Shown: piece by piece, positions 1 through 64,000 of the stretch
Layout of the letters: every line of letters starts with the position of its first letter
How positions within the stretch are numbered: the stretch's first letter is position 1
Assembly (NCBI GenBank): GCA_021787535.1
Contig: JAJYLR010000001.1
Coordinates: 83,648-147,647 of the forward strand
DNA: 64,000 nucleotides
Direction: 5' to 3'
From: a bacterium
Lineage (GTDB): Bacteria; Patescibacteriota; CPR2; UBA1875; JAJYID01
The notes under the pieces: generated by a model
What the model saw: only the letters and a program-made list of their open reading frames with translations
Database searches by the model: none
Told to the model about the DNA's origin: nothing
Program-made: the position numbers and the translations under genes

Positions 1-2251
1 GTTTACTTTCGCCAACACTGATATAATTTTTAACTTCAGTATCACCCTTGTCGCCAACTGTTAAATCATTAATCTCTTTTTTAAAAGTTTCACGAATAGT
101 TTTTATTACCTCTGGCTCTGATAAATTTCTTAGGATATTCAAATCGAGCAGATCCACCCGTTTAATAAATAAATGATTTTGAATGAATTCTTTAACCTTG
201 CCAAAAAGAACGTCATAGCAATTGAATAATCTCAAATCGCGCATAATGGTTTGGGCAAAGAAGCCAACTACTCTTTGATAGTCTGGCGTTGTATTTGAAT
301 CCAATGTCAAAGAATGGTGAACTTCCTCGCTAACAACGTCTTTAAAAACTATTTCCTTCTTTTCCGTCTCACTAAATTCTTTAATGGGTAATTTATGATT
401 TGGAAATTTAGAAAGGTCAAGATCAGCTAAATTTTTATATTCTCGCTGGATTCTAGGAGATAATACCGGTAGTTCGATATCAAGTTTGTGCAGATCTTTT
501 TTTGAGTTTTCGCTATCTACTTCGATCACAATTGGAGCAATCGGTTTGGAGCCGACGGACATTTGGCGCTTTTCAAGGACAACACCCTCGCCTTTGATTG
601 ATTCGACAAAATCCATAAAAGCCGGCGTTCCAATAACGCTTACATATTCCTCAATAATATCTTGTCCAAAAAACATTCTTCTTAAACCTCGTCCCAGTGT
701 TTGTTCCGGCAAGATATTGCTTTTTGAAGAATAAGCTCTTAAACCAACGATTGTTGTTACGTTTTTTACGTCCCAACCTTCTTTAAGCATAAGGACCGAA
801 ATTATTGCCTTATATTTGCTGCTCCAGCCATCAATTGCGTTAGCTTGTTTTCTAAGCTCGATAAGTTCTTTTTCATCTTTACCCTTAACGCTTTCTGAAA
901 TATCACCGCTTTTGTTGGTGTGAATTGTGAGAACGGCATTTCTCATTTCATGAAAATTCTTTTCCAGATATTCCGCCACGTCATCACAATTTTTGGTGTC
1001 ATCAGTCATTACAAAAAGGATTGATTTCTTTCCGGCTTTCTCAAGCTCCTTGTATGTTTTACGCCATTCTTCGATGCCAAGGTTTAAATATTCTTCATAT
1101 TTTTCAGAAAAAACTGAGCTTTGTTTTTCTGTGAGTTTGCCTCGGCTGGCTTGATCCGGCACAACGGGTTTTTTAACAATTTGCTGATGTATGGCTTCAA
1201 CTAGGGGATAGTCAGATATAATCTGAACGAATATATTTCCATTATGATGTTTTGGAGTTGCCGTAACATCGATTTGCAAAGCAAGCTCGCCGCCTTTAAG
1301 TTTTAGCTGATTGTGAATATCTTGAATGGATTTAAACCAAGCTAATTTATCATCATGAATATGATGAGCTTCGTCATTTATTACGATCAGCTCATCGATA
1401 TCTCGCACAATTTTGCCAAGGTCTGTTTTTGACGCATTTGTTTTAGTAACCGGCTTATCTCCTAAGAAATAATTTGAAGTGTCTTCATCCTCTGGGCCTG
1501 GATCTTTAATATCTCCTTCAAAGACCCGATGAATATTAGTTAGAAATATGTTTCCGGTTTCAGAAATTGGGCCAACCTCGTCCTGCAAATGTAGTGTTAT
1601 TTGAAAATCGTCTTGCCAGTTTTGTCCGTGATAACCATTATCCGGTAAAATTGGATCTTCATAAAAGATTTTTAATCCTTCAAAATCTGTTTTAATTCTT
1701 TCTAGCACAATGATGTTCGGGGTAATGAGGAGAAAGTTTTTGGCTAAGCCAGAATCTGGCTCATAGAGTTTATGGAAATAGGCCCAGGTCAAAATTAGAC
1801 TCATAGTTTTTGTCTTGCCACTGCCGGTTGCCATTTTGATTACAAAACGCAGCCAATCTTCGGGAAACATATTTGGACTGACACGGCCGAGAGAATCATA
1901 TCGCAAAAGATCATATTTGCTTTTTACTTTTGCTACGTCATATAACCAAATAACGGTTTCGACTGCTTCTCTTTGAGCAAAGTAATATTGGAAAGGGGTA
2001 GCAACGCCATTTCTACCAAGAATATTATGTTCTTCCTTAAACCACCAGTTTAAGAGCGCTCTTGAAGTCTCTGTCGCTCCTTTATAATGATTGTCACGCC
2101 ATTCCTTTACTTGTTTACGAAGCTCAGGGACAAAAGGAGGCAAGAGCTTCTGGTATCCTTGCTCACGTAAATCTTCAGCCGCCGGAAACCAACGAATTCC
2201 CGGATCTAAGATTTCAAATGGGTTTTTGGGGAAATTTTTATGAAGTGCCAT
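1..2251 (-). CDS. Type III restriction endonuclease Res subunit (SF2 helicase-nuclease). Partial: the C-terminus runs off the window start. Not in the ORF track because there is no stop codon inside the window.
   Basis: Manual minus-strand translation from the ATG at 2251-2249 gives MALHKNFPKNPFEILDPGIRWFPAAEDLREQGYQ... with helicase motif I KMATGSGKTKTM and the DEAH box INDEAHHIH. It reads in frame to position 1. It lies immediately downstream of the Mod gene and the small gene. Confidence 0.75.
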   Translation of the reverse strand, partial: MALHKNFPKNPFEILDPGIRWFPAAEDLREQGYQKLLPPFVPELRKQVKEWRDNHYKGATETSRALLNWWFKEEHNILGRNGVATPFQYYFAQREAVETVIWLYDVAKVKSKYDLLRYDSLGRVSPNMFPEDWLRFVIKMATGSGKTKTMSLILTWAYFHKLYEPDSGLAKNFLLITPNIIVLERIKTDFEGLKIFYEDPILPDNGYHGQNWQDDFQITLHLQDEVGPISETGNIFLTNIHRVFEGDIKDPGPEDEDTSNYFLGDKPVTKTNASKTDLGKIVRDIDELIVINDEAHHIHDDKLAWFKSIQDIHNQLKLKGGELALQIDVTATPKHHNGNIFVQIISDYPLVEAIHQQIVKKPVVPDQASRGKLTEKQSSVFSEKYEEYLNLGIEEWRKTYKELEKAGKKSILFVMTDDTKNCDDVAEYLEKNFHEMRNAVLTIHTNKSGDISESVKGKDEKELIELRKQANAIDGWSSKYKAIISVLMLKEGWDVKNVTTIVGLRAYSSKSNILPEQTLGRGLRRMFFGQDIIEEYVSVIGTPAFMDFVESIKGEGVVLEKRQMSVGSKPIAPIVIEVDSENSKKDLHKLDIELPVLSPRIQREYKNLADLDLSKFPNHKLPIKEFSETEKKEIVFKDVVSEEVHHSLTLDSNTTPDYQRVVGFFAQTIMRDLRLFNCYDVLFGKVKEFIQNHLFIKRVDLLDLNILRNLSEPEVIKTIRETFKKEINDLTVGDKGDTEVKNYISVGESK

Positions 2252-2253
2252 TG

Positions 2254-2913
2254 CTATCCTTGAGATGCTATCTTACTTATTTTCTCTAATGCGGAAGTTC
2301 CAGATAATATTTTTACAGAGTCTATTGCAGCTTTAATTTGTTGAGAAAGAACTAAAGGTGATATGAACCATTGTTTGTTTAAAATGTTTGTTATTTTTTT
2401 CCATTCATCAATAGCGTTTTCTTCTAACTTCTGTAATTCAATGTCTTTGTTTTTTTTATCATTAATTTTATCGAATGCTTTTTGATTTAGATCGACTAGT
2501 TTTTGTATGCCAACATTTACTTGGCTATGAAACATTGAGTATAATACTTTGTCATGTTCACTAATGCGATCATCTAGTATCTGACATGAATTATAAAAAT
2601 CATTTACTAGTTCGTACTCATCGGAACTCAATTTTTTAATAAAAATATGACCATAATCTTTCCAACTATTTTTAGGTAGTAGTCGTTCAGGAATTAAGGT
2701 AGTTCCATTAAAATTGAAGTTCTTTAAAACCGAGATTACTCTCTGTGCGTTTAATACTTCAGATAAAATTGTTTCGGCGGCCTCGCGCCTTTTATTTTTT
2801 TGATATGTCTGAAATCGCCAAATAGCAACAAAAATCGACATCAAAGCTAGTATGCCAGTTGATTGATCGCTAAATATCCATTTTGCTATCTCAATGACAG
2901 GAATATTAATCAT
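2254..2913 (-). CDS. Hypothetical membrane-anchored protein (219 aa) inserted between mod and res of the Type III R-M operon
   Basis: ORF with an N-terminal hydrophobic segment ([12 protein letters not shown]) followed by a charged, coiled-coil-like region. Its start overlaps the mod stop (ATGA at 2910-2913). Its stop at 2254-2256 lies 2 nt before the res ATG, which suggests translational coupling. Confidence 0.5.
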
Positions 2914-5075
2914 ACATTCACCTCAATAACTTTCGTCGTATCGTTGCCAAAGATATCGACAACTTTTACAGCAATTTTATATTTTCCAGGAAGAACTTCT
3001 TTTGAAGAGGAAATTAATTCTAAATTTCTATTTTTCTTTGTTCTGAAAGATTGCCACTCATTTTCAAAGATGTAATTGCCGGTCCAGACTTCTTCAATCT
3101 CACCATTTTCTTTTTGTCGTGCCATTATTTCTTTTTTACTTGCGAAGTTAAAGTCTATCGCCCAGTAATCAACCCAATCTGCCCAATGTTTTGTTAAAAT
3201 TTCTCGTTCAATAATCCCTGATGCTTTATCTTTTGTAAGTTTAATGACCTTGCCGTCCTCAATAGCAATCTTGCTGCTTCCGGCTGATAATTTTTCTTCG
3301 ATTTCTCCCGTGTTTTCTTGGTTATAAAAAACGCTAAAATCAGTTAGCTCAATGGCGATTGTTTTTTTCTTAACAACTGGTTTTACCTCGATGTATGCCA
3401 CGTCATAAAATTTAACTTGGCCCTTTTCGACTGCTTTTCGGTCAAACACTTCTCGGGGAATAACTTTAAATTGTAGGTCTACGCCTCTTTGTCGTATTTC
3501 TGAAAAGTCTATTCCCATTTCGTAATCAAAACCCAAAATATCAGCTTTTAGAATTTCTTTTTCTCTGCATTCGGTTACAACATCTTCAATAAAGCTTGAG
3601 GTAATTGGATTATCGATTGGACCGACTGCAACCAAACGGTCTCTCTTCTTTCCTACAAAAGAAGTAAAAGAATCAACTGGCTCTGCCTTGTAAGCAGCCA
3701 AGATAAGTTTGATAAACTCCTTTTCTTTCCTCTCCAAAACTTTTGCTCTCTGTTCTTTTCTCAAATCCATCCCAGATGAAACATAATATTCGCGTTCATA
3801 CTTTCCGATATTTAAAATCTCGAACGGACGAAAATTTTTACCTGCTTTCTTTAATTCTCTCTGAATCCCAATCATTCTTTTTCTGGTTGTATGAATTGAG
3901 AATCTGCCAAGGTCAGATCCAATCCACTTCCTGCCAAGCTTTTCTGCCACCGCGAGCGTTGTGCCAGATCCACAAAAAAAATCAGCTATGATATCACCTT
4001 CACTGGAAGAGGCTTTCATGATACGTTCTAATAATTTTTCTGGTTTTTGGGTTGGATAATCTACTTTTTCTCTCAGGTCCTTAGGATCAACCGCCTTAAC
4101 ATTCCATACAGAATCTACTGTATTTCCTTCTATTCTTAAAATCACATCATTTGGTCCTGGTTTTCTGTGGTTTTCCTTTAGAAATCTATTATAGTAACCC
4201 TTAAATCGTGAGTCTGTTTTTGGATAATTTGCACCGGTAATCTCATTGTTTTCATTTAAATATTGGTTCCACCTTGTAAAGTCAATCGTTTGTTCGGGAT
4301 TTTCATCCTTCAAAAGATGAAAAATAGGGCTGTCAGTTTTACTATAAATAAGAATAGTATCATGTTTACGTGGAAAGTAGTTTTTAACCTGCCCCTGGTA
4401 TGTTTGATAATGCCAAACGATCTCATTTCTAAACATTTCTCTCCCCAACAATTCATCAAGAATAATTTTAATATAACTATTTACCCTATAATCGCAGTGA
4501 ACATAAATACTGCCATCATCAGCAAGCAGATCACGCATGAGCGAAAGGCGTTCGTAAATCATTGAGATAAAGCTATCGGCACCCTTGCCCCAAGTATCAC
4601 GGTAGGCGATTTCTTCTATCACTGAAGGCTTTTTTGTAAATGATTCATCGCCAATTTCAATATTCATTGAAAAGTCGGCGCCAACATCAAATGGCGGATC
4701 TATGTAGATAAGTTTCAGTCCGCCCTGAGCTTCTATTTCTCTCCTTAATGGTCCGTTTTTGAGCGATGAAAGAATGAGTTTGTTGTCACCCCAAATGAGT
4801 TTATTCGTCCAATCTTGTATTTGCTGACCGGAAGTATCAAAAAGTTGAACTTGACGATCTCTTTGCTCTTCGCTTCGAGGCTCGTCGATATGTTCAATGG
4901 TTTGGAATGGTAATACTAGATTAGTAATCTCATTTGTTTTTCCATTCCAAATAAGCTCAACCTCTCGCTTATCTTCAAACAAAAGAAAACGATATTTGTC
5001 AGGAAGATGTTTTCCTTTCTCCAAATATTTTCTTACATCTCTTTTTTCATTATCACTGAGATCTAGATTTGCCAC
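2910..5075 (-). CDS. Type III R-M system Mod subunit (beta-class N6-adenine/N4-cytosine DNA methyltransferase)
   Basis: Motif [15 protein letters not shown] comes before motif [14 protein letters not shown], the beta-class order. Size is 721 aa, with a central region consistent with a target-recognition domain, and res is adjacent. Confidence 0.85.
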
Positions 5076-5336
5076 CTTGAAAACCCCTTATCGTCTTATT
5101 GTTAGCTTAATTTTAGCATTTCTAAGCGTAAAAATAAAGAATGAAGTCGTGTAATTGCGAGTTCTCCTCCTGCCATTTCTTCAAGTATATGAACAGGTCT
5201 AGCCAAGTCAAGGTAGTCTAAGATAGTTTTCTTAGCTCCACCTTAGACTTGCCCAGCGTGCTGTTCCTCTCCTTTTGATCAAAGGCGGAGGTCGAACCGC
5301 TTTTGAAGTACTGAGTTAATTGAAAGGAGAGACAAG

Positions 5337-5648
5337 ATGTGTAATCAAGTTTCTAAAGTAGCTTTGCTTAACGATCAGTTCAGAAGATCGGGCCAAGGAG
5401 TAACCTTGACTTGCGATGTGGCGGAAATAGCTGATCTGTCCGGACTGATGAAGAAAGTCCGCTCATTCAAGGAATTTAATAAAAATAACGATCCTTGGAA
5501 TGAGCATGACTTTGGAAGACTGAATTGGAAAGGTGAAAGGGTCTTCTGGAAAATCGACTATTTCAACAAGACTCTTGATGAATGGGAAGATCCGCTATCT
5601 CCCGACTGTAAAAGGCTAATGACCGTGATGCTCGCTGAAGATTACTAG
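5337..5648 (+). CDS. Hypothetical 103-aa protein with a WNEHDFGRL motif, reminiscent of small plasmid-borne DUF3768-type proteins
   Basis: ORF followed by a hairpin plus T-run terminator. The DUF3768 family guess is from memory of an HDFG motif only. Confidence 0.35.
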   Translation: MCNQVSKVALLNDQFRRSGQGVTLTCDVAEIADLSGLMKKVRSFKEFNKNNDPWNEHDFGRLNWKGERVFWKIDYFNKTLDEWEDPLSPDCKRLMTVMLAEDY

Positions 5649-5671
5649 AAGCTAAACAGCCAAACAAATTA

Positions 5672-5707
5672 AGCCCTGAGAGTTTAGGCTCTTGGGGCTT
5701 TTTTTGT
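5672..5707 (+). terminator. Rho-independent terminator
   Basis: aagccc-tgagagtttaggctcttg-gggctt hairpin followed by tttttttg. Confidence 0.6.
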
Positions 5708-5814
5708 GGCTGGGGTTAATTGATTGTAAATGAGCTTTCATAAAAACTTCAGGCCGCCCTGTAGGGCGGCCTTGATTGGTGCGTGTTTTTGCTGGGGCAG
5801 CAGCGAACTTTCGA

Positions 5815-6369
5815 TTACCGATTCCATATAGATCTAATACCGACTGAATTCATATATTTACTTTGTTCACGAATATGGCCGATTAACCGATGAACAACAC
5901 TATTAAGACGTTCATCGTGTACTCTCTGTCCCTCATTATAAAGATCTTGATATAGGGCACCGAACACTAAAGCCAACTCGTAATGTGCTCTCGGAACCTC
6001 TTGACCAGACCCAGCGGAGTCGAGATCGTTTATGGCAACAAATGATCCTTTGCAAAACCACTTGTTGCAAAAATCCCACCACTCTCCTGTTATCTTACTT
6101 ATCTGGGAAGGTGCGAGGTGTTGATAACCAAAAGCTCCCCTGATGGGAATCGGGCAAAAGGGGTACTCAGTGTAGAAATGAACACTCGTCAGATTTAAGG
6201 GATTAGTGGTAGTTGTGCACAAGTTGAGCAAATCTACCCTGACCATTCCATGAAGGTCAGTGACTCCATCATGGAAAAACTTAACGCGAATTATTATTTT
6301 CTTTTCAAGTGTTTTTAGGAGACTATTATTTAGCTGTGCTGTTTTCATCCGCGTCCTTTCAATCACCAT
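5815..6369 (-). CDS. Hypothetical protein (184 aa)
   Basis: Clean ORF with no recognisable motifs, sitting inside the accessory block. Confidence 0.4.
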   Translation of the reverse strand: MVIERTRMKTAQLNNSLLKTLEKKIIIRVKFFHDGVTDLHGMVRVDLLNLCTTTTNPLNLTSVHFYTEYPFCPIPIRGAFGYQHLAPSQISKITGEWWDFCNKWFCKGSFVAINDLDSAGSGQEVPRAHYELALVFGALYQDLYNEGQRVHDERLNSVVHRLIGHIREQSKYMNSVGIRSIWNR

Positions 6370-6675
6370 TGGAATTTCACCAGTTGGCTATGATAAGGTT
6401 CTGGCCGTTTGAATCACCATTGGACTAATCCAGATGGCTATCTGGCCCTGACAACTCTCCTGCCCGAGAGTACAAGGATTATACTATATTTAAGCCATTT
6501 CCTCAACCCTGATTTGTAACTCGAATATAAAGAAGAGTTATCCTGAAATTTCTCATTATTTTTGTAACCTAGCTTTAAATAAGTTTTGAAGAGACGAACA
6601 AAATAAAACTCCCAAAACGGGAGTTTATTTGAAACTTGTTTAAAGATTGGTGGCAAATGCACCATATAACCATAG

Positions 6676-7443
6676 TTATATTCTCTTCCATATATCCCCG
6701 GTAAGGCCAAACTGCCTTGCCTTGGCTTCGGTCGTCAAATGGATTGCCAGTTCCGGTTCATCCAACAGGGCAAGTCTGGTTTTGAAATAGCGCTTCACAT
6801 AAGTTAGTACGTCGTTGCTTGGGCAGATTATCAAAATAGTTGGAAAGTCCGTTTCTGTCTCAGCTTCCCAGTCGCTCCACTGATAAAAAGAAAGATATTT
6901 TCTGACTCTTTGCCTTAATCTTTCCTTTGGCACATTGTAAAGTATCTCCAAGAAATAATCTTTGGTTTGATTCTTGGTCGTTTGCCGAATATAGGCGGTT
7001 GGCGAGAGGTCTTTCAAGAGTTCCCCCGAGGGGTGATTATCATACTCGCTTTTCACACTCACTTCGAATCTCACTTTCCGGCTGTCTCTGTTTGTTAGAT
7101 CAAGGCAAATGTCGGCAAGCAAAAGACAGGAATTTATGAAAGAAACTGATCTTTCATTTTCCCTGTAATATTTCTGGACTGTTTTGACAGATATATTTTT
7201 ATGCTCCTTTAAATAACGGATGCCGGCTTTGGCGAGATGGTACACGGCCGGCTGAGTGTTTTTGCAAGAAGGCTTAATATATTCTTTTTTGCTCAAGTCT
7301 TTCAGCCACCTGTTTATTCCTGCTTCATCTTTATGACGCAAAAATCTTTGGATCTGAATGCGATTTAAGAACCTGTAACGAAATAAAAGAGATATAATCT
7401 CTCCCTGCCTTTTGGTTATGTCTGTTTCTTCTGTGTTAGCCAT
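6676..7443 (-). CDS. Replication-relaxation family protein (winged-helix, plasmid/ICE-associated)
   Basis: The N-terminus TDITKRQGEIISLLFRYRFLNRIQIQRFL is typical of the replication-relaxation family. It is 255 aa and adjacent to the coupling-ATPase gene. Confidence 0.5.
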   Translation of the reverse strand: MANTEETDITKRQGEIISLLFRYRFLNRIQIQRFLRHKDEAGINRWLKDLSKKEYIKPSCKNTQPAVYHLAKAGIRYLKEHKNISVKTVQKYYRENERSVSFINSCLLLADICLDLTNRDSRKVRFEVSVKSEYDNHPSGELLKDLSPTAYIRQTTKNQTKDYFLEILYNVPKERLRQRVRKYLSFYQWSDWEAETETDFPTILIICPSNDVLTYVKRYFKTRLALLDEPELAIHLTTEAKARQFGLTGDIWKRI

Positions 7444-7584
7444 TGGTTTAATTGTTCTTTCAAAAATGGATATATTAGCTTATACAATTCTGCCAATCCC
7501 TTCCTGCACCTTTCTTGTATGGGTAGAGGTAAAAGAATTAAGATGTTTTGAACTTGAAAATTGCAAATTTTTGTCGCAGCAAGA

Positions 7585-10422
7585 TTACTTTGGGAGGAGC
7601 TCTTCTTCGTCTTTTTCGGTCAGCTCGCCAAGCTCCGGATTGCCTTTACTAACAATGGATTTAATCTCTTTAACTTCTTGTTGGACGGCTTTCTTTTCTT
7701 TGATTTGGTTGATTTTAGCCGCGTATCTTTTCCTGGACTCTCTGATCACGGCTTGGGCGGTCTTCGGATCCGCCTTAACCTTGAAATCGTAAGAGCCGGC
7801 CAGAAAACTGTCTTCGGCTTTTCCGACTGCGACCTTCATATAGAAGCGGTATAAGGGGAGATTTGCGATTTCATATTTTGAAACTTCCGGGGAAAAGATG
7901 GGCAGAATAAATTGTTCGTCTTCCGGATTGGCTGTCCTAAAACAGATGACCGTGCCGACATTGGCTAAAATCACTTTAACGATATCCCTGTTCTCTATTT
8001 GCGAGACAGACTGGTGAGCCATAACAACTGAGAGCCGGTATTTGCGGGCTTCTGAGACCAGCTCGGCAAAAGTATTGGTGGCGAAGTTCTGAAACTCATC
8101 GACATATAAAAAGAAGTCTTTTCTTTTTTCTTCGCTGGTTCGGGCTCTTTTTAAAGCGGCCAATTGAATCTTGGCAATGACAAGGGAGCCGAAGAAACTG
8201 GACTCGTCTTCGCCGATTTTGCCTTTTGACAGATCGCAGAGCAAAATCTTTCCCGAATCCATCGCTTCTTCAAAGTCCAGCTTTGAATGAACTTGAGTTA
8301 AGATATTGTAATTGATCGGAGAAGCAAGCAGGCCGCCGATTTTATTGGTAATCGGCGAAATCACCGAGTTTCGCTGCAATGCTCCCAGTTTCTCGAACTC
8401 GTAAGTCCAGTAATCCTTTAAGACCTCATTATCCAGGTTTTTCACGATCTCTTTTCGGTATCTGGTTTTGGTGAGCAGATCAAGGACCGTCTTTAAAGTC
8501 GGGTCTTTTGTTTCAAGAGCCGTCAGGATTGTATTTCTAAGGACGTACTCCATTCTCGGCCCGAAGAACTTGGCGTCGTAGAACTTTTGGATAATGGAGA
8601 TAATCGAGCTTGTGACCAAAGACTTTTGTTTTTGGAGCTGGCTTAGAGTCTGCTCTTTGTCTTTTGGCAGTTCCAGTAAGTTTAAAGCTATCGGGTAAGC
8701 GTCATCATCGGGGGCAAACCAAATGACATCCTTGGCTCTTTCTTTGGGAATCGCTTTTAATATTTCCTCGACCAGCTGTCCGTGAGGGTCAATGACGCCG
8801 ACGCCCTTGCCGGCTTTAATGTCATTTAAGATCATATTGGCCAATAGGGTGGTTTTGCCCGAGCCGGTCGCCCCCAGAATATATGTGTGCCTTCTTCTTT
8901 CTTCCAGCGTTTGGCCGATGGGCGTCTCTGTCCCGCCGTAAGTGTTTTTGGCAAAAACATTGTCGAACTTGGTGGCGCTTTTCTTGAAGGAAAGCGGAGC
9001 TGAAAGCTCGGAGCTTTTAGCTTTCACTAAATCTTCTGTTCTGGCAAGCGAATGCGGAAAATGATAAAGGCCGGCCAGTTCTGAGACTGAGAGAATCGGG
9101 TTTGAGAATGCCGCGAGCCGGCGGCCGGCAAGGTTGCTTAGCGTCCATTGATTGAATAAGGGAAGGCTTAGCTTCTTGAGTAATGACTGATGAGCATTAG
9201 ACAGGCCATGGAGGGAAGCTAAAAAGCCTGAAGTCCTAAGATCATAGTCAGCGCTTGAATCCGTTTTGGCAAACATCCTGATTGAAGTTTCAAACATGGG
9301 CTGATCTGTTTTGCCTTTGACCTTATCCCTTAACTCCTGCTCGATAGGATTTGCCACATTCTCATTTGAATGCGGTTTGTTAATGACATAAAGATCGGTC
9401 GGACCGTCGTTAAGAATATAGGTAGCCATTTTCAGCGGAATCTTAATGAACCAGGCCAAAGCCAGGAGCAAGGCTTTGGCTATCGCAAGCGGAGTAGCCA
9501 AGGCTTTTTCAAAAGGTGTTTTAAAAAGTTCTCCGCTTAACGGTTCGTTTCTAAGCATGGACACGTTCAGCTTTCTAATTCGCTTTAATACTCCCTTGTG
9601 AGTTGACTTTTTGACCGGAGTAACCACTATCTGAAAAACCATCAGCTCGCCGTCTTTTAATTTGGTCATCTGGCCTGTAAGATAGGCGATTTGATCATGC
9701 TCTTTTAAGCTGCCTTGCTCTTCCAGGGGCAAAGCAAAGTCGCTTGCCAGCTTTAGCTCGGTTACGCCTTCTTTAGTTTGGCTTTTTTTGCCGGCAATGT
9801 CATTTGATATATAGTCCTTCACCTTGGTCACCTTCAGCCCCGGCATAAACGACAGCAGGGATTTTTCAATAATCGGCGCTTCTTTTTTTGATATTCCCAA
9901 GATATATCTGATCCCTTCTTCTTTTGAGGCCGTTATCTCAAACGCATATCTTTTCTTGTACCTCAGAAGTTTATATACCCCTCTATTTTGCCTGGCCAGC
10001 GAATGCAGATGGGTGAAGAGCTGTTTGGTGGCGTAAGGTGTTTTGTCGGTACGGGCCGGAAAGACCAGTTCAAGATAGGTGAGCGGTTCTTTTTTGGACA
10101 GCCGGTTTAACAAGTATCTTTTCAGGAGATATATGCCGATTAGGATGAGGATGATTATGAGGATAAAGCCCGGGAATGAAAAGTGAGAGGCAGAGAGATT
10201 ATTTAGCCATTCAAAAAAGGCCAGCTTCCAGCTGATCGGCCCGGGAATGATAACGATTGTATAGAGAAAAGCTTTTTGCAGGCCGGTCAGTGGAGCGTTA
10301 TGCTTAAGAGCAAGCAAAAGACCGGTTGCAAACTTGCCGTCGTGAGGCGAAGGCGTATAGCCGGTTAGCATTTTGTTCTGAGACGAAGAAAGAAGGATTT
10401 GAGTTAAAGAAAAAGATTTCAT
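7585..10422 (-). CDS. VirD4/TraD/TraG-type coupling-protein-like P-loop ATPase (FtsK/HerA superfamily) with an N-terminal membrane anchor
   Basis: Two N-terminal TM segments are followed by an unusual ~400-aa spacer. Then come Walker A ILGATGSGKTTLL, Walker B FFLYVDEFQNF and the MAHQSVSQI motif characteristic of type IV coupling proteins. Confidence 0.6.
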   Translation of the reverse strand: MKSFSLTQILLSSSQNKMLTGYTPSPHDGKFATGLLLALKHNAPLTGLQKAFLYTIVIIPGPISWKLAFFEWLNNLSASHFSFPGFILIIILILIGIYLLKRYLLNRLSKKEPLTYLELVFPARTDKTPYATKQLFTHLHSLARQNRGVYKLLRYKKRYAFEITASKEEGIRYILGISKKEAPIIEKSLLSFMPGLKVTKVKDYISNDIAGKKSQTKEGVTELKLASDFALPLEEQGSLKEHDQIAYLTGQMTKLKDGELMVFQIVVTPVKKSTHKGVLKRIRKLNVSMLRNEPLSGELFKTPFEKALATPLAIAKALLLALAWFIKIPLKMATYILNDGPTDLYVINKPHSNENVANPIEQELRDKVKGKTDQPMFETSIRMFAKTDSSADYDLRTSGFLASLHGLSNAHQSLLKKLSLPLFNQWTLSNLAGRRLAAFSNPILSVSELAGLYHFPHSLARTEDLVKAKSSELSAPLSFKKSATKFDNVFAKNTYGGTETPIGQTLEERRRHTYILGATGSGKTTLLANMILNDIKAGKGVGVIDPHGQLVEEILKAIPKERAKDVIWFAPDDDAYPIALNLLELPKDKEQTLSQLQKQKSLVTSSIISIIQKFYDAKFFGPRMEYVLRNTILTALETKDPTLKTVLDLLTKTRYRKEIVKNLDNEVLKDYWTYEFEKLGALQRNSVISPITNKIGGLLASPINYNILTQVHSKLDFEEAMDSGKILLCDLSKGKIGEDESSFFGSLVIAKIQLAALKRARTSEEKRKDFFLYVDEFQNFATNTFAELVSEARKYRLSVVMAHQSVSQIENRDIVKVILANVGTVICFRTANPEDEQFILPIFSPEVSKYEIANLPLYRFYMKVAVGKAEDSFLAGSYDFKVKADPKTAQAVIRESRKRYAAKINQIKEKKAVQQEVKEIKSIVSKGNPELGELTEKDEEELLPK

Positions 10423-10544
10423 CTTTAAAACTCCAACCCTCCTTAATTTAAGGACAGCATAACAAATATGGGGCCAAACGGCAATTGTTTTTTGCTGTCA
10501 AAAATGGGTTTTTAGAGATATAATTGAAGGCGTGAGGAGGAAGA

Positions 10545-10772
10545 ATGGCAAAAACTATTGAAGAACATATAGCGGAAATGGATCCGGAGATTGTGGAAAT
10601 AGGAAAAAGCATAGCGAAAGAACGCTGGAACGAAAGGCTAAAAGAGGAAACAATCTTAACGCCCGAGCTTCAAGAGCAGGAAATCGTTGGAATGATCGAG
10701 GTAGGGCCTAAGCGCGCTGAAGCCATCAGATCTAAATATGAGACTAGGATAACTGAGTTGGATAGAAAATAA
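10545..10772 (+). CDS. Small hypothetical protein (75 aa)
   Basis: ORF preceded by a ggaggaag RBS. Confidence 0.3.
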   Translation: MAKTIEEHIAEMDPEIVEIGKSIAKERWNERLKEETILTPELQEQEIVGMIEVGPKRAEAIRSKYETRITELDRK

Positions 10773-10853
10773 AGTAGCTTACAATCTATTATTCTTAATT
10801 GTAATTTTAAGCGTTCAGTAGTAAAATATTGAGTACTAAAAAGAGAGGAAGTT

Positions 10854-11762
10854 ATGGCAGAAGTTGAGAAACCACTGACTATTAAAGATGCTGTTGAAAA
10901 TCTAGAAAAAATTAGAAAATCTACATTAATTTCTTACCTTGCAGATTCTAGGGCTATCTTTGATCCTAATGACTGCCTTGTTTTAGATGACAATTTGAGC
11001 CAATTAACAAATGGTGGACAAAGTAAAATTAAAAAACTCGATCTATTTCTACAAAGTCCAGGGGGAATCCTTGAAGCTGCTTATAAATTTTTCAGAATAT
11101 GCAGAGATTATTGTGATGAATTTAGCGTAATTATTCCTTTATCTGCAAAAAGTGCGTCTACTATCATTGCTCTTGGAGCTGATGAAATTGTCATGACTAC
11201 CATTTCCGAGTTAGGGCCTGTAGATCCTATTGTGCAACATCCTCAGAATCCAAACATCAGAGTTCAAGCTAGAGCAATTAAGGAGTATATAGACTTAGTG
11301 AGCAAACCAAACCAGGCAATAAATATGGGCCCAGAGCTTAAAAAGACACTAAATAGTACATTAGATGCATATTTAATTGGCAGTTATGAAATGGCAATCA
11401 AAAATTCAAAAGAGATTATCCAAAAGTTATTAACTGAAAACAAAAAGGTTGGTTTAAATGCTGATCAAATTAAAATAGTTGTTGAAGAACTTACAGAAAG
11501 CCATGCTTCTCATTCATATCCAATTGATAGATCGGATTTAATCGGTCTTGGGTTTAAAAACATTGTAAAGGCAGAAAAAACTCCAGAATTAATCGTAGCG
11601 ATCAAGCAACTATTTAGTATTTACTCTCAATTTATGGCTCAGAATAATTTAATCAAACTCCAGGGAAATAGGGATATGAATAGACATATTCAAATCCCAC
11701 CTCAGCAAATGGTCGGTTTTGAGGATAAAGATAATCCAATCCCTCCAATAAGTTTTTCTTGA
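10854..11762 (+). CDS. Clp-fold serine peptidase (SDH/S49 SppA-like family)
   Basis: LQSPGG and AKSASTIIALGADEIVMTTISELGPVDP match the ClpP/SppA-fold serine protease signature. An aggaag RBS is present. Confidence 0.55.
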   Translation: MAEVEKPLTIKDAVENLEKIRKSTLISYLADSRAIFDPNDCLVLDDNLSQLTNGGQSKIKKLDLFLQSPGGILEAAYKFFRICRDYCDEFSVIIPLSAKSASTIIALGADEIVMTTISELGPVDPIVQHPQNPNIRVQARAIKEYIDLVSKPNQAINMGPELKKTLNSTLDAYLIGSYEMAIKNSKEIIQKLLTENKKVGLNADQIKIVVEELTESHASHSYPIDRSDLIGLGFKNIVKAEKTPELIVAIKQLFSIYSQFMAQNNLIKLQGNRDMNRHIQIPPQQMVGFEDKDNPIPPISFS

Positions 11763-11763
11763 A

Positions 11764-12282
11764 ATGACTTCTTGGGCTGTAATGAAAATGCTATTTATCG
11801 ATGGCCAGCTATTGGCTGCGATTGTAACTGGCCTAGCTTTTGCCTTCCTTTTTTACTGGTTTAATAAAAAAGATAAACATAATTTACAAGAAACTATTTG
11901 GAAAAAAGAATTTGATATGCATCAAACTGACCCAATCATTACTATTTTTAGGGGAATATTATTGACACTTAACAGAAATGAAGTTAGCAGTATAAAATCA
12001 GGTATCCCACAAATTACGCTGGATGATCTCAGGGTCGAAATACATCTAGTTAGATATTTTGACGCAAAATTAAGAAATAGGATTCTAGAAAAGATTTATA
12101 AAGAATGCTTATATTATAATAATATTGGCATTGTAAGTTCTTCAAAGGCAGTTTCAAGTACAGATGAAGAAACTGATATCGTGGTTAACGAGAGCAAGGT
12201 CGAAAAAGATAAGAGGAAAAAACTTATAAAGGAAATTCTTGATGTTGTTGACGAAATTAAAAAAAGCTATGCTAAGAAATAG
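11764..12282 (+). CDS. Hypothetical membrane protein (172 aa) translationally coupled to the protease gene
   Basis: N-terminal TM helix LLAAIVTGLAFAFLFYWF. The start is 2 nt after the stop of the upstream gene. Confidence 0.4.
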   Translation: MTSWAVMKMLFIDGQLLAAIVTGLAFAFLFYWFNKKDKHNLQETIWKKEFDMHQTDPIITIFRGILLTLNRNEVSSIKSGIPQITLDDLRVEIHLVRYFDAKLRNRILEKIYKECLYYNNIGIVSSSKAVSSTDEETDIVVNESKVEKDKRKKLIKEILDVVDEIKKSYAKK

Positions 12283-12369
12283 ATTAAGCTTAATTCTCGA
12301 GGTATAACAATCTGAACAAAAATTTTTTCGACTTTTGCTTTCTAATATCGTATTATCATTGTAGCAAAA

Positions 12370-12690
12370 GTCGGTTTTCTGATTCCTTCCTTCCTTCCGC
12401 CCGATCTTTGCCGCAAAAACCCGAACCCGTTTATCCGGGGAAACCGGCGAAAGTTCATGCTTGAGGCGATACGAGATTCAAGAAAGACCGAAAGCCCAAC
12501 GGAAATTCGCCCCGACCCGAATTTCCGCCACAGATTTTTACAAATCCTTGTAAAAATCGCCCCTAGTATTCCTCTCCCTGTTCGAAATGGGTTCGAGCAA
12601 CGTTCAGCAATTGCGACCAAACTAAACTTTTTTCAAATTCAGGAGTATTTTGCTGTTCGCTCGCCCCGACCAAGAAAATTAATAAAATGC
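12370..12690. other. GC-rich noncoding island with internal hairpins and repeated cgccccgacc motifs. Unclassified (degenerate element cluster or small structured RNA).
   Basis: A local GC jump in an AT-rich genome. The hairpin ggaaattcg-ccccgacc-cgaatttcc is present. The only ORFs are overlapping low-quality ones (12342-12620 minus and 12457-12708 plus) with odd Arg/Pro-rich composition. Confidence 0.3.
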
Positions 12691-12691
12691 T

Positions 12692-13138
12692 ATGCAAAGT
12701 CAATATAACAAAATTGCAAAGAAAATAATTAGAAATAATATTTATCTTACACTGTCGACAGCTGGAAAAGATGGTAATCCTTGGGCTGCACCGCTTTTTT
12801 ATTGTCTGGATGACAAATATAATTTCTATTTTATCTCTCAGTTAGCATCTTTACATGTAAAGCATATTTTAGAAAGTCCGAAAGTTGCTTTCTCTATCTT
12901 TGACTCCCATCAGCCGGAAGGTTCAGGTAATGGAATACAAGGATTTGGAAAAGCTGTGGAATTGAAAGATGACGAAATTGATAATGCGCTTAAATGGTAT
13001 AGAACAAGCTTCATAGAATATATCCCCGGATATTTCAAAGGAGATTCGTATAGGATTTTTAAACTTGTCCCTAAAGAAGTTTATATACTAGACCCAGATG
13101 CTCAGATAGATCAGAGAGTTAAAGTGAAACTTTGTTAA
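12692..13138 (+). CDS. Pyridoxamine 5'-phosphate oxidase-like FMN-binding split-barrel protein
   Basis: 148 aa. YLTLSTAGKDGNPWAAPLFY is typical of the PNPOx-like / general stress protein 26 family. Confidence 0.55.
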   Translation: MQSQYNKIAKKIIRNNIYLTLSTAGKDGNPWAAPLFYCLDDKYNFYFISQLASLHVKHILESPKVAFSIFDSHQPEGSGNGIQGFGKAVELKDDEIDNALKWYRTSFIEYIPGYFKGDSYRIFKLVPKEVYILDPDAQIDQRVKVKLC

Positions 13139-13185
13139 GCACTTTGTCTACTTGTTTTAGCTTTGAGATAGGATAAACTTGATTT

Positions 13186-13581
13186 ATGAAAAAGGTTGTT
13201 ATTGCAGGCAGTCTTTCTTTTGAAAAAGAGATTAAGGAATGGGTTAGCTGGTGGACCGATCAGGGCTTAGCAGTGATTAATTATCCAAGTCCAAGCAGCG
13301 AGGGCGGAAAATTTCCTGAAAGTTATCCAGAAATTAAGAGAAAGTTTTATCAAGATCTTTCCAAAGCAGATATTTTGTTTGTGGTTAATGGAGATAAAAA
13401 CGGGATGAGCGGCTATATCGGTGCACAAGTTTTTGCAGAAATGGTCTTTGCCGTTGCCTTGAATTTGATTTATGATAAAAATGTTAAAATCATATTAGCT
13501 AAAGTGCCGTCCAAGAAAGTGCAATCGTATGAAGAGATAGAACATTGGTTGGCACTTGGTTGGATAAAAATATATGAGTAA
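13186..13581 (+). CDS. Nucleoside 2-deoxyribosyltransferase-like protein (putative)
   Basis: 131 aa with an N-terminal KVVIAGSLSF Rossmann-like start and ADILFVVNGD. Family assignment is tentative. Confidence 0.35.
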   Translation: MKKVVIAGSLSFEKEIKEWVSWWTDQGLAVINYPSPSSEGGKFPESYPEIKRKFYQDLSKADILFVVNGDKNGMSGYIGAQVFAEMVFAVALNLIYDKNVKIILAKVPSKKVQSYEEIEHWLALGWIKIYE

Positions 13582-13605
13582 GATTATCAATAACAGAGGA
13601 AAACT

Positions 13606-14289
13606 ATGGAAGATTTACAGGTACAATTGAAGTCGGGAGAAATTGATCCTAAGCTTCCCGCCAGGCTACAGATCAGCATGTTTAATTCTTATTGTTCTGG
13701 TGAGTATCTTTATGCATTATGCCATTGGCTAAAAAACCAAGGTCTTACTTCTGTTGAGTTTCAAGTCGCGGATACTTTGCAAAAACATAATATTTCCTGG
13801 AGAAATAAATGCTCTACAGATCAAGCCTTATCCGACGCGTATAAAACGGGTAACGATTGGTTCAGCGTTAATGCGGCAAGTTTTAAATATTGTTACGAGA
13901 ATTTTTCTTTTTTTTGCATTTCGAGGTGGGAGGACTGGATGAAACATACCGGTTTCTCGGAAGCCAAAGAATCCCTGCAAAAACTGCTTGAAACCGATAA
14001 TGGCTTTAGGGATGCTATTAATCAAGAAATCGAACTTTATTTTGAAAAAACAGGAAGATCTTTGAGTAAAGAAAGAAGAAAAATTTCACAAAACTTCCTC
14101 ATTGAAGAAATGGCAGTATCGGAAATATCTGCAAGGTATTGGCCGGCAAATGAAATATATCCGGGGCCACGATTTATTCCGGAAATATATTTAGAAGAAT
14201 CAAAGATTGGCAAGAACTTCTTTCTGACTAATGCAAGTTTTATTCATGTTGATTATGTATCAAAACAGAGGAAAGAAGTTGAAGTATGA
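13606..14289 (+). CDS. Hypothetical protein (227 aa)
   Basis: ORF with an RBS. Its stop overlaps the rnhA start (ATGA). Confidence 0.4.
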   Translation: MEDLQVQLKSGEIDPKLPARLQISMFNSYCSGEYLYALCHWLKNQGLTSVEFQVADTLQKHNISWRNKCSTDQALSDAYKTGNDWFSVNAASFKYCYENFSFFCISRWEDWMKHTGFSEAKESLQKLLETDNGFRDAINQEIELYFEKTGRSLSKERRKISQNFLIEEMAVSEISARYWPANEIYPGPRFIPEIYLEESKIGKNFFLTNASFIHVDYVSKQRKEVEV

Positions 14290-14717
14290 ATAAGCTAATC
14301 ATTTTTACAGACGGGGGGGCGAGGAACAATCCGGGGCCGGCGGGGATCGGGGTTGTTCTTTATGATGAAAACAAAAAGATACTGGAAACTTACAAAGAGT
14401 ACATCGGCGAGGCGACGAACAATCAGGCGGAATATCGGGCGCTTATTAAGGCGTTGGAATTAGCTCAAAAATATATAAATTCTGGACAAGGCCAGAATGA
14501 CCAGAAGGTTGCAATTGAATGTTTTTTGGACAGTGAACTTGTTGTTAAACAATTAAATAAAGAATACAAGGTCAAAGATCCGGCGATTAAGGAGCTTTAT
14601 AATCAGGTACTAGACCTCTCAATTTTTAAAAGTATTAGCTTCACTCATGTCAGGCGCGAACAGAACAAGCTGGCGGACAAGCTGGTCAATGAGGCGATAG
14701 ATGAAAAGCATCTATAA
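14286..14717 (+). CDS. rnhA: Ribonuclease HI
   Basis: IIFTDGGARNNPGPAGIGVV, TNNQAEYRALIKALE and a C-terminal HVRREQNKLADKL match RNase H type 1 catalytic residues. Confidence 0.8.
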   Translation: MNKLIIFTDGGARNNPGPAGIGVVLYDENKKILETYKEYIGEATNNQAEYRALIKALELAQKYINSGQGQNDQKVAIECFLDSELVVKQLNKEYKVKDPAIKELYNQVLDLSIFKSISFTHVRREQNKLADKLVNEAIDEKHL

Positions 14718-15618
14718 GAAAATTGTTAAATTAAGTGTTAGGCAAAAGTTTAAGCTTAAACGTCAAGCTATTCTTGTCTGTGCCGGTGTTTGTACTGTTT
14801 TGTTTGTTCTTATCCTCTCGGGAAGATACGCGTCTATTTTGAATCATAAAGAAAATTTGCATCCTCAATCTAGACAACAGGAACAAAATACCTTAAAAGA
14901 ACATCCGGTAATTGCTTCTGCTAAAAAATTGGTATCATCTCCATTGGCTCGTCAAAATTTAAAAATTCCTATCCTCATGTTTCACCATATACGCGATCCG
15001 AAGCCGATAAACGACAAGATACAGAAAAATCTTTCGGTTTCTCCGATAAAATTTAAGATTGATCTAGAATGGCTGCGCGATCATGGTTACCAAACCTATA
15101 GTATTGATGACCTGGAAGGTATTTTGAGCGGCCAGATGAAAGTGAGTAAAAAACCGGTGATTTTAACCTTTGATGATGGTTATGAGGATAACTATCAGAT
15201 AGCTTTTCAGGATCTAAAATCGATGGGTATGGTTGGCAATTTCTATATTATTACCGGCGCAGTTGGTAAACCGAACTATATGACAGATGCCGAACTCCAG
15301 GAAATGAGTCGTGGTAAAATGACGCTGGGGTCGCATACAGTGAGCCATCCCGACCTGGCTAAAGCTTCATTAGCGCGCCAGATCAAAGAGCTGACTGACA
15401 GCAGAGATTTTCTAGATAATCTGCTTCAGAAAAACATTACCAGCCTTTGCTATCCGTCCGGTAAATATACACCATTGACTCTCATGGTTGCCAAAGGTCT
15501 TGGCTATAAAACAGGAACAACTACAAAGTCTGGTTTTACGTCAGCAAGCTCTGATCCTTTGCAGTTACCGCGGCTCAGAATGACTGAGCTGACGGATTTA
15601 GCCCATCTTTTGCCTTAG
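14701..15618 (+). CDS. Polysaccharide deacetylase (CE4 family), membrane-anchored
   Basis: An N-terminal TM helix followed by the NodB motifs LTFDDGYEDNY and GSHTVSHPDL. Confidence 0.75.
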   Translation: MKSIYKKIVKLSVRQKFKLKRQAILVCAGVCTVLFVLILSGRYASILNHKENLHPQSRQQEQNTLKEHPVIASAKKLVSSPLARQNLKIPILMFHHIRDPKPINDKIQKNLSVSPIKFKIDLEWLRDHGYQTYSIDDLEGILSGQMKVSKKPVILTFDDGYEDNYQIAFQDLKSMGMVGNFYIITGAVGKPNYMTDAELQEMSRGKMTLGSHTVSHPDLAKASLARQIKELTDSRDFLDNLLQKNITSLCYPSGKYTPLTLMVAKGLGYKTGTTTKSGFTSASSDPLQLPRLRMTELTDLAHLLP

Positions 15619-15832
15619 AGCCTGTTTAAGAATCTCATGTCGTGCCTGAAATCCTCAGAATTTCGAGCGAGAAGCGTGAAAATGAGGAGTAATATCTAGA
15701 TATTACGACGAGATTTGAACGTTTTGCAGCCGAAATTATAAGATTTCAGCCGACAAGCTTATTCTTTTCATAATCTGCAGTGCTATGCACTAGACGGTAT
15801 ATGGCGGTGAGATTTTAAACAGGCTCCTAAAT

Positions 15833-17380
15833 TTAACGGTTGATACGCAGAACCTCGTAGTTGCCAAACTCTTTCTCGGGATGGTAGTGGTTTAGCATGT
15901 AGAGAATGACTTTTTTATTCTGGTAATAAACGTTTTTTGGGTCTTTTGCTATAATCCAGTACTTTGGCTTTGACTTTTCCATATCGCTGATAAAGGTGTC
16001 ATCGAGATGGAAGCCGTAGTTGTCACGATTATCGAGAAGGAGGACGCTTGCCGAAACATACCTGGAGCCGGCATCGCGCTCAGTCATGCGGTATAGGACT
16101 GCACCGTATGTATAAGCTTCGATTTTATCATTAGGGCTGGAATTTGCCTTCACGTAGTCGGCAATTTCCTGATACTGGTTCAGGTCTGTTTTTGCCGAAC
16201 CGGAAAAGAAATTCAAAAGCTCCTTATTAGATATGCCGAAAGAGACGAGCATCATAGCCAAAAGGATTAAAACGACAGCAAAATTTTTGGGTTTCGCAAG
16301 GTTTAGGAAAATATTTCCGCCGTAGGCAAAAATGAGGACAAAAAAGGGCATGCCGATCAGGAAATAGTAGGGATAAAATGATCCGACACCGAAGCAGGCG
16401 ATCACAGCAGCAACAGAACCGATTAAAATAAAGCGGTAAAACGTATCGGACTTTATTTTCTTTAAATCCTTTAAGAGATAAATAGCGAATGTAGCCAGAG
16501 CAAGGAAAAAAGGAGCAATTATCAAAATGAAAATCTTGTGGGGCGAGACATCGCCGCTCAAGGCGCTTTTGGCATACTTGGAACTGAAGGCGACCGCAGC
16601 AACCCAAAAATCGTTTAGGGCATTATGCGCCTTGAAGTAGAAAATCCAAAAGGCGGTTTGAAGGAGAAAAGGGATACCGAATATCAGGTAATTTACAATG
16701 AATTTCTTGAAACTCTTGTAACTTAGGAGGAATATTTCAATGATGATCGGCAGGGAAAGAAGCGAAAAGTTTTCTTTAAGATAGAAAAGCACTGAGAGGC
16801 AGATACCGGAGAGAAAGAGCCATCCTAAATTTGAAATTTGAAATTTGAAATTTTTATTGTCTGACATTTGATTTTTGATGATTGAATACCACTTGAAGAA
16901 TGCTAGAAGCATCAAAATTAAAAAGATGAGACCGAAATTTTCGCAGTTATTACCGCTTGATGTGAACTGAGATAGATTTCGCCAGAAAACATAAAGAAGC
17001 AGAGAAATCCTCACTATTTTATCTGCGTTTTCCTTGAAGAAATTTTTAGAGAATAACTTTGCCAGCTTATAAAAAAGGAAAGTATCAAAGACAGCAAGTA
17101 CGGTTAGAAATATGCGGTGAAGTACGAGATTACCCCCGAAAAGTATGCTCATTAAAGCGTTGAATTCAAAGATAATCGGAGGTTTGTGATCCCAGGCATT
17201 TACATATAGAAGGCCGCCATGCGCGATTGTCTTTCCTACGTAGTAAAAGATCCAGTGATCTGAATCATATGGATATAACCAGACCGCCAATCTCGTAACT
17301 ATGAAAACGAGAATAAGCGTAATCCAAAATACCTTCTTATTTTCTAGAAATTTATTAAACCCGCTTTGAATTTTTTGCAT
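15833..17380 (-). CDS. Polytopic membrane protein, GT-C-type glycosyltransferase-like (ArnT/PMT-like); assignment tentative
   Basis: 515 aa with more than 10 predicted TM helices. It contains an in-frame heptamer repeat that encodes NFKFQISNLG. Confidence 0.45.
   Translation of the reverse strand: MQKIQSGFNKFLENKKVFWITLILVFIVTRLAVWLYPYDSDHWIFYYVGKTIAHGGLLYVNAWDHKPPIIFEFNALMSILFGGNLVLHRIFLTVLAVFDTFLFYKLAKLFSKNFFKENADKIVRISLLLYVFWRNLSQFTSSGNNCENFGLIFLILMLLAFFKWYSIIKNQMSDNKNFKFQISNLGWLFLSGICLSVLFYLKENFSLLSLPIIIEIFLLSYKSFKKFIVNYLIFGIPFLLQTAFWIFYFKAHNALNDFWVAAVAFSSKYAKSALSGDVSPHKIFILIIAPFFLALATFAIYLLKDLKKIKSDTFYRFILIGSVAAVIACFGVGSFYPYYFLIGMPFFVLIFAYGGNIFLNLAKPKNFAVVLILLAMMLVSFGISNKELLNFFSGSAKTDLNQYQEIADYVKANSSPNDKIEAYTYGAVLYRMTERDAGSRYVSASVLLLDNRDNYGFHLDDTFISDMEKSKPKYWIIAKDPKNVYYQNKKVILYMLNHYHPEKEFGNYEVLRINR
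16828..16855. repeat. Tandem heptamer microsatellite (AAATTTG)x3.5 inside the glycosyltransferase-like gene, in frame
   Basis: The repeat aaatttgaaatttgaaatttgaaattt is directly visible. The same CAAATTT/CCAATTT unit recurs in intergenic DNA and inside uvrD and acs. Confidence 0.8.
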
Positions 17381-17465
17381 AAAACAACTCTAGCAGAAAA
17401 AAATAATTTTGTCATTCTAGAAATAACAAGGAGGTTTTTCCTGTTTCTACTTTGAAATTTAAAAT

Positions 17466-18083
17466 TTGTTTGTTTCTTGGAAATTTAAAAATTGTGCTAT
17501 AATGAAATCTATGAAAAAGATACTGAAAAATAAAATAGTTCTGATGTTTGCTGCAGCTCTTGTCGCGGGTTTTGGGGGCACTGTTCTTTATTTATCGAAA
17601 ACTGTCCCTTCCACGAAAAATGATAATCAGAAAAACAATGTCAGTACGCAAAACAACCAGAAAAACACTAATCCCCAAACTGAAAAAGGCAATCTGCCTG
17701 CCGCAAATCAAACCCCGCCTCCCAAAACTTCCGTACAAGAACAGGCGCCTAACTCAACCTCAACAAATCTTGCTGTCCTTAATGGTTTCGTGACCGCCAC
17801 TAAATCAAGCCAGGACGGCTCTATCAGTTTTTCTTTTTATCTTGAAGGGTCGGGATATTACAGTATTCAAGAAGAGCAAAGTGGAAGTTGGCAGACCACG
17901 GAAAACAATATTTACTATCGAGGTACCGGCGGTTTAGACGCGGGCAGTATTCCGGCCGGACAGTCGTCGGTGACTGTAAGAGCTCTAAAAATAGAGAATG
18001 GCAAATATACAGCCGTAACAAAAGCATTTACAATACAGAGATCAGAGGTGGAAGCAGCCGGAGGGGTGAAAACGTATAATTAG
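17466..18083 (+). CDS. Secreted/anchored hypothetical protein with a Q/N/T-rich low-complexity region. The true start is probably the ATG at 17511 or 17502.
   Basis: Signal-anchor IVLMFAAALVAGFGGTVLYL. An extended -10 (tgctataat, 17493-17501) lies immediately upstream, implying a leaderless or short-leader transcript. Confidence 0.45.
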   Translation: MFVSWKFKNCAIMKSMKKILKNKIVLMFAAALVAGFGGTVLYLSKTVPSTKNDNQKNNVSTQNNQKNTNPQTEKGNLPAANQTPPPKTSVQEQAPNSTSTNLAVLNGFVTATKSSQDGSISFSFYLEGSGYYSIQEEQSGSWQTTENNIYYRGTGGLDAGSIPAGQSSVTVRALKIENGKYTAVTKAFTIQRSEVEAAGGVKTYN

Positions 18084-18266
18084 AGAATTTCTAAATCCGA
18101 ATTTCTAATCTCTAAACAAATTCAAAATAATAAAGATCAAAACATTTTGGATTTTGGACATTTGAATTTATAATTTGTTTAGGATTTCGATATTAGAGTT
18201 TAGAATTTACAATCAGAGAAATATAAGCTGGCTTGGGTTATCATAAAGTAAGGTAAGGAGATTATC

Positions 18267-19262
18267 ATGAAAGTAGCGATCAATGGTTTTGGCAGGATTG
18301 GACGGCAGGTATTTAAAATTTTAAATGAAAAATATCCCGATGTTGATATTGTAGCTGTAAATGATTTAACCGATACCAAGACTCTGGCATATCTTTTGAA
18401 ATATGATTCCGTCCATGGTTCTTTCGCGGGTACAGTTGATGCGGGTGCGGACTCTCTCACCGTGAATGGGGAAAAAGTTCAAGTTTTGGCCGAGAAAGAT
18501 CCTATTAATCTGCCTTGGAAAGATTTGGATGTTGATGTGGTCATCGAGTCGACCGGTTTCTTTACTGATGGCGAAAAAGCCAAAGCCCACTTGGATGCCG
18601 GAGCGAAGAAAGTCTTAATCTCAGCTCCTGCAACAAATCAGGATATTACAATCGTTCTCGGTGTCAATGAAGACAAGTATGACAAAGAAAAGCACCATAT
18701 TATTTCAAATGCCTCCTGCACTACAAACTGCTTGGCACCTATCATAAAAGTTTTAGTCGATAGCTTTGGTGTGAAAAAAGGACTTATGACCACTGTGCAC
18801 TCATATACAAACGATCAGCGAATTCTGGATTTGCCCCATAAAGATCTTAGGCGAGCCAGGGCGGCAGCACTCAATATTATTCCGACTTCTACCGGAGCGG
18901 CCAAGGCGCTGAAAGAAGTTATTCCTGAAGTTGATGGTATCCTTGACGGTATGTCAATCCGGGTACCAACACCGGATGTATCGGTGGTTGATTTAACTAT
19001 AGAACTTGGGCATGGTACTACTCCTGATGAGATAACAGCTAAGATGAATGAGGCAGCCGCTGGCAGGATGAAAGGTGTCTTAGAGGTTACGGACGAACAG
19101 CTAGTCTCGATGGATTTCAAAGGAAATTGCCACTCTTCTATTTATGACAGTTTGCTGACTAAAAACATTGGGGACAATCTTTTTAAGATCATCAGCTGGT
19201 ATGACAATGAATGGGGATACTCGAATAGATTGGCAGATTTGACGAGTTTTATTATGCAATAA
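18267..19262 (+). CDS. gap: Glyceraldehyde-3-phosphate dehydrogenase
   Basis: [11 protein letters not shown]-binding motif and the [12 protein letters not shown] active-site Cys. A strong aaggag RBS is present. Confidence 0.95.
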
Positions 19263-19297
19263 AAAGCTACTCTTTATTGGTTAAATTCCCCCTTTTT

Positions 19298-19427
19298 AAG
19301 TAACAAGTAACAAGAAACAATGACCAAACAAATTTCAAATTTCAAATTAGAAACAGGGAGAATATCTTTGTTATTTGTTGATTGTTATTTGTTTGTATCT
19401 TGCTATCTTGCGCCTTGTATCTTTGAG
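19298..19427. repeat. MITE-like ~130-bp imperfect palindromic element (copy 1) immediately upstream of pgk
   Basis: aagtaacaagtaacaagaaacaatgaccaaacaaatttcaaatttcaaatt ... gttatttgttgattgttatttgtttgtatcttgctatcttgcgccttgtatcttt. It is a paralog of 51931-52065 and shows internal inverted symmetry. Confidence 0.7.
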
Positions 19428-19444
19428 ACCCGAAAGGGTGTAGC

Positions 19445-20614
19445 ATGAAGAGCATAAAAAACGCTAACTTAAAAGGTAAAAAAGTCATCATAAGGACTGA
19501 CTTTAATGTGCCTTTGGAAAACGGTAAAATCACAGACGATTCGAAGATTCAAGAGGTCATTCCAACGATAGAATATATCTTAAAATCAGGCGGTTCTATC
19601 ATTGTTATTTCTCACTTGGGTAGACCGGAGGGCAAGCGGGTTAGCGCTCTTTCACTAAAACCGGTTGCCAGAGGGCTAGAGAAACTTTTAGGCAAGAAGG
19701 TTATTTTCGTACCGGAAACTATCGGAGCAAAAGCGCGAGAAAGCGCTTCAAAGCTCAAACCCGGTCAAGTCTTGATGCTCGAAAATCTAAGATTTAGCGC
19801 TCAGGAGGAGCTGGGAGATCCTGAGTTTGCCAAAAAGCTGGCCGGTCTCGGGGATATATTTGTTCAGGAAGCATTTTCCTCAGCTCATCGTTCTCATGCC
19901 TCAATGCTTGCTATAACAAAGTTTTTGCCGTCATACGCCGGACTTCATTTCGAGGAAGAATACACGCATCTTACGAAAATCCTTAAAGAGCCGAAAAAAC
20001 CCTTTGTATTTGTTGCCGGGGGTAAAAAGGCCGGGACGAAAATTCAGTTGCTTGAAAAAATTATCGGTAAAGCCGATGTCGTATTGCTCGGGGGAGGCGT
20101 GGCCGATACCTTCCTCGTTGCCGAGGGTTACGAGATCGGCAAATCCTTTTATGAAGAAGATCATGTGAGTGATGCTGAGAGGGTCTTAAGGGAATCCTTT
20201 GACGGAGGTACCGAAATTCTTTTCCCTTCTGATGTGGTAACCGCTAAAAATGTATCCAAAGAAGCGAGAGTAGAAGAAAAAGATGTGGAACAAATGAACG
20301 GTAGTGATATAATCGTAGATATCGGACCTAAAACGGTTTCAAAGTATGCCCAACCAATAAAGTTTGCCGGCACTATCTTCTGGAACGGACCTATGGGTAT
20401 CGCTGAGTTTCCTAAATTTTCCGGCGGTACAAAAGCCATCGCAAGCATGATTGGCGAAACAGACACAGTTTCTGTGATTGGCGGCGGTGACACTCTATCT
20501 GCACTTAAAAATTTAGGTGCTATAGAAGATTTTACATATGTCTCAACTGCAGGGGGAGCGCTTATGGCTTTCTTATCGGGTGAAAAAATGCCGGTCATTG
20601 AAGCGCTCAGGTGA
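19445..20614 (+). CDS. pgk: Phosphoglycerate kinase
   Basis: IIRTDFNVP, an ISHLGRP-like motif and the C-terminal GGGDT motif. Confidence 0.95.
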   Translation: MKSIKNANLKGKKVIIRTDFNVPLENGKITDDSKIQEVIPTIEYILKSGGSIIVISHLGRPEGKRVSALSLKPVARGLEKLLGKKVIFVPETIGAKARESASKLKPGQVLMLENLRFSAQEELGDPEFAKKLAGLGDIFVQEAFSSAHRSHASMLAITKFLPSYAGLHFEEEYTHLTKILKEPKKPFVFVAGGKKAGTKIQLLEKIIGKADVVLLGGGVADTFLVAEGYEIGKSFYEEDHVSDAERVLRESFDGGTEILFPSDVVTAKNVSKEARVEEKDVEQMNGSDIIVDIGPKTVSKYAQPIKFAGTIFWNGPMGIAEFPKFSGGTKAIASMIGETDTVSVIGGGDTLSALKNLGAIEDFTYVSTAGGALMAFLSGEKMPVIEALR

Positions 20615-20656
20615 GTATAGAGTATGCAGTATTGGGTATTGGGGGTTGTCACACTC

Positions 20657-20703
20657 TATCATTCCGAGCGACTTCGCGGTAGCGACGAGCCGAGGAATCC
20701 CTT
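20657..20703. repeat. Palindromic element, type C (GTCATTCCGAGCG...CGAGGAATCCC), intergenic copy
   Basis: tcattccgagcgacttcgcggtagcgacgagccgaggaatccc. The same element occurs inverted at 37801-37848 and as variants inside uvrD and acs. Confidence 0.8.
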
Positions 20704-20735
20704 TTCAATAATGTAATTTAAAATATGATTTATAT

Positions 20736-20763
20736 AGATTCCCGCCTGCGCGGGAATGACAAA
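20736..20763. repeat. Palindromic element, type B (GATTCCCGCCTGCGCGGGAATGAC), intergenic copy
   Basis: Identical or near-identical copies at 38295-38320 (in ppsA) and 54436-54463 (in uvrD). Confidence 0.85.
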
Positions 20764-20797
20764 TAAGAGAAACAGGAATGACAAGTAAAGGAGCATT

Positions 20798-21586
20798 ATG
20801 GCTAAAAGAAAAAAGATTGTAATTGCAAACTGGAAAATGAATCTGACTGTTCCGGAAAGTACAGTATTAATTGAAAAACTCAAAAAAGAAATTTCGGGAA
20901 ATCTTCAACTGGAAGTAGCGGTGTGTCCCAGTTTTGTTGATATTTATTCAGCTTCAGCAGAATTAAAGAATTCCAAGATTAGCATTGGCGCACAAAACGT
21001 AGCTGAAGAGGAAAAAGGTTCTTATACCGGCGAAGTATCAGTACTGGCCCTTAAAGGTTTTGTGAAATATATCTTGGTGGGGCATTCGGAGAGAAGAAAT
21101 ATTTTCGGAGAAAACGATAAAGTGGTTGCGGGTAAAGCTGAAACAGTGGTGCGCCATGATATGACGCCGGTAATTTGTGTAGGCGAAACTTTACATGAAA
21201 GAGAAGATAAACTTTCTAAGATAGTAGTACTGTCTCAGCTCGAAGCATCATGCAAACAGTTGACGGCTGAAGAGATTTCCGAAAGTATCATCGCATATGA
21301 ACCAGTCTGGGCGATCGGTACCGGTCACGTTTGCTTACCAGAAGAAGCTGAAAAAATAGCAGCAGATATTCGAGGTCTTATTAAGTCTCTTTATGGCGAG
21401 AAAGCTGCCAGATTAGTGCATATTCTCTATGGCGGCAGCGTGACGGCAAAAACGGCGAAGGATTTTAGATATGCCAAAAATATCGATGGACTGCTCGTTG
21501 GCGGTGCCAGCCTGGATCATCATGAGTTTGCGGCAATAGTTAAAAATTTTTCATCAGAGAAGAAACCAAAAAAGGGTAGGAAATGA
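20798..21586 (+). CDS. tpiA: Triosephosphate isomerase
   Basis: The IANWKMN N-terminus, the GHSERR catalytic region and AYEPVWAIGTG. Confidence 0.9.
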   Translation: MAKRKKIVIANWKMNLTVPESTVLIEKLKKEISGNLQLEVAVCPSFVDIYSASAELKNSKISIGAQNVAEEEKGSYTGEVSVLALKGFVKYILVGHSERRNIFGENDKVVAGKAETVVRHDMTPVICVGETLHEREDKLSKIVVLSQLEASCKQLTAEEISESIIAYEPVWAIGTGHVCLPEEAEKIAADIRGLIKSLYGEKAARLVHILYGGSVTAKTAKDFRYAKNIDGLLVGGASLDHHEFAAIVKNFSSEKKPKKGRK

Positions 21587-22425
21587 TCGTTACTGCTAAA
21601 GATCTCTTAATTAAAGCAAGAGCAGGCAGGTACGCGATAGGAGCATTTAATACCTCAGATCTCGAAATAACCAAGGGAATTTTAGAGGCAGCTTTGGAGT
21701 TAAAATCGCCGGTTATTATTGAAACGTCTGAGGGTGAGGCACATTTTGAGGGATATCGAGTTTTCGTTGACAGCGTTCGTGATATGGCAGAAGACTTAAG
21801 CGTTGATGTTGCTATCAATCTGGATCACGGCAAGAGCTTTGAAAGTGTGAAGTATGCCATTGAGTCCGGTTACTCATCTGTACACATTGATTGTTCACTT
21901 CTGTCTAAAGCGGAAAACATTGCAGTGACAAAAAAAGTGGTTGAGTTTGCTCACTCGCGGGGCGTTTCGGTTGAGGGAGAATTCGGCCATGTCGGCGGAA
22001 GCAGCGAGATTCACGAAGGTGAACAGCCCCAAGATGGTACATTAACTGATCCTCAGGAAGCAGCCGATTACATTAAACAAACAGGGGTTGATATCTTCGC
22101 CGGTTCATATGGAAATATTCATGGTGTTTACAAAAATCCGCCGCATCTTGATATAGAAAGAATCAAGAAAATTGCAGAGGAATCCGGATTGCCGCTTTCC
22201 CTTCACGGGGGTTCAGGTATCCCGGACGACCAAATTAAAGCGGCAATTCAAGCCGGGATTTGCAAAATCAATGTCAATACTGAGATTAGAAAAGCTTACA
22301 GAGAAGCACTTGATAAAGCATTAAGGAACAAAGTTGCGGAAATAGTACCGTACAAATATATGCCGGAAGCCATTAACGCAGTCAAAGAAGTTGTAAGGCA
22401 GAAAATTTCATTATTTCATGCCTAG
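21583..22425 (+). CDS. fba: Class II fructose-bisphosphate aldolase
   Basis: YAIGAFN, LDHG and HGGSG class II FBA signatures. Its start overlaps the tpiA stop. Confidence 0.85.
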   Translation: MIVTAKDLLIKARAGRYAIGAFNTSDLEITKGILEAALELKSPVIIETSEGEAHFEGYRVFVDSVRDMAEDLSVDVAINLDHGKSFESVKYAIESGYSSVHIDCSLLSKAENIAVTKKVVEFAHSRGVSVEGEFGHVGGSSEIHEGEQPQDGTLTDPQEAADYIKQTGVDIFAGSYGNIHGVYKNPPHLDIERIKKIAEESGLPLSLHGGSGIPDDQIKAAIQAGICKINVNTEIRKAYREALDKALRNKVAEIVPYKYMPEAINAVKEVVRQKISLFHA

Positions 22426-22483
22426 TTTCGGGCTTGCAGTTTAAGCAATGTTCTGATAACATAAACTATATAAAAAAGGAGAT

Positions 22484-22945
22484 GTGATGAAGAAAAATAA
22501 TTTAACGTCCAAAAATGTTCTGATAGCAGTTTTAATCCTCGCGCTTTTGGCAGCGGGAGGATATGCTCTTTCACATAAAATTGAAGAACATTTTAACAAA
22601 GAGAGAACGGCAAGTGTTACACAACAAATCGATAGCAGTAAATATCAGGCAGTATTTTTAACAAACGGGCAGGTTTACTTCGGCAAACTTCAGGATAATG
22701 GCGGCGATTATGTAAAACTCACCGATATTTACTATCTTCAGAACCAAGATCAGAATAAGGTCCAGCCAAAAGATCAAAACTCTAATAATCAATCAAATCT
22801 AACCTTAATAAAGCTTGGCAAAGAGCTGCATGCTCCTGAGGATATGATGGAAATCTCACGACAACAGGTTCTTTTCTGGGAAAATATTCAAGATAACGGT
22901 AAGGTAGCTCAAGCTATCAAACAGTATAAAACGAATAATAAATAA
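22484..22945 (+). CDS. Membrane-anchored hypothetical protein (153 aa)
   Basis: N-terminal TM helix VLIAVLILALLAAGGYAL and an aaggag RBS. Confidence 0.4.
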   Translation: MMKKNNLTSKNVLIAVLILALLAAGGYALSHKIEEHFNKERTASVTQQIDSSKYQAVFLTNGQVYFGKLQDNGGDYVKLTDIYYLQNQDQNKVQPKDQNSNNQSNLTLIKLGKELHAPEDMMEISRQQVLFWENIQDNGKVAQAIKQYKTNNK

Positions 22946-22956
22946 TACATCCTGTC

Positions 22957-23035
22957 ATCCTTGGGCTTGACCCGAGGATCTAGATTCCCGCCGGAGTTTA
23001 TGCTGAGCTAGATTCAGTGCGGAAATGACAAGGGA
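22957..23035. repeat. Composite palindromic element cluster (type C-like plus type B-like variants) in the intergenic DNA after 22484-22945
   Basis: ctgtcatccttgggcttgacccgaggatc followed by gattcccgccgg...cggaaatgacaag. Confidence 0.6.
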
Positions 23036-23110
23036 ATAACAGCATAAAAAAATTGCTCACTCTCAAAACGGGCAATTTTTTATTGGCGGACGAAGTTTTT
23101 GAAAAAAATC

Positions 23111-23139
23111 TTGTGATGATGATTATGATTATCTATAAT
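23111..23139 (+). promoter_or_regulatory. Sigma70-like promoter (TTGTGA-17-TATAAT) for the first giant surface-protein gene
   Basis: ttgtga at 23111-23116, a 17-nt spacer, tataat at 23134-23139, then the ATG at 23163. Confidence 0.5.
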
Positions 23140-23162
23140 TTATTCATAACCGGAACAAGTTT

Positions 23163-26100
23163 ATGTACAGTGTGACTAAGGTATCAATTATCAAGCTTTT
23201 TATAGCAGCAGCTATCCTGATTATTGCGGGTTATCTTGCTGTTTATGAACTTACTCTCCACCAGGTGTATCAAAAATACAAAGCACAGCAAACTTCAGGC
23301 GGAAACATTCCTGTTTCAAATACTGACCTCTCCAAAGATTACGTTTCTCTAAAGGGCGGCAACCCTCAAGCCGGCGCTATCAATGTTAGCGGTGATATTG
23401 CCGGCAATGATGTCCAGGGGCAAACCATTACCTCAACCGTTCAGAATGGAACATCTCCGCTTAATGTCACTTCATCAACCTTAGTTAACAACCTTAATGC
23501 TGACATGGTGGACGGCAAGCACGCAGATGAATTAACCAAAACAACCGTAAACAATATTACAAACACTACAACAGGTGAATCTATCCAGCCGGGAACAACA
23601 GGCCAATACTACCGCGGCGATAAATCCTGGCAGACCTTAAATTCTTCTGCTGTCGGTCTTGGAAATGTCGAGAATACAGCTCTTTCGACATGGACGGGAT
23701 CAAACCAAGTTGCCATTTTAGGAACCGTCACTTCCGGAACCTGGAACGCTGGTGCAATCAACGCGGCCGGTTCTATTACCGGTACAGCTCTCCAAGGCAC
23801 ATCTCTAAACCTTGGCTCTGGCACTATTATCGCAGGAACTATCAATGGCGCAACTATCTCGGGAGGCACATTATCCGGCGGCAATATTTCAGGCGGAACA
23901 GTGCAGGGCGGAACTCTTTCTTCAACTGCCGTCAATGGCGTAACTACAGCAAATATCTTAATCAACACCGGCTCATACTCTGACCCGTCATGGCTACAAG
24001 GTCTTGCCGGTTCAAAGATTACCGGAGATATATCAGGAAATGCCAGTGGCCTTACCGGCACACCAAATATCACCGTCGGTACCATTAGCTCCGGAAATAT
24101 TACATCTTCAGGGACGCTTAGTATTACAGGAACAGGGAATTCATCGGTAGCTGGGAATTTAGGTGTTAACAGTTTACTTACGCCGGAAAGTCTTGGGCCT
24201 GAGCTCGATCCAAACCCTACGCTTGATAACAATTGTAACGGCTGGACAATAGGAGGCCCGGATTGGGTATGCCACGGCAACTATTACTCGCATGATTCTT
24301 ACGGAACCAGCTATACTTATTTAACTAATGGGATACCATCTGTAATCGGACAAGTCTATAAGCTGACTTTCACGGTATCCGGCTACTCTGCGGGAAGCTT
24401 CGATTTCTATGTTGCGGGAGATAGAACGCCTACCATAACAGCAAATGGCACTTATACTTTTTATCTTAAAGCGCGCTATGCCAATGATTGGTTCTTTCCA
24501 GAACAAACTGCGAACTCTCTTTTTGCATTAGATAACATCTACCTCGAGGCGCAAAACGCGCTACCCGTATATTCAACAATAACTGCCGGCGATGTAGTAA
24601 CAAGAGGCGGATCAAAAACTGATGTTAGGGCATTTGGCGCAAAATGCGACGGCGTGACGGATGATTCAGCTGCAATTCAAGCAGCTGAAGATAGTCTGCC
24701 TTATAACGGCGGTACGTTATTCTTTCCGGCGGGTACCTGTATTGGTCATTTCACGGTCAAATCCAATGTCCACATCATGGGCAGCGGCATTGAAGCTACT
24801 GTTTTAAAATTGCCCAATGGTGCCAATACTGACGTGATTAATACGCAAGATTTTAATAACCTAACGGGTACTGATAGTCAAAGAGGTGCCTTAAGGGTGA
24901 CTCTTGAAAATATAACTTTAGATGGCAACAAAGGTAACAATTCCAGCGGATATTGTCTCAAAAAGTACGGTGCTCAATGGAATATCCATGATACTGTTTT
25001 CAGAAACGGCGCAAGCGGAGGTATGTATGCAGAATGGGGAACTTATCTGGGCATACCTTATGGCGCTGACTCTATGGAGGATAAATGGAGTAATATCTGG
25101 GTTCATGATAACAATGGCGCTTACGCTATTTGGATGAAAGGACCCCATGATAGCGTAATGACAAACTCGCTAATATATGCAAATGCCGGCAGCGGAATTT
25201 TTATAGATCATTCAGGGAGTACGTTTAATGGCGGGGGATTAACTATCAATGATACGCATATTTGGGGCAACTCCACCACTGGTTATGGCATTCTCTCAGA
25301 TACGGCGCTTCGAATGAACGGAGATATCGTTGAAGGAGAAAGCGGCAGCGGCGGTGTAGGGATTAGGATGTACCAAAATTACGATACAGGTGTCCTTACT
25401 GCTACCAATCTCGAGATTTTTGGCAACGAAACTGGCATATTACTCGATGCAAATACCCAGAGAAACAATATTTCTGGTGTCTATGTGCATGAAAATACAA
25501 ATGGCATTAAGGTTTTAAGCAATGAAAATAACATAACCGGAGCTTTAATTACCTGGCAAACTTCAGGTACGGGCTTAATTATGGGTGACGGAACTCATGT
25601 TGTTTCCAATAACAATATTGAAGGAAAGTTTTATAATAATGCAACCAGCATTAATTGGGGCAATCCTTCAAACACTAACGATTCTATTGATGCTTTGATA
25701 TCGACATCAGGCGGACAAACTGCTCTTTCGGGTAGCCCCTCAAGCACTAACAAGTTAAATATCTTGTCAGCAGGTTCTGGCGCCAATACTTCACTTACCA
25801 ATATTGCCGGTCAATTATCCATTGAGTCCGCCCAAACCTCTGGCAATCTCACCACGATCGCAGCACCCTCTGCCGTAACTGCAACGGGTGACATTGTAGG
25901 CCAGAGAATTGATCTCCGAAGTAACTACACGATTTCTAATCATCAGGTAACAGGATCATGGCTATCTATGCCGAATGTGACAAACTCCAGTGCAACCAGT
26001 GCGTGGTACAATGCATACTATGTTGATGGCGGTTCACTGCAAAATGCCGGTATAGGCAATGATTATTGGACGGGTTTTGGTTACCAAGAACCCAACATTA

Positions 26101-28784
26101 CAACCACATCATCGGGTTCAATAACATCAGTCGGCATAGAACTTTATAAACCGAGCACGATCAGCGGAGCCAATGCTCATAACTATAGTATTATAGTTGA
26201 TCCCGGCGCGGGCAATGTCGGCATCGGTACCACAGCGCCAGCTAGTCTTTTAACTGTAAATGCTCCGGTGACGACTGATAGTTCCACGGTAACTGCCATG
26301 ATTACCTCGGCTAATGCCGCCAACAAAGGGCTGGTAGTCCAAGGTTATACTTCTCAAACAGCTGATTTAATCCAGGCACAGAGTTCGCTTGGAGCGGTGC
26401 TTTTTAGTGTTGATAATTCAGGCAACATTACAACTAGCGGTAATACCGCCAAAACAATCGCAGAGGCGCGCAATACTTCAAATGCTGCGGGAAACAATCT
26501 GACGGTGCAGAGCGGCGGGGCATACGCTGGCGGTACCGATCTAAATGGCGGAAACCTGATAGCTGCCTCGGGTATTTCCACGGGACTCGGGTCGTCTAAC
26601 ATCTATCTTCAGACAGCTTCGGGTACAGGGTCTATTTCGAGCGTTAATGCAACTCCGACGACAAGCGGCAGCGGCTATAGTTTGAATGATATTTTGACTA
26701 TTTCGGAAGGTTCCGGGGGACAGGTTAAAGTTACAGGCGTCAGCAGCGGCCAGGTTACTGCTGTGACTTTGTATGCCGCTGGCATTGGCTATACAACAGG
26801 GACAGGCAAGGTGACTACCGGAGGTACGGGGACGGGTTGTTCGATTAATATTACAGGTGTGTCGAGCGGGACAACCGATCAAACGCCGAGCACAAAGATG
26901 ACCATTCTAGGAAACGGGAATGTCGGCATAGGCACCACGGCTCCCGGTGCCAAACTGACAATCCAGGGGAATGCTGTCAACAACGGCGCTGCTCCAATTA
27001 TGGAAATTCAAGACAGCACCGGAGCCGAACTCTTCAGAATTAATGCAAATGTAGTAGACAACCTCTTCATCGGCAACTCAGCTGGTAATGCCATTCAGAC
27101 GCCGGGTGTTTCCACTCAAGGGCTCTATGATACATTTATCGGCACTTATTCCGGTATGCATAATACCACAGGACACTACAACACCTTTATCGGTAACAGA
27201 TCGGGATCGGAGGATACAACCGGCGATCACAACACCGCGATCGGGATGCAAAGCGGGTACAATATTACCACCGGACAATATAATACTTATCTAGGAATAA
27301 CTGCCGGTCAGGATGGGACGACTGCCAATCACAATGTTGCTATAGGCGACTATGCGGGTATAGGCAATGTCAACGGCGATAAAAATATCTTTGTCGGTAG
27401 TTACTCTGGCTACAACCGGCTGATGGGTATCGGGGAGATATTACAAGGTTACAATGCCGGCAGTTCCGGCAAGTCCGGCGGGTACAACATTAGTCTAGGA
27501 GTAAACTCTCTGTATAATGATTATGATGGTATCGGCAATGTTTCCTTAGGCACTTATTCGCTGTTTAGCAATAAATCCTCGACAGATAAGTCGATTACGG
27601 GCTTTGCCAACTATTCAGGCAGTGAAAAGGTCACTACCTTAAACCCTCATGGGCTGGCAGTCGGCGACTCTGTATATATTACCTTTAACTCAATGGCATC
27701 AACTGAACTGACGCATAGTGCGCTCTATACGGTACAAAGTGTGATAGATGCCAATGACTTTACTATTGCCAGAACATACGACTCTGCCAATGACCTGAAG
27801 GGCTACTGGGAAAGAGGTGCCACACTTTCAGATAACGGCAGCGGCAAGGTGAGAGTAACTTCAAACAACCATGGCGTGCCAAACGGAGGCCTTGTTATCC
27901 TTGGAGGAACGGGAGCAAATTCATCTTATGATGGTATGCATACAGCTACGCTTATAGATGCAAACCATTTCGATCTGACGGATTTAACTTATTCATCCAG
28001 CTATACAACGGGCTGGTTTGAATACGAGCCGCAATCAGGGAATAACACCGCTGTCGGAAGCTATGCCGGCTATGCCAATACAACCGGCTATAATAATACT
28101 TTTCTTGGCTACAATGCCGGCAATGCCGGCACGACAGGCACGCTGCAGAATGCTGCGGCTATCGGATATAACGCCCAAGTTACGGAAAGCAATGCTATAG
28201 TCTTGGGCGGTACGGGCTCAAGTGCGGTCAATGTTGGCATTGGCACAACTGCCCCGGGTGCTAACCTGGAGATTGATAGCAATGCTGCAGGTACTATCGT
28301 TCAGATCATTAAGGCGTATTCCGGTCAGACCGCAGATCTTTTGGAGATCCAGGGCTCTGATACCAGCGTTTTAGCGAAGATTGATGCATCCGGCAACCTG
28401 ACGGCAAAGGCCGCATCATTTACCGGAACACTCACCGTGACAGGTCACTTTAAATCAACCCAAACAACAGCTCCGACGATAGGTACGCCGACAAGCTGCG
28501 GTACGACACCGACTGCTGCAGTGACTGCCGGTTCAACCGACTCAGCTGGATCATTAACCATCACTGCCGGTACTGGTGCTCCTGGTAACTGCGCTGCTCA
28601 AATAACCTTTAATACTGCCTATGGCGCTGCCCCTAAGTCAATTATTCTGACGCCAAGTACTGCAACCGGTCCGGCTAAACAAGCATATATTTCTGCTAGT
28701 TCTGCTACCACATTCACAGTTACATTTGGAACGGCTCCGACTGCTTCTGAAGCTAATACTTTCTACTACTGGGTTGTAGAATGA
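23163..28784 (+). CDS. Giant surface protein (1873 aa) with an N-terminal signal-anchor, a pectate-lyase-superfamily right-handed beta-helix (tailspike/depolymerase-like) and tail-fibre-like NTxxG repeats
   Basis: VRAFGAKCDGVTDDSAAIQAAEDSLPYNGGTLFFPAGTC is the hallmark N-terminus of the pectate-lyase-3 beta-helix family. Repeated xNTxxGxxAG units lie between aa ~1300 and 1480. The N-terminus is hydrophobic: IIKLFIAAAILIIAGYLAVY. Confidence 0.8.
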   Translation: MYSVTKVSIIKLFIAAAILIIAGYLAVYELTLHQVYQKYKAQQTSGGNIPVSNTDLSKDYVSLKGGNPQAGAINVSGDIAGNDVQGQTITSTVQNGTSPLNVTSSTLVNNLNADMVDGKHADELTKTTVNNITNTTTGESIQPGTTGQYYRGDKSWQTLNSSAVGLGNVENTALSTWTGSNQVAILGTVTSGTWNAGAINAAGSITGTALQGTSLNLGSGTIIAGTINGATISGGTLSGGNISGGTVQGGTLSSTAVNGVTTANILINTGSYSDPSWLQGLAGSKITGDISGNASGLTGTPNITVGTISSGNITSSGTLSITGTGNSSVAGNLGVNSLLTPESLGPELDPNPTLDNNCNGWTIGGPDWVCHGNYYSHDSYGTSYTYLTNGIPSVIGQVYKLTFTVSGYSAGSFDFYVAGDRTPTITANGTYTFYLKARYANDWFFPEQTANSLFALDNIYLEAQNALPVYSTITAGDVVTRGGSKTDVRAFGAKCDGVTDDSAAIQAAEDSLPYNGGTLFFPAGTCIGHFTVKSNVHIMGSGIEATVLKLPNGANTDVINTQDFNNLTGTDSQRGALRVTLENITLDGNKGNNSSGYCLKKYGAQWNIHDTVFRNGASGGMYAEWGTYLGIPYGADSMEDKWSNIWVHDNNGAYAIWMKGPHDSVMTNSLIYANAGSGIFIDHSGSTFNGGGLTINDTHIWGNSTTGYGILSDTALRMNGDIVEGESGSGGVGIRMYQNYDTGVLTATNLEIFGNETGILLDANTQRNNISGVYVHENTNGIKVLSNENNITGALITWQTSGTGLIMGDGTHVVSNNNIEGKFYNNATSINWGNPSNTNDSIDALISTSGGQTALSGSPSSTNKLNILSAGSGANTSLTNIAGQLSIESAQTSGNLTTIAAPSAVTATGDIVGQRIDLRSNYTISNHQVTGSWLSMPNVTNSSATSAWYNAYYVDGGSLQNAGIGNDYWTGFGYQEPNITTTSSGSITSVGIELYKPSTISGANAHNYSIIVDPGAGNVGIGTTAPASLLTVNAPVTTDSSTVTAMITSANAANKGLVVQGYTSQTADLIQAQSSLGAVLFSVDNSGNITTSGNTAKTIAEARNTSNAAGNNLTVQSGGAYAGGTDLNGGNLIAASGISTGLGSSNIYLQTASGTGSISSVNATPTTSGSGYSLNDILTISEGSGGQVKVTGVSSGQVTAVTLYAAGIGYTTGTGKVTTGGTGTGCSINITGVSSGTTDQTPSTKMTILGNGNVGIGTTAPGAKLTIQGNAVNNGAAPIMEIQDSTGAELFRINANVVDNLFIGNSAGNAIQTPGVSTQGLYDTFIGTYSGMHNTTGHYNTFIGNRSGSEDTTGDHNTAIGMQSGYNITTGQYNTYLGITAGQDGTTANHNVAIGDYAGIGNVNGDKNIFVGSYSGYNRLMGIGEILQGYNAGSSGKSGGYNISLGVNSLYNDYDGIGNVSLGTYSLFSNKSSTDKSITGFANYSGSEKVTTLNPHGLAVGDSVYITFNSMASTELTHSALYTVQSVIDANDFTIARTYDSANDLKGYWERGATLSDNGSGKVRVTSNNHGVPNGGLVILGGTGANSSYDGMHTATLIDANHFDLTDLTYSSSYTTGWFEYEPQSGNNTAVGSYAGYANTTGYNNTFLGYNAGNAGTTGTLQNAAAIGYNAQVTESNAIVLGGTGSSAVNVGIGTTAPGANLEIDSNAAGTIVQIIKAYSGQTADLLEIQGSDTSVLAKIDASGNLTAKAASFTGTLTVTGHFKSTQTTAPTIGTPTSCGTTPTAAVTAGSTDSAGSLTITAGTGAPGNCAAQITFNTAYGAAPKSIILTPSTATGPAKQAYISASSATTFTVTFGTAPTASEANTFYYWVVE
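23403..23800. repeat. 398-bp tract 100% identical to 29102-29499 in the downstream paralog (recent gene conversion or duplication)
   Basis: Base-by-base comparison of the two listings across all lines in this interval. Flanks diverge immediately at 23402/29101 and at 23801/29500. Confidence 0.9.
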
Positions 28785-28861
28785 TTTTGGTGTTGACGTG
28801 GGAAAAGATTATGTTTACACTGAGGTTCTATACTTTTCTAGTATGTGAAGAGATTTAATGA

Positions 28862-31800
28862 ATGTATAACCCAACCAAGTCAACCTTAATTAAAATCTTC
28901 TCTTTAATATCTATTTTAATTTTATGCGGTTTTTTGCTTGTTTACGAACTGACGATTCATGAAGTTAATCAGAAATACAAAAACCAGCAGTCTTCGCAGG
29001 GCAATATTTCGCTTTCAACTTCCGATCTCTCCAAAGATTACGTATCACTCAAGGGCTCAAATCCTCAGTCCGGCAATATCAACCTTGAGGGCAATATCTC
29101 AGGCAATGATGTCCAGGGGCAAACCATTACCTCAACCGTTCAGAATGGAACATCTCCGCTTAATGTCACTTCATCAACCTTAGTTAACAACCTTAATGCT
29201 GACATGGTGGACGGCAAGCACGCAGATGAATTAACCAAAACAACCGTAAACAATATTACAAACACTACAACAGGTGAATCTATCCAGCCGGGAACAACAG
29301 GCCAATACTACCGCGGCGATAAATCCTGGCAGACCTTAAATTCTTCTGCTGTCGGTCTTGGAAATGTCGAGAATACAGCTCTTTCGACATGGACGGGATC
29401 AAACCAAGTTGCCATTTTAGGAACCGTCACTTCCGGAACCTGGAACGCTGGTGCAATCAACGCGGCCGGTTCTATTACCGGTACAGCTCTCCAAGGCACG
29501 TCCTTAAATCTTGGTTCAGGCGCTATCACATCAGGCGCAATTAACGGCCAAACTATTTCTTCCAGCGCTAACTTTACAGGAACTATTACGGCTGGCGGTA
29601 CCATTAACGGAGCTACAATCTCCGGAGGCACACTTTCCGGCGGAAATGTCTCAGGCGGTACTGTCCAGGGTGGAACGCTTTCGTCAACGGCTGTCAACGG
29701 CGTAACTACGGCAAACATTCTAGTCAACACCGGCTCATATTCTGATCCTTCTTGGCTACAAGGTCTTGCCGGTTCAAAGATTACCGGAGATATTCAAGGA
29801 AATGCTAGCGGGTTAACGGGTTCACCTAATATCACGGTTGGTACGATCACTTCCGGCAACATCACATCATCGGGAACACTGGATATTACAGGAACAGGGG
29901 ATTCAACAGTTGGCGGTAATATTTCAGTGAACCCGGACTTTGGCTCTGAGCTAACGACAAATGGAAACTTTAACGGCAGTGCCAACAACTGGCTGGTTTC
30001 CTGCACCGATTATTCCAGCGGTTCCACTGCCTGTAATACGGCTGATACGCCAAACTCAGTTCCGGCATCCGGTTGGTCTTACGGCTCAAACAGTGTTTCT
30101 CATGCTTCTGGAACAAACAACACTGATGCCTTATATCAGGACATTTCAAATACGGCGGGAGAAACATACGGATCAAATATCATTACAGACAGCAACTTTT
30201 CTCTCAATCCTGCAACTAACGGATGGGATTGGATGGATGCCGGCTGGCATTGGGTAAACAACACCGCTATGACTAATGCCGGAGGAGCGTATTTCGGCGA
30301 TGATCTCGGAACAAGCCTTACAGCCGGACTGTACAAAGTTCAATTCTCAACATCGGGAATGCCTGCTGGCGGGCAACTAAAAGTTGCTTTATCCAGTGGA
30401 GGGATAAGTGAAGATGCAGCAGTCGTATCAGGTAACGGCCAACATACTTTCTATTTCACAGTCGGCACCACTCCTGAGACGGGTGGCTGGCCATATTATC
30501 TATATTTTGATTCGACATCGGTTGGCACCACCATTGATAACGTGTCGGCTCAACTGGTTACCGGCGCTCAGTTCGGAGAATCGCAAACTCAGTCATACAA
30601 AGTTAGTTTCGCTGTCTCGGGCATGACAGCCGGATCGCTCTCCGCCAATCTCGGTGGTGTCGGCGGGTCGCCCATTACGGCCAATGGGACCTATACCCAG
30701 TATTTAATTGGCAAGCCCAACGCTAACATCATTTCATTTGTTCCATCACATGATGCTGTCTTTACTCTTTCAAATATTTCCGTTACTCCGGTTCAGAACG
30801 GCACTATTACTGTTCAGGATATCATTACCAAAGGAGGGCCGAAAGTTGACGTCAGAGCTTATGGCGCAAAAGGAGACGGGAAGACCGACAATACGGCGGC
30901 CATCCAGGCGGCGGAAGACAGTCTCCCTGATCAGGGCGGCACTCTTTATTTCCCATCCGGAACATTTCTCGGCCACGTAACCCTAAAGTCAAATGTCCAT
31001 GTTGAAGGTGCCGGTATCAACGCAACCATACTGAAACTTCCGAACGGCGCAAATACGGATGTGATTGCCTCCAAAGATTTCGCCAGCTTGACCGGCAACA
31101 CAACCAACAGAGATGGTGTTAATAGAGTTACACTCGATGACATAACCATCGACGGAAATGCAGGAAACAATACCGCGGGTTACGGTGTCAGAAAATACGG
31201 AGGCCAATGGAATGTTCATGACGTTGTCATTAAAAACTGCGCTCAGGACGGAGTCTATTCTGAGTGGGGTAGCTATGGGGGCGCTCCTCTTGTGGCTGAT
31301 TCAATGGAAGATCATTGGACTAATATTATGCTTACTGTTAATTCCGGCAGCGGTATGACCTGGAACGGCCCTCATGATAGCGTGCTCGACAACTTTATTG
31401 TAAGTAGCAACAGTGGCAATGGGATCAATTTTGAGAATGCATCCGGGGGGGTTGCCAATGGTACCCAGCTGAAGAATTCCCACATTTGGGGCAATTCATC
31501 AACAGGTTATGGTTTGTGGATTAAAACGAGTATAAATCTTGACAATGATATTGTCGAAGGGGCAACCGGTACTGGCGGAATCGGCATTTATGTGGATTCC
31601 GGCGGAGCCATCTTGGCAAACGGCCTCCAAGTCTATGCTTGTGAAACAGGAGTTTACATAAGCGGAGTGTCGCCGGGCGGAAATAATGAGATTACAGGAA
31701 TTACTTTGTCTACTATTACTAAAGCTAATATTGTCATTTATAGCGCTTGGTCCGTCCGAATAACCGGTGCCACAATTTCGATCTCTTCGAATTCTTCAAG

Positions 31801-32731
31801 TGCAGTGGGTATTGATCTGCAAAGCGGAGGAAATGCCTATATAGATAATGCAGTGATCAGTTTAGGACAGAATTCGCATGGCATTAATGTTGGTAGCTCA
31901 GGGTCGGCGTTTACCGGCAGTATGATTTCTGCCAGGATTGTAGGATATACCGGAAGCAGCCCGACCGGAACCATGATCAATTGGGCTAATGCCGGAGATG
32001 CCAACAACAACTTAACAGCCACAGTTTCGACACATACGGGAGAAACCGCTCTTGCAGGCAGTCCCGCAGCAAGTAATGAAATTAATATTTTATCAACAGG
32101 GACTGGGACAAATGCGAATTACAAAAACTTCTCAAGCGCCAATAACGTTGGGGTTGGGGTAATTAATTCTCAAAACAAGCTTAGCGTTAATGCTCCTGTT
32201 ACGGCTGACACGCTGGCAACCACGATAATTACGCCAACTGTGGCTTCGAACAAAGGTTTAGTAGTGCAAGGTTATACTTCGCAAACTGCTGACTTGATCC
32301 AGGCGCAAAGTTCACTAGGAGCCGTGTTATTTAAGATTGACAACTCGGGTAACTTGGCGGCTAAAAGCGCAACCTTCACCGGCACATTGACTATGAACGG
32401 TCATATTATTACCGGAAACTCAATCGGTTCGACGACGATTGCCGCCGGAGCTAATGCAGGAACGGGAGCCACGGCAACAATCAGTGGAAACGACACTTCG
32501 GGGACTATCACAGTGACGACTGGAACCGGCCCGGCTGCGGGAACTTTGGCAACTATTACATTTGCCGGTACCTATGGCTCGGCACCAAGAGTGGTTTTGA
32601 CACCAACCGGCGCAAATGGCGCAACTCTGCAATATTATGTCGGATCCACAACCACAACATTTACCTTATCTAGCGGTACGGCACCGACGGCTTCAACCGC
32701 CTACACCTACAATTATCAGGTAATGCAGTAG
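28862..32731 (+). CDS. Giant surface protein paralog (1289 aa) with the same N-terminal anchor, a shared conserved ~300-aa N-domain, a pectate-lyase-type beta-helix and a shared C-terminal domain
   Basis: VRAYGAKGDGKTDNTAAIQAAEDSLPDQGGTLYFPSGTF. The N- and C-terminal regions align with the upstream gene. The genes are in tandem with a 77-bp spacer. Confidence 0.8.
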   Translation: MYNPTKSTLIKIFSLISILILCGFLLVYELTIHEVNQKYKNQQSSQGNISLSTSDLSKDYVSLKGSNPQSGNINLEGNISGNDVQGQTITSTVQNGTSPLNVTSSTLVNNLNADMVDGKHADELTKTTVNNITNTTTGESIQPGTTGQYYRGDKSWQTLNSSAVGLGNVENTALSTWTGSNQVAILGTVTSGTWNAGAINAAGSITGTALQGTSLNLGSGAITSGAINGQTISSSANFTGTITAGGTINGATISGGTLSGGNVSGGTVQGGTLSSTAVNGVTTANILVNTGSYSDPSWLQGLAGSKITGDIQGNASGLTGSPNITVGTITSGNITSSGTLDITGTGDSTVGGNISVNPDFGSELTTNGNFNGSANNWLVSCTDYSSGSTACNTADTPNSVPASGWSYGSNSVSHASGTNNTDALYQDISNTAGETYGSNIITDSNFSLNPATNGWDWMDAGWHWVNNTAMTNAGGAYFGDDLGTSLTAGLYKVQFSTSGMPAGGQLKVALSSGGISEDAAVVSGNGQHTFYFTVGTTPETGGWPYYLYFDSTSVGTTIDNVSAQLVTGAQFGESQTQSYKVSFAVSGMTAGSLSANLGGVGGSPITANGTYTQYLIGKPNANIISFVPSHDAVFTLSNISVTPVQNGTITVQDIITKGGPKVDVRAYGAKGDGKTDNTAAIQAAEDSLPDQGGTLYFPSGTFLGHVTLKSNVHVEGAGINATILKLPNGANTDVIASKDFASLTGNTTNRDGVNRVTLDDITIDGNAGNNTAGYGVRKYGGQWNVHDVVIKNCAQDGVYSEWGSYGGAPLVADSMEDHWTNIMLTVNSGSGMTWNGPHDSVLDNFIVSSNSGNGINFENASGGVANGTQLKNSHIWGNSSTGYGLWIKTSINLDNDIVEGATGTGGIGIYVDSGGAILANGLQVYACETGVYISGVSPGGNNEITGITLSTITKANIVIYSAWSVRITGATISISSNSSSAVGIDLQSGGNAYIDNAVISLGQNSHGINVGSSGSAFTGSMISARIVGYTGSSPTGTMINWANAGDANNNLTATVSTHTGETALAGSPAASNEINILSTGTGTNANYKNFSSANNVGVGVINSQNKLSVNAPVTADTLATTIITPTVASNKGLVVQGYTSQTADLIQAQSSLGAVLFKIDNSGNLAAKSATFTGTLTMNGHIITGNSIGSTTIAAGANAGTGATATISGNDTSGTITVTTGTGPAAGTLATITFAGTYGSAPRVVLTPTGANGATLQYYVGSTTTTFTLSSGTAPTASTAYTYNYQVMQ

Positions 32732-32732
32732 G

Positions 32733-32772
32733 CAAGCAACCGCTTGCTTGCTTTTACAAGGACAGTCCTTGT
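32733..32772 (+). terminator. Tandem hairpins after the giant gene: gcaagcaa-ccgc-ttgcttgc followed by TTTT, then the 17-nt perfect palindrome acaaggacagtccttgt
   Basis: Inverted repeats read directly from the sequence. The second palindrome is a member of a recurring gene-end palindrome family (also at 33875, 58092 and 61281). Confidence 0.55.
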
Positions 32773-32780
32773 TAAAATTC

Positions 32781-32849
32781 TGTATAGATGCTTGAGTTTT
32801 TGTATAGATATTTGACATTTTGTATAGTTTTTGATAGTATATCTATACA
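32781..32849 (+). promoter_or_regulatory. Promoter (TTGACA-17-TAGTAT) carrying three direct TGTATAG(A) repeats and an inverted CTATACA. A candidate operator array for the downstream MerR-type regulator.
   Basis: tgtataga at 32781 and 32801, tgtatag at 32821 inside the spacer, ctataca at 32843. ttgaca at 32812-32817 and tagtat at 32835-32840. The ATG at 32852 implies a leaderless or very short leader. Confidence 0.5.
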
Positions 32850-32851
32850 AT

Positions 32852-33574
32852 ATGAAAAATAACAAAAAATTGATGCCGATCGGAGAAGCAGCTGATTTCC
32901 TGGAGGTATCGGTTATGACCCTCAGGCGTTGGGATGCTTCCGGAAAACTGCCGGCGCTCAAAAAGCCCAGCGGCCACCGATATTATGAACGCGAAGCGCT
33001 TGAGCGGTTTCGCGAGGATATTTTTGGCTTGGCGAGAACATGGGCGGGCAGCGAGACAGCCCCCGATATTCCAAAAGATTACTACTGTGAAACTCAGGAT
33101 CGCTTTCGCGCTCGGCTTGAACATATGGCAATACTTGCCAGCCAAAAATCCGGGGTATCCGAAGCCGTCCCGATTTTAACAGCTGTGGCGGGAGAAATCG
33201 GCAACAATTCCTTTGATCACAACTTGGGAAACTGGCCTGACGTTCCCGGCGTATTTTTTGTCTATGACACCAATAAGCGTATAATTGTGTTGGCGGATCG
33301 CGGAGTGGGCATTAAGGGAACACTGTCAAGGGTTCGTCCAAATTTAAAAGATGACATTGACGCTCTGACTGTCGCGATGACTGAGCGCATATCGGGGAGA
33401 TCGCCGGAACAAAGGGGAAACGGTTTAAAGTTTGTAGTGAGTGTTACAGCGGAAAATTTGATTAAGGTAACTTTACAATCAGGAATAGCAGTCGCCACTA
33501 TTGAAAGAGGCAAGGCGCACATCTCTCTGGCTGATCGCAATATTCGCGGAGTATTAACTAAGGTGGAGTATTAA
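32852..33574 (+). CDS. MerR-family HTH fused to a GHKL-type ATPase/serine-kinase-like domain (anti-sigma-factor-like). The ORF-track start at 32831 is a TTG; the ATG at 32852 is preferred.
   Basis: The HTH PIGEAADFLEVSVMTLRRWDASGKLPALKKPSGHRYY fits the MerR pattern. The N-box EIGNNSFDH, G1 DRGVGI and G2 GNGLKFV resemble SpoIIAB/RsbW-type GHKL motifs. Confidence 0.55.
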   Translation: MKNNKKLMPIGEAADFLEVSVMTLRRWDASGKLPALKKPSGHRYYEREALERFREDIFGLARTWAGSETAPDIPKDYYCETQDRFRARLEHMAILASQKSGVSEAVPILTAVAGEIGNNSFDHNLGNWPDVPGVFFVYDTNKRIIVLADRGVGIKGTLSRVRPNLKDDIDALTVAMTERISGRSPEQRGNGLKFVVSVTAENLIKVTLQSGIAVATIERGKAHISLADRNIRGVLTKVEY

Positions 33575-33576
33575 CG

Positions 33577-33840
33577 ATGAAAATTGAACTTAAAAAATTC
33601 GGATTGGTTTTGACCTCTAGGCCGGCAGGCAAGGAAGCATTTGCGGCCATCCGGCCAACTTTAGATCTTAACGCTGATAAGGTAGAAGTTGATTTTAGCG
33701 GAATAATCTCTCTGTCCCCATCATGGGCCGATGAGTTTTTTAAGGGTTTGGAAAGTTTGTATGGAGATCGTGTAATCTATCTTCCGAGTGATAATCCGTC
33801 CGTAAAGGCCACTCTCAAAATCCTTCAAGACGAAGAGTAA
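33577..33840 (+). CDS. STAS-domain protein (anti-sigma-factor-antagonist-like, DUF4325-like). Putative partner of the upstream GHKL protein.
   Basis: 87 aa. VEVDFSGIISLSPSWADEFF resembles the SpoIIAA-type STAS core. Its start is 3 nt after the upstream stop. Confidence 0.5.
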   Translation: MKIELKKFGLVLTSRPAGKEAFAAIRPTLDLNADKVEVDFSGIISLSPSWADEFFKGLESLYGDRVIYLPSDNPSVKATLKILQDEE

Positions 33841-33874
33841 ATATTGTCTCATTTTAAACATCGTGGTTGCTTTT

Positions 33875-33891
33875 ACAAGGACTGTCCTTGT
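33875..33891 (+). terminator. Gene-end palindrome acaaggactgtccttgt (family member, opposite central base)
   Basis: A perfect 17-nt palindrome 35 nt after the STAS stop. Confidence 0.45.
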
Positions 33892-33947
33892 TGAAATTGT
33901 ACACATTGTTTTTGAGGCTTTGTTGTGTTTTGGTATTTTTAGATTCT

Positions 33948-34037
33948 CTTTCTTTGTCATCCCGAGTGGAGCGATAGCGTAATCAAGGGATCTTTTTCCG
34001 AGGATTAAGGGATTCCTCCGCTTTGGTCGGAATGACA
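33948..34037. repeat. Composite palindromic element (type C variants) in the intergenic DNA upstream of the phosphoribosyltransferase gene
   Basis: tttgtcatcccgagtggagcgatagcgtaatcaagggatc ... gggattcctccgctttggtcggaatgacag. Confidence 0.65.
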
Positions 34038-34048
34038 GAGGAGATAAT

Positions 34049-34705
34049 ATGGCAGATGTTTATTTTAAAGATCGAGAAGATGCCGGGCGGAGGTTGACTG
34101 AGAAGTTAATTCAATACAAGGGTCAAAATCCGGTTGTTTTGGCTTTGCCGAGGGGTGGAGTTGTTCTTGGTGCAGAAGTTGCCGGGGTATTAAACTGCCC
34201 GTTAGACCTCGTAATTCCCAGAAAAATCGGCCATCCGATAAATCCGGAGTATGCTATCGCCGCTGTGACCGAAGGCGGGGCGCTTGTGGCAAATGAGAGC
34301 GAAGTTGCCACGGTTGATCCGGAATGGTTTGAACGAGAAAAAGCGGTCCAGATTGCCGAAGCCAAAAGGCGGCGGAGGGTTTACTTGAAAGACAGAAAGG
34401 CAGTAGATTTAACCGGTAAAACAGCTATTATCATCGATGACGGTATTGCCACGGGCCTGACTATGATGGCTGCAATTTCCGAGGTTAAGGCGAAAAATCC
34501 TGTCAAAATCATCATTGCCGTACCGGTAGCGCCGGCTGATATTTACCACAGAATTAGCCAAGAAGTTGACGATTTTGTTGCCATTGACGCGCCGGAGTAT
34601 TACCTGGGTTCGGTGGGCGCTTATTATCAGAAATTCCCGCAGGTGAGCGATGAGGAAGTGGTCGGGATTTTGTACCAAAATCTCAGGAAAACAAATAACA
34701 ATTAA
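34049..34705 (+). CDS. Phosphoribosyltransferase (type I PRTase fold)
   Basis: The PRPP-binding motif TAIIIDDGIATGLTMMAAI. The size is 218 aa. Confidence 0.7.
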   Translation: MADVYFKDREDAGRRLTEKLIQYKGQNPVVLALPRGGVVLGAEVAGVLNCPLDLVIPRKIGHPINPEYAIAAVTEGGALVANESEVATVDPEWFEREKAVQIAEAKRRRRVYLKDRKAVDLTGKTAIIIDDGIATGLTMMAAISEVKAKNPVKIIIAVPVAPADIYHRISQEVDDFVAIDAPEYYLGSVGAYYQKFPQVSDEEVVGILYQNLRKTNNN

Positions 34706-34782
34706 CAAATAACAAGGGACTGCTAATTTAGGACATAGTTGTTAATTGTTTACTGTTAATTGTTTACTGTTATAATAAGCTT

Positions 34783-35160
34783 ATGCAATATATCAGTTTT
34801 GTACCAGCACTTTTAATCTGGTGGTATGGGAGGGGACTGACTGATCTCTTTTCCTTTCTTTTAGCTTTGCTTGACTATATTCAAAATTTATTTTCTGTCA
34901 CAGCACTCTTAAAAACGCTTTTTTCGCCTTGGAAAAAAATGGTTGGTGAAAGAGGCCGGGGGATTGACGGTTTAAAAATATGGCTTCTTGATAACCTTGT
35001 TTCCCGAGGAGTCGGCTTCGTTGTCCGGGTACTGATGATTTTTGTCTTTCTGATAGCTTTTCTGGCCTTCCTTATCTTTTCAGTGATAGCAATTATATTT
35101 TGGCTTTTTATGCCTGGGATTGTAGCAGCTTCTTTTATTTACATCTTTATAGGGAAATAA
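34783..35160 (+). CDS. Small polytopic membrane protein (125 aa)
   Basis: Three hydrophobic segments. Its stop abuts the start of the Clp ATPase gene. Confidence 0.4.
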   Translation: MQYISFVPALLIWWYGRGLTDLFSFLLALLDYIQNLFSVTALLKTLFSPWKKMVGERGRGIDGLKIWLLDNLVSRGVGFVVRVLMIFVFLIAFLAFLIFSVIAIIFWLFMPGIVAASFIYIFIGK

Positions 35161-35161
35161 C

Positions 35162-37678
35162 ATGGTGAATCCGGAACAAATAGATTTTTCTAAAAATACG
35201 CGGCTTACGCTTATTGCGAACTTAAATGCGACCTTTAACCGAGAGCAGATAGTCAAGATATTAGGCGCTATCAGTGTTCTGGGCGGATTATCTTTTGCGA
35301 TTCTTTTGGCGGCTTACTTTACCGGGCTTTCCAGTCCCTTCTTCATTTTTGCCAGAATGTTTCTTTTTTTGGGGCTGATGGCTTTTGTCTTTTTGGTTTT
35401 CATTAAAAAATTTTTTCGCCAGACAGAAGATGCTATTCAAATAGGCGAAAATGCGTCCTCGTACCAAGTCTTTAAAATAGTGGATCTTGAAACTGTTAGA
35501 ATCCTATCCGGCATTGACTTTAATAAGCCGGATCTAACTGCTTTATACGAAAAAATACTTGCGTCCCGGAGAGTCCAGTTCATTGCCGGCGAGATGGGGA
35601 TGACAGTGGAATTTAACCGCAAACTTTTTTCAGGAATCATCAAAGGACAGAATCTGTTTCCTCAAATTTTTGCTTTGGCTATCGATAACGCCGTGAGCGA
35701 AAAATCTAACTTTGTTACAACAGCGGATATTTTTTACGGCTTTTTGAAAATTAGCACTGCGCTCGATGCCTCGCTTATGGCTATCGAAATCAACGAAGAT
35801 GACCTTCAAAATATTGTTTTCTGGGCTAATAACTTTTTTATGAAGGTTATGTATCCCAAAACCTTGATCCAAAAGATGCATTCTAAACAGGAGGGATTAG
35901 CTGAAAGCTGGGCTTCCGGTTACACGATATTTTTAGACAGATTTTCGCGCGATATTTCTAGTCCTGCGTATTTTGGCGCCTTTTCGACGGAGGGCAGAGA
36001 GAAAGTTCTTGCCGAGATGGAAAATGTTTTATCTAAAGAATCAAGACACAACTGTATCTTGACGGGCGAACCGGGAACCGGCAAAACCTCCGTTGTTTAC
36101 GGGCTGGCTGAAAAAATTTACTGGGGTGAAACTTTGCCTGCGCTATCGCACAAAAGAGTTGTATCGCTTGACACGGCTGCTCTTCTTTCCGGTGTTTCTT
36201 CGCCGGCTGAGGCAGATGAAAGGTTGCTCGGAGTTTTAAACGAAGCGGCTCGGGCAGGAAATGTTATCCTTTTTATCGACGACATTCATACGCTTTTTGC
36301 CGGATCGGGAGGCAAGGTCGGGACGATTGATGCTTCTGAAGTAATAGCTCCTTACCTTGCCGGCAGCAATCTAAGGATCGTCGGAGTGACAACTACCCAT
36401 AACTATCAGACTTACATTGCACCCAGGGGCAACATTGCCGGCAGTATGGAAAAAATTGAGGTTGAACCAGCGGATTTGAACCAGACAATCCGAATTCTTG
36501 AAGACCTTTCGCTTTATTTTTCTGCTAAATATCATCTGAGTATCAGTTATAACGTGCTTAAGGAAGTTTATCGGCTTGCCGAGAGATTTGTGAGTGAGAA
36601 AGGATTTCCGGCCAAAGCGGTGGATATGCTGGAAAATGTTTGTACGGCCGCCAAGAACAAAGGGGAAAAATCGCTCGACCGCCATATCACCGATATGCTG
36701 GCTGAAAACACCTTAAATGTGCCAATCCAGGAGGCAGAGGGATCTGAGAAGGAGACCTTATTAAATCTAGAAAGCAAACTGCACTCAAGAGTCATCGGAC
36801 AGGATGAAGCGGTAAGGGCTGTCACTCAGGCCCTTCAGCGCGCCAGAACGCAAGTGGCGGATACAAAAAGACCGATCGGAACATTTCTCTTTCTGGGCCC
36901 GACAGGGGTTGGTAAAACGGAGCTTTCTAAAGCGCTTGCTTGGGCATACTTTGGCAGCGAGGAAAATATGGTCCGGATGGATATGAACGAATTTCAGGAC
37001 GCCTCATCTGTCGATCGTTTCATCGGGCGCCAGATCCCCGGCAGTGAAGATCTAGAGGGCGGTGATTTTGTAAAGAAAGTACGAGAGCATCCGTTCTCTG
37101 TTGTTCTTTTGGACGAACTTGAAAAAGCGCATCCGGACATTCTAAATCTTTTCCTGCAAATTTTAGACGAGGGCTACTTTACAGATGCCCTTGGCAGTAA
37201 GATATCATTTCAAAACACCATTATCATTGCTACATCAAACGCTGGGGCGAATTTAATTCGGGAAGGCATTGTCTCCGGTCAAGACTCAAACAGTTTAAAA
37301 ACAGAACTGTTGGCATTTTTACAGAAAGAAGGCATTTACAAGCCGGAGTTTTTAAATAGATTTGACGGAACTATTATCTTTAAGCCATTAACAAAGGATG
37401 AACTCTTGAAAATTGCCCGGCTAATCTTCCAAAACTCTTGTACATCCTTGAAAGAAAAAGGTTATATTATTCAAATAGAGCCGCTAGCGCTTGAGAAGCT
37501 TGTTGAGTGGGGTTATCAGCCGGAGTTTGGCGCGCGTCCGATGAGACGGGTATTTCAAGATAAGTTAGAGAGCATGCTAGCCAGGAAAATCTTGGAGGGT
37601 ATAGTTCAAAAAGGCCAGCCGTTTACGGTCAAACTAGCTGATTTGGAAGGTGCCGACCAAGCGGTTGGAAATGCTTAA
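35162..37678 (+). CDS. Clp-family two-NBD AAA+ chaperone (ClpB/ClpC-like) with an N-terminal membrane anchor
   Basis: NBD1 Walker A LTGEPGTGKTSVVYGLAEKI and NBD2 LFLGPTGVGKTELSKALA. Clp-N-like repeats are present. Two TM helices at aa 30-80 are unusual for Clp ATPases. Confidence 0.8.
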   Translation: MVNPEQIDFSKNTRLTLIANLNATFNREQIVKILGAISVLGGLSFAILLAAYFTGLSSPFFIFARMFLFLGLMAFVFLVFIKKFFRQTEDAIQIGENASSYQVFKIVDLETVRILSGIDFNKPDLTALYEKILASRRVQFIAGEMGMTVEFNRKLFSGIIKGQNLFPQIFALAIDNAVSEKSNFVTTADIFYGFLKISTALDASLMAIEINEDDLQNIVFWANNFFMKVMYPKTLIQKMHSKQEGLAESWASGYTIFLDRFSRDISSPAYFGAFSTEGREKVLAEMENVLSKESRHNCILTGEPGTGKTSVVYGLAEKIYWGETLPALSHKRVVSLDTAALLSGVSSPAEADERLLGVLNEAARAGNVILFIDDIHTLFAGSGGKVGTIDASEVIAPYLAGSNLRIVGVTTTHNYQTYIAPRGNIAGSMEKIEVEPADLNQTIRILEDLSLYFSAKYHLSISYNVLKEVYRLAERFVSEKGFPAKAVDMLENVCTAAKNKGEKSLDRHITDMLAENTLNVPIQEAEGSEKETLLNLESKLHSRVIGQDEAVRAVTQALQRARTQVADTKRPIGTFLFLGPTGVGKTELSKALAWAYFGSEENMVRMDMNEFQDASSVDRFIGRQIPGSEDLEGGDFVKKVREHPFSVVLLDELEKAHPDILNLFLQILDEGYFTDALGSKISFQNTIIIATSNAGANLIREGIVSGQDSNSLKTELLAFLQKEGIYKPEFLNRFDGTIIFKPLTKDELLKIARLIFQNSCTSLKEKGYIIQIEPLALEKLVEWGYQPEFGARPMRRVFQDKLESMLARKILEGIVQKGQPFTVKLADLEGADQAVGNA

Positions 37679-37800
37679 AGAAAAGAGTAAAATAAGAATG
37701 ACTAATTACCAATATCTAATAACCAATCAATTCTAAAATTTAAAAATTAATTAATTGAAAATTGACTGGAAATTGGGACTTGAAAATTAGAAATTAAGGT

Positions 37801-37848
37801 TAAGGGATTCCTCGGCTTGTCGCTACCGCGAAGTCGCTCGGAATGACA
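37801..37848. repeat. Palindromic element type C, inverted copy of 20657-20703, upstream of ppsA
   Basis: gggattcctcggcttgtcgctaccgcgaagtcgctcggaatgacaaa is the reverse complement of the 20.66-kb copy, with 1-2 differences. Confidence 0.8.
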
Positions 37849-37863
37849 AAAACGGAGGGTTGA

Positions 37864-40395
37864 ATGAGTAAGAATATACTTTGGTTTAAAGAAGTCGGGA
37901 AAGACGACGGAGCAAGGGTTGGCGGTAAGGGTGCAAATCTTGGTGAGATGTTTAGTGCCGGTCTCCCGGTGCCGAACGGTTTTATCGTCACGGCGCAGGC
38001 TTACTTTGATTTTCTGGATCATACCGGGCTCAAGGCAAAGATTGCAGAAGCGCTTGAAGGCTTAAATGTTGAGGATTCCAAGGATCTGCAAGCGAGAGCG
38101 GAAAAGGTGCAGAGTTTAATAAAGAAGGCTGATTTCCCCCAGGACTTAGCTAATGAAATTACCAAAAATTACCACAAGCTTTCTGAAGAAGGCCAAAAGG
38201 AAAAGGGAAGGAGCAAAAAAGAAGATTCCGGTCAAGCCGGAATGACGGAAGATTCCCCCAATACCCAATACCCAATACCCAATACAGATCGACTGGATTC
38301 CCGCCTGCGCGGGAATGACAAGGCGGGCGTATATGTGGCTGTTCGTTCGAGCGCGACGGCCGAGGATTTGGCTGATGCGTCATTTGCCGGCCAGCAGGCG
38401 ACATACCTGAACATTCTTGGCGATATTCCTGTTTTGCATGCGGTTTTAAAATGCTGGGCGTCGCTCTTTGAAGCCAGAGCTATTTATTATCGCGAAGACA
38501 AAGGGTTTGACCAGCTGGAAGTGGGTATTGCAGTGCCGGTGCAGAAAATGGTCAACTCCGAAAAAGCGGGAGTTATGTTTACCATTGATCCTACAAATAA
38601 CGACATGGAGCATATTTCCATCGAAGCGGCTTACGGGCTTGGCGAAGTGGTTGTTCTGGGCGCCGTTACCCCGGATCGTTATCTGATTGATAAAAAAACC
38701 AGGCAAGTGACCGACAAGGAAATTCACAAACAGACTTGGATGCTAACCCGCGAAGGCGGCAATGCCGATACGGATAACACGGAAGACATCTCAAAGAATG
38801 GCGTCCCCGTACCGGAGGATAAGCAAGGATTGCAAAAGCTGAGCGATGACGAAATCTCACAGCTTACCGATCTGGCTTTGAAAATTGAGAAGCATTACGG
38901 CAAACCGCAAGACACAGAGTGGGCGGTCGAGGGCGGAAAAGTTTACATGACCCAGTCGCGACCGATAACGACATTGCCAAGTAAAGATGATCAGGCAGGA
39001 ATGGATTCCGGACAAGCCGGAATGACAAATGAAGGGCAGGATATTTCCGAGGCCAAAGTGATATTAAAAGGTTCGGCGGCATCAGTCGGGATGGCCGGGG
39101 GACCGGTAAAGATCATTCATTCGCCGAGCGAGATAGACCAGATCTTGGACGGCGATGTTTTGGTCACAGAAATGACCACCCCGGATTTCGTGCCGGCTAT
39201 GAAGAGGGCTTCGGCTATCGTTACTGATGAAGGCGGACGGACCTGCCATGCGGCCATTGTTTCAAGAGAACTTGGTATTCCTTGCGTTGTCGGGACTGAG
39301 ACAGCTACAACTACGCTTAAGGATTACCCGAAAGTAACCGTCGATGGCAAAAGCGGCGCGGTTTATGAAGGTAAGGTTAAATCTCAATCGGATTCTGGAC
39401 AGGATTCTGGACAAGCCAGAATGACGAGCTCAGAGCCAGCGCCGATAACTGCCACGAAAATTTATGTCAACTTGGGAGAACCGGAACTGGCCGAGAAAGT
39501 AGCGGCTCGCGACGTCGATGGGGTGGGCTTGCTGCGCGCTGAGTTCATTATCATGGAGTCCATCGGCGAACATCCCAAGAAAATGATCAAGGAAGGGCGC
39601 CAAGAGGAATATATTACAAAACTAGCCGAAGGACTGGAAACATTTGCCCGGGCCTTTGATCCAAGACCTGTTGTTTATAGGGCTACTGATTTTAAGACTA
39701 ACGAATATCGAGGGCTAAAGGGCGGAGAAGAGTTCGAGCCCGAGGAAGACAATCCGATGATCGGCTATCGCGGCTGCTTCAGATACTTAAAAGATCCGGA
39801 AGAATTTTCATTGGAGCTTGAGGCGATTAAAAAAGTGCGCCAAAACCACAGAAATCTCCACCTGATGATTCCCTTTGTTCGCCGCACCGATGAGTTTCAA
39901 AAAGTTAAAGCAATGGTCGAAAAGAGTGGATTAAATAAAGAGAGCGACCCCGACTTTAAACTTTGGATTATGGTGGAGGTGCCATCGGCTGTTATCGAAA
40001 TAGAAAAGTTCTGCCAGATGGGCATCGACGGCGTGTCAATCGGCTCAAATGACCTGACCCAGCTGACTTTGGGATTAGATCGGGATTCAAATCTTGTGGC
40101 AGAGGAGTTTGATGAGCGAAACGATGCCGTCCAATGGATGATTAAAAGAACGGTGGAAACATGCAAAAAATACGGCGTTACTTGCTCGATCTGCGGCCAG
40201 GCGCCAAGCGTTTATCCCGAAGTAGCGCAGAAAATGGTGGAGTATGGCACCACATCCATTTCCGTAAACCCCGATATGATTGAGAGCACGCGCAAACTGG
40301 TGGCGCAGGTTGAAGAGAAGATTTTGATGAATGAAATGAGCGCAGTTCAGGCGAAATTGTCTGAATTGGAACAAAAGATAGAGACAAATGAGTAA
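37864..40395 (+). CDS. ppsA: Phosphoenolpyruvate synthase (pyruvate, water dikinase)
   Basis: N-terminal ATP-grasp VGGKGANLGEM, phosphohistidine domain GGRTCHAAIVSRELGIPCVVG, and a C-terminal PEP-utilising domain SICGQAPSVYPE...SVNPD. A ggaggg RBS is present. It contains three in-frame repeat-element insertions. Confidence 0.85.
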   Translation: MSKNILWFKEVGKDDGARVGGKGANLGEMFSAGLPVPNGFIVTAQAYFDFLDHTGLKAKIAEALEGLNVEDSKDLQARAEKVQSLIKKADFPQDLANEITKNYHKLSEEGQKEKGRSKKEDSGQAGMTEDSPNTQYPIPNTDRLDSRLRGNDKAGVYVAVRSSATAEDLADASFAGQQATYLNILGDIPVLHAVLKCWASLFEARAIYYREDKGFDQLEVGIAVPVQKMVNSEKAGVMFTIDPTNNDMEHISIEAAYGLGEVVVLGAVTPDRYLIDKKTRQVTDKEIHKQTWMLTREGGNADTDNTEDISKNGVPVPEDKQGLQKLSDDEISQLTDLALKIEKHYGKPQDTEWAVEGGKVYMTQSRPITTLPSKDDQAGMDSGQAGMTNEGQDISEAKVILKGSAASVGMAGGPVKIIHSPSEIDQILDGDVLVTEMTTPDFVPAMKRASAIVTDEGGRTCHAAIVSRELGIPCVVGTETATTTLKDYPKVTVDGKSGAVYEGKVKSQSDSGQDSGQARMTSSEPAPITATKIYVNLGEPELAEKVAARDVDGVGLLRAEFIIMESIGEHPKKMIKEGRQEEYITKLAEGLETFARAFDPRPVVYRATDFKTNEYRGLKGGEEFEPEEDNPMIGYRGCFRYLKDPEEFSLELEAIKKVRQNHRNLHLMIPFVRRTDEFQKVKAMVEKSGLNKESDPDFKLWIMVEVPSAVIEIEKFCQMGIDGVSIGSNDLTQLTLGLDRDSNLVAEEFDERNDAVQWMIKRTVETCKKYGVTCSICGQAPSVYPEVAQKMVEYGTTSISVNPDMIESTRKLVAQVEEKILMNEMSAVQAKLSELEQKIETNE
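38221..38325. repeat. Composite in-frame insertion in ppsA: type A half-element (gattccggtcaagccggaatgac), (CCCAATA)x4 heptamer, and type B element (ggattcccgcctgcgcgggaatgac)
   Basis: Read directly from the sequence. It is translated as EDSGQAGMTEDSPNTQYPIPNTDRLDSRLRGNDKAG. Confidence 0.85.
39003..39028. repeat. Type A half-element (ggattccggacaagccggaatgacaa) in frame in ppsA
   Basis: Translated as DSGQAGMT. Confidence 0.8.
39391..39425. repeat. Type A half-element with a 12-bp internal duplication (gattctggacag-gattctggacaagccagaatgac) in frame in ppsA
   Basis: Translated as SDSGQDSGQARMT. Confidence 0.8.
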
Positions 40396-40565
40396 TTAAG
40401 AATTTCTAATTTCTATTGAAGTCCCAATTAAAGAATTTAAAAATTTAGACATTGATTGGAAATTGTGAATTAGAAATTGAAAATTGAGCCAGCTAAAAGT
40501 TTGGATTTAAACAAGTAAAAAGCAAAAATCATCCGTTGTAAATTAAGTTTACTAGAAGGAAACCC

Positions 40566-41246
40566 ATGTTTTGCCCCAAGTGCGGCCAGGTAACAATTAA
40601 TCTAAATAACAAAGAAGTTTGCACGAATTGCGGCATTGTTTTCGATGATCTTAATGCCAAGGAACAGGTTTTAAGTCAAATCCGCGCTAAAGCGCAAGTA
40701 AAAACGGCGCCGGAAGAGCCGGTGGAAGAGTATATTTCTCCGGCCGGTTTGGTCACAAAAGCGGAACCAATGCCAAAACCGCGCGCGTATGAACATACGG
40801 AAAAAAATATTCAGGCATCCGGAACTATAGAAGAAATGGCAAGGCGCATGCATACGCCACCTATAAAGATCGCTCCTCCGGTTGCGCAAGCGGCGGTTGA
40901 GATCGCTCCGGCAGAGTCATCCGTTCAAAAAGTGATTCCGCAAGAACAGCCGGCATTCAAAAATCCCTCGGCCATGATGCCGCCATCCGCGCCTTCCCCG
41001 GCTGTACAAACCTCCTCGAAATCATCTGCGGAACTCCAAATAAATACAGAAGAAAACGAGCAGCCAAATGCTCCGCGGATTTACCCTTCGCATGAAGTCA
41101 ATCCCATTCTTATTAAAATGCTGATCGGTATCTTTGTGATTGCTCTCCTGGTTTTAGGAGGAATGTTTTTATATTCTCACTTGACCTTTTTGCGCGATAC
41201 CGTGAATAATATTATAAAGGGTGTGGGGGTGAATTTATTTAAATGA
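40566..41246 (+). CDS. Zinc-ribbon membrane protein (226 aa)
   Basis: N-terminal CPKCG...CTNCG zinc ribbon, a Pro/Ala-rich linker and a C-terminal TM helix. Its stop overlaps the eno start. Confidence 0.45.
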   Translation: MFCPKCGQVTINLNNKEVCTNCGIVFDDLNAKEQVLSQIRAKAQVKTAPEEPVEEYISPAGLVTKAEPMPKPRAYEHTEKNIQASGTIEEMARRMHTPPIKIAPPVAQAAVEIAPAESSVQKVIPQEQPAFKNPSAMMPPSAPSPAVQTSSKSSAELQINTEENEQPNAPRIYPSHEVNPILIKMLIGIFVIALLVLGGMFLYSHLTFLRDTVNNIIKGVGVNLFK

Positions 41247-42547
41247 AGATAAAAAATATAAAAGCAAATGAAATACTGGATTCACGGGGCAATCCCACCG
41301 TTTCTACCGAGATAGAGTTGGAAAACGGCATAATTTCTCATGCATCGGTTCCCAGCGGGGCGTCGACCGGTATTCATGAGGCGCATGAGCTGCGTGACGG
41401 CGACATGAAACGTTTTGACGGCAAAGGAGTCTTAAAGGCCTGTCAAAACATTGAGCAGATTATACAGCCGGAAATTAAAAAAATTGACATTGAAAATCAG
41501 GCGGAAATCGATAGTAAAATGTGCGAGCTGGACGGCACAAAAAACAAGGAAAAACTCGGAGCAAATGCTATTTTAGCGGTTTCGATCGCGGCTCTTAGGG
41601 CTCATGCCGCACATAACGGTAAAGAGCTGTATGAGATTATCGGCGAGCTTTACGGATTTCATGATTTTCGCCTTCCCAAGCCCTTGTCGGTTATTCTAGA
41701 AGGCGGCAAACATTCGGATTCTAATTGTGAAATCCAAGAATTCATGATTCAAATCGAGGAAGAGAAAATCGAGGAAAATTTACGGAAGATTGAACTTGTT
41801 TACCATTCGCTTGAGCAGGTGCTTGAAAGCCAGGGTAAAAATACCAACATTGGTTATGAAGGAGCATTTGGTCCGAATTTAACCTCGAACCGGGAGGGGC
41901 TTGATCTGATTATGCAGGCGATTGAAATGTCCGGATTAAAGCCCCGATATGATGTGCGTATTGCCCTCGATATTGCTGCCAGTGAATTTTACGATACTGA
42001 GAGCAGCCAATACCTTCTAAAAAGTGAGAACATTGCTCTGCGCGGGAGCCAGATGGTGGCTTACAATGAAGAGTTAGCGAGGGATTATCCTATCCTTTCT
42101 ATCGAAGACGGCATGTACGAGGATGACTGGGAAGGATGGCAAGCGCTCTATGAGCGTCTGGGCGATAAAATCATGCTGGTTGGCGACGATCTGTTTGTGA
42201 CCAACACCGAGCGCATTAGAAATGGCATTGATCGCCATGCTGCTAACGCAGTTTTGATTAAGCCGAATCAGATTGGTACAGTGACAGAAACCATCGAAGC
42301 TGTCAAAATGACCAAATTTGCCAGTTGGGAACCGATTGTTTCGCACAGGAGCGGAGAGACGAACGATAGTTTTATCGCCGATCTGGCCGTGGCGATCAGC
42401 GCCAAGTATATTAAAGCCGGCGCGCCGGCCAGAGGCGAGAGAGTAGCGAAATATAATCGGCTGATGGAAATTTCCTCTGTCATTCCCGCCCCCGATCGGG
42501 TCGAGGGTAAAGCTTCGGCGGGAATCCAGGAAGATAATTCAAAATGA
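41243..42547 (+). CDS. eno: Enolase
   Basis: ILDSRGNPTV N-terminus, the SHRSGETND signature and IKPNQIGT. Confidence 0.95.
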   Translation: MKIKNIKANEILDSRGNPTVSTEIELENGIISHASVPSGASTGIHEAHELRDGDMKRFDGKGVLKACQNIEQIIQPEIKKIDIENQAEIDSKMCELDGTKNKEKLGANAILAVSIAALRAHAAHNGKELYEIIGELYGFHDFRLPKPLSVILEGGKHSDSNCEIQEFMIQIEEEKIEENLRKIELVYHSLEQVLESQGKNTNIGYEGAFGPNLTSNREGLDLIMQAIEMSGLKPRYDVRIALDIAASEFYDTESSQYLLKSENIALRGSQMVAYNEELARDYPILSIEDGMYEDDWEGWQALYERLGDKIMLVGDDLFVTNTERIRNGIDRHAANAVLIKPNQIGTVTETIEAVKMTKFASWEPIVSHRSGETNDSFIADLAVAISAKYIKAGAPARGERVAKYNRLMEISSVIPAPDRVEGKASAGIQEDNSK

Positions 42548-42737
42548 AAATTTAAAATTAAAAAGATGATATCAAAATCCCAAGAATCAATTATCAATGT
42601 TCAATTCATCCAAATCTCAATGATTAAAAATAATTTGAAAATTGAAAATTCTTAAAGTTCTATTGTTTTCGCGAAATTTGAGCTATTATTGAATAAACGA
42701 ACTGATCGTTAAAAATAGAGGAGGGAGGTGAAAAAAT

Positions 42738-43103
42738 ATGTTAGCATTACTTGCACAAGCAACCGACAACTTACCGGATGTATCGAACAGCGTCAACAAC
42801 ACGAATGCGACCGGCATTATTGCGGGTCTTGGAATATTTCTTCTCGTCATAGTAATTATCGGATTAGTTTTATGGCTCTTTAATCTCTGGATGGCTATCG
42901 ACTGTGCTGTCAGAAAAGATACTGATTTTCCAGGCAACAACAAAACTCTTTGGCTTGTACTTCTTTTTGTGGGTCTTTTTGTGGGTTTTGGATGGATAGT
43001 TGCTCTTGTATATTACTTTTCCGTCAAGAAAAAAGCCGGCCAAGGCGGTGGTGGAGCTGCCCCATCGCAGCCCGCAAATACAGACACGCCAGCACAGGAG
43101 TAA
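42738..43103 (+). CDS. Small membrane protein (121 aa)
   Basis: ggagggagg RBS, two TM helices and a Gly-rich C-terminal tail. Confidence 0.4.
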   Translation: MLALLAQATDNLPDVSNSVNNTNATGIIAGLGIFLLVIVIIGLVLWLFNLWMAIDCAVRKDTDFPGNNKTLWLVLLFVGLFVGFGWIVALVYYFSVKKKAGQGGGGAAPSQPANTDTPAQE

Positions 43104-43116
43104 TATTGATTTAAAA

Positions 43117-43146
43117 AGAACCTTCCGGAACGAAGGTTCTTTTTAA
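43117..43146 (+). terminator. Rho-independent terminator
   Basis: A perfect 9-bp stem agaaccttc-cggaac-gaaggttct followed by tttt. Confidence 0.7.
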
Positions 43147-43186
43147 GATTAAAGATTTGTTTTATCCTTATTGATAGACATAATTA

Positions 43187-43975
43187 ATGGAGGCGATGCT
43201 GAAATATCTAAAATTAGCTTTATTTTGCATATTGCTTGCGGTTTTTCTCATCTCATTTTTTTACAAGGATGATTTTCATCGCCGGACAGAGATTGTACCA
43301 GATGCTTTGAACGATCCTGTTCAAACCGACCTAAAAGATAAAACTCCTGTTACTTTTGAAAGAGACGGATACTCTTACAAAGTGACGCCGCTTTATGATT
43401 ATGATATCAGCGGCATGCTTGTCCATAAAAACGATTATCGTTTTTTCAGTTTGGATAAGGTTGACAATGCCATTCCCTTTGATTTTTGCATGATATGGGG
43501 CCAAAATCTCGCAACCGGCACTTACGAAGATAGTTCTTTAAAATTCAGCCAGGACAGCCGGTTTTGTAATGCTACATGGGGTCCCGGAGTTGGTCTCAAG
43601 ATTTCCGATGTTTCGAATAACCATTTAATTATCAATGATGATAATGTAGCAAAAGAAGCCAAAAATGTTTCAGTTGGCGATCAAGTCAGGATTAAAGGAG
43701 AACTAGTAAACCTTCAAGCTGTAAGAAATGATCAGCAGGAAACAGAAACTTGGCATACCAGTGTCACAAGAGATGATACCGGAGCCGGGGCTTGTGAAGT
43801 GATTTTAGTCAAAGACATAGAAATCTTAGGAAAGTCAGATTCTTCAATGCGCATATTAAATAAAATTGCTTTCTGGGGCTTAATTCTTTTTATACCTGTC
43901 AATATAATATGGTTTTTTATCAATGTATCTCGCAAAAGAAAACAGATAGAGAAAGATGATCTCTTACCCTATTAG
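43187..43975 (+). CDS. Hypothetical membrane protein (262 aa) with TM helices at both ends
   Basis: Hydrophobic N- and C-terminal segments. No recognisable motifs. Confidence 0.4.
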   Translation: MEAMLKYLKLALFCILLAVFLISFFYKDDFHRRTEIVPDALNDPVQTDLKDKTPVTFERDGYSYKVTPLYDYDISGMLVHKNDYRFFSLDKVDNAIPFDFCMIWGQNLATGTYEDSSLKFSQDSRFCNATWGPGVGLKISDVSNNHLIINDDNVAKEAKNVSVGDQVRIKGELVNLQAVRNDQQETETWHTSVTRDDTGAGACEVILVKDIEILGKSDSSMRILNKIAFWGLILFIPVNIIWFFINVSRKRKQIEKDDLLPY

Positions 43976-44004
43976 CTCTTGATTCTTTTTGCTACAATAG
44001 GTTT

Positions 44005-45276
44005 ATGCAGAAGATTCTTTTTATCATATTTGACGGGCTTGGCGATAGGCCTATCAAAAAATTTGGCGGGCTGACTCCGCTTGAAGCGGCGCATACCCCT
44101 AATATGGATCAATGGGTACACAAGGGCATTTGCGGAACGATGAATGCCATGCCAACCAATTTATATCCGACAAGCGAAGAAGCGCACCTGGCCATTTTCG
44201 GCTATGATTTTGTGAGAGATTATCCCGGACGGGGAGTTTTGGAAGCGCTTGGCATTGGCATTAAATTAAAACCGGATGAGATGGCATTTCGCATAGATTT
44301 CGGGACGGTGGATCAAAGTTTAAAGCTGATTGATCCGAGAGCGGGAGTGATTGAGTCGACTGAGAAGCTGTGCAAGGCGGTCGACGGAGTTGAGGTGGAC
44401 GGGGTAACTTTCAAGATTTATCCTTCGCTTCTATATCGGGGTGTTTTGGTTCTTTCGGGCCAGCCGGTTAAAAATTATCTGAAAAAAGTCAAGCATGCTG
44501 CAATTTCTGATACTGATCCTCACAAAAGCGGGCCTCACAAACTGGATGTTAGAGTGCTTCATCCCCAGTCATTTGGCGAGTGCCGCGAGGGTAAAACGGT
44601 GGCTAGAGCACTGGAGCGGTACCAGTATTTGACGCATGAGATTCTAGAAGAGTATAAGGTTAACAAAAAAAGAGTTAAGCAAGGCCTGCCGCCGGCAAAC
44701 TTTATCCTGGCGCGCGGTGAAGGCAGACTTAAGCCCGTCCAAAGCTTCAAAGATAGATACGGCTTGAAAGCCGCTTGCGTTGCCGGTGCCCCGCTCTACA
44801 AAGGCATTGCTTCATATTTAGGCATGGATGTCCTGCATGTTCGGGGAGCGACCGGAACGCTAGATACAAATGCCGATGCAAAAGTGAAAGCTTCTATAAA
44901 AGCGCTCAAAAAGAATGATTTTGTATTCTTGCATTTCAAAGGAACGGATATGGCAGCCGAAGAACTAGGTAGTCCAGAGCTCAAAAAGAAATTCATCGAG
45001 AAAGTTGACAAATCGTTTTCAAGACTTTCCGGGCTCAAAAATGTTATGATAGTAGTGACCGGTGATCACTCGACACCCTGTGAACTGCACGACCATTCGA
45101 CAGATCCAGTACCGCTGTTAATTAACAGCCAATTTCCAATACCTAATGCCCGATTAAATTCCCAAGGCAAAAGGTCAAATGCCAAGTTTGGAGAGAGCGA
45201 GTGCAAAGATGGCAATTTGGGACATATTTATGGGAAAGACATGATGAAAAAATTATTGGAAATGAGGGCAATGTAG
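44005..45276 (+). CDS. apgM: 2,3-bisphosphoglycerate-independent phosphoglycerate mutase, archaeal type
   Basis: The N-terminal ILFIIFDGLGDRP metal-binding motif characteristic of ApgM. The size is 423 aa. Confidence 0.8.
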   Translation: MQKILFIIFDGLGDRPIKKFGGLTPLEAAHTPNMDQWVHKGICGTMNAMPTNLYPTSEEAHLAIFGYDFVRDYPGRGVLEALGIGIKLKPDEMAFRIDFGTVDQSLKLIDPRAGVIESTEKLCKAVDGVEVDGVTFKIYPSLLYRGVLVLSGQPVKNYLKKVKHAAISDTDPHKSGPHKLDVRVLHPQSFGECREGKTVARALERYQYLTHEILEEYKVNKKRVKQGLPPANFILARGEGRLKPVQSFKDRYGLKAACVAGAPLYKGIASYLGMDVLHVRGATGTLDTNADAKVKASIKALKKNDFVFLHFKGTDMAAEELGSPELKKKFIEKVDKSFSRLSGLKNVMIVVTGDHSTPCELHDHSTDPVPLLINSQFPIPNARLNSQGKRSNAKFGESECKDGNLGHIYGKDMMKKLLEMRAM

Positions 45277-45352
45277 GAGATAAGCGAAATGAAAAAACAA
45301 CAATACCCACGATGGAAGCGATTCAACAATTCCAACATTTGCGGAGCAGACT

Positions 45353-46345
45353 ATGTTTGATTGCATTACATTTGGCGGAGCTACAAGGGATATTTTCTTT
45401 AAAACGGCGAAAGGCGTAATATTCCCTGACCCGGAGGACGCCGAGGAGAAAATGCTGGCTTTTAAATACGGCCAGAAGATCATTACTGATAATGCTTATT
45501 TTTCCTTTGGCGGAGGCGCTTTTAACGCAGCTGTTAGTATGGCTAAGTCGGGACTCAAAGTTGCAGCTCATATCAATGTCGGCAGAGACGAGAGCGCTTA
45601 TTCCATAGTTCAGCAACTTAAATTTCTGGGAATTGATACTTCGCTTGTCATGACTGATCCGGAAAATCATACTGCCATGTCAATATTAGTGATAGATAAA
45701 AAAGATCACGTGGCCTTTTTGCACCGCGGAGCCAACAACTACCTTAAAACCCCGCCGGCAGACAAACTAAAAAATACAAAATGGTTTTTTATCACATCTC
45801 TCACAGGCGAATCAGCAAAGATGCTGCCTGATCTAATAGATTTTGCCAGTACAAACAATATCAAAGTGGCCTTAAATCCCGGCTCAGCTCAGCTGAAAGG
45901 CGACTGTCGCCAGCTTAAAGCACTGATAGAAAAAATCGAACTTTTGATCTTAAACAGGGAAGAAGCGGAAACACTCATTTGCAGCAACGAAGCTTGTGAG
46001 ATTATTGAAGATAATAATGTTTTATTATCTAAGGCCCAGAAGCTCGGGGCAAAGAGAGTTATTATTACCGAAGGGGCAAAAGGAAGTTATTATACCGACA
46101 GCGAGCTAGTAAATTTTGAGCCGGCTTTCAAAGAGAACGGGGTAGCAGTTGATACGACCGGAGCCGGAGATGCCTTCGGTTCAACATTCATGGCTAATAT
46201 CATTCAAGGAGCAAGCACGCCTCTTGCTCAGAAAAGAGCGGCTGTAAATGCAGCCAGCGTGACTGAATATATTGGGGCTCAGGAAGGGCTTTTGACTCCC
46301 AAAGCGATTGAAGCGAAATTAAAGAAAATAAAGGTCATAAGATGA
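45353..46345 (+). CDS. PfkB-family carbohydrate/nucleoside kinase (ribokinase-like)
   Basis: The C-terminal DTTGAGDAFGSTF ATP-binding signature and an N-terminal glycine-rich region. Confidence 0.7.
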   Translation: MFDCITFGGATRDIFFKTAKGVIFPDPEDAEEKMLAFKYGQKIITDNAYFSFGGGAFNAAVSMAKSGLKVAAHINVGRDESAYSIVQQLKFLGIDTSLVMTDPENHTAMSILVIDKKDHVAFLHRGANNYLKTPPADKLKNTKWFFITSLTGESAKMLPDLIDFASTNNIKVALNPGSAQLKGDCRQLKALIEKIELLILNREEAETLICSNEACEIIEDNNVLLSKAQKLGAKRVIITEGAKGSYYTDSELVNFEPAFKENGVAVDTTGAGDAFGSTFMANIIQGASTPLAQKRAAVNAASVTEYIGAQEGLLTPKAIEAKLKKIKVIR

Positions 46346-47166
46346 CATTATCAAAAATACCTACACGCGTCAGAAAAAAAAGAGAGATAAATACAGGCAA
46401 GAAAAAAATTCTCTTCGTTTTGGGTATTATTTTTGCTCTTATAGTACTTTTCGGCATTTACAATTTGAAGAAAAAAGTCCTTCCCGACAATAAGAGTAAA
46501 ATTCCTATTAAAATTCAGTCAACCGATCAGCCGATGGCGGCGCAAAAGAGCGTCATAGTCAATACCGGCGGCGGAGCTTTAAATATCCGAGCCGATCATA
46601 GCGCAACGGCGAAAAAGATAGGAGAGATACCCAACAAAACTAAGGTTGAGGTTAAGGCAGAAACTGACGGTTGGTATCAGATTTCTTATAACGGCAAACA
46701 AGGGTGGATTTCCAAGCAATATACTGTTTCGGCTAACGCGGATTCATCTGGTCAAGCTTCGACAAGCGGCCAGACCTTTCAAGGCAGCGGCTATACTTTT
46801 CAATATTCCAAGGATTGGAATTTACAAAATTATCCTACAACTGACTCCACGACTTGGGTGGCTCTTTCAAACAATCAGTTGCCGGCCGATCCTCCTCAAG
46901 GGTCGTACTTTTTTCCGATTACGCTTAAGGTTTACCCGGATAATATCAAACCAACTGGCGGCTTTAGAACTGATCCAGCTACTCAAAGTGCGCCAATCTT
47001 AGTTGGCGGTGCGAACGGAACCCGCTATACTTATACAAGTCAAGATACTTCAACTCAGGTGAATACTGTTGAATTTGAAAAAAACGGCATGCTTTATGAT
47101 TTTACGGATAATGGCGGATACTGGGATGATTTGAATAAGATTTTAGGAACGTTTATATTCAATTAA
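46342..47166 (+). CDS. Membrane-anchored SH3b-domain protein
   Basis: A TM helix, then GGGALNIRADHSATAKKIGEIPNKTKVEVKAETDGWYQISYNGKQGWISKQY, a typical bacterial SH3b domain. Confidence 0.55.
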   Translation: MTLSKIPTRVRKKREINTGKKKILFVLGIIFALIVLFGIYNLKKKVLPDNKSKIPIKIQSTDQPMAAQKSVIVNTGGGALNIRADHSATAKKIGEIPNKTKVEVKAETDGWYQISYNGKQGWISKQYTVSANADSSGQASTSGQTFQGSGYTFQYSKDWNLQNYPTTDSTTWVALSNNQLPADPPQGSYFFPITLKVYPDNIKPTGGFRTDPATQSAPILVGGANGTRYTYTSQDTSTQVNTVEFEKNGMLYDFTDNGGYWDDLNKILGTFIFN

Positions 47167-47231
47167 GATAAAAAACCAATGACCTATACCCAATAACTAA
47201 TCAAATCCTAATTTAAAAATTTTAAAATTCA

Positions 47232-49571
47232 TTGATTGAAAATTCAAAAATCGGAGGGGCTTTGCTAGATCGTTTCTTCAATCCAAAGAGTGTAGCTGTT
47301 ATCGGGGCTTCTCATCATAAAGAGAAGCTTGGGTTTTTGGTTTATGACAATATCAGAAAATACGGTTATAAAGGAAAACTTTATGGAGTGAATATCAAGG
47401 GCGGTTCCGCACATATTTCGCGTAAAAAATCAGGAGCGCAAAATATGTGCGGAATTCCACTCTACAAAACTGTAGGCGATATCCCTGGGCCGATAGATTT
47501 AGCTGTTGTGGTGATACCTGCGAAAGCTGTACCTCAAATAGTTAAAGATTGCGGTAAAAAAGGAATAACTTCTGTCATTATTATCTCGGCCGGGTTTTCT
47601 GAAACTGGAGCAGAAGGCAAAAAGTTAGAGGAAAAAATTGCCGATTTGTCACATAAATACGGTATCAGAATCTTGGGGCCGAACTGTCTCGGCATCATCG
47701 ACTCTTGGAGCAAAATGAACGCCTCTTTTGCCGAAAGTATGCCGGACAAGATGAAGATTTCTCTTCTTTCCCAGTCAGGAGCCATCTGCACGGCTATTTT
47801 AGACTGGGCCAATAGCGAAGAAATCGGTTTCTCCAGATTTATTTCTTTGGGCAATAAGCTTGATATCGATGAAAATGATGTCTTGGCTTATCTAGCCCGT
47901 GACACAAAAACCAAAGTTGTCCTGGCATATCTCGAAAGCATTGCCGATGGCCAGAAATTTATGGATAATGCTAGAAATCTTGCCTTGAAAAAGCCATTTA
48001 TCATGGTGAAGTCAGGCCGAACCAGCGAAGGCGCCAAAAGCATCTCTTCTCATACGGGCAGTATTGCCGGGTCGGATATTGTTATCGATACCGCTCTTCG
48101 CCAGAGCGGAGTGATACGGGCTGAGAGCTTAGAGGACCTCTTTGATCTGGCAAAAATATTTGCCTTTTCACCGGAAATGAAAGGCAAGAACGTTGCTGTT
48201 ATTTCAAATGCCGGCGGTCCGGCAGTTATGCTTGCCGATACGATTGGTCAAAGCCGCTTAAAGCTGGCTAAGTTTGAGCCAAAAACCCGTAAAATTCTAG
48301 AAGAGACATTGCCTCCTGAAGCTGCGACTCATAATCCTGTAGACGTCATCGGTGATGCCAGAGCCGATCGTTATGAAACTGCTACTTGCGAGGTTTTAAA
48401 AGATGAAAATGTTGATGCGGCCATAGTTGTTTTAACACCCCAAGTTATGACAGAGATTGAAGCGACAGCTAAAGTCATTAACAAGGCAAAAAAGTACGGA
48501 AAACCTTTGGCGGTATCTTTTATTGGCGGAGAAAAAGTCGGAGATGGCAGGAAAATTCTCGAAGACTTTGAAATACCTTCATATGAGTTTCCGGAGAGAG
48601 CGATCAAAGCGCTAGAAGCACTATTTGAGTACTATGAATTTAAGAGACACTATGGTCTTTGTCATTCCGACTGCCACCACGTGAGTTGCAAGCGGAGGAA
48701 TCCCTTAAAGAATAGCCAATTTCCAATAACCAATGACCAATCAAGCTCTAATAATCAGATGTCAAACAAAGGTGGTCATTCTGGGGACGGCAGGACCCCG
48801 GAATCTAATACAGATAAGGATTCTGGACAGGTCAGAATGACGAACAACAGGCAAAAGGTATCTGAAATTATCGGACCGGTATTTAACCGGCGCCAAAAGC
48901 TTATCACAGACGGAAGTTCGAGCGCTTTTGATGTTTTTGACGCCTATGGTATCAGCACTATCAAAAGAGCATATGGTCTGGGACTAAAGGATTTGAAAAA
49001 GAAATCGGAAGAACTGGGGTTTCCGCTTGTTGCGAAGACTTGCGCCGAAGGCGTTTTGCACAAAACGGATATTGGCGGAGTCAAGTTGGGTATGAGAGAT
49101 GAAAGCGAACTGCAAAAAGCGTATTTTTCAATTTGTAATAAAGTGCGAAAAGCTGGTTTCGAGGAGGGTTCGGATCGGGTTGACATTTATAAACAAGAAG
49201 AGGACGGCGTCCAAATATTTCTGGGCGCAAAAAAGGATTCCAGTTTTGGACCGCTCATAATTTTTGGTTTAGGCGGAATATTCGTCGAGGCGCTTAAAGA
49301 TTTTTCATATAGAATCGCGCCGGTTACGCATACCGAGGCCAAGAGAATGATCGGCGAAATAAGATCGCAGAAAGTTCTAAACGGTTTTCGGGGCATGCCG
49401 GAAGTTGATCGGGACAAAGTGGCAGATGCAATCGTTGGTTTGTCCCAGCTTATGCTCGACTTCCCGGAAATCAAAGAAGTAGATATTAATCCCTTAATGG
49501 CAACGGATAAAAAATGCGTTGCCATAGACGGAAAAATAATTTTGGACTTAGAAGTAGACCATGGTTTCTAA
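47232..49571 (+). CDS. Acetyl-CoA synthetase (ADP-forming), fused alpha/beta type. The real start is probably the TTG at 47265, which has a GGAGG RBS.
   Basis: The CoA-binding N-terminus FFNPKSVAVIGAS, succinyl-CoA-synthetase-like flavodoxin domains and a C-terminal ATP-grasp. A ~60-aa repeat-element insertion sits in the inter-domain linker. Confidence 0.85.
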   Translation: MIENSKIGGALLDRFFNPKSVAVIGASHHKEKLGFLVYDNIRKYGYKGKLYGVNIKGGSAHISRKKSGAQNMCGIPLYKTVGDIPGPIDLAVVVIPAKAVPQIVKDCGKKGITSVIIISAGFSETGAEGKKLEEKIADLSHKYGIRILGPNCLGIIDSWSKMNASFAESMPDKMKISLLSQSGAICTAILDWANSEEIGFSRFISLGNKLDIDENDVLAYLARDTKTKVVLAYLESIADGQKFMDNARNLALKKPFIMVKSGRTSEGAKSISSHTGSIAGSDIVIDTALRQSGVIRAESLEDLFDLAKIFAFSPEMKGKNVAVISNAGGPAVMLADTIGQSRLKLAKFEPKTRKILEETLPPEAATHNPVDVIGDARADRYETATCEVLKDENVDAAIVVLTPQVMTEIEATAKVINKAKKYGKPLAVSFIGGEKVGDGRKILEDFEIPSYEFPERAIKALEALFEYYEFKRHYGLCHSDCHHVSCKRRNPLKNSQFPITNDQSSSNNQMSNKGGHSGDGRTPESNTDKDSGQVRMTNNRQKVSEIIGPVFNRRQKLITDGSSSAFDVFDAYGISTIKRAYGLGLKDLKKKSEELGFPLVAKTCAEGVLHKTDIGGVKLGMRDESELQKAYFSICNKVRKAGFEEGSDRVDIYKQEEDGVQIFLGAKKDSSFGPLIIFGLGGIFVEALKDFSYRIAPVTHTEAKRMIGEIRSQKVLNGFRGMPEVDRDKVADAIVGLSQLMLDFPEIKEVDINPLMATDKKCVAIDGKIILDLEVDHGF
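48661..48842. repeat. Composite in-frame insertion in the acs linker: type C variant, a CCAAT-type heptamer stretch, and a full type A element (gtcattctggggacggcaggaccccggaatc-N13-gattctggacaggtcagaatgac)
   Basis: Read directly. It is translated as CHSDCHHVSCKRRNPLKNSQFPITNDQSSSNNQMSNKGGHSGDGRTPESNTDKDSGQVRMT. Confidence 0.85.
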
Positions 49572-49655
49572 AATTGATTTACAAAGCCAAGGGTGTTAAA
49601 CCAAGGGTTGACTTTGTGAATTTGAAAGCTTATTCTGTTTAAACTATCTTGAATT

Positions 49656-49955
49656 TTGACAAAGGAGGCGGCAATGGGATGTTCTTTCGAAGAGTCTTTT
49701 GAAGACTGGAGAAAGATGGAACAAGCACGCGAGAGATATGTAGTAAAGTACAGGCAAGAACAAAAAGAGCTGATGCAGTTTCCTTGCTACTGCGATGAGT
49801 CGGTTTTTGAGGGGACTGATAACTGTTCGAAAACATGCCCAGAAATTGCCGATTCGTGTAAGCGCAGGGTCGCTTTTCAGAGAAACCCGGAAGCAGCAGC
49901 AGATTTACTTGAGTCAGCGAATGATATGCGGGCATTGATAGCGCGGACATCATAA
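49656..49955 (+). CDS. Small Cys-rich hypothetical protein (99 aa)
   Basis: aaaggagg RBS. Followed by the hairpin gggacttgc-tgcatt-gcaagtccc at 49969-49992. Confidence 0.35.
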   Translation: MTKEAAMGCSFEESFEDWRKMEQARERYVVKYRQEQKELMQFPCYCDESVFEGTDNCSKTCPEIADSCKRRVAFQRNPEAAADLLESANDMRALIARTS

Positions 49956-50037
49956 TCAAAATCCAGGATGCCTGGGACTTGCTGCATTGCAAGTCCCTTC
50001 GCCTTTATGTTAAAATTATTTAGTAATTGGAGGGTGA

Positions 50038-51141
50038 GTGGCAACTCAAACTAAAACTAAAACGGTTTTAATGACCGGGAATCAAGCGGTGGTGAAAGCG
50101 GCTTTGGCTGTCGGTGCTGAGATGTTCAGCGGTTATCCGATAACGCCGACTACTGAAATTCTGACCGAATGGTCAAAAGCGGCCGAAAATAATAAAGATC
50201 TCATATTTTTGCAGACCGAGGATGAGCCGGCGGCCGGCTTTGTGATGATTGGCGGAGTTTCCATGGGCAAAAAGGCTTGGACGGCGACAGCCGGCGTCGG
50301 GCACGTTCTGATGCAGGATCCGCTCTCTATGGCAGAAGCTATGAGAATCCCGACGGTGACTTATATCGGCCAGCGCGGCGGTCCCTCAACCGGCACAGTG
50401 ATCTATTCCCAGCAAGAGCTGAATCTGGCTCGGATGGGCGGAAACGGCGAAGGCCTTCGCATCGTCTTTGCGCCTTCGAACCTGCAAGAACTCTACGATC
50501 TGACCATTAAGGCATTTAATGTAGCTTGGAAATACCGGTTTCCGACATTTATTCTATCCGACGGATATCTTGCCAAAACATATGGAGAAATTGAGCTTTG
50601 GCAGCCAAACAAATCGGAAATCGTGCCGACCGAAAGTTTCTTTTTGAATCCCAAAACAAGTCCGAACAATATCAGAAACTGCTACTCTATGGAGGTTGAG
50701 CTTTATGACCAACTGCTCAAAGACTTTGCCGATTATGCCAAAATGTCAGAGAAAGTTGAAGAAAGCGAGCTACTTGGCGACAAGAAGACAAATCTTTTAG
50801 TTTGCGCCTGGGGTGCGGTAGGAAACTCGGCTAAAACAGCGCTTAAGGCACTGGAAAAACAAAACATTTATTTTAAACTTTTCCGTCCGATTACTCTTAG
50901 GCCGTTTCCGGCAAAAGATCTGCAAAAAGCGGCGGAAGGAGTGACGGATATCCTCATTTTAGAGTCAGCAAACGGGCAGTTTGGCCGCATTGTGCGAGAA
51001 TCTTTGTATGGCACGACCGAAGCCGAAGTGCATCGCCTGTACAAACCGGCTATGGGCATCATGCCGGAAGAAATTCAAGCCAAAGTTAAGGAAGTATTTA
51101 AATTGGAGGATTCTGGACAAGCCAGAATGACGCAATCATGA
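50038..51141 (+). CDS. 2-oxoacid:ferredoxin oxidoreductase alpha subunit (pyruvate/2-ketoisovalerate type)
   Basis: LMTGNQAVVKAALAVGAEMFSGYPITPTTEI matches the PorA/KorA N-terminus. The C-terminal tail EDSGQARMTQS is encoded by a type A half-element. Confidence 0.85.
   Translation: MATQTKTKTVLMTGNQAVVKAALAVGAEMFSGYPITPTTEILTEWSKAAENNKDLIFLQTEDEPAAGFVMIGGVSMGKKAWTATAGVGHVLMQDPLSMAEAMRIPTVTYIGQRGGPSTGTVIYSQQELNLARMGGNGEGLRIVFAPSNLQELYDLTIKAFNVAWKYRFPTFILSDGYLAKTYGEIELWQPNKSEIVPTESFFLNPKTSPNNIRNCYSMEVELYDQLLKDFADYAKMSEKVEESELLGDKKTNLLVCAWGAVGNSAKTALKALEKQNIYFKLFRPITLRPFPAKDLQKAAEGVTDILILESANGQFGRIVRESLYGTTEAEVHRLYKPAMGIMPEEIQAKVKEVFKLEDSGQARMTQS
51108..51131. repeat. Type A half-element (ggattctggacaagccagaatgac) forming the 3' end of the OFOR alpha gene
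   Basis: Identical to the copy at 39403-39425. Confidence 0.85.
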
Positions 51142-51896
51142 TAAGCCCTCGATTTGCTTCGACAATTAAACCTTCTTCAAAACCATCGAACTTCTGTCCA
51201 GGATGTGGCCATTCCATAATCCTCAAGAATTTAGGGCAGATAATATCAGATCTCAAAATAGAAAAAAAGACGGTATTTCCCATAGACATCGGCTGTTCGC
51301 TTCTGGCTTGGGATTTTTTTGATGTTGATACTTTCCAGACACATCATGGCCGGACCACGGCAGCAGCAGTGGGACAGAAAAGGGCGCGTCCGGATGCTAT
51401 TATCCTCGCTTACATGGGCGACGGCGGAGGGTATGCCATCGGACTGCAAAACTTAGTTCATGCCTGCTATCGCAATGAGAATATTACGGTGATTTTGGTC
51501 AACAATACTATGTTTTCCATGACCGGAGGACAGATGGCGCCGACATCTTTGCCGCATGAGGTAACATCATCATCGCCGGACGGTGCATTTACCCAAGACA
51601 AACCCTTCTACGGTCCGGAAATGCTGGCTCGCGAAGCCCATGACGGCGCATATATCGCCAGAGCGGCCGTCTCAAATCCGGGGCAGATGAAAGCTTATAT
51701 GCAAAAAGCTATCCAAAATCAGATAGACGGCAAAGGTTTTTCATTTGTCGAAGTGCTTTCGTACTGTCCGACGAACTGGAAGACAAACGCCGAACAAACA
51801 ATTAGGTTTTTAGAAAAAATGAAAGAAACGTTTCCGGTAGGAGAGATTAAAAATCCTTCTCTGTCATCCCGAGCCCATTCGACAAGCTCAGGATAA
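51138..51896 (+). CDS. 2-oxoacid:ferredoxin oxidoreductase beta subunit (TPP-binding)
   Basis: FCPGCGH near the N-terminus, and a GDGG thiamine-diphosphate-binding motif. The start overlaps the alpha-subunit stop. The C-terminal 15 aa and the stop are encoded by a type C element. Confidence 0.85.
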   Translation: MISPRFASTIKPSSKPSNFCPGCGHSIILKNLGQIISDLKIEKKTVFPIDIGCSLLAWDFFDVDTFQTHHGRTTAAAVGQKRARPDAIILAYMGDGGGYAIGLQNLVHACYRNENITVILVNNTMFSMTGGQMAPTSLPHEVTSSSPDGAFTQDKPFYGPEMLAREAHDGAYIARAAVSNPGQMKAYMQKAIQNQIDGKGFSFVEVLSYCPTNWKTNAEQTIRFLEKMKETFPVGEIKNPSLSSRAHSTSSG

Positions 51897-51925
51897 ACTC
51901 CGCAATAGCGGAGTCGAGGGATCCC
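51863..51925. repeat. Type C variant element (gtcatcccgagcccattcgacaagctcagg...gagtcgagggatccc) spanning the 3' end of the OFOR beta gene
   Basis: It encodes the ...PSLSSRAHSTSSG tail and the TAA stop. Confidence 0.75.
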
Positions 51926-51930
51926 TTAAA

Positions 51931-52065
51931 AAGAAGTAACAAGATACAAGAGACAATGACCAAACAATACTCAAAATTCAATTTTCAAGAAGCAAACGAC
52001 GTCGGTTTGTTATTTGGTTATTGTTCCTTGTTTGTACCTTGCTTTCTTGCATCTTGTATCTTTAA
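51931..52065. repeat. MITE-like ~135-bp element (copy 2) immediately upstream of the OFOR gamma gene. Paralog of 19298-19427.
   Basis: aagaagtaacaagatacaagagacaatgaccaaacaatactcaaaattcaattttcaag ... gtttgttatttggttattgttccttgtttgtaccttgctttcttgcatcttgtatcttt. Confidence 0.7.
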
Positions 52066-52080
52066 CGACAGGAGGATGGC

Positions 52081-52677
52081 ATGAAGGACGTAAAACGAAT
52101 ACTAGTTTCAGGCGAAGGAGGACAAGGCGTTCAGACTATTGCCAAAGTTTTAGCCGAAGCAGCTTATGACTCAGGTGAGAAAGCCCTCTATGTGCCAAAC
52201 TACGGTGTGGAACAGCGCGGAGGCGTATCGCTTGGCTTTGTCCAGATTTCAAAAGAAGAGATCGGCTTTCCCAAGTTCCAAGACGCTGATATTTTGGTTA
52301 TCTTGGCTGAAAGAGCCATTGAGAGGGTGATAGAATATATCACAAAAGATACAGTAGTGATTTATGACGAAACCTTAGTATCGGAAGATAAACTGAAAGG
52401 TATTTCAAGTGAAAAGATAGCTATACAAGCGCTCAAATGCGCCGAAGAAACGATGACTGGAAGAGTGATGAACATGATTGTTCTTGGGTTTTTAGCAAAT
52501 ATGGTTGGCGGAATGAGCTTAGACAGGATGGAAAAGACCGTTCACGAACGCCTGAAGGAAAAATACGAGAGAAGCCCAGAACTGAAACATTTTAATACAA
52601 GGGCGCTGGAAATAGGAATGAGAGAAATTCCAAAAAGTTTATGGATCAAAGATGGCAAGAAGGAGGTTTCTGTATGA
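52081..52677 (+). CDS. 2-oxoacid:ferredoxin oxidoreductase gamma subunit
   Basis: ILVSGEGGQGVQTIAKVLAEAA matches the Por/Kor gamma N-terminal motif. A ggagg RBS is present. Confidence 0.8.
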   Translation: MKDVKRILVSGEGGQGVQTIAKVLAEAAYDSGEKALYVPNYGVEQRGGVSLGFVQISKEEIGFPKFQDADILVILAERAIERVIEYITKDTVVIYDETLVSEDKLKGISSEKIAIQALKCAEETMTGRVMNMIVLGFLANMVGGMSLDRMEKTVHERLKEKYERSPELKHFNTRALEIGMREIPKSLWIKDGKKEVSV

Positions 52678-52922
52678 TGCGTGATTGGAAAGGCAAAATT
52701 TATTCAGATAGCCAGAAAGCATGGACAAACTTCGCCGAACTCTGCAAGGGTTGCGGACTATGCATAGAGAAATGTCCGCAGAAATGTTTGGCATTTGATA
52801 AAACAAGGACCAACCATTACGGTACCGATACCGTAAAGTGCGATATTGGCAAATGTATCGCCTGCGACATTTGCGAAATCAACTGCCCGGATATGGCGAT
52901 AAGAGTGGATCGGAAAAGTTGA
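52641..52922 (+). CDS. 2-oxoacid:ferredoxin oxidoreductase delta subunit (2x[4Fe-4S] ferredoxin)
   Basis: CKGCGLCIEKCP and CIACDICEINCP cluster motifs. It overlaps the gamma gene. Confidence 0.8.
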   Translation: MDQRWQEGGFCMMRDWKGKIYSDSQKAWTNFAELCKGCGLCIEKCPQKCLAFDKTRTNHYGTDTVKCDIGKCIACDICEINCPDMAIRVDRKS

Positions 52923-53003
52923 CTTTCTAGCCAGTTTATCATATAATTATCAAAAGAGGAGAAACCTCTTTTTTCGCATCTTTGTCAACTTAAGGAGAAT
53001 CTG

Positions 53004-53249
53004 ATGATTTATGTGCTGCAGGTGATTTTTTTCTGGATTTTTGCAATAGCCGGCGTTGTGGGAACTGTAATCGGATTTTCGAGTGCTATGTCAGGCGCGA
53101 TTATTGGTATCGCGCGGCCAGACATAGTAGACATAGATCCCAGCGGCAAAGAGGAACGTTGGATGAAGAGAGGGATTGCCGTAATGCTGATCGGTGCTGC
53201 AGGGGCTTTCCTCGTGTCTCCTTACTGGTCAGCGTTCGGTATGCTATAA
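53004..53249 (+). CDS. Small membrane protein (81 aa)
   Basis: Two TM helices and an aaggag RBS. Confidence 0.35.
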   Translation: MIYVLQVIFFWIFAIAGVVGTVIGFSSAMSGAIIGIARPDIVDIDPSGKEERWMKRGIAVMLIGAAGAFLVSPYWSAFGML

Positions 53250-53343
53250 GATCGTTCCCCAGTTTTTCTTTTCACATGGATAGCGAGCCACCGGGTTCAT
53301 ACTGCCGCTCTGACAAGGGCGGCAGTCTTCTTTTAAAAAAGTG

Positions 53344-53371
53344 TTGACAAAAATTTTGTATATGATATAAT
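53344..53371 (+). promoter_or_regulatory. Strong sigma70 promoter with an extended -10 (TTGACA-16-TGaTATAAT)
   Basis: ttgaca at 53344-53349 and tgatataat at 53363-53371. It drives the GC-rich non-coding unit downstream. Confidence 0.6.
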
Positions 53372-53377
53372 GATTTT

Positions 53378-54098
53378 CATTGCACTTTGAGAATATTCGC
53401 GGTTTATACAGCTGTAATTGGTTTCTAGATTAGAGATCAGTTATAGCTGTATAAGCAAAAGTTTCCTCTCGGGTGCCACTGGAAAGTGGGACGAGGGGAC
53501 CCTCTGTACTCCCAGGGGGATACATGAGCAACCCGGAGATTGGGGAAGAGGTTGTTCTGAAAGGGAGCCGAATATAGCAGCCCCAACTGCGTATGTCGGG
53601 CCAGGTCCTCTGGTTACTCCATGAAAAACCTCATGTGGAGGTCAATGATAGAAGGAGGATATCCTGATCTAGTTTTACTGGTCTTCTATCGTTGCATCGT
53701 TAAAAGGAGATATGCACGGCAACCGCAATCTCGCCCCGAAGGAGGGAATAAAGCGGTACCAGTTGCAACTGGACGTGCGTGGGTTCTCTATTCAGTCAGG
53801 AGAATAGTTAATCTACGCTTTCAAAGATTCCCAAGGGCTTGGCTTTTATTGAAGTTCCCTCCGATGGCGGAAGGAGAGCGCTGCTCTCATATTTCTTGCC
53901 GCCCAGTGCGCCACATATGTTGGGGTACTGATCTGTGTGAGGGGGTCGGAGCTATTGGGGTCGCGGTTCTCCCGTCCTCCTTAAGGAGGCTTAGAACGAA
54001 CCGAAGTCGGTAGGGTGCCCAAATCCGGAGCCCTGAATACGCACCCTGCCCAACTAGTAAGGGACGCCTCCAATTGGAGGCGTCCCGATTTCTTTTTG
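53378..54098 (+). ncRNA. Candidate large structured ncRNA (~0.7 kb) of unknown class: promoter-to-terminator unit, GC-rich, no credible ORF
   Basis: ~52% GC against a ~40% background. Multiple GNRA-capped hairpins (ctggaaagtgg, gttctgaaaggg). Long-range complementarity cgggtgcc (53470s) with gcaccctg (54040s) would close the molecule. It ends in a perfect hairpin plus U-run. The overlapping ORFs are Arg/Pro/Trp-rich junk. Bacterial RNase P P4 motifs and tmRNA ends were looked for and not found. Confidence 0.3.
54061..54098 (+). terminator. Rho-independent terminator
   Basis: gggacgcctcc-aatt-ggaggcgtccc (an 11-bp perfect stem) followed by gatttcttttt. Confidence 0.8.
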
Positions 54099-54139
54099 TA
54101 TACTTACTCTCACTTCCCAAATCCGCTATAATAGAATGC

Positions 54140-56647
54140 ATGGCGGATTTTTTAGATGATTTAAATGAGATGCAGAAAGAGGCGGTCAAAACTACCGAAG
54201 GGCCCCTTCTTATTTTAGCCGGGGCCGGCAGCGGCAAGACCAAAGCCCTGACTTACCGCATCGCTTACTTAATTAGCGAAAAAAATGTCGATCCGGAGCG
54301 GATTTTGGCCGTGACTTTTACCAATAAAGCGGCCAAGGAAATGGTCTCGAGAGTTGAGAAACTACTCTCGAGAAATAACCAATTTCCAAGTCCCAATTTC
54401 CAATCAATTTTCAATGATCAAAATTCAAAAAGTCTGGATTCCCGCCTTCGCGGGAATGACAAGGAGGGAAAGGGATCCGTCGACTCCCATTCGGCTGCGC
54501 TCAGGGCAGGCTTTCGCGAAGTCGCTCAGAATGACAGAAAAGGGGAGCAAGAAGTCTGTCGAAATGACCCACGCACCGAAAATGGTGCGGGGCAAGCAAT
54601 ACAGAATACCGAATACTCAATACAGCATACTGTCACCGGCCGCAGGCCTGTCATGGGTACTTTTCACTCTGTTTGCGTCAAAATTCTACGGCGGGAGATA
54701 GGCCATCTCGGCTATAAATCGAGCTTTACCATTTATGACTCGGGCGACTCCAATAGGGCGGTAAAGATTGCCATGAAAGAACTCTCTATTGATGAGAAGA
54801 AATTCAATCCCAGAACAATACAAAATTACATCTCCTCGGCAAAAAATGAGCTGATTGGCGAGAAAGAGTACGCTGCGCTCGTCAACGGCTATATCCAGGA
54901 AATGGCTTCCAAAGTGTACTTTGAATACCAAAAAATTCTTAAAAACGCCCATGCGCTGGACTTTGACGATCTGATTATGAAGACGGTAGAAATCTTCCAA
55001 AAATTTCCAGAAATCTTGGAGAAATATCAGAAGCAATTCAAATATATTCATATAGATGAGTATCAGGACACAAACCACGCCCAGTATGTTTTTTCAAAAC
55101 TGCTGGCAGCTAAACATGAAAATATCTGTGTGGTGGGGGACGACTGGCAAAGTGTTTATGCATTTCGCGGGGCGAACTTCCAGAACATCCTAGATTTCGA
55201 GAAGGATTATCCGAATGCAAAAGTGGTCAAACTTGAGCAAAATTATAGATCAACAAAAACCATTTTGGATGCTGCCCATCATATTATCAAAAAGAATGAA
55301 AACCGAAGCGACAAAGAGCTCTGGACTGAAAACATTCTGGGTGTTCCTATCCTGACATTTGAGGCAAAAGACGAGGTAGATGAAGGAAGATTTATCATTC
55401 AGGAAATTTCGAGTTCAGCCCGCGATCTTTCTGATTTTGCTGTTTTATACCGCACAAATGCCCAGTCAAGAAGCCTTGAAGAACAGTTTCTAAAAGCCGG
55501 CATGAAGTACAGGATTTTCGGAGGAGTGAGGTTCTATGAGCGAAAGGAAATTAAAGATATTATCGCATACCTCAGGTTCATTCAGAATCCAAATGACTGG
55601 GTGGCGCTCGAGCGGATTATCAATGTTCCGTCGAGAGGAATAGGGGCAGCTAGTTTGAAAAAAATAAAGGAATTTTTTTCAAATAATTTGCAATTTCCAA
55701 TTTCCAATTTTCAATCAAATTCCAATAACCAAATTCCAAACAAAAGCCGTCATTTTGGGGACGATAGGACTCCAGAATCAAACTCGGATAAGGATTCTGG
55801 TCAAGCCAGAATGACGGAAGGTAAGGGTGACTTGGTTGGTATACTGGAAAAAGTGAAATTCAGCAATATTCTTTCCGGCAAAGCGCTAGCCGGATTTAAG
55901 TCATTTATGAAAGCCATTATTGAGCTCGAAGATCAGAAAGATAAATTGCAACTGGTGAAGTTCATCGATCAGGTTATGAAAAAAACCGGCTACTATGATT
56001 CGCTTGATGACAAAACTATCCAAGGTGAAGAAAGGCAGGAAAACCTGAAAGAGCTTTTGTCGGTAGCAGAGGAATTTGTCAAGGATAGAGAAGACTTCGG
56101 TCTTGAGGATTTTCTCGAGGAAGTGGCTCTTATTTCCGATATTGATAACTACTCGGAAGACGAGCAGTCCGTGGCGCTTATGACCTTGCATTCGGCCAAA
56201 GGGCTCGAGTTTCCCTGTGTTTTCATTGCCGGGATGGAAGAGGGGATCTTTCCGCATTCTCGTTCACAGCTTGATATCGAAGAAATGGAAGAAGAGCGCA
56301 GATTGGCATATGTCGGTATCACAAGAGCAAAAGAAAGAGCGTATCTGGTTAGCGCTCGCAGGCGTCTTCTCTATGGAAACTATCAGTCCAATCCGGCGTC
56401 GAGATTCATCTCTGATATTCCCGGTGAGCTCAAGAAAGACATTAACCGGTTTGAAACGTCATTGGACTCAAAGATTTATGAAAAGCAAATCCCGCAGTTT
56501 GCTCCCGGAGAAAAAGTTCTGCATGACAAGTTTGGCGTAGGCATAGTCCAAGACGTCAAAGGCGATGAGATGACTGTATCTTTTGAAAAGGTGGTGGGTC
56601 TCAAAGTTCTCTCTACCATTTACGCGCCGATTGAGAAGATAAGATGA
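54140..56647 (+). CDS. uvrD: ATP-dependent DNA helicase UvrD/PcrA (SF1). The ORF-track start at 54074 lies inside the upstream terminator; the ATG at 54140 is preferred.
   Basis: Motif I LLILAGAGSGKTKALTYRIAYLI, then GTFHSVC, DEYQDTN and later SF1 motifs. tataat at 54127-54132 sits 7 nt before the ATG, implying a leaderless mRNA. There are two large in-frame repeat insertions. Confidence 0.85.
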   Translation: MADFLDDLNEMQKEAVKTTEGPLLILAGAGSGKTKALTYRIAYLISEKNVDPERILAVTFTNKAAKEMVSRVEKLLSRNNQFPSPNFQSIFNDQNSKSLDSRLRGNDKEGKGSVDSHSAALRAGFREVAQNDRKGEQEVCRNDPRTENGAGQAIQNTEYSIQHTVTGRRPVMGTFHSVCVKILRREIGHLGYKSSFTIYDSGDSNRAVKIAMKELSIDEKKFNPRTIQNYISSAKNELIGEKEYAALVNGYIQEMASKVYFEYQKILKNAHALDFDDLIMKTVEIFQKFPEILEKYQKQFKYIHIDEYQDTNHAQYVFSKLLAAKHENICVVGDDWQSVYAFRGANFQNILDFEKDYPNAKVVKLEQNYRSTKTILDAAHHIIKKNENRSDKELWTENILGVPILTFEAKDEVDEGRFIIQEISSSARDLSDFAVLYRTNAQSRSLEEQFLKAGMKYRIFGGVRFYERKEIKDIIAYLRFIQNPNDWVALERIINVPSRGIGAASLKKIKEFFSNNLQFPISNFQSNSNNQIPNKSRHFGDDRTPESNSDKDSGQARMTEGKGDLVGILEKVKFSNILSGKALAGFKSFMKAIIELEDQKDKLQLVKFIDQVMKKTGYYDSLDDKTIQGEERQENLKELLSVAEEFVKDREDFGLEDFLEEVALISDIDNYSEDEQSVALMTLHSAKGLEFPCVFIAGMEEGIFPHSRSQLDIEEMEEERRLAYVGITRAKERAYLVSARRRLLYGNYQSNPASRFISDIPGELKKDINRFETSLDSKIYEKQIPQFAPGEKVLHDKFGVGIVQDVKGDEMTVSFEKVVGLKVLSTIYAPIEKIR
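54370..54655. repeat. ~285-bp composite in-frame insertion in uvrD between helicase motifs I and Ia: heptamer stretch, type B element, an inverted type C variant, and AATAC-type repeats
   Basis: Translated as a ~95-aa insert: SRNNQFPSPNFQSIFNDQNSKSLDSRLRGNDKEGKGSVDSHSAALRAGFREVAQNDRKGEQEVCRNDPRTENGAGQAIQNTEYSIQHTVTGRRPV. The type B copy at 54436-54463 matches 20736-20763. Confidence 0.85.
55684..55814. repeat. Composite in-frame insertion in uvrD: (AATTTCC)-type heptamer stretch plus a full type A element (gtcattttggggacgataggactccagaatc-N13-gattctggtcaagccagaatgac)
   Basis: Translated as NLQFPISNFQSNSNNQIPNKSRHFGDDRTPESNSDKDSGQARMT. Confidence 0.85.
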
Positions 56648-56842
56648 TAAATTGTTTTTTCTGAGCACAAAATATCGATTTTTTGCCTTTAAATCAATAT
56701 TCTGATTCTAAAAAATCTACTTGACATGGGATAGCGTAATCATTAAAATAGTCCGCGTACCTTTTAAAGCAGGGTATATACGGGTGATTGAAAAGGGCAA
56801 AATATAAACCCCTCTAAATGTTTCTATTTCTTAAAGAGGCAG

Positions 56843-58039
56843 GTGTCTATTTTACTAGGCAGAACGAGAAATTATTTTTTTAATTCTCATCTAAAAATTA
56901 ACTCGAGCATTTCGCTTTTGGCATTTATGCCGCTTTTTGCTGTTGCGCTTGGTGTAGGCAATGTTCAAAATAATACCGTTTTGAACGGCGTAGAAACGCC
57001 TGTTCGGGCTTTTTGCGATGGCCAGGAGTACGACATTAACACAAAAGCGAATATAGTTTCAGATGCTTTGAAAGAAACGCCATGCACTCTAGGGCAAAAC
57101 GATCTTTCCAATCCGTCAGCCGATTCGAAGCTTGACGGTAACTCGGTTGATGTTCATGTAACGAAGGCGATGCCGGTAACGGTTGTTGACAGCGGCAAAA
57201 TTACCGAGGCAAAAAGTGCTTATAAAAACACATCAGATATTTTAAAACAGTTAAATATTACGGTTTATCCGGAAGACAAGGTGACGTCTGAGCTCATCAT
57301 TTCAAACTTTGATAAGGATGGCTTTGGCCAGAAAATTACCATTGAAAGAAGGCCGAAGGTGACTTTAGAAGTTGACGGCAAAGTGATCAACACCGCGACT
57401 TCGAAAGAAACAGTTGGTGAATTTATAAAAGATCAAAATATTAGTCTAGGCGTAAAAGACGAGGTTACGCCGTCTCTGGACGCTAAAATTACAAGGGACA
57501 TGAAGATTATTATTACCAGAGTGAATGAAGCCGATATTAAGGAAATCAATGCCATACCTTTTGATACAATTAATAAAACCGACTACGGCTTGTATCAGGG
57601 GCAAAGCAGGGTCGAAACAGCCGGAGCGGATGGTCTGGCAATCCAGACGATCCACATAGTCTATAAAAATGGTATGCCAGTTAGCCAGATTATTGCCGAC
57701 GTTCAGGTGCTACAGCCATCTAAGACAAAGATTGTGGATGTTGGGGCTAAGCCGTATGACGCAGGCGATCTCTGGAATATCATTGTTGAAGCCGGCCAGA
57801 AATATGGTGTAGATCCCGGTTCGATGTATCGGGTAATGGAATGTGAGAGTGGCGGCCGGGTGAATGCTGTGAACTCCTGGGGTTACAAGGGCCTTTTCCA
57901 GTGGGACGGTTCATTCTATAAATGGACGGCTATTGCAGGTGTTCCGGCCGATTACTTTAATCCTAGATCTCAAATTTTTGCCACAGCAGCGCGAGTATCT
58001 GCTTCAGGCGGCTGGCGTGCTTGGCAGTGCAAACCGTAA
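56843..58039 (+). CDS. Secreted RpfB-like protein (G5 / DUF348-like repeats plus a C-terminal transglycosylase-like domain)
   Basis: The C-terminal MYRVMECESGGRVNAVNSWGYKGLFQWDGSFYKW matches the Rpf-type transglycosylase-like domain. There is an N-terminal hydrophobic signal. Confidence 0.6.
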   Translation: MSILLGRTRNYFFNSHLKINSSISLLAFMPLFAVALGVGNVQNNTVLNGVETPVRAFCDGQEYDINTKANIVSDALKETPCTLGQNDLSNPSADSKLDGNSVDVHVTKAMPVTVVDSGKITEAKSAYKNTSDILKQLNITVYPEDKVTSELIISNFDKDGFGQKITIERRPKVTLEVDGKVINTATSKETVGEFIKDQNISLGVKDEVTPSLDAKITRDMKIIITRVNEADIKEINAIPFDTINKTDYGLYQGQSRVETAGADGLAIQTIHIVYKNGMPVSQIIADVQVLQPSKTKIVDVGAKPYDAGDLWNIIVEAGQKYGVDPGSMYRVMECESGGRVNAVNSWGYKGLFQWDGSFYKWTAIAGVPADYFNPRSQIFATAARVSASGGWRAWQCKP

Positions 58040-58091
58040 AGTATAGCCACAGAAGAACTAAAGAACAAGATAACAGATTCGATTTATTCAA

Positions 58092-58127
58092 AAGGACAGT
58101 CCTTGCATTCTAGAAGGACTGTCCTTA
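58092..58127 (+). terminator. Pair of gene-end palindromes (aaggacagtcctt ... aaggactgtcctt) after the RpfB-like gene
   Basis: Same core as 32756-32772 and 33875-33891. Confidence 0.45.
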
Positions 58128-58172
58128 TTAAGTAAATTCAGCTATAATAAGCGTGCAAACAAAGAAGAAACT

Positions 58173-59051
58173 ATGGATTTAACCAATATTTTAGAATTAA
58201 AGAAATTAATGCGGACATATGGTGCTTGGCCAAACAAAGACCTTGGCCAGCATTTTTTAACTGATAAAAGCGTCTTGGCTAAAATGGTTGAAACAACCGG
58301 TCTTTCCAAGAACGATATAGTAGTAGAAGTCGGTCCAGGTCTTGGCATTATGACTCGTGAACTGGCAAAAAGAGCCAAAAAAGTTTATGCCGTTGAAATA
58401 GATCCGAAGATTGCCGAGATTCTCTCTACTACCTGCATTAAATACCCTAATATAAAAATCGTCAGAGGAGATATTAGGGATTTTAGTCCGAAAGGTATTG
58501 GAAAGTATAAGGTGGCGGCAAATCTCCCGTACTACATCACTTCTCATGTTATAAAAAAATTTCTGGAGGAAAAACATAAGCCAGCAACCATTACTGTGCT
58601 CATACAGCGAGAAGTAGCCGAAAGAATCTGCGCCAAGCCGGGCAGAATGAGTATTCTCTCTGTGGCTGTTCAGTTTTATGGGATGCCTGAGATTGTGGAG
58701 CTTGTGTCACCCATGGCTTTCTTCCCGTCACCGAAAGTTTATTCGGCAATTCTTAAAATTAAGGTTTTCAAGGAACCTCTTTTTGAAGATATAAATGCGA
58801 GAGTATTTTTCAGATTGGTCAGAGCCGGTTTTGGCGAGAAGAGGAAAATGCTGTCAAACTCAATGTCCGGAGGACTGGGCATTGATAAGGATATAGCTGA
58901 AAAGCTTTTGAAAGGCGCCGGAGTTGAGCCGATGCTTCGGGCAGAAAGATTATCTCTAGATGACTGGCGGCGCATCTATCTGGTTTTTAATAAATATTTA
59001 AACTTAAGCGGAGGTAAGAGTGCGCAGATGGCGGATCAAAGTGACTGGTGA
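58173..59051 (+). CDS. rsmA: 16S rRNA (adenine1518/1519-N6)-dimethyltransferase
   Basis: LGQHFL, the VVEVGPGLG SAM motif and NLPYYIT. Confidence 0.85.
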   Translation: MDLTNILELKKLMRTYGAWPNKDLGQHFLTDKSVLAKMVETTGLSKNDIVVEVGPGLGIMTRELAKRAKKVYAVEIDPKIAEILSTTCIKYPNIKIVRGDIRDFSPKGIGKYKVAANLPYYITSHVIKKFLEEKHKPATITVLIQREVAERICAKPGRMSILSVAVQFYGMPEIVELVSPMAFFPSPKVYSAILKIKVFKEPLFEDINARVFFRLVRAGFGEKRKMLSNSMSGGLGIDKDIAEKLLKGAGVEPMLRAERLSLDDWRRIYLVFNKYLNLSGGKSAQMADQSDW

Positions 59052-59289
59052 CGTCCAAGGCGTTTTCTATCGCTTTAGCGCGAAGATGGAGGCGGAAAAG
59101 CTGGGAATAACAGGTTTTGGTGAAAATGAGTCTGATGACAGTGTCCTTATAATCGCAGAAGGCGAACAGGAAGCGTTGGAAAAATTTAGCCGGTGGTTGA
59201 AAGAAGGCCCGCCGATGGCTGAAGTTGAAGATGTACAGATCGAGGAAGATGATTATACTGGAGAATTTAAAGGTTTCGAGGTCCGGTAA
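59020..59289 (+). CDS. acyP: Acylphosphatase
   Basis: The VTGDVQGVFYRFSAKMEAEKLGITGF acylphosphatase signature. It overlaps the rsmA 3' end in another frame, and the exact start is uncertain. Confidence 0.65.
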   Translation: MRRWRIKVTGDVQGVFYRFSAKMEAEKLGITGFGENESDDSVLIIAEGEQEALEKFSRWLKEGPPMAEVEDVQIEEDDYTGEFKGFEVR

Positions 59290-60011
59290 TGCTGTATGTA
59301 GTTTCTACTCCGATTGGTAATCTGGATGACATCACTCTTCGCGCGCTCGAAACCTTAAAGAATGTCGATCTTGTTGCCTGCGAAGATACGCGCCATACAA
59401 AAATCCTGCTTGATAAGCATAGTATCCCTTTTTGTCATTCTGGGGACGGTAGGACGCCAGAATCTGATTCTGGGCAAGCCAGAATGACGAGCCGGTCACG
59501 GCTCGTCAGCTATCATCAGCATTCAGGGTCAGTAAAAACCGAGAAAATTCTAACGATGCTGAAAGATGGCAAAGATGTTGCTCTTGTGACTGATGCCGGT
59601 ACGCCCGGTATTTCTGATCCTGGCAGTAAGTTAGTTGCCGAAGCAGCAGCAGATGGTATCGAGATTACATCCATTCCGGGCCCTGCCGCCTTTGTGAGTG
59701 CTTTAAGCGTTTCTGGATTTGACACTTCTGAATTTATTTTTATCGGATTTCTTCCTCACAAAAAGGGACGGCAAACAAAGCTGAAAGAAATAAGCGGTGA
59801 AAAGCGGACAGTTGTGTTGTATGAATCGGTACATCGGATAAAAAAGTTGTTCGGAGAGCTGTCAGAAATTATTCCAAACAGAGAGATATGTGTTTGCCGT
59901 GAACTGACTAAGAAATTTGAAGAGATCTATCGTGGAAAACCATCAGAGCTCATGGATCAAATTATAGAAAAAGGAGAATTTGCGGTTGTTATAGGAGGCA
60001 GAAATGATTAA
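59289..60011 (+). CDS. rsmI: 16S rRNA C1402 2'-O-methyltransferase (tetrapyrrole-methylase fold)
   Basis: LYVVSTPIGNLDDITLRALETLKNVDLVACEDTRHT matches the RsmI N-terminus. It contains one in-frame type A insertion. Confidence 0.85.
   Translation: MLYVVSTPIGNLDDITLRALETLKNVDLVACEDTRHTKILLDKHSIPFCHSGDGRTPESDSGQARMTSRSRLVSYHQHSGSVKTEKILTMLKDGKDVALVTDAGTPGISDPGSKLVAEAAADGIEITSIPGPAAFVSALSVSGFDTSEFIFIGFLPHKKGRQTKLKEISGEKRTVVLYESVHRIKKLFGELSEIIPNREICVCRELTKKFEEIYRGKPSELMDQIIEKGEFAVVIGGRND
59434..59488. repeat. Full type A element, short form (gtcattctggggacggtaggacgccagaatc-tgattctgggcaagccagaatgac), in frame in rsmI
   Basis: Translated as CHSGDGRTPESDSGQARMT. Confidence 0.85.
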
Positions 60012-60672
60012 AGCAGTTATCTTTGATTTTGACGACACCTTGATCTACACGCAAAGGATTTGTATAAAAAACTATATTAGCGCTGCTAAAAATCTTAATA
60101 TGCGCGTTCCTACCGAGAGGGAAGTAGTCCGGCTTTTCGGTCTGCCTTGGCCAAAGATAGTTGAGATTTTATGGCCTGAAGCAGATCTTGAAACTTTCAA
60201 TGAGGCATACGTACAATGCAGAGGCAAGGAGGAATATGAAGCGGTCAAAAATGCCGGGGAAACTATCAAAAAACTCAAACAGAGTTTTACACTTGGTATC
60301 TTGACCTCGAGAAGGGGAAGCAGTATTTATCGGGTAATGAAAGAGACAGGTTATGACAAAGAAGACTTTAAGTTTATTGATACGCATAATGATGGCAAAA
60401 TCTCTAAGCCGGACCCAAAAGTTTTTAATCATTTTAAAAATATTTTGGACACCGAAGGAATTATTGCGGAAGAAACCGTTTATGTCGGTGATGCCATATT
60501 TGACTATCAGGCGGCAAGAGATGCGGGACTCCACTTTATTGCTTTCATTAATGGGGCCTATACCGGCGAAGAATTCATTGAGGAGGGCTTAGACAAGAAT
60601 CTGGTAATGAAATCATTTAAAGAACTGCCGGGTATTTTGGCAAAGAATTTTAAAATGGAGAAAGTTGCATGA
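60004..60672 (+). CDS. HAD-superfamily hydrolase (phosphatase / beta-phosphoglucomutase-like)
   Basis: Motif I AVIFDFDDTL, then GILTSR and VYVGDAIFD. Confidence 0.7.
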   Translation: MIKAVIFDFDDTLIYTQRICIKNYISAAKNLNMRVPTEREVVRLFGLPWPKIVEILWPEADLETFNEAYVQCRGKEEYEAVKNAGETIKKLKQSFTLGILTSRRGSSIYRVMKETGYDKEDFKFIDTHNDGKISKPDPKVFNHFKNILDTEGIIAEETVYVGDAIFDYQAARDAGLHFIAFINGAYTGEEFIEEGLDKNLVMKSFKELPGILAKNFKMEKVA

Positions 60673-61301
60673 TTAAGACGATTATTTTTGACAATCACGG
60701 AGTTATTACATCGAGTACTGCGGAAGGAGCAGACGAAAAGTTCGCCGATTTTTTGGGCGTGGACCTCGACCGGTTTAACAAGGTCTGGGGCAGCTTAGAA
60801 GGCATTGTCGATGAAGGGAAAATGACTAGTGATGATTTTTTAAAAAATCTTTTACACAGAACAAACTGCCATAAAGATTTATCGGATTTTAAGAAGATCT
60901 ATTTTGGAAGCTATTTCCCGAAACTTGATGTCCAAGATTTTGCCAAAGAACTGGGCAAAAGCTTTGAAATCGTCCTGCTTACAAACTACGGCGACAGTTT
61001 TCGTTATGTTAACGGCAGAAGCTGGCACCTAGAAAAAATATTCGGCGATAAAATATTTGTTTCAGCCGAACTGAAAATGAGAAAGCCCCATAAAGATATT
61101 TACCAGTATGTTCTGGACAAAATCGGGAAGAAGCCGGAAGAAACTGTATTTATCGATGACAATCCCAAGTTCATAAAAACGGCGAAAGAACTCGGAATGC
61201 ACACTATTCTTTTTGAGTCGCTTGACCAGGTCAAAAAAAATCTCGAAGAAATATTAGTTTCACAAGGGCAATCTCTGCAGACACAAGGTCTGTCCTTGTA
61301 G
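60669..61301 (+). CDS. HAD-superfamily hydrolase
   Basis: Motif I TIIFDNHGVI and motif IV FIDDN. Its start overlaps the stop of the upstream gene. Confidence 0.65.
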   Translation: MIKTIIFDNHGVITSSTAEGADEKFADFLGVDLDRFNKVWGSLEGIVDEGKMTSDDFLKNLLHRTNCHKDLSDFKKIYFGSYFPKLDVQDFAKELGKSFEIVLLTNYGDSFRYVNGRSWHLEKIFGDKIFVSAELKMRKPHKDIYQYVLDKIGKKPEETVFIDDNPKFIKTAKELGMHTILFESLDQVKKNLEEILVSQGQSLQTQGLSL

Positions 61302-61326
61302 GTGCTGTCTGTGCTAAAATACACTT

Positions 61327-62778
61327 ATGTCTAAAAAGTTTTATATAGATACTTCTATTCCGTATGCAAACGGAAATCCCCACATAGGACATCCTCTGGA
61401 TCCTTTATACGGTGATGTTCTAGCAAGATATTATCGCGCTAACGGTTATGATGTTTTTTTTCTTGTCGGCTTGGACGAGAATGGCCAAAGCGTTTACAAC
61501 AAAGCCAAATGCGCGGAAGTCCCGGTTCAGGAGTTTACTGAGAATGTGCGCAAGAAATTCATAGAAATGCATGAAAAGTTAAATGATTCTTACGATGGAT
61601 TTATCAGGACTACCGATAAAAAACTGCATTGGCCGACGGCGCAGGAGATATGGAAAAGGGCTGAGAAGGCCGGTGATATTTACAAAAAAAACTATCAAGG
61701 GCTTTACTGTGTCGGTTGTGAAGAGTTCAAGCTGGAAAGAGATTTGGTTGATGGCAAATGTCCGGATCACCAAACCAAACCGGAGAAAATCGAGGAGGAA
61801 AACTATTTCTTCAAACTCTCAAATTACCAAAAATTTTTACAGGATTTGTTTGATAAAAATCCGGATTTTGTTTATCCGAAAAACAAATATAACGAAGCTT
61901 ATCAAATCATCAAAGGTGGGCTGGAAGACGTAAGTATTTCCCGGCCGAAGGAAAGGCTTCCGTGGGGTGTACCCGTGCCGGGTGATGACAGCCACGTTAT
62001 GTATGTCTGGTTTGACGCGCTGACAAATTACTTATCCGGTATTGGGTTTACCTCAGACAAAAAGAAATTCGAAAGGTATTGGCCGACTGACCTAAACATC
62101 GTTGGCAAAGACAACAACAAATGGCATTCTATTCTCTGGCCGGCAATTTTAAAGTCGGTAGGACTTCAGTTGCCTAAGAAAGTTTTTGTTCATGGGCACG
62201 TTCTTGGCAAAGGCAATGTAAAGATGAGCAAAACGATAGGCAACGTAGTCGATCCGATGGAGATGATTGATAAATATGGGGCTGATGCTTTTCGATATTT
62301 TATTCTTGCCAAAATCCCAGTGGATTCTGATGGCGCCTTTGATGAAGATCATTTCAGGGAAGTTTATAATTCAGAGCTTTCAAATAAGTTGGGTAATCTT
62401 TTACAGAGAACAATTTCAATGATTAATAAGTATAATGTAAAAATTTCTGACAAGGAGATCGACAGGTTTGGCGGAAGCATAGACGAAAAGATCGGGAATT
62501 TAGATTTTAATGGGGCTTTGCGTTCAGTTATTAGAATGGTAGAGGTGGCAAATGAAGAAATTGATAGTAAAAGACCTTGGGAATTGGCAAAATCTGGTAA
62601 AACGAGAGAGCTAAATGCATTATTAAGTGAAATCTATTGGATATTGAATTCAGTAGCCAAAAATATCTATCCTTTCATGCCCGACACCAGTAAAAAAATG
62701 AAAAAACAGCTTAAAAATTTAAAACCGGTACCTTTGTTTCCGAGGATGGAGAAAGATTCCCGATCGGGTCGGGAATGA
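61327..62778 (+). CDS. metG: Methionyl-tRNA synthetase (class I, compact form)
   Basis: The HIGH motif ANGNPHIGHPL, the KMSKS motif VKMSKTIGN, and the zinc-knuckle region CVGCEEF...CPDHQ. Confidence 0.9.
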   Translation: MSKKFYIDTSIPYANGNPHIGHPLDPLYGDVLARYYRANGYDVFFLVGLDENGQSVYNKAKCAEVPVQEFTENVRKKFIEMHEKLNDSYDGFIRTTDKKLHWPTAQEIWKRAEKAGDIYKKNYQGLYCVGCEEFKLERDLVDGKCPDHQTKPEKIEEENYFFKLSNYQKFLQDLFDKNPDFVYPKNKYNEAYQIIKGGLEDVSISRPKERLPWGVPVPGDDSHVMYVWFDALTNYLSGIGFTSDKKKFERYWPTDLNIVGKDNNKWHSILWPAILKSVGLQLPKKVFVHGHVLGKGNVKMSKTIGNVVDPMEMIDKYGADAFRYFILAKIPVDSDGAFDEDHFREVYNSELSNKLGNLLQRTISMINKYNVKISDKEIDRFGGSIDEKIGNLDFNGALRSVIRMVEVANEEIDSKRPWELAKSGKTRELNALLSEIYWILNSVAKNIYPFMPDTSKKMKKQLKNLKPVPLFPRMEKDSRSGRE

Positions 62779-62783
62779 CAAGC
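62755..62783. repeat. Type B variant element (gattcccgatcgggtcgggaatgacaag) forming the last codons and the TGA stop of metG
   Basis: The ORF ends ...EKDSRSGRE, followed by a TGA that lies inside the gggaaTGAc terminus of the element. Confidence 0.8.
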
Positions 62784-62849
62784 GTAGGAGGGTAAGTGAA
62801 ACACTATATTAATCACATTCATCATAGCAAAAACCGAGAGCTTAATGAG

Positions 62850-64000
62850 ATGTACGTTGCCATGAGCATGCGTTCGTTTGCGATTTCTCTGATCGGTATC
62901 TTCATCCCAATCTACCTTTTCACGATCGGATACTCGCTTCGGAACATATTCCTTTTCTATATCATGGCAAATACTTTTCAGTTTGTTGGTGATTATTTGT
63001 CCGGTCATGGCATAGCCAGATATGGCGCTAAGCATTTGCTAATCGCCAGCTATCCGATGATGGCCGTCAATTTGACCATGCTTGTTACAATGAAAACTTT
63101 CCATTGGCCGCTTTGGGCTTTGGCCCTCACTACCGCTGTTGCCTTAAATCTCTTCTGGACTCCGTATCACGATGATTTTTCAAAAGCAAAAGATAAAAAG
63201 TCAGCGGGAAGACAGGTCGGCAGATGGATTATTTTGTCAGAAGTTTGCGGCGCTTTCGGACCTTTGCTTGGCGGCATTATTGCTCAAAGGTTTGGTATGA
63301 CTTATGGCATTATCGCGGCACTTGTCATAGTGGTCGGGGCAATGATCCCGCTTCTAGGCAAACACGAAATAGTGCCCAGAAAACCTTTCAATCGAAGCGC
63401 CTGTTCAGTCAAAAAATATTATAAAGATCTGATCGCATATGGAGGTTTAAGTTTGGAGGGAATGACGGTTGGCGTGGTCTGGCCGCTTTTCCTATACTTT
63501 TTTATCAGGGATTTTGCCAAAGTGGGCTTCATTGTCACAATGTCGTTTTTGCTCGTCATATTTTTATCGCTTCTTATTGGCAAATTGACTGATCAATACG
63601 GGAAAGAAAGGGCAATGAAAACTGGGAGTGTCGTAACATTTTTTACTGCGGGATCGCGCGTACTAACATCGGGGGTCTCTATGGCTTATGTGATTGGTAC
63701 CGTTTCGTCGCTTTCCCAGATATTTCTCCTTATCCCTTTCTATAGCGTATTCTATATCCATGCGGATAAAGAACCAAGGACAGAGTATGTGACGCTGATG
63801 GAAATGTCGGTTGATGTTTTTCGCGGGATTCTTTATGGGATTATGTACGCAAGTACTTTCTTTCTGCCGGTTCGCTATGTCTTCTTAATTGCTTTCTGTT
63901 TCGCGGCAGTCGGCGCTCTCACAACCAGCTTAATTGCCCGATCTGGTAAGAGTTTGCCAAAGCAAATTAAAACTCATAGAGAAATTGCAAAGGCCAGGGT
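62850..64000 (+). CDS. Polytopic membrane transporter-like protein (MFS-like), truncated at the 3' end by the window. Not in the ORF track because there is no stop.
   Basis: Manual translation from the ATG at 62850 (MYVAMSMRSFAISLIGIFIPIYLF...) stays open to the window end, with many hydrophobic helices. It is in frame with an upstream GTG at 62805. Confidence 0.5.
   Translation, partial: MYVAMSMRSFAISLIGIFIPIYLFTIGYSLRNIFLFYIMANTFQFVGDYLSGHGIARYGAKHLLIASYPMMAVNLTMLVTMKTFHWPLWALALTTAVALNLFWTPYHDDFSKAKDKKSAGRQVGRWIILSEVCGAFGPLLGGIIAQRFGMTYGIIAALVIVVGAMIPLLGKHEIVPRKPFNRSACSVKKYYKDLIAYGGLSLEGMTVGVVWPLFLYFFIRDFAKVGFIVTMSFLLVIFLSLLIGKLTDQYGKERAMKTGSVVTFFTAGSRVLTSGVSMAYVIGTVSSLSQIFLLIPFYSVFYIHADKEPRTEYVTLMEMSVDVFRGILYGIMYASTFFLPVRYVFLIAFCFAAVGALTTSLIARSGKSLPKQIKTHREIAKAR

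Follow-up and report, generated by a model that had tools for sequence, protein, structure and literature searches.

[quoted passage not shown] The operon stands at the beginning of the window, a 64,000-nucleotide stretch of a bacterial contig, and its three genes form a single tightly packed unit on the minus strand in the order mod (2910–5075), ORF219 (2254–2913) and res (1–2251, the first 750 of 900 codons). This order and these coordinates, originally predicted from the sequence, hold throughout, as does the tight coupling of the genes. The ATG of ORF219 overlaps the TGA of mod in a four-nucleotide ATGA (2913–2910), and a gap of two nucleotides separates the TAG of ORF219 from the res ATG at 2251.

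Judged by their sequences, Mod and Res constitute a Type III R–M enzyme. Mod (721 amino acids, GTG start) matches PF01555 (2.4e-45) and the PADLOC model MTase_III (2.6e-113), is homologous to the Mod subunit of EcoP15I (4zcf_A; 3.6e-14) and carries DPPF (motif IV), a variable domain and FCGSG (motif I) in the order of the beta class to which it had been assigned. The beta-class N6A/N4C methyltransferase with an internal target-recognition domain (TRD) that marks Type III membership is therefore present. The presumed TRD (4034–4426, minus strand) has been swapped relative to the nearest relatives, with which this central segment has no DNA homology: blastn homology of mod to four related loci (L097, L098, L003 and L004) breaks at approximately operon nucleotides 650–1040/1090. 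A specificity role for ORF219, which the original prediction had entertained, is not borne out; specificity sits in the TRD of Mod, itself exchanged between relatives. Res had been read as a DEAH helicase, and a ResIII match (1.6e-17) together with the DEAH box agrees with this. It runs past the start of the window and is intact on the parent contig as a 900-residue protein in which both VINDEAHH and PDFLV...IIETKG are visible, giving the combination of an SF2 ResIII/DEAH helicase with a C-terminal PD-(D/E)xK nuclease (RE_endonuc, coded beyond the window start) found in Type III Res subunits. Its best NCBIfam match is partial, to the BPTD_3080 family, and a PDB sequence search gave no match, Res being too divergent. 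As expected of a Type III system, mod also precedes res within a single operon, the pair being interrupted by ORF219.

Both downstream genes are preceded by Shine–Dalgarno sequences on the minus strand, each five nucleotides upstream of its ATG: GAGGTG (2919–2924) for ORF219, within the 3′ end of mod, and AAGGA (2257–2261) for res, within the 3′ end of ORF219. No terminator-like sites were found between the three genes, and an Rfam scan of the window gave no matches. The best sigma-70-like match, TTGACT-16-TATACT (5184–5211, minus strand), lies about 110 nucleotides upstream of mod and is a candidate operon promoter by consensus match only, such sites occurring in the operon region at chance level. 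The operon is flanked by a T4SS coupling protein/Replic_Relax pair on one side and by a large serine recombinase on the other, and its carrier could be an integrative element of about 15 kb. An equally long 219-residue gene downstream of res was compared with ORF219 and rejected as a paralogue.

ORF219 is a real gene and not a chance open reading frame, as its family membership and structure model show. A word-indexed search of 5.8 billion proteins returned ORF219 alone, and its GC content is low (0.305, GC3 0.241, versus 0.366/0.367 for mod/res); both facts would suit a spurious frame in an unusually long mod–res spacer. A full HMMER scan nevertheless recovered relatives in at least 320 clusters, all of about 200–240 amino acids and aligned end to end, and ORF219 scores 1.4e-45 against the profile of its own family. 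Together with the AlphaFold2 (AF2) model (pLDDT 92.4, pTM 0.81), the Shine–Dalgarno sequence and the ATGA overlap, these relatives refute the spurious-frame reading, which we regard as extremely improbable. Absence from orthologous loci had been named in advance as grounds for calling the frame spurious; ORF219 is indeed absent from them, but the frame is not spurious.

The family consists of uncharacterised proteins of about 210 residues. An 80-member alignment shows conserved motifs, with A46, E52, A56, E57, W84, F91 and F106 as the only near-invariant residues, and no catalytic motif was found in it. Searches of Pfam, PADLOC and NCBIfam with ORF219 gave noise only, and nothing consistent emerged when the 80 relatives were scanned one by one (DUF2059 appeared in 4 of 80). 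A PDB sequence-profile search and a search of a phage collection returned no match, and a metagenome scan with P0296 returned a single fragment. Among known membrane defence effectors (CBASS 1TM/2TM, ZorA and similar PADLOC models) no significant profile match was obtained; the PADLOC 1TM effector gave a weak, isolated match (E = 0.033) in ORF219 alone, and no model matched more than two of the 80 members. HEPN identity was considered on account of an RISEH (Rx3H) sequence and rejected, the motif being unconserved in the family; neither ORF219 nor the 80 relatives gave ABC-type ATPase or HEPN matches or showed a conserved Rx4–6H motif.

The AF2 model of ORF219 is all-helical, its N-terminal helix continuous to residue 64. 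A hydrophobic helix at approximately residues 18–34 (15-residue core; 2812–2862, minus strand) is predicted to be a membrane anchor by hydropathy, flank charge and the AF2 model. The anchor is plausible, if marginal in ORF219 itself, where the Kyte–Doolittle 19-mer score is 1.60 against a family median of 1.97; hydropathy and flank charge were computed across 139 family members. The flank following the helix is positively charged and an N-out/C-in topology is therefore predicted, which would place the helical domain in the cytoplasm. Of the earlier description as a membrane-anchored coiled-coil protein, the anchor thus survives, while the remainder is more aptly called a bundle of long helices than a coiled coil. 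Foldseek searches with the model gave only generic long-helix matches (BAR, ClyA, HlyD and PspA; TM < 0.4, E > 0.03), so that the predicted fold has no structural analogue in the PDB and no viral match in BFVD.

What occupies the same position in related systems was surveyed in 69 orthologous mod–res loci from different species, drawn from the best 80 of at least 564 genome loci; Res homologues overall number more than 8000. The R–M lineage is widely transferred and centred on Patescibacteria. In 20 of the 69 loci mod abuts res, with a gap of −1 to 6 nucleotides in 18 of these 20, and the remaining 49 (71%) contain one to four same-strand genes in the slot. The cargo amounts to 75 same-strand ORFs in 44 unrelated clusters, of which some singletons are predicted gene calls. 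Same-strand ORFs cover a median of 98% of the gap, and the junction between mod and cargo is 10 nucleotides or less in 39 of the 49 loci, 18 of them with exact four-nucleotide overlaps. The occupants include NYN, Schlafen AlbA_2, DUF4145, DUF4411, PIN, HEPN_Apea, WYL and M78+HTH proteins, Clp and trypsin proteases, and AAA_15/21 ATPases resembling AriA, PtuA and GajA; several match PADLOC PDC/HEC models. ORF219 had been treated as an oddity of a single locus, and this does not stand, since most loci of the lineage carry some cargo in the same slot. The same three-gene arrangement does not recur in the related loci: a profile search found ORF219 relatives in the slot of none of the 68 others. 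Remote homology of the family to other slot cargo was also sought and rejected, the profile search being negative and hhalign probabilities all below 17%.

The edges of the slot coincide exactly with the stop codon of mod and the start codon of res. Homology to relatives extends to the final base of mod and is regained from the res ATG onwards, and no DNA homology of the ORF219 segment to any related locus was found; the GC content of ORF219, lower than that of its flanks, also gives it a foreign composition. Cargo turns over within these boundaries: the cargo state equals that of the nearest Res neighbour in only 14 of the 69 loci, Res pairs 93–95% identical flank different cargo, and the two closest relatives (82 and 80% Res identity) hold unrelated genes of 255 and 184 residues, respectively. 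The Mod and Res flanks, meanwhile, are 63–82% conserved whatever the cargo. As is characteristic of embedded cargo, ORF219 is flanked by genes of a known defence system, shares their orientation and is variable or replaced among orthologous host systems. Such cargo is also expected to be neither a mobility nor a housekeeping gene; in this respect ORF219 has no Pfam, NCBIfam or PADLOC assignment, and the contexts of its family are mixed.

The family is recurrently embedded. In a Type I operon one member is found in the order hsdS–104aa–member–hsdR, directly upstream of hsdR; the small partner gene (104–106 residues) accompanies one subfamily and is lacking beside ORF219. Other members follow a Type IIG MTase/DUF4145 cluster, share a small element with GmrSD or belong to the accessory region of a Cetobacterium prophage. 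Approximately half of 12 sampled contexts, a raw count from a small sample, have no recognisable defence neighbour (for example, a member between tuf and rpsJ and another adjoining radical-SAM/GNAT/DnaG genes), and most members are solo genes, far from any R–M system.

Several roles for ORF219 can be weighed against these observations. It could be a functional third Type III component, either as a membrane tether that positions Mod–Res where DNA enters or by regulating Res or aiding its assembly. Translational coupling on both sides, the equivalent position of the Type I family member directly upstream of the R subunit gene and a predicted cytoplasmic helical domain that could bind a partner would all suit such a role. 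The absence of ORF219 from every one of the 68 further orthologous loci, with mod directly adjoining res in 20 of them, is difficult to reconcile with a core component, as are the conservation of both flanks regardless of cargo and the solo occurrence of most family members away from R–M systems; in Type I loci, unrelated embedded systems are also found at the junction beside the gene for the R subunit (PMC12255303). We consider a third component very unlikely. A neutral passenger, in the sense of a membrane protein typical of the lineage that has a housekeeping or unknown role and was trapped in the slot by recombination, is unlikely too, although the family is widespread, mostly solo, represented between tuf and rpsJ and free of any defence hallmark. 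The start/stop overlap and Shine–Dalgarno sequences indicate that expression of ORF219 has been selected, a Type I operon has independently acquired a member of the family, and most embedded genes are not housekeeping genes (Payne et al. preprint, 10.1101/2024.01.29.577857).

Alternatively, ORF219 might serve the integrative element and not host defence, through entry or superinfection exclusion or another membrane function. Exclusion proteins are typically small membrane proteins, the operon sits between the T4SS coupling protein/Replic_Relax pair and a recombinase, and the family is represented in a prophage and on a small element. Many others, however, have non-mobile chromosomal contexts, the slot is defined by the R–M genes and not by the element, and its other occupants are nucleases and ATPases typical of defence; we find this explanation quite unlikely.

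We prefer to read ORF219 not as an enzyme subunit but as an accessory gene, probably defensive, that is embedded in the operon, co-expressed with it and housed in a Type III cargo slot of a kind not described before. We consider this probable because the same position in relatives holds rotating defence-type genes, and it unites two of the options first proposed, an anti-phage accessory and an intercepted insertion. On this model mod, ORF219 and res would form one transcription unit. By homology, Mod would methylate an asymmetric site on a single strand, and Res, an ATP-driven helicase–nuclease, would cut unmodified DNA; cleavage by Type III systems characteristically depends on ATP and on two unmethylated sites in inverse orientation, and their Mod subunit hemimethylates DNA. 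Across the lineage the slot either stands empty or contains genes, mostly of defence type, that turn over rapidly, share the orientation of the operon and are as a rule translationally coupled. ORF219, with one N-terminal helix in the membrane and its all-helical domain predicted to be cytoplasmic, may be a second-line accessory that relies on the R–M operon to be expressed and is inherited along with it. Its mode of action at the membrane is a matter of speculation; an abortive-infection or exclusion-type factor independent of DNA methylation seems the most likely.

Embedding of defence genes within other defence operons is a productive route to new immune systems. Within Type I, BREX, DISARM and Hma systems, most embedded genes serve defence (10.1101/2024.01.29.577857; PMC11411939; PMC12255303; for PrrC, PMC12707154); in EPEC, for example, DarTG2 is flanked by hsdS and hsdR (PMC12255303), and TgvAB lies in a Type I operon of Vibrio cholerae (PMC11411939). 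In the literature searched, embedding is documented for these four host systems and not for Type III. The lineage surveyed here, with 44 unrelated and in many cases unannotated cargo clusters, is found mostly in Patescibacteria, episymbionts of ultra-small size about whose immunity little is known; given this occupancy and unannotated cargo, the slot therefore constitutes a ready list of defence candidates. More tentatively, the mod–res junction might be a dedicated defence-gene cassette slot, the Type III counterpart of Type I/BREX embedding sites, with the ORF219 family as a new membrane-anchored anti-phage or anti-plasmid protein of a fold absent from the PDB. If so, it would give direct access to dozens of defence candidates in organisms with almost unexplored immunity. 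The family, with its many clusters, confident helical model and lack of a Foldseek match, is worth testing, and ORF219 should not be annotated as an R–M subunit.

The classical Type III systems EcoP15I and EcoPI share with this operon a homologous Mod, the order mod then res and a Res with DEAH helicase and PD-ExK nuclease, but lack an intervening gene, and Res is far diverged here. More than two genes also make up those Type III operons in which a helicase-like ATPase is encoded 5′ of mod (Murray et al. 2021, PMC8259958). That third gene is conserved, encodes an SF2 ATPase and lies upstream of mod, whereas the slot gene varies, separates mod from res and shows no sign of an enzyme in its sequence. 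The anticodon nucleases PrrC and RloC of Type I R–M loci, regarded as a fallback for cases in which restriction has been overcome (PMC12707154), resemble ORF219 as accessory genes adjoining the R subunit gene of an R–M operon. They are soluble ABC-ATPase/HEPN-type tRNases, unlike ORF219, which has neither the ATPase nor a conserved Rx4–6H and is predicted to be membrane-anchored. A further parallel is the cargo identified through guilt-by-embedding (Payne et al. 2024, 10.1101/2024.01.29.577857). The present host, a Type III mod–res pair, is outside the coverage of that survey, the 71% occupancy in a Patescibacteria-centred lineage and the boundaries at stop and start codons are peculiar to it, and PDC and HEC models gave no match to the family of ORF219. 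In both cases, nevertheless, same-strand genes of variable presence and of a diverse, mostly defence-type repertoire lie within a methylation-based defence system, and the PADLOC PDC/HEC models matched by several slot occupants derive from that very work.

[quoted passage not shown] The mod gene (5075–2910) encodes a 721-residue protein that matches PF01555 (E = 2.4e-45) and the PADLOC Type III methyltransferase model (2.6e-113), is related to EcoP15I Mod (4zcf_A; 3.6e-14) and has the beta-class motif order, with DPPF ahead of FCGSG. ORF219 (2913–2254) ends in a TAG stop codon at 2256–2254; its ATG and the mod TGA overlap as ATGA, and a Shine–Dalgarno sequence, GAGGTG, is located 5 nt 5′ of the ATG. 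The res ATG lies 2 nt past the ORF219 stop codon and is preceded by AAGGA. The res gene (start 2251) encodes a ResIII helicase domain with a DEAH box and is cut by the window edge; on the parent contig Res is intact, with 900 residues and a C-terminal PD-ExK/RE_endonuc domain. By consensus matching only, the top minus-strand promoter-like site lies ~110 nt 5′ of mod, and the scan found no terminator-like site between mod, ORF219 and res. The GC content of ORF219 (0.305; GC3 0.241) is lower than that of mod (0.366) and res (0.367). Elsewhere, a very large ORF of 1873 residues occupies 23163–28784 (plus strand), and no Rfam family reached its gathering score in the whole window (1–64000).

The interval between the mod stop codon and the res start codon behaves as a discrete slot. 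When the operon was compared with seven relatives by blastn, DNA identity of 67–75% stopped with the final base of mod and restarted at the res ATG, and the ORF219 segment matched none of the seven. Homologues of Res number more than 8000; the best matches are 70–82% identical and for the most part from Patescibacteria/CPR. The survey covered the best 80 of at least 564 loci in species-representative genomes, with mod and res located in each; the two genes are co-oriented in 69. Among these 69 loci, mod abuts res in 20 (with a gap of −1 to 6 nt in 18), and 49 (71%) carry 1–4 same-strand ORFs in the slot. This cargo amounts to 75 ORFs in 44 BLAST clusters, including 33 singletons, and same-strand ORFs cover a median of 98% of the interval. 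The mod-to-cargo junction is ≤10 nt in 39 of the 49 loci, 18 of them having the exact 4-nt overlap found in the window, and the cargo-to-res junction is ≤10 nt in 28. Cargo with recognisable domains is, judged by those domains, typical of defence, abortive-infection and toxin systems. It includes NYN nucleases (nine loci), often beside a KTSC protein (five loci), Schlafen AlbA_2 + HATPase_c_4 proteins (eight loci), AAA_15/AAA_21 ABC ATPases that hit the PADLOC models AriA, PtuA, GajA and AbiLi and several PDC/HEC candidates, the DUF3800, DUF4145, DUF4411, PIN, HEPN_Apea and HEPN-like integron domains, Clp and trypsin-like proteases, Peptidase_M78 with HTH, WYL and Bro-N.

In the two loci whose Res is closest to that of the window (82 and 80% identity), the slot holds unrelated genes of 255 and 184 residues; both contain an Rx4H motif that appeared HEPN-like by eye, a reading not confirmed by Pfam. 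The nearest Res neighbour has the same cargo state in only 14 of 69 loci, Res pairs that are 93–95% identical differ in cargo or lack it (for example loci L013/L017 and L028/L072), and the mean Res identity differs little between pairs sharing a cargo cluster (0.739) and pairs that do not (0.715). Replacement of the cargo is therefore much faster than divergence of the genes on either side, which fits a putative exchange of cassettes by recombination in the conserved flanks. Within mod itself, a central segment (4034–4426, minus strand) lacks homology to the nearest relatives at the DNA level, its flanks being 69–75% identical, and looks like a swapped target-recognition domain, which would imply a different recognition sequence. 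Across the Res-homologue loci L003–L082 (Res mostly at about 6001–8690), Res is 85–97% identical among genomes whose labels place them in different phyla (Patescibacteria lineages, 'Gammaproteobacteria', 'Planctomycetales', Bdellovibrionales, Vampirovibrio and a 'Pacearchaeota' bin), which points either to very frequent horizontal transfer of the R–M module or to bins that are contaminated or carry the wrong label.

Among 5.8 billion proteins, a word-indexed search retrieved ORF219 alone. When 1.84 billion cluster representatives were scanned exhaustively with HMMER, 320 relatives emerged at E ≤ 1e-3 (33 at ≤1e-10), each of ~200–240 residues and aligned end to end. Eighty members, aligned as A2, share an N-terminal hydrophobic helix, a helix with AAxIILxEIRxAE, the block LPxNSWxKYxHLF...DExxxINxFYxxC with the invariant Trp W84, and a C-terminal T..G.KLKKIA motif. 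The AlphaFold2 model computed from A2 is all-helical and confident (pLDDT 92.4, pTM 0.81), with helices at residues 18–64, 83–91, 97–152, 156–179, 187–199 and 207–217. This family membership and the structure model exclude a spurious ORF. The median Kyte–Doolittle 19-mer value of the N-terminal segment is 1.97 across 139 members, ORF219 being marginal at 1.60. Since the mean net charge of these members is +2.1 over the 15 residues past the hydrophobic core and −0.2 before it, a single membrane anchor with a cytoplasmic helical domain is predicted. Pfam, NCBIfam and PADLOC have no model for ORF219 and none consistent across 80 relatives, a PDB sequence search gave no match, and Foldseek against PDB and BFVD gave no hit better than E = 0.03 or TM 0.4. 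No catalytic signature was found in the family; the helix adjoining the anchor carries just two conserved glutamates.

The original prediction had also entertained a specificity accessory. Single-sequence, profile and hhalign searches found no ORF219-family member in the surveyed loci, and the comparative data exclude ORF219 both as a specificity subunit and as a core component. The sequence comparisons best support a reading of ORF219 as cargo embedded in a Type III operon, at a hypervariable slot, that would be expressed with the operon.

The operon is flanked on one side by genes for a DUF3768 protein (5337–5648, plus strand), a Replic_Relax protein (6676–7443, minus) and a 945-residue T4SS coupling protein (DUF8128/DUF87/TrwB; 7585–10422, minus). 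On the other side, the parent contig (L001) encodes two small proteins predicted to be membrane proteins, an HTH regulator (HTH_3) and a large serine recombinase, beyond which lie the core genes HU, YmdB and RNase Y. The GC content is 0.42–0.50 over 5250–10500 and drops to 0.33 from 10750 on. Because of these mobile-gene flanks and the GC shift, the R–M operon appears to ride on an integrative element; the sequence suggests a carrier of ~15 kb, probably mobilisable. The coupling-protein neighbour recurs in a relative, L098, together with RT, PLD and PD-ExK genes. The small proteins between res and the recombinase (L001:13460–14119, plus strand, 219 residues; L001:14135–14680, minus, 181 residues) have N-terminal hydrophobic segments and no Pfam match; the former is unrelated to ORF219 and shares only its length. 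A 158-nt inverted repeat, 96% complementary (L001:15213–15370 and 16874–17031), brackets the recombinase gene (L001:15505–17037), and its right arm is the 3′ end of that gene; the arrangement may represent an invertible segment or what is left of a second copy of the recombinase.

Twelve independent contexts of ORF219 relatives were inspected. One member is embedded in a Type I operon (hsdM (split)-157-178-hsdS-104aa-member-hsdR, with overlapping stops and starts), immediately 5′ of the R subunit gene, as is ORF219. The hsdM of this operon (L093:1625–3183) consists of two ORFs of 340 and 179 residues covering N6_Mtase positions 2–153 and 169–310; the split could reflect a frameshift, an assembly error or a phase switch. 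Other members lie four genes past, and on the same strand as, a Type IIG MTase/DUF4145 cluster, on a ~7.7-kb contig at a distance of four genes from the Type IV enzyme GmrSD, beside a convergent 1158-residue DEAD/ResIII helicase, and, within a Cetobacterium somerae prophage, between ATPase genes and terminase in the accessory region (profile E = 8.7e-28); one fragment adjoins a HEPN-like protein with an RDESAH motif. Contigs L101 and L102–L105 (5.5–7.8 kb), with an ORF219 relative, GmrSD and DUF1771, are apparent circular permutations, suggesting a small circular plasmid- or phage-like element present in many sequencing runs. Members between tuf and rpsJ, near RarA/baeRF, after a small GIY-YIG gene and beside radical-SAM/GNAT/DnaG genes have no recognisable defence neighbour. 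In one subfamily a translationally coupled coiled-coil partner of 104–106 residues (69–73% identical) is conserved; it is absent from the window. The partner (L088:6690–7004, L092:4732–5052, L093:5523–5837) is soluble and encoded upstream of the member, as a mobile two-gene module. In this small sample of 12 contexts without a background control, the link of the family to defence and mobile genes is suggestive.

Embedding is already documented in the searchable literature for Type I, BREX, DISARM and Hma systems. For Type III systems, all that is described is a conserved gene for an ATPase, located 5′ of mod (PMC8259958), and the literature searched, of incomplete coverage, does not report variable cargo at the mod–res junction. 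The slot survey is the more valuable result, with ORF219 as a candidate. By analogy with embedded genes of other methylation-based systems (Payne et al., 2024, preprint, 10.1101/2024.01.29.577857; TgvAB, PMC11411939; DarTG2, PMC12255303; PrrC, PMC12707154), ORF219 would probably provide, at the membrane, a second layer of defence or exclusion that does not depend on methylation. Systems predicted through embedding show a weaker association with other defence systems elsewhere in the genome (10.1101/2024.01.29.577857), and the ORF219 family, being mostly solo, resembles them.

Follow-up and report, generated by a model that had tools for sequence, protein, structure and literature searches.

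Where an element encodes its own VirD4 coupling protein, its relaxase is typically of the MOBC family; CloDF13-type plasmids and Streptococcus integrative mobilisable elements (IMEs) are examples (PMC5704250, section 3.3). MOBC systems of this kind include CloDF13, pAD1 and the Streptococcus IMEs (PMC5357655, PMC5704250, PMC12857230), and the MOBC relaxase domain is Pfam PF13814, Replic_Relax (PMC5357655 Table 1; PMC12857230). Among 3,035 Patescibacteria genomes, VirD4-like type IV coupling proteins (T4CPs) are present in 2,918 and VirB4 in 2,417 (PMC12102498). The T4CP homologues, about two per genome, mostly lie far from virB4 (148 of 5,713 are near it), and t4cp is non-essential in the one cultivated model; on these two grounds exaptation was proposed (PMC12102498). 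Relaxases were concluded to be nearly absent from the same genomes (109 in total); 58 of the MOBC type are reported, and the relaxase genes near t4cp, all classes taken together, number 39 (Quinonero-Coronel et al. 2025, PMC12102498); the word “integrase” does not occur in the main text of that study.

Here we describe a locus in a 64-kb stretch of CPR (Patescibacteria) DNA, hereafter the window, which is part of a 635,771-bp contig. We favour the reading that an integrated mobilisable element of ~16.7 kb, in which a MOBC relaxase is paired with the element's own coupling protein, has its MOB module here. The features are as follows:

1..2251, minus strand: type III restriction subunit (Res), 900 aa (ResIII and RE_endonuc; gene calls in loci L001 and L088), with its last ~150 codons outside the window
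2254..2913, minus strand: 219-aa ORF between mod and res, no match in Pfam, NCBIfam, PADLOC or PHROGs
2910..5075, minus strand: type III restriction-modification (R-M) methyltransferase (Mod), 721 aa, cargo (N6_N4_Mtase, E 2.4e-45; PADLOC MTase_III, E 2.6e-113)
5160..5300, plus strand: structured element, 140 nt, long imperfect hairpin (covariance model R1)
5337..5648, plus strand: DUF3768 protein, 103 aa (Pfam, E 4.2e-22), convergent with the ATPase/Replic_Relax operon
5815..6369, minus strand: 184-aa ORF (177 aa in public gene calls) between Replic_Relax and DUF3768
6676..7443, minus strand: Replic_Relax (MOBC relaxase family) protein, 255 aa (PF13814, AF2, Foldseek)
7585..10422, minus strand: VirD4/TrwB-type coupling-protein-like ATPase, 945 aa (Pfam, PDB sequence matches, AF2/Foldseek)
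10545..10772, plus strand: 75-aa ORF divergent from the ATPase gene (gene call in public assemblies)
10854..11762, plus strand: SDH-type ClpP-like serine protease, 302 aa (Pfam SDH_protease, E 2.2e-17)
11764..12282, plus strand: putative membrane protein, 172 aa, translationally coupled to the protease (ORF call)
12387..12666, no strand: one arm of a 281-nt inverted repeat (positions 106–386 of unit U), attL-like (repeat search, blastn, alignments)

The ATPase and its Replic_Relax partner

The 945-aa protein is a membrane-anchored VirD4/TrwB-type ATPase. Pfam searches placed it above the cut-offs of three T4CP families, TrwB_AAD_bind (42.1 bits against 20.5), T4SS-DNA_transf (36.0 against 20.1) and TraG-D_C (31.4 against 22), and likewise of DUF87 (27.1 against 23.2), whereas FtsK_SpoIIIE stayed under its cut-off (21.1 against 24 bits) and covered the P-loop only. 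The curated NCBIfam T4CP models all scored far under threshold, an observation that counts against a mobilisable element. In the PDB, the best sequence matches were DotL (1e-11) and TrwB (8e-10), with HerA behind both, at an identity to solved T4CPs of only 14–16%. Altogether, T4CP families outscored HerA and FtsK in the Pfam, NCBIfam and PDB sequence searches.

The AF2 model has a pLDDT of 79 overall and ~90 within the ATPase part, the nucleotide-binding domain of which contains an all-alpha insertion (~593–708). Structural similarity search using Foldseek gave TrwB as the best superposition, the predicted fold matching it, all-alpha insertion included, with a TM of 0.68–0.72 and an rmsd of 4–5 Å, compared to a TM of 0.42–0.53 and an rmsd of 16–19 Å for HerA. 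The Walker A (GATGSGKT, residues 517–524), Walker B (DEF, 775–777) and AHQSxxQ (802–808) motifs, which the original prediction had read from the sequence, are indeed present, and eight residues (G517, G520, G522, K523, D775, E776, Q804 and Q808) are unchanged across 25 homologues. A hydropathy scan revealed a strong hydrophobic segment at ~81–101, consistent with the membrane anchor proposed earlier, and a second one at ~307–330. The unusual ~400-aa spacer noticed at the same time is real: residues ~110–450 correspond to DUF8128 (PF26449) in the precomputed Pfam annotation, and some CPR lineages encode DUF8128 and the ATPase in separate genes.

Relatives of the ATPase occur in at least 596 species genomes, nearly all of them CPR, and the family is present across nearly all CPR classes. 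Together with the published VirD4-like counts given above, this contradicts the premise that conjugation machinery is rare or absent in CPR; mobilisation modules are common, not rare, in these ultrasmall bacteria.

The 255-aa protein kept its proposed replication-relaxation identity after profile search, matching Replic_Relax with an E-value of 9.3e-10 and a score of 39.3 bits (gathering cut-off 25.3). Its AF2 model (pLDDT 92.8) suggests a MarR-like winged helix at the N-terminus and, at the C-terminus, an alpha/beta domain that bears a non-canonical PD-(D/E)XK-like motif; in Foldseek, the modelled N-terminus resembles MarR-family regulators and the whole length resembles FokI (E about 1e-3). 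The “PD” aspartate position is Asp in just 25% of 183 homologues and Thr149 in this protein, and acidic position 169, which is D/E in 73% of homologues, is occupied by Tyr. In addition, the N-terminus is similar to PHROG 2190, annotated as “replication initiation protein” (E 3.4e-9). No tblastn match to the protein was found among 72,556 plasmids.

A conserved module in a repeat-bounded island

The ATPase, Replic_Relax and the convergent DUF3768 gene form a conserved module. The gene immediately downstream of the ATPase is Replic_Relax in 11 of the ~22 closest genome loci and, among the metagenome loci whose flank is long enough, in 18 of 38. Around half of the Replic_Relax homologues stand without an adjoining ATPase. 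DUF3768 is found downstream of Replic_Relax in four genome loci (L083, L084, L085 and L018) and in 22 of 49 metagenome loci. Moreover, natural ATPase–Replic_Relax fusions of 1116–1266 aa exist in several assemblies and lineages, two of which (P0018 and P0009) align in BLASTP over the whole 255 aa, with E-values of 4e-71 and 4e-79. A large serine recombinase adjoins the module in L003–L008, L012, L013, L015, L021, L084 and 16 metagenome loci. In L085 and L086, a minimal T4SS operon composed of VirB2-like pilin, PrgI, TraC-like, VirB4-like and hydrolase genes lies 4 kb from the fused gene, and Saccharibacteria T4SS operons terminate with members of the ATPase family.

In the 64-kb window itself, tblastn and Pfam found no VirB4, VirB6 or pilin gene, in line with the earlier remark that no mating-pair-formation genes are visible there, an observation that counts against a mobilisable element. 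A VirB4 search likewise returned none on the contig among the best 120 of 7,911 matches.

DUF3768 proteins are found in 448 plasmids, 70% of which are typed as conjugative or mobilisable. The 140-nt element ends 37 nt upstream of the DUF3768 start codon and scores 112.7 bits with covariance model R1, which has 23 strong matches elsewhere. In its alignment 26 of 36 pairs covary and 89% of cells are paired, with none of 500 shuffles as good, and the folding z-score is −4.9; an excess of G-U over A-C (41 against 12) favours the sense strand. Rfam gave no match to this covarying element, which is new; an RNA leader, a single-strand origin and an oriT are candidate roles. We identified no oriT bearing a nic site. 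Att-like direct repeats had been named for checking both here and near 12.3–12.7 kb: 5160–5300 proved to be this structured element rather than a direct repeat, whereas 12387–12666 is an inverted-repeat arm and the putative border.

The island measures about 16.7 kb, from ~12,640 in the window leftwards to ~4.1 kb past the window start, an extent that follows from the 386-nt att-like unit U being split between the left end and 12387–12666, with an overlap of 53 nt, an arrangement that attL and attR would show. The stretch at 12387–12666 is the sole copy in the window, its partner arm lying outside (locus L088). Its outer 53 nt (12614–12666) form an imperfect direct repeat, 74% identical, with the sequence abutting tRNA-Pro; from the sequence, we infer that this outer end is an attL-like island border at ~12.6 kb, and the exact att sites likewise. 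The repeats at the borders are 158–281 nt long. An additional intact inverted copy of U is present inside the island, which simple integration does not explain, and the GC content shows no contrast with the surroundings; these two observations and the imperfect end repeat count against a mobilisable element. An intact 510-aa large serine recombinase (Pfam Resolvase, Recombinase and Zn_ribbon_recom) lies 2.6 kb past the left edge of the window and is followed by the adjoining tRNA-Pro(TGG); it is homologous to the module-linked recombinases of relatives (E 1e-67).

Cargo differs between relatives, with type III R-M in this strain and KAP NTPase/HEPN/MTase/PLD in L084. The R-M system reported beside the module is present and of type III, and is kept in none of the relatives examined. 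Past res, outside the window, follow 219-aa and 181-aa ORFs, an HTH_31 regulator, the inverted U, the recombinase and tRNA-Pro. The small ORFs of no known family are also there: the 184-aa ORF has no family in Pfam, NCBIfam, PADLOC or PHROGs, has no cluster partner among 80 loci and is not kept in relatives, and the 75-aa ORF has no significant Pfam match. The 302-aa protease (PHROG 11747, E 5e-38; NCBIfam Clp_like_SDH, E 1.5e-20, under its cut-off) lies within the repeat-bounded island and is probably cargo, as is the putative 172-aa membrane protein, for which Pfam, NCBIfam, PADLOC and PHROGs gave no family. The rest of the window, from 12.7 kb to 64 kb, encodes glycolysis and other housekeeping functions.

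What the island may do

The original prediction spoke of a remnant or decaying ICE, a description not supported by the analysis: the intact recombinase, att-like repeats, tRNA-Pro, MOB module and cargo are all there. As a mobilisable element the island appears complete and never needed mating-pore genes of its own; this option, also raised at the outset, agrees with both gene identities, and neither profile test refuted it. We propose that the serine recombinase at the far end would excise the element and integrate it beside tRNA-Pro, and that the MOBC-type relaxase-like Replic_Relax protein would recognise and process the element DNA, presumably by nicking. The ATPase may then join the nucleoprotein to a type IV secretion channel that the resident Patescibacteria T4SS would provide in trans for DNA transfer, with DUF3768 and the upstream structured element as putative conserved accessories of the module, and the type III R-M system and the SDH protease pair as likely cargo. 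This reading is weakened by the non-canonical nuclease motif, the lack of a proven oriT and the lack of any T4SS gene in the window or, among the best 120 VirB4 matches, on the contig.

It is possible, if unlikely, that the module is an exapted chromosomal CPR device working with the essential Patescibacteria T4SS, which moves DNA or nucleoprotein for episymbiosis (import from the host or export) in an island that is not transferred. The spread of the ATPase family across CPR classes, the degenerate Replic_Relax motif and subfamilies in large conserved operons without a recombinase (L025–L029, Paceibacteria-type loci) fit such a device, as do the published weak linkage of T4CPs to virB4, the dispensability of t4cp, the proposed repurposing and the rarity of MOBscan-detectable relaxases (PMC12102498). 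However, it is with the window's own subfamily that serine recombinases, variable cargo and variable chromosomal positions are associated; moreover, the ATPase shares 55–65% identity among its closest relatives, compared to 78–92% for the VirB4-like core among the matches listed, a faster divergence that suits an accessory mobile gene better than a core function.

We consider it improbable that an integrated plasmid-like element carries a self-contained module for double-strand DNA translocation or replication that needs no T4SS, in which Replic_Relax would be a replication initiator or DNA adaptor and the ATPase would pump alone, like the FtsK-like TraB of Streptomyces. The PHROG 2190 similarity, the replication-relaxation name of the Pfam family, the frequent Replic_Relax homologues without an ATPase and the absence of a covalent intermediate in MOBC relaxases (PMC12857230) would agree with it, and an adaptor and a motor fused in one polypeptide would suit a one-protein machine; yet the FtsK_SpoIIIE match is confined to the P-loop, the predicted fold is closer to TrwB than to other translocases, family members lie in or near T4SS operons, and 5.0–12.8 kb yielded neither a replication origin nor iterons.

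We find it very hard to credit that the ATPase serves in anti-phage defence in the manner of HerA or MADS Mad8, acting with the type III R-M system 2.5 kb away: the best PADLOC match is mad8 (E 3.2e-25, 87 bits), followed by HerA models, and HerA structures are among the Foldseek matches, but mad8 is a broad ATPase profile, as HHpred-versus-PDB alignments underlie the MADS profiles (bioRxiv 10.1101/2023.03.30.534895, methods), PADLOC found no other mad component, HerA superposes much more poorly than TrwB, and the conserved partners are Replic_Relax, DUF3768 and the recombinase, with R-M beside the module in no relative.

Comparison with known systems

Read as a mobilisable element, the locus resembles CloDF13 MobC/MobB, pAD1 TraX and the Streptococcus IMEs in placing a MOBC-family protein beside its own VirD4-type ATPase with no mating-pore genes. 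The 255-aa protein shares with these systems an N-terminus of winged-helix type and a C-terminus that is restriction-endonuclease-like. A site-specific recombinase is a further common feature in the case of the Streptococcus IMEs that encode a VirD4 coupling protein and a MobC relaxase. The CloDF13 record is too error-ridden for direct comparison with the module. Unlike these MOBC systems, the coupling protein here has the extra ~400-aa DUF8128 region and, in several relatives, forms one polypeptide with Replic_Relax, the catalytic motif is non-canonical, there is no defined oriT, the module includes a DUF3768 gene with a structured leader, and the host is a CPR bacterium.

Compared to VirD4, TrwB and TraD, the ATPase shares the Walker motifs, a TrwB-like nucleotide-binding domain with the all-alpha insertion, the N-terminal membrane anchor and a linked relaxase-family gene, but differs in DUF8128 with its further hydrophobic helix between anchor and nucleotide-binding domain, and in its low identity. 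It belongs to the same protein family and phylum as the unlinked VirD4-like T4CPs of the Patescibacteria T4SS (MPF-FATA-like) (PMC12102498). The overall architecture is also that of the Tn4451/TndX-type IMEs of Firmicutes, which combine a lone large serine recombinase at one end with a mobilisation module and cargo and have no mating pore (PMC5704250). The direct repeats of those IMEs are very short and their insertion sites usually lie within genes, whereas this island has long border repeats and an internal inverted junction copy, and is inserted beside tRNA-Pro.

The ATPase and its relaxase-family partner

The features at the left of the window are as follows (window coordinates).

2254-2913 (-): 219-aa gene with no family match, followed by Res, which runs off the window start
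2910-5075 (-): type III methyltransferase Mod (PADLOC, E 2.6e-113)
5160-5300 (+): structured element of 140 nt, a long imperfect hairpin just upstream of the DUF3768 gene
5337-5648 (+): DUF3768 protein (Pfam, E 4e-22)
6676-7443 (-): Replic_Relax protein, 255 aa
7585-10422 (-): coupling-protein-like ATPase, 945 aa
10854-11762 (+): SDH-type ClpP-like protease; the next gene, to 12282, encodes a 172-aa membrane protein

The ATPase possesses the P-loop NTPase motifs of the TrwB/FtsK/HerA clade. Its ORF sequence contains a Walker A motif GATGSGKT (residues 517-524), a Walker B motif DEF (775-777) and the signature AHQSxxQ (802-808), and the motif positions G517, G520, G522, K523, D775, E776, Q804 and Q808 show no variation among 25 homologues. 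Pfam profile search placed TrwB_AAD_bind, T4SS-DNA_transf and TraG-D_C above their cut-offs, in addition to a match to DUF87. The original prediction of a coupling-like ATPase with Walker motifs, an HQS..Q motif and a spacer of ~400 aa is confirmed in all these points, the spacer being DUF8128 (PF26449) in precomputed annotation. Kyte-Doolittle hydropathy revealed a strong hydrophobic segment at about residues 76-101 (>2.0) and a weaker one at 51-70, indicative of a predicted N-terminal transmembrane anchor. An extra hydrophobic helix (residues 307-330) falls within DUF8128. Because of this second helix, residues from about 105 to 305 could be a large extracytoplasmic loop between two predicted membrane spans, which compared to canonical coupling proteins would represent an enlarged version of their periplasmic loop. 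All NCBIfam models of type IV coupling proteins (T4CPs) scored far under cut-off (e.g. SXT_TraD, 59.5 against 366), suggesting that the ATPase is a divergent member of the T4CP superfamily outside every curated subfamily.

The AlphaFold model of the ATPase has a pLDDT of 79 overall and about 90 in the ATPase part, and contains an all-alpha insertion (helices 593-708) between Walker A and B. Foldseek superposed it onto TrwB with a TM-score of 0.68-0.72 and an RMSD of 4-5 Å over ~450 columns, compared to a TM-score of 0.42-0.53 and an RMSD of 16-19 Å for HerA; VirB4/TrwK gave the lowest E-values, yet a TM-score of only ~0.3. The model thus predicts a TrwB-like fold, in which the nucleotide-binding domain carries an inserted all-alpha domain. 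Consistently, a search of PDB sequences with a profile of the ATPase family found DotL and TrwB ahead of HerA.

The alternative of a HerA/FtsK-like or MADS-type defence ATPase, the former considered in the original prediction, is rejected. FtsK_SpoIIIE and HerA_C scored under the Pfam cut-offs, and TrwB fits better. The PADLOC matches are limited to mad8 and HerA, all on the ATPase itself, and none of the partner components (mad1-7, NurA/Sir2/DUF4297) is found among the eight neighbouring proteins. The strongest PADLOC match to the ATPase, mad8 (87 bits), counts for little, because the MADS profiles were derived from HHpred-versus-PDB alignments and are generic (bioRxiv 10.1101/2023.03.30.534895, methods). 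Instead of defence partners, the neighbours kept across relatives are Replic_Relax, DUF3768 and the recombinase.

The 255-aa protein matches PF13814 with 39.3 bits (cut-off 25.3) over profile positions 4-189 of 191, in agreement with its first assignment to the replication-relaxation family. This domain characterises MOBC relaxases, among them pAD1 TraX and CloDF13 MobC, and was classified in the PD-(D/E)XK superfamily, together with a fused HTH (PMC5357655 Table 1; PMC12857230; PMC3424549). The AF2 model (pLDDT 92.8) predicts a MarR-like winged-helix DNA-binding domain at the N-terminus, for which the best Foldseek matches are the MarR-family regulators ZitR, HpaR, MarR and MepR (probability 1.00); the full-length model matches FokI weakly (E about 1e-3). 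Residue conservation was counted over 183 distinct homologues.

Conserved positions of the Replic_Relax family and the residue in the window copy
Position 95: acidic in 98%; window, E
Position 149 (canonical "PD" aspartate): H, D, Q or N, with Asp in 25%; window, T
Position 166: acidic in 83%; window, E
Position 169: D/E in 73%; window, Y
Position 173: basic in 74%; window, K
Position 183: Tyr in 96%; window, Y

The catalytic signature of TraX is reportedly D...E.E...K..RY. On the model, the fold and family of the 255-aa protein appear right, and the nuclease is only putative in this copy, with a non-canonical motif. The CloDF13 record was set aside as a MobC/MobB reference because of its broken-up ORFs and the gaps in its gene table. 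Searches for relatives of the 255-aa protein found no match in 72,556 plasmids (tblastn) and none among IMG/VR viral contigs.

The ATPase and Replic_Relax genes form one functional unit. Among 103 ATPase homologues, about ten measure 1116-1266 aa, six of which end in PF13814. In two fused homologues, BLASTP aligned the entire 255-aa protein to residues 997-1248 of P0018 (46% identity, E 4e-71) and residues 978-1229 of P0009 (52% identity, E 4e-79). In 11 of the ~22 closest genome loci, the ATPase gene is followed by Replic_Relax 70-180 nt downstream. Among metagenome loci recruited by Replic_Relax, the ATPase is directly upstream of, or fused to, Replic_Relax in 18 of the 38 with enough upstream sequence, and DUF3768 (DUF2958 in a more distant subgroup) lies downstream in 22 of 49.

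Distribution and genomic contexts in CPR bacteria

Relatives of the ATPase occur in at least 596 GTDB species genomes, nearly all CPR, including Saccharibacteria, Daviesbacteria, WWE3, Peregrinibacteria, Dojkabacteria, Uhrbacteria, Gracilibacteria, Nealsonbacteria and others. Likewise, a 2025 survey counted 5,713 VirD4-like T4CPs in 2,918 Patescibacteria genomes (PMC12102498). The claim that such machinery is rare in CPR is therefore contradicted. Neighbour clustering over 80 loci distinguished four contexts.

Genomic contexts of the ATPase
Context (a), the window's subfamily: large serine recombinase, ATPase, Replic_Relax, small ORF, then DUF3768 or DUF2958
Context (b): Saccharibacteria T4SS operons with VirB2-like, VirB6-like and VirB4-like genes, then a CHAP hydrolase, the ATPase being last
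Context (c): large conserved Dojkabacteria operon of 13 genes around the ATPase
Context (d): Paceibacteria-type loci, where two separate genes encode DUF8128 and the ATPase

In the split loci (L035, L036, L039, L042, L045, L049, L054, L065, L070, L074 and others), a DUF8128 gene of about 440-490 aa adjoins an ATPase gene of about 500-660 aa, and the pair is part of a conserved operon, in which it is preceded by three conserved genes (clusters C1, C1 and C2). Four loci illustrate the range of gene content. L083 has the ATPase/Replic_Relax/DUF3768 triad alone. The ATPase and Replic_Relax are fused in L084, L085 and L086, each time with DUF3768; L084 adds a recombinase and the defence genes KAP NTPase, HEPN AbiV, MTase and PLD as cargo. 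In L085 and L086, a minimal T4SS operon, located 4 kb off, consists of TrbC/T4SS_pilin, PrgI, TraC-like, VirB4-like and M23 peptidase genes. In L085, bAvd and reverse-transcriptase (RVT_1) genes at 2677-4714 are followed by a 1035-aa FN3-repeat protein, a set that is likely a diversity-generating retroelement and lies within a few kb of the fused gene.

A relaxase-family gene is thus adjacent to the ATPase here and fused to it in relatives, and T4SS operons adjoin it in L085, L086 and the Saccharibacteria loci. The ATPase might couple a relaxosome to a secretion channel.

The VirB4-like ATPase of CPR is far more conserved. A search with the VirB4-like protein of L085 (20428-22206) gave 7,911 matches at E <= 1e-30, the best 120 of which are 78-92% identical, compared to 55-65% identity among the closest relatives of the ATPase; this difference fits that of a core versus an accessory gene. 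None of these best 120 of 7,911 matches lies on the same-strain 635,771-bp contig. VirB4 was found in 2,417 of 3,035 Patescibacteria genomes in the survey (PMC12102498).

The island, its ends and the structured element

A same-strain public contig (L088) reaches 7.7 kb beyond the window start, where position x of L088 corresponds to window position 12914 - x. Past Res, it encodes in order a 219-aa and a 181-aa ORF, an HTH_31 regulator, the recombinase, tRNA-Pro(TGG) and core genes (HU, YmdB and RNase Y).

L088 15505-17102 (2.6-4.2 kb left of the window start): large serine recombinase, 510 aa, with Resolvase, Recombinase and Zn_ribbon_recom domains
Window 12387-12666, L088 14985-15370 and L088 16874-17031: copies of the repeat unit U, one intact and inverted, and two overlapping partial copies at the ends

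The recombinase is homologous to those of context (a) (E 1e-67), and would provide an integrative mobilisable element (IME) with its own site-specific recombinase. Its last ~50 codons lie in the repeat unit, and tRNA-Pro(TGG) follows directly on the opposite strand. Two inverted repeats are present: one of 281 nt (91% identity) that pairs window 12387-12666 with a site upstream of the recombinase, and one of 158 nt (96% identity) that flanks the recombinase gene, its outer arm abutting tRNA-Pro. They share 53 nt in the middle copy and together make up one unit of 386 nt, U. Beside tRNA-Pro lie its first 158 nt, and at window 12666-12387 its last 281 nt; the resulting 53-nt imperfect direct repeat (74% identity) would bound about 16.7 kb. 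This split of U between the ends is the pattern expected of an attP-like unit (P-O-P') with attR and attL at the ends; if U is indeed attP-like, the island ends would be putative attR and attL sites. No further copy of U was found in the window or any other locus.

Simple integration does not account for the internal, inverted and intact copy of U. It would allow inversion of a 14.5-kb segment, and the flipped segment would bring the recombinase and the ATPase into divergent neighbourhood, like in context (a). Both ends of the Logan contig L002 lie inside the 281-nt arms. The att-like direct repeats originally suggested between 5.1-5.3 kb and 12.3-12.7 kb turned out to be short chance matches, and neither GC content nor GC skew, the latter also proposed as a check, was informative on the island limits.

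The R-M system that the original prediction placed next to the module is confirmed, and is of type III. The 219-aa gene sits between mod and res with 4-nt overlaps, an unusual three-gene type III layout. On the other side, the protease is translationally coupled to the 172-aa membrane protein and matches PHROG 11747 (unknown function; E 5e-38); this pair is missing from all related loci. From 12.7 to 64 kb, the window contains glycolysis and other housekeeping genes. Two giant ORFs between the glycolysis genes, at 23163-28784 (+) (1873 aa, without a Pfam match) and 28862-32731 (+) (1289 aa, with a pectate-lyase-like domain), are possibly surface proteins. The 64-kb window has no tRNA and no Rfam family.

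The spacer before DUF3768 is ~260 nt, similar in length among relatives, and holds the hairpin. A covariance model trained on five sequences gave 23 distinct strong matches (65-144 bits), all on the DUF3768 strand and ending about 30-37 nt ahead of the start codon; the hairpin is present in every metagenome locus with a detected DUF3768, and in each CPR locus that combines DUF3768 with the ATPase/Replic_Relax module. Run on ~1 Mb of other loci, two DUF3768 plasmids of alphaproteobacteria among them, the model found only the window's own copy. In the alignment of the 23 sequences, 89% of cells pair (slid controls, 37-49%) and 26 of 36 pairs have double changes, a result equalled by 0 of 500 shuffles; these figures are somewhat inflated because the alignment was fitted to the model. 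The folding z-score is -4.9. Two AAGGTCG motifs are conserved within the hairpin, which also has a GCUCCAC loop and matches no family in Rfam, representing a previously undescribed structured element.

The tight link of the hairpin to the DUF3768 start favours a candidate RNA leader of this gene. The strand preference points the same way: G-U pairs outnumber A-C pairs by 41 to 12, and hence the DUF3768-sense strand folds better. A single-strand origin or a candidate oriT is possible as well; an oriT search of the operon intergenic regions found no significant repeats. An Frpo-type single-strand promoter is disfavoured, since judging from the G-U bias it is the coding-sense strand, and not the template strand, that forms the better hairpin, and no -35/-10 pair is evident by eye at 5160-5300.

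DUF3768 also occurs in 448 plasmids, 70% of which are typed as conjugative or mobilisable, and in pDSHI03 it adjoins an ArdC-like zincin and a large ParB. In more distant recombinase/ATPase/Replic_Relax loci (L003, L004, L005, L006, L007, L021 and L022), DUF2958 replaces DUF3768, and is preceded by a different conserved hairpin-rich element comprising GGGGTCTTACCCC, GCAAGGG...CCCTTGC and GGGAAGCATGCGCATGCTTCCC.

A candidate DNA-mobilisation module in CPR

CPR bacteria (Patescibacteria) account for a considerable part of bacterial diversity. In the one genetic model of the group, the T4SS is essential. According to the literature, these bacteria are nearly without relaxases, and because of this near absence the T4SS is thought to be repurposed (PMC12102498). 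The survey listed only 109 relaxases, 58 of which are MOBC, and 39 relaxase genes near a t4cp gene (PMC12102498). The gene families described here are already known, and the module is common rather than rare. It is recurrent and apparently mobile in CPR genomes, often beside a serine integrase, sometimes fused and sometimes adjoining a T4SS operon. Altogether, it represents a concrete and testable candidate for DNA mobilisation in CPR and for the missing DNA-processing partner of the Patescibacteria T4SS, with recombinase-bounded islands, co-moving defence cargo and a defined structured DNA/RNA element as handles for testing.

A far-reaching version of this idea is that the DUF8128-T4CP and Replic_Relax pair, a single fused protein in several lineages, is the survey's missing "very different relaxase" and DNA-processing module, that the T4SS transfers DNA, and that the hairpin is its oriT or single-strand origin. 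We consider this unlikely as a whole. If true, the T4SS that nearly all Patescibacteria share would genuinely transfer DNA, either in conjugation between CPR cells or in DNA exchange with hosts, and the covarying 140-nt element before DUF3768 would be the oriT or single-strand origin of the module.

For the island itself, we favour an IME of the known kind that combines a MOBC relaxase with its own VirD4 coupling protein, a reading that is probable though far from certain. Its gene list includes mobilisation genes and lacks VirB4, VirB6 and pilin genes, which are also absent from the whole window, as the original prediction had noted in finding no mating-pair-formation genes. Among the options it offered, "mobilisable element" is the one supported, and the reading as a remnant was not borne out. 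The island would be nicked and transferred as DNA through a resident T4SS.

The pairing of a MOBC relaxase with its own VirD4 protein has been documented in CloDF13-type plasmids and two Streptococcus IMEs; the IMEs reportedly may replace the helper's coupling protein with their own at its T4SS (PMC5704250, section 3.3). New compared to these systems is that the element resides in a CPR bacterium, that its coupling protein is extended by DUF8128 and in relatives is recurrently fused to the relaxase-like protein, that the nuclease motif is non-canonical, that a DUF3768 gene with a structured element belongs to the module, and that the island ends are built of long repeats.

Follow-up and report, generated by a model that had tools for sequence, protein, structure and literature searches.

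Several families of short repeats, among them REP, BIME, and REPIN in Proteobacteria and dRS3/NIME in Neisseria, are essentially extragenic, and genome streamlining is generally expected to purge repeat DNA. For cyanobacteria, Elhai et al. in 2008 reportedly described tandem heptamers (STRR) that are mostly intergenic and that have hairpin elements of 21–27 nt embedded in them or adjoining them. The small-dispersed-repeat (SDR) hairpins of that system are said to carry compensatory changes and signs of recent mobility, and to our knowledge the system is not characterised by tracts that core enzymes read through in frame. SDRs are reported to be confined to Nostocaceae (PMC5861425), and REPINs need the RAYT transposase (PMC3116915). 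The Rickettsia palindromic elements (RPEs) are short dispersed repeats of a small genome that lie in frame in housekeeping genes unrelated to each other and there give rise to additional stretches of peptide that the protein fold tolerates, and intergenic copies occur as well (Ogata et al. 2000, as summarised in PMC10969869). Contingency loci are known in Neisseria, Haemophilus, and Campylobacter (PMC4692102). Our literature search returned nothing relevant on such repeats, or on miniature inverted-repeat elements, in CPR/Patescibacteria.

The locus compared here is a window of 64,000 nt, i.e., the whole stretch of DNA that was analysed, and its features are listed in Table 1. The heptamer tracts named in the original prediction all exist, within 1–5 nt of where it had placed them, and six period-7 tracts are genic and in frame, in the genes for a GT39-like membrane glycosyltransferase, ppsA, an ADP-forming acs, and uvrD/pcrA. 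The proposed in-frame read-through held up, since the ORFs stay open across the tracts and Pfam domain matches flank each tract on both sides. The same 7-nt unit had also been said to recur throughout; heptamer tracts are indeed present at all the named sites, but the units vary from site to site. Third-order Markov simulations of the window gave an expectation of 1.5 non-overlapping period-7 arrays, while 13 were observed (~9-fold enrichment), and for period-14 arrays the numbers were 3 observed and 0.3 expected. Lag-7 windows with 13/14 matches occurred five times against 0.02 expected, other lags reaching 0–2. Repeat density was 7-fold lower in genes (0.13 per kb) than in spacers (0.94 per kb). 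Stop-free units made up 18 of 23 in genes (sense strand) as compared with 7–8 of 21 in spacers (per strand). Perfect runs of at least 26 nt were seen in 8/27 genic against 0/30 intergenic cases (Mann-Whitney P = 0.09, with some orthologous tracts counted twice), which is only suggestive of genic tracts being longer than intergenic ones, as single +21-nt steps would give. A supposed ORF-free region at 735–2253 was rejected, as a long minus-strand ORF extends past the window start.

Table 1. Positions of the repeat features and of the glycosyltransferase host gene in the window.
Position	Strand	Feature and location	Product or remark
15833–17380	-	GT39/ArnT-like integral-membrane glycosyltransferase, 515 aa, host gene	Named after relatives' annotation
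16827–16853	-	Perfect (AAATTTG)x3.9 on +, equal to (CAAATTT)x3.9 on coding strand, in glycosyltransferase gene	
18084–18215	+	Heptamer-armed hairpin, intergenic, upstream of GAPDH	
19295–19415	+	AT-rich palindromic element, GAPDH-PGK spacer; arms 7-nt periodic, loop holds CAAATTT x2.9	Fold z = -2.2
19329–19348		Intergenic tract, CAAATTT x2.9	
37695–37800	+	AT-rich palindrome, intergenic, upstream of ppsA	Each arm a ~50-nt heptamer module copy
37805–37847	+	GC-rich hairpin GGGATTCC...GGAATGAC, upstream of ppsA	Adjoins the palindrome
38224–38246	+	23-nt hairpin GATTCCGGTCAAGCCGGAATGAC within ppsA	DSGQAGMT
38257–38285	+	Perfect (CCCAATA)x4.1 tract, ppsA insert site 1	PNTQYPIPNT
38295–38319	+	Hairpin GGATTCCCGCCTGCGCGGGAATGAC in ppsA	DSRLRGND; present in window, absent in L009
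39003–39026	+	Hairpin, ppsA insert site 2, linker after ATP-grasp domain	
39390–39425	+	Hairpin with 12-nt internal tandem duplication, ppsA insert site 3	DSGQDSGQARMT
42479–42564	+	Hairpin then heptamer-like tract, enolase gene 3' end and spacer start	
48661–48841	+	Composite in acs inter-domain linker	Hairpin 48661–48702, heptamer module 48708–48770, hairpins 48775–48805 and 48818–48841
48711–48741		Imperfect tract (79% matches; AATAACC/AATGACC/CCAATTT), ADP-forming acs-type gene	NSQFPITNDQS
51930–52065	+	AT-rich heptamer-armed palindrome, intergenic	Paralog of 19295–19415
54372–54425	+	Heptamer module, uvrD insert site 1	
54379–54404		Tract, uvrD/pcrA site 1	NNQFPSPNFQS
54436–54535	+	GC-rich hairpins, uvrD insert site 1	54436–54460 and about 54473–54535
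54598–54630	+	(AATACAG)-type tract x4.7, 3' end of uvrD insert site 1	
55683–55815	+	Composite, uvrD site 2	Heptamer module 55683–55745, hairpins 55749–55779 and 55792–55815
55685–55744		Tract, uvrD/pcrA site 2	NLQFPISNFQSNSNNQIPN
59434–59488	+	Hairpin pair shared with the acs and uvrD site 2 composites, heptamer module lacking	In frame in TP_methylase gene

The GC-rich hairpins are 23–45 nt long with conserved ends (GATTC...GAATGAC, or GTCATyCC...GGrATC in the opposite orientation), and about 25 copies are present in the 64 kb, at least 12 of them in frame inside genes. The short hairpins of the GATTC...GAATGAC type that crowd next to the tracts measure 23–26 nt. Hairpin variants differ by compensatory changes (CCGG..CCGG vs CTGG..CCAG; CGC..GCG vs CGT..ACG), and the hairpins fold better than shuffled sequence (z = -3.4 and -3.8). 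They are specific to this clade, where their density is 0.11–0.18 per kb as opposed to 0.007–0.009 per kb in remoter relatives. Period-7 arrays are still common in those, amounting to 23–49% of tandem repeats in distant hairpin-free CPR/DPANN loci. The heptamers had been predicted to travel with the palindromes, and we found 7 of 19 tracts at most 80 nt from a GC-rich hairpin, where 1.8 ± 1.3 were expected (P about 0.002). Among the genic tracts the fraction was 5/6, the exception being the glycosyltransferase tract, which has no adjoining hairpin in this genome. In ppsA, the CCCAATA tract is, according to the fold, an unpaired spacer with one hairpin on each side.

Comparison with relatives showed that every genic tract lies in an insert that varies between lineages, is located at a loop or linker, and is lacking in relatives of 65–85% identity (alignments A1 for UvrD, A2 for the glycosyltransferase, and A3 for PpsA), and that relatives often carry a different combination of repeats at the same position. 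The acs composite is absent from the orthologs of L001 and L003, and tracts related to the (AATACAG)-type one occur at the corresponding uvrD position in L002 and L003. A single module of ~50 nt can be aligned ungapped to eight tracts, which come from three genomes and four genes and include those of acs, of both uvrD sites, and of the glycosyltransferase loop in two relatives, as well as to both arms of an intergenic palindrome (A6). This alignment includes non-periodic positions, although the low complexity of the sequences makes chance alignment easier. Therefore, these tracts are dispersed copies, in either orientation, rather than locally grown arrays. The uvrD site 1 module, when reverse-complemented, agrees at 33/35 nt with the right arm of the ppsA-upstream palindrome (blastn), and the acs and uvrD site 2 composites align ungapped over about 150 nt in a shared reading frame, two hairpins included (A4). 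The word microsatellite, as used in the original prediction, is thus misleading for the uvrD and acs tracts; the CAAATTT x4 and CCCAATA tracts of the window fit the module less well and could have grown in situ. In an AlphaFold model, the UvrD inserts (residues 82–166 and 520–561) are coil with pLDDT <50 between elements >90, and they are predicted to be disordered and to occupy structurally permissive surface positions. Removal of the inserts in the manner of introns or inteins was rejected, because all examined inserts are in frame and stop-free, a state that would be unneeded if they were excised. The predicted peptides spanning insert junctions include NQFPISNFQSNSNNQIPNK and DSGQAR.

The glycosyltransferase is assigned through its relatives, which match PF13231 and are annotated as glycosyltransferase family 39 or ArnT-like, the Pfam match of the window protein itself being weak. 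Its tract encodes NFKFQISN (translated ...DNKNFKFQISNLG) within a loop between transmembrane helices, and this loop is hypervariable (A2). The same four copies, identical to the window, are found in L004, while in L006 the tract is truncated and followed by hairpins; the orientation is CAAATTT sense in the window and GGAAATT sense in L007 and L089, and the tract is missing from L008 and remoter relatives. The genes of strains L004 and L006 are 98.5% identical apart from a replacement of 20 nt of tract by 113 nt with two hairpins, by which L006 has lost half of the tract to the hairpin pair. Outside the junction only 12 mismatches occur in about 1600 nt, and therefore no large imported segment surrounds it. 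No target-site duplication was visible at this junction, the sole recent event. A metagenome scan with the single glycosyltransferase protein as the query found no relatives, and a scan with alignment A2 returned relatives of at most 67% identity over the full length and otherwise fragments. The hairpin at the enolase end has the same sequence as one inserted in the L006 tract. Copies of the GAPDH-PGK spacer element are also present in L002 and L008, and within the window its paralog (51934–52059) is 77% identical to it over 127 nt. The intergenic repeat copies directly adjoin genes, either after or before them.

We consider it probable that the heptamer tracts belong, as modules, to a mosaic repeat family dispersed in this Patescibacteria-like lineage, and that the in-gene copies are length-frozen and translated as loops. 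Judged by sequence comparison, the module copies are dispersed, represent inserts relative to other genomes, lie in frame, and are conserved in length. Copies occur in genes and spacers alike, and in unrelated conserved genes they leave the Pfam domains intact, as RPEs would. The family would have two building blocks, an AT-rich, 7-nt periodic block of ~30–60 nt with the consensus (CCAATTT)x4-CCAATCAATTTCCAAT.ATCAAATT and the variants CAAATTT and CCCAATA, and the GC-rich hairpins of 23–45 nt. Spacers are their main home, and there two inverted AT-rich modules make up long hairpins immediately downstream or upstream of genes. Now and then a gene would receive a copied module, either alone or combined with hairpins, and the only copies expected to survive are those that hit a surface loop or a linker between domains where an insert is tolerated, lengthen the gene by a number of nt divisible by 3, and have a stop-free orientation. 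A 7-nt unit repeated at least three times is read in all three frames, and read-through therefore needs a unit without stop codons whichever frame is used. Copies that survive would become disordered loops rich in Q, N, S, and P; translation of the inserts is suggested by their frame and by the stop-codon filtering, and selection presumably acts as the filter. A slip of ±7 nt in a genic copy would be a frameshift in an essential gene and be purged by selection, and therefore the tract length would be frozen and change would come by substitution or whole-block replacement. Hairpins would arrive preferentially inside tracts or at their edges.

The original prediction also concerned length. It was arithmetically correct in that a change by one 7-nt unit shifts the frame, and from this it proposed phase-variation switches or, with more weight, strongly selected fixed lengths. 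Our check between relatives supports the latter, as tract length was identical in all five orthologous comparisons. The ppsA tract is the same in the window and L009 and also measures 29 nt in L010, with 5 substitutions; the uvrD site 2 tract is colinear between the window and L002; L007 and L089 have (TGGAAAT)x4 each, and L053, L063, and L069 have 5 units each. Orthologous tracts differ by point substitution or whole-block replacement and never by ±7 nt. The tract lengths are 27, 29, 31 nt, etc., none of them a multiple of 21, a regularity that the prediction had listed under what would refute it. With the length unchanged in every orthologous comparison, phase variation is unsupported, and it seems to us highly improbable that slipped-strand mispairing by ±1 heptamer copy reversibly toggles the glycosyltransferase, ppsA, acs, and uvrD. 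A period that is not a multiple of 3, three perfect tracts of ~4 units, and a membrane glycosyltransferase, itself plausible as a phase-variable gene, would fit such switching, as they would a contingency locus with a frame-shifting repeat within an ORF. On the other hand, no orthologous pair differs in length at 11–34% protein divergence, the orthologs in A1–A3 are full-length with none frameshifted, and the truncated glycosyltransferase matches that were checked (L096 and L102) stop at contig ends instead of frameshifts. The tracts consist of just 3–5 units, many of them imperfect, and are located mid-gene within inserts, away from the 5' end. The hosts are single-copy genes of central metabolism and repair in a genome of ~0.6 Mb; ppsA, ADP-forming acs, and uvrD/pcrA are core genes, and only the GT39-like gene resembles a contingency-locus host. 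Decay of the tracts by substitution (L010 and L002) also destroys the potential for slippage.

Polymerase slippage could instead have built the tracts, as microsatellites grown locally in AT-rich, unconstrained linker codons with no mobile module involved. Heptamers are over-represented in many bacterial genomes, for which an explanation by slippage has been published (PMC4692102, citing Mrazek 2007), and the abundance of period-7 arrays in the distant loci without hairpins agrees with this. So does the ppsA linker, where remoter CPR lineages have the unrelated units AAGTCAA, AAACGGA, and AAAAATC at the same position, which resembles local origin, and so would the long perfect runs, found in genes only, if they arose by single +21-nt steps; the run-length difference is, however, weak and partly double-counted. 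Growth by +7 steps in an essential ORF would have to pass through frameshifts, and it does not explain why non-periodic positions recur among the tracts of uvrD, acs, and the glycosyltransferase loop and in the palindrome arms, with 33 of 35 nt in agreement between uvrD site 1 and the arm upstream of ppsA, or why the acs and uvrD composites are colinear with both hairpins. We thus regard local growth as an unlikely general explanation, and dispersal of a module as the better one.

Dispersal followed by decay does not cover all observations, because certain repeat blocks match at 100% between species that reach just ~80% identity in the flanking genes. A run of 180 nt (37658–37837) that includes the ppsA-upstream palindrome is identical to L009, as is a 64-nt block within ppsA (38224–38287), against 70–81% background identity. 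The spacer at 18044–18343 shows 87–94% identity, and the hairpin at 18084–18215 is 94% identical to L004, compared with 51–80% for nearby sequence and the flanking genes. The picture of an old insert in neutral decay does not predict such base-identical blocks. Function as nucleic acid, i.e., as terminators or attenuators, RNA-stability structures, or protein-binding arrays for which translation would be incidental, is in keeping with the fact that certain blocks are the most conserved nucleotides between the species, with the compensatory changes, the folds better than shuffled sequence, and the position of intergenic copies directly beside genes. The same blocks are, however, wholly missing at these sites in L010, L011, L012, and L008 (the palindrome upstream of ppsA in L010 and L011), and other copies diverge normally, such as the ppsA 3' spacer with 58–80% identity. 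The glycosyltransferase tract alone is unstructured (fold z = -0.65), no Rfam family matched in the window at the gathering threshold, with nothing meaningful at E<1 for 53150–53700, and a part of the conserved 18186–18269 may, by eye, be a putative GAPDH promoter and ribosome-binding site. A nucleic-acid function is therefore, in our opinion, decidedly unlikely as the main explanation. The same analysis included searches for tRNA and tmRNA, which found none.

An artefact of assembly, by which repeats of a metagenome-assembled genome would have been collapsed or joined into chimeras, deserves mention since contigs of relatives break exactly at the repeats in the glycosyltransferase loop (the L096 contig begins at residue 175, and that of L102 stops within the hairpin), and the repeats therefore do disturb assemblies. 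The tracts are nevertheless base-for-base equal under different accessions, namely the window, L004 (GCA_027334665.1), L005 (ENA ERZ27233565), and L009 (MAG DBS2-1.bin143), and all ORFs are in frame across them, so that the chance of an artefact is negligible. More speculatively, and with more doubt than confidence on our side, the heptamer modules and GATTC...GAATGAC hairpins may form an active, non-autonomous copy-and-overwrite system in Patescibacteria. Its action would be like that of homing, gene conversion, or recombination over short patches, perhaps with the help of natural competence, and would place one and the same sequence at matching sites in genomes with genes already ~20% diverged, which would account for the base-perfect 180-nt and 64-nt blocks. 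If true, copy-and-overwrite would be a general route to new disordered loops in core enzymes of streamlined bacteria.

The window is a clear-cut natural case in which genes for essential enzymes have taken selfish or structural repeat DNA into their coding sequence, and this in an ultra-small genome. In practice, such heptamer and hairpin repeats lengthen proteins and create spurious low-complexity "domains" (DSGQARMT, DSRLRGND, and QFPISNFQ), they break metagenome assemblies inside genes, and the heptamer tracts are open to misreading as phase-variation loci. As filled and empty sites and strain-level events exist in the clade, the mechanism of copying is directly approachable.

Among the known systems, the closest analogues appear to be the Rickettsia palindromic elements and the cyanobacterial heptamer and small-dispersed-repeat system. 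REP/BIME/REPIN and dRS3/NIME share with the present repeats the clustering of short imperfect palindromes in alternating orientation and mosaics with other short motifs, and inverted pairs of such palindromes are found at 48775–48841, 59434–59488, and in the L004 GAPDH-PGK spacer; the hairpins in frame inside genes depart from the extragenic location of REP/REPIN. An ATTCCC-N8-GGGAAT element here presumably fits the dRS3 consensus pattern and is a lead only. Terminal inverted repeats, typical of MITEs, are present in that composites begin with GTCATyCC and finish with GGrATGAC and the AT-rich intergenic elements are long palindromes. No transposase or RAYT-like gene was detected in the 29 window proteins scanned (~half of the genes, from 64 kb of a 636-kb contig) or among the Pfam families of the syntenic loci, and IS110-type and IS1595-type genes lie nearby in relatives. 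Contingency loci are similar in having a tandem repeat within an ORF with a unit that is not a multiple of 3, and differ from the tracts here, in which no length polymorphism was found, copy number is low, the hosts are housekeeping genes, and the insert is mid-gene and dispensable. With the STRR and SDR system, the likeness, which is one of analogy only, lies in the hairpin-tract-hairpin arrangement of ppsA, the hairpins inside the CAAATTT tract of L006, and the compensatory hairpin changes and evidence of recent mobility in both, whereas the units and hairpin sequences differ and the host here is CPR/WS5-like, not Nostocaceae. The RPEs resemble our repeats as short dispersed repeats in frame in unrelated housekeeping genes and also in spacers, which again is an analogy and not membership: RPEs are single units of about 100–150 bp in Alphaproteobacteria, whereas the inserts in this Patescibacteria-like host are made of AT-rich 7-nt-periodic modules and 23–45-nt GC hairpins, the composition of which varies at one and the same site.

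Period 7 is strongly over-represented in the window: 13 non-overlapping period-7 arrays were counted against 1.5 expected, period-14 arrays numbered three (0.3 expected), and five scanned windows had 13 of 14 positions matching at lag 7 (0.02 expected). The heptamer tracts named in the original prediction were all present. The tract in the GT39/ArnT-like membrane glycosyltransferase reads CAAATTT on the coding (minus) strand of ORF 15833-17380 and is translated as ...SDNKNFKFQISNLGW... Since Pfam domain matches flank every genic tract on both sides, the tracts are read through in frame, as had been claimed.

Repeat tracts and related features in the window and in loci of relatives (L handles)
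Feature	Position	Strand	Context
(AAATTTG)x3.9, perfect (flagged tract)	16827-16853	+	glycosyltransferase
CAAATTT tract	19329-19348		intergenic
(CCCAATA)x4.1, perfect	38257-38285		ppsA
Imperfect heptamer tract	48711-48741		ADP-forming acs-type gene
Heptamer tract	54379-54404		uvrD/pcrA
Heptamer tract	55685-55744		uvrD/pcrA
Repeats forming gene ends	42479-42547, 51108-51141, 62754-62778, 34690-34705		
AAGTCAA tracts, 5 units, equal length, shared	L053 3937-3962, L063 2590-2622, L069 3937-3962		
Other distant ppsA-linker tracts	L083 3940-3971, L065 3977-4009, L049 4439-4469		
Type III restriction Res-like helicase (off window start), N6/N4 DNA methylase, DUF3768, Replic_Relax protein, VirD4/TraG-like coupling protein	1-10422	-	low-GC block

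The host bacterium is of CPR type and has a small genome. Its UvrD and glycosyltransferase match database proteins P0001 and P0121 with full identity, and its nearest named relatives are 'candidate division WS5', CPR2, Howlettbacteria and MAGs of 'Patescibacteria group' or Saccharimonadia. The gene neighbourhood is syntenic in relatives, so orthologous DNA could be compared with the window. UvrD has 835 aa in the window vs 700-710 aa in relatives of 78-84% identity (alignment A1), the extra residues forming two blocks, each with heptamer tracts and hairpins in its DNA; three further relatives have other combinations of repeats at precisely the same two positions. In an AlphaFold2 model of the window UvrD built from a 64-sequence alignment, residues 82-166 and 520-561 had a pLDDT below 50 and lacked secondary structure, and both inserts were bordered by elements with a pLDDT above 90. 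The glycosyltransferase tract occupies a loop between transmembrane helices that measures 8-10 residues in insert-free relatives (alignment A2) and variably contains CAAATTT x4, (GGAAATT)x4-5, GC hairpins or mixtures of these, GGAAATT being the related unit CCAATTT in opposite orientation. PpsA has three such insert sites (alignment A3), and the acs insert, which is missing in two orthologs, lies in an inter-domain linker.

Alignment shows most of the genic tracts to be copies of one dispersed module. In alignment A4, about 150 nt of the inserts in acs (48690-48860) and at uvrD site 2 (55670-55835) line up gap-free, in the same reading frame and with a common order of heptamer stretch, hairpin GTCATTyTGGGGACG..AGGAC.CC.GAATC and hairpin GGATTCTGG.CA.G.CAGAATGAC. 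Eight sequences fit one module of about 50 nt without internal gaps, non-periodic positions included (alignment A6): the tracts of uvrD site 1, uvrD site 2 and acs in the window, the glycosyltransferase loops of L007 and L089 (reverse complement) and uvrD site 2 of L002 in relatives, and both arms of the intergenic palindrome upstream of ppsA (37695-37800). Compared with the arm upstream of ppsA in reverse complement, the uvrD site 1 sequence is the same at 33 of 35 nt. The intergenic element at 19295-19415 has a paralog at 51934-52059 and further copies in other spacers of relatives, and the long AT-rich hairpins in spacers consist of two modules in inverted orientation. Spacers hold 0.94 tracts per kb and genes 0.13, counting the window together with 11 loci of the clade.

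The window contains about 25 short hairpins that are GC-rich and share conserved ends (GATTC...GAATGAC, 23-26 nt, plus longer relatives). At least 12 of them are read in frame as DSGQA(R/G)MT or DSRLRGND, and compensatory changes are present among their variants. The proposal that the tracts travel with these palindromes held up, as seven of 19 tracts have a hairpin no more than 80 nt away vs 1.8 expected (P ~0.002); in the predicted fold, the ppsA CCCAATA tract is an unpaired spacer separating two hairpins. The hairpins are specific to the clade of the window, with densities of 0.11-0.18 per kb vs 0.007-0.009 per kb in CPR and DPANN loci that are more distantly related. In these, arrays of period 7 are still common, and tracts therefore do not need hairpins. 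The hairpins seem to land inside or next to tracts. The glycosyltransferase genes of the related loci L004 (GCA_027334665.1) and L006 are 98.5% identical, and the L006 tract has its distal 20 nt swapped for 113 nt with two hairpins, one of them near-identical to the hairpin at window 42479; this arrival is a recent event.

A hairpin or heptamer tract contains the 3' end of the genes for enolase, the POR alpha subunit, MetRS and a phosphoribosyltransferase, so that their last codons and stop codon come from the repeat. At 39390-39413, a perfect 12-nt tandem duplication (GGATTCTGGACA x2) of the 5' arm of a ppsA hairpin represents an in-frame partial hairpin duplication, translated as DSGQDSGQ. 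Metagenome contigs of relatives stop exactly at repeats of the glycosyltransferase loop (L096 starts at residue 175, L102 ends at residue 171 plus hairpin), and such intragenic repeats therefore fragment MAG assemblies.

The tracts had been regarded either as potential phase-variation switches or, with more likelihood, as strongly selected fixed lengths. When related genomes were compared, no set of orthologs differed in tract length. The window and L004 have an identical glycosyltransferase tract (84% protein identity), the ppsA tract is the same in L009 (MAG DBS2-1.bin143) and likewise 29 nt, with five substitutions, in L010, uvrD site 2 is colinear with that of L002, (TGGAAAT)x4 is common to L007 and L089, and the AAGTCAA tract of three distant lineages has five units and differs by substitutions only. 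No frameshifts were found among aligned orthologs, and the truncated hits checked stop at contig ends. In addition, 18 of 23 genic tracts have units that are stop-free in all three sense-strand frames vs about a third of the intergenic ones, an excess that marks a selective filter. Combined with the small number of units per tract and the housekeeping role of the host genes, the constant lengths and the stop-free filter argue against contingency switching, and support a tract length fixed by selection.

Distant CPR lineages have in-frame heptamer tracts of their own at ppsA linkers (AAGTCAA, AAAAATC and AAACGGA at site 2; CAGAAAA at site 3 of L049). No GC hairpins were found at these linkers in L053, L063, L069, L083, L065 and L049.

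The window and L009 are 70.5% identical over 8.5 kb, with 80.8% in ppsA and 58.6% at third codon positions. Their longest perfect run (180 nt, 37658-37837) comprises the intergenic heptamer palindrome and a hairpin, and the second-longest (64 nt, 38224-38287) a hairpin and the CCCAATA tract. Each of the two runs corresponds exactly to a repeat block, and divergence is ordinary in the coding DNA that separates them. As 21 codons are without synonymous change (0.586^21 ~1e-5), protein-level constraint cannot explain the identity. The glycosyltransferase tract lies inside a 41-nt perfect run between the window and L004, and the spacer at 18044-18343 is 87-94% identical between these two vs 51-80% for its flanking genes; other repeat spacers show ordinary divergence. 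The 90-nt palindrome upstream of ppsA is wholly absent in L010 and L011. Either the identical blocks reflect recent arrival or overwriting at matching positions in the two lineages, or nucleotide-level constraint acts on some of the copies.

The best-supported origin is a mosaic repeat family that would reside mainly in spacers, its modules now and then being copied into genes. To survive there, a copy would have to be in frame, free of stops and located in a permissive loop; the survivors would be translated as disordered segments and then frozen in length. No target-site duplication was seen at the L004/L006 junction, and the 29 window proteins that were scanned, from about half of the genes, included no transposase. 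Slippage in situ is a reasonable origin for some tracts, namely for the ppsA-linker tracts of distant CPR lineages with their distinct units, and perhaps also for the CAAATTT and CCCAATA tracts; heptamer over-representation has been reported elsewhere with polymerase slippage as the explanation (PMC4692102).

Other features of the window were also recorded. The block at 1-10422 (minus strand, 36-40% GC) is, by its gene content, likely an integrated conjugative or mobile island, and contains neither GC hairpins nor heptamer tracts. The 371-nt intergenic region at 53250-53620 is predicted to fold very stably (MFE -147.8 kcal/mol), with a long, near-perfect hairpin at 53391-53465, and gave no match to an Rfam family, a tRNA or a tmRNA; it could represent a structured RNA that lacks annotation, or one more repeat. 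The palindrome AAGGACNGTCCTT has four exact copies, all in spacers (32758, 33877, 58092 and 58114, plus strand), and six matches vs 0.09 expected when one mismatch is allowed, with a tandem pair at 58086-58126. It may serve as an operator or terminator and does not belong to the heptamer-hairpin family. Two tandem repeats were noted as well: one of 20 nt (ATTTTGTATAGATACTTGAC x2.5) at 32777-32827, just upstream of the gene for a MerR-family regulator (32831-33574), and one of 28 nt (x2.0, 85% matches) at 46046-46098, within ORF 45353-46345.

REP/BIME and Neisseria dRS3/NIME are mosaic repeats and rank, with REPINs, among the closest analogues of the window's elements, which are frequently intragenic, unlike REPs. 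Also among the closest are the cyanobacterial tandem heptamers, reportedly found by Elhai (2008) in combination with 21-27-nt small dispersed repeats, which resemble the tracts and hairpins of the window. PMC5861425 contains the Elhai 2008 citation and a statement on HIP1/SDR5, and REPINs are described in PMC3116915. The Rickettsia palindromic elements are likewise among the closest analogues, being dispersed repeats in frame within housekeeping genes (PMC10969869), as in the window. No paper linking such elements with Patescibacteria was found in the literature searched. The base-perfect blocks between diverged genomes and the very recent events available in the clade add some interest. What we describe are mosaic repeat modules that are presumably translated as part of core genes in a CPR bacterium. 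The likeness to the Rickettsia, cyanobacterial and REP/dRS3 systems is one of working only, their host phylum differing from that of the window, and by this analogy the family would work like them and be a member of none.
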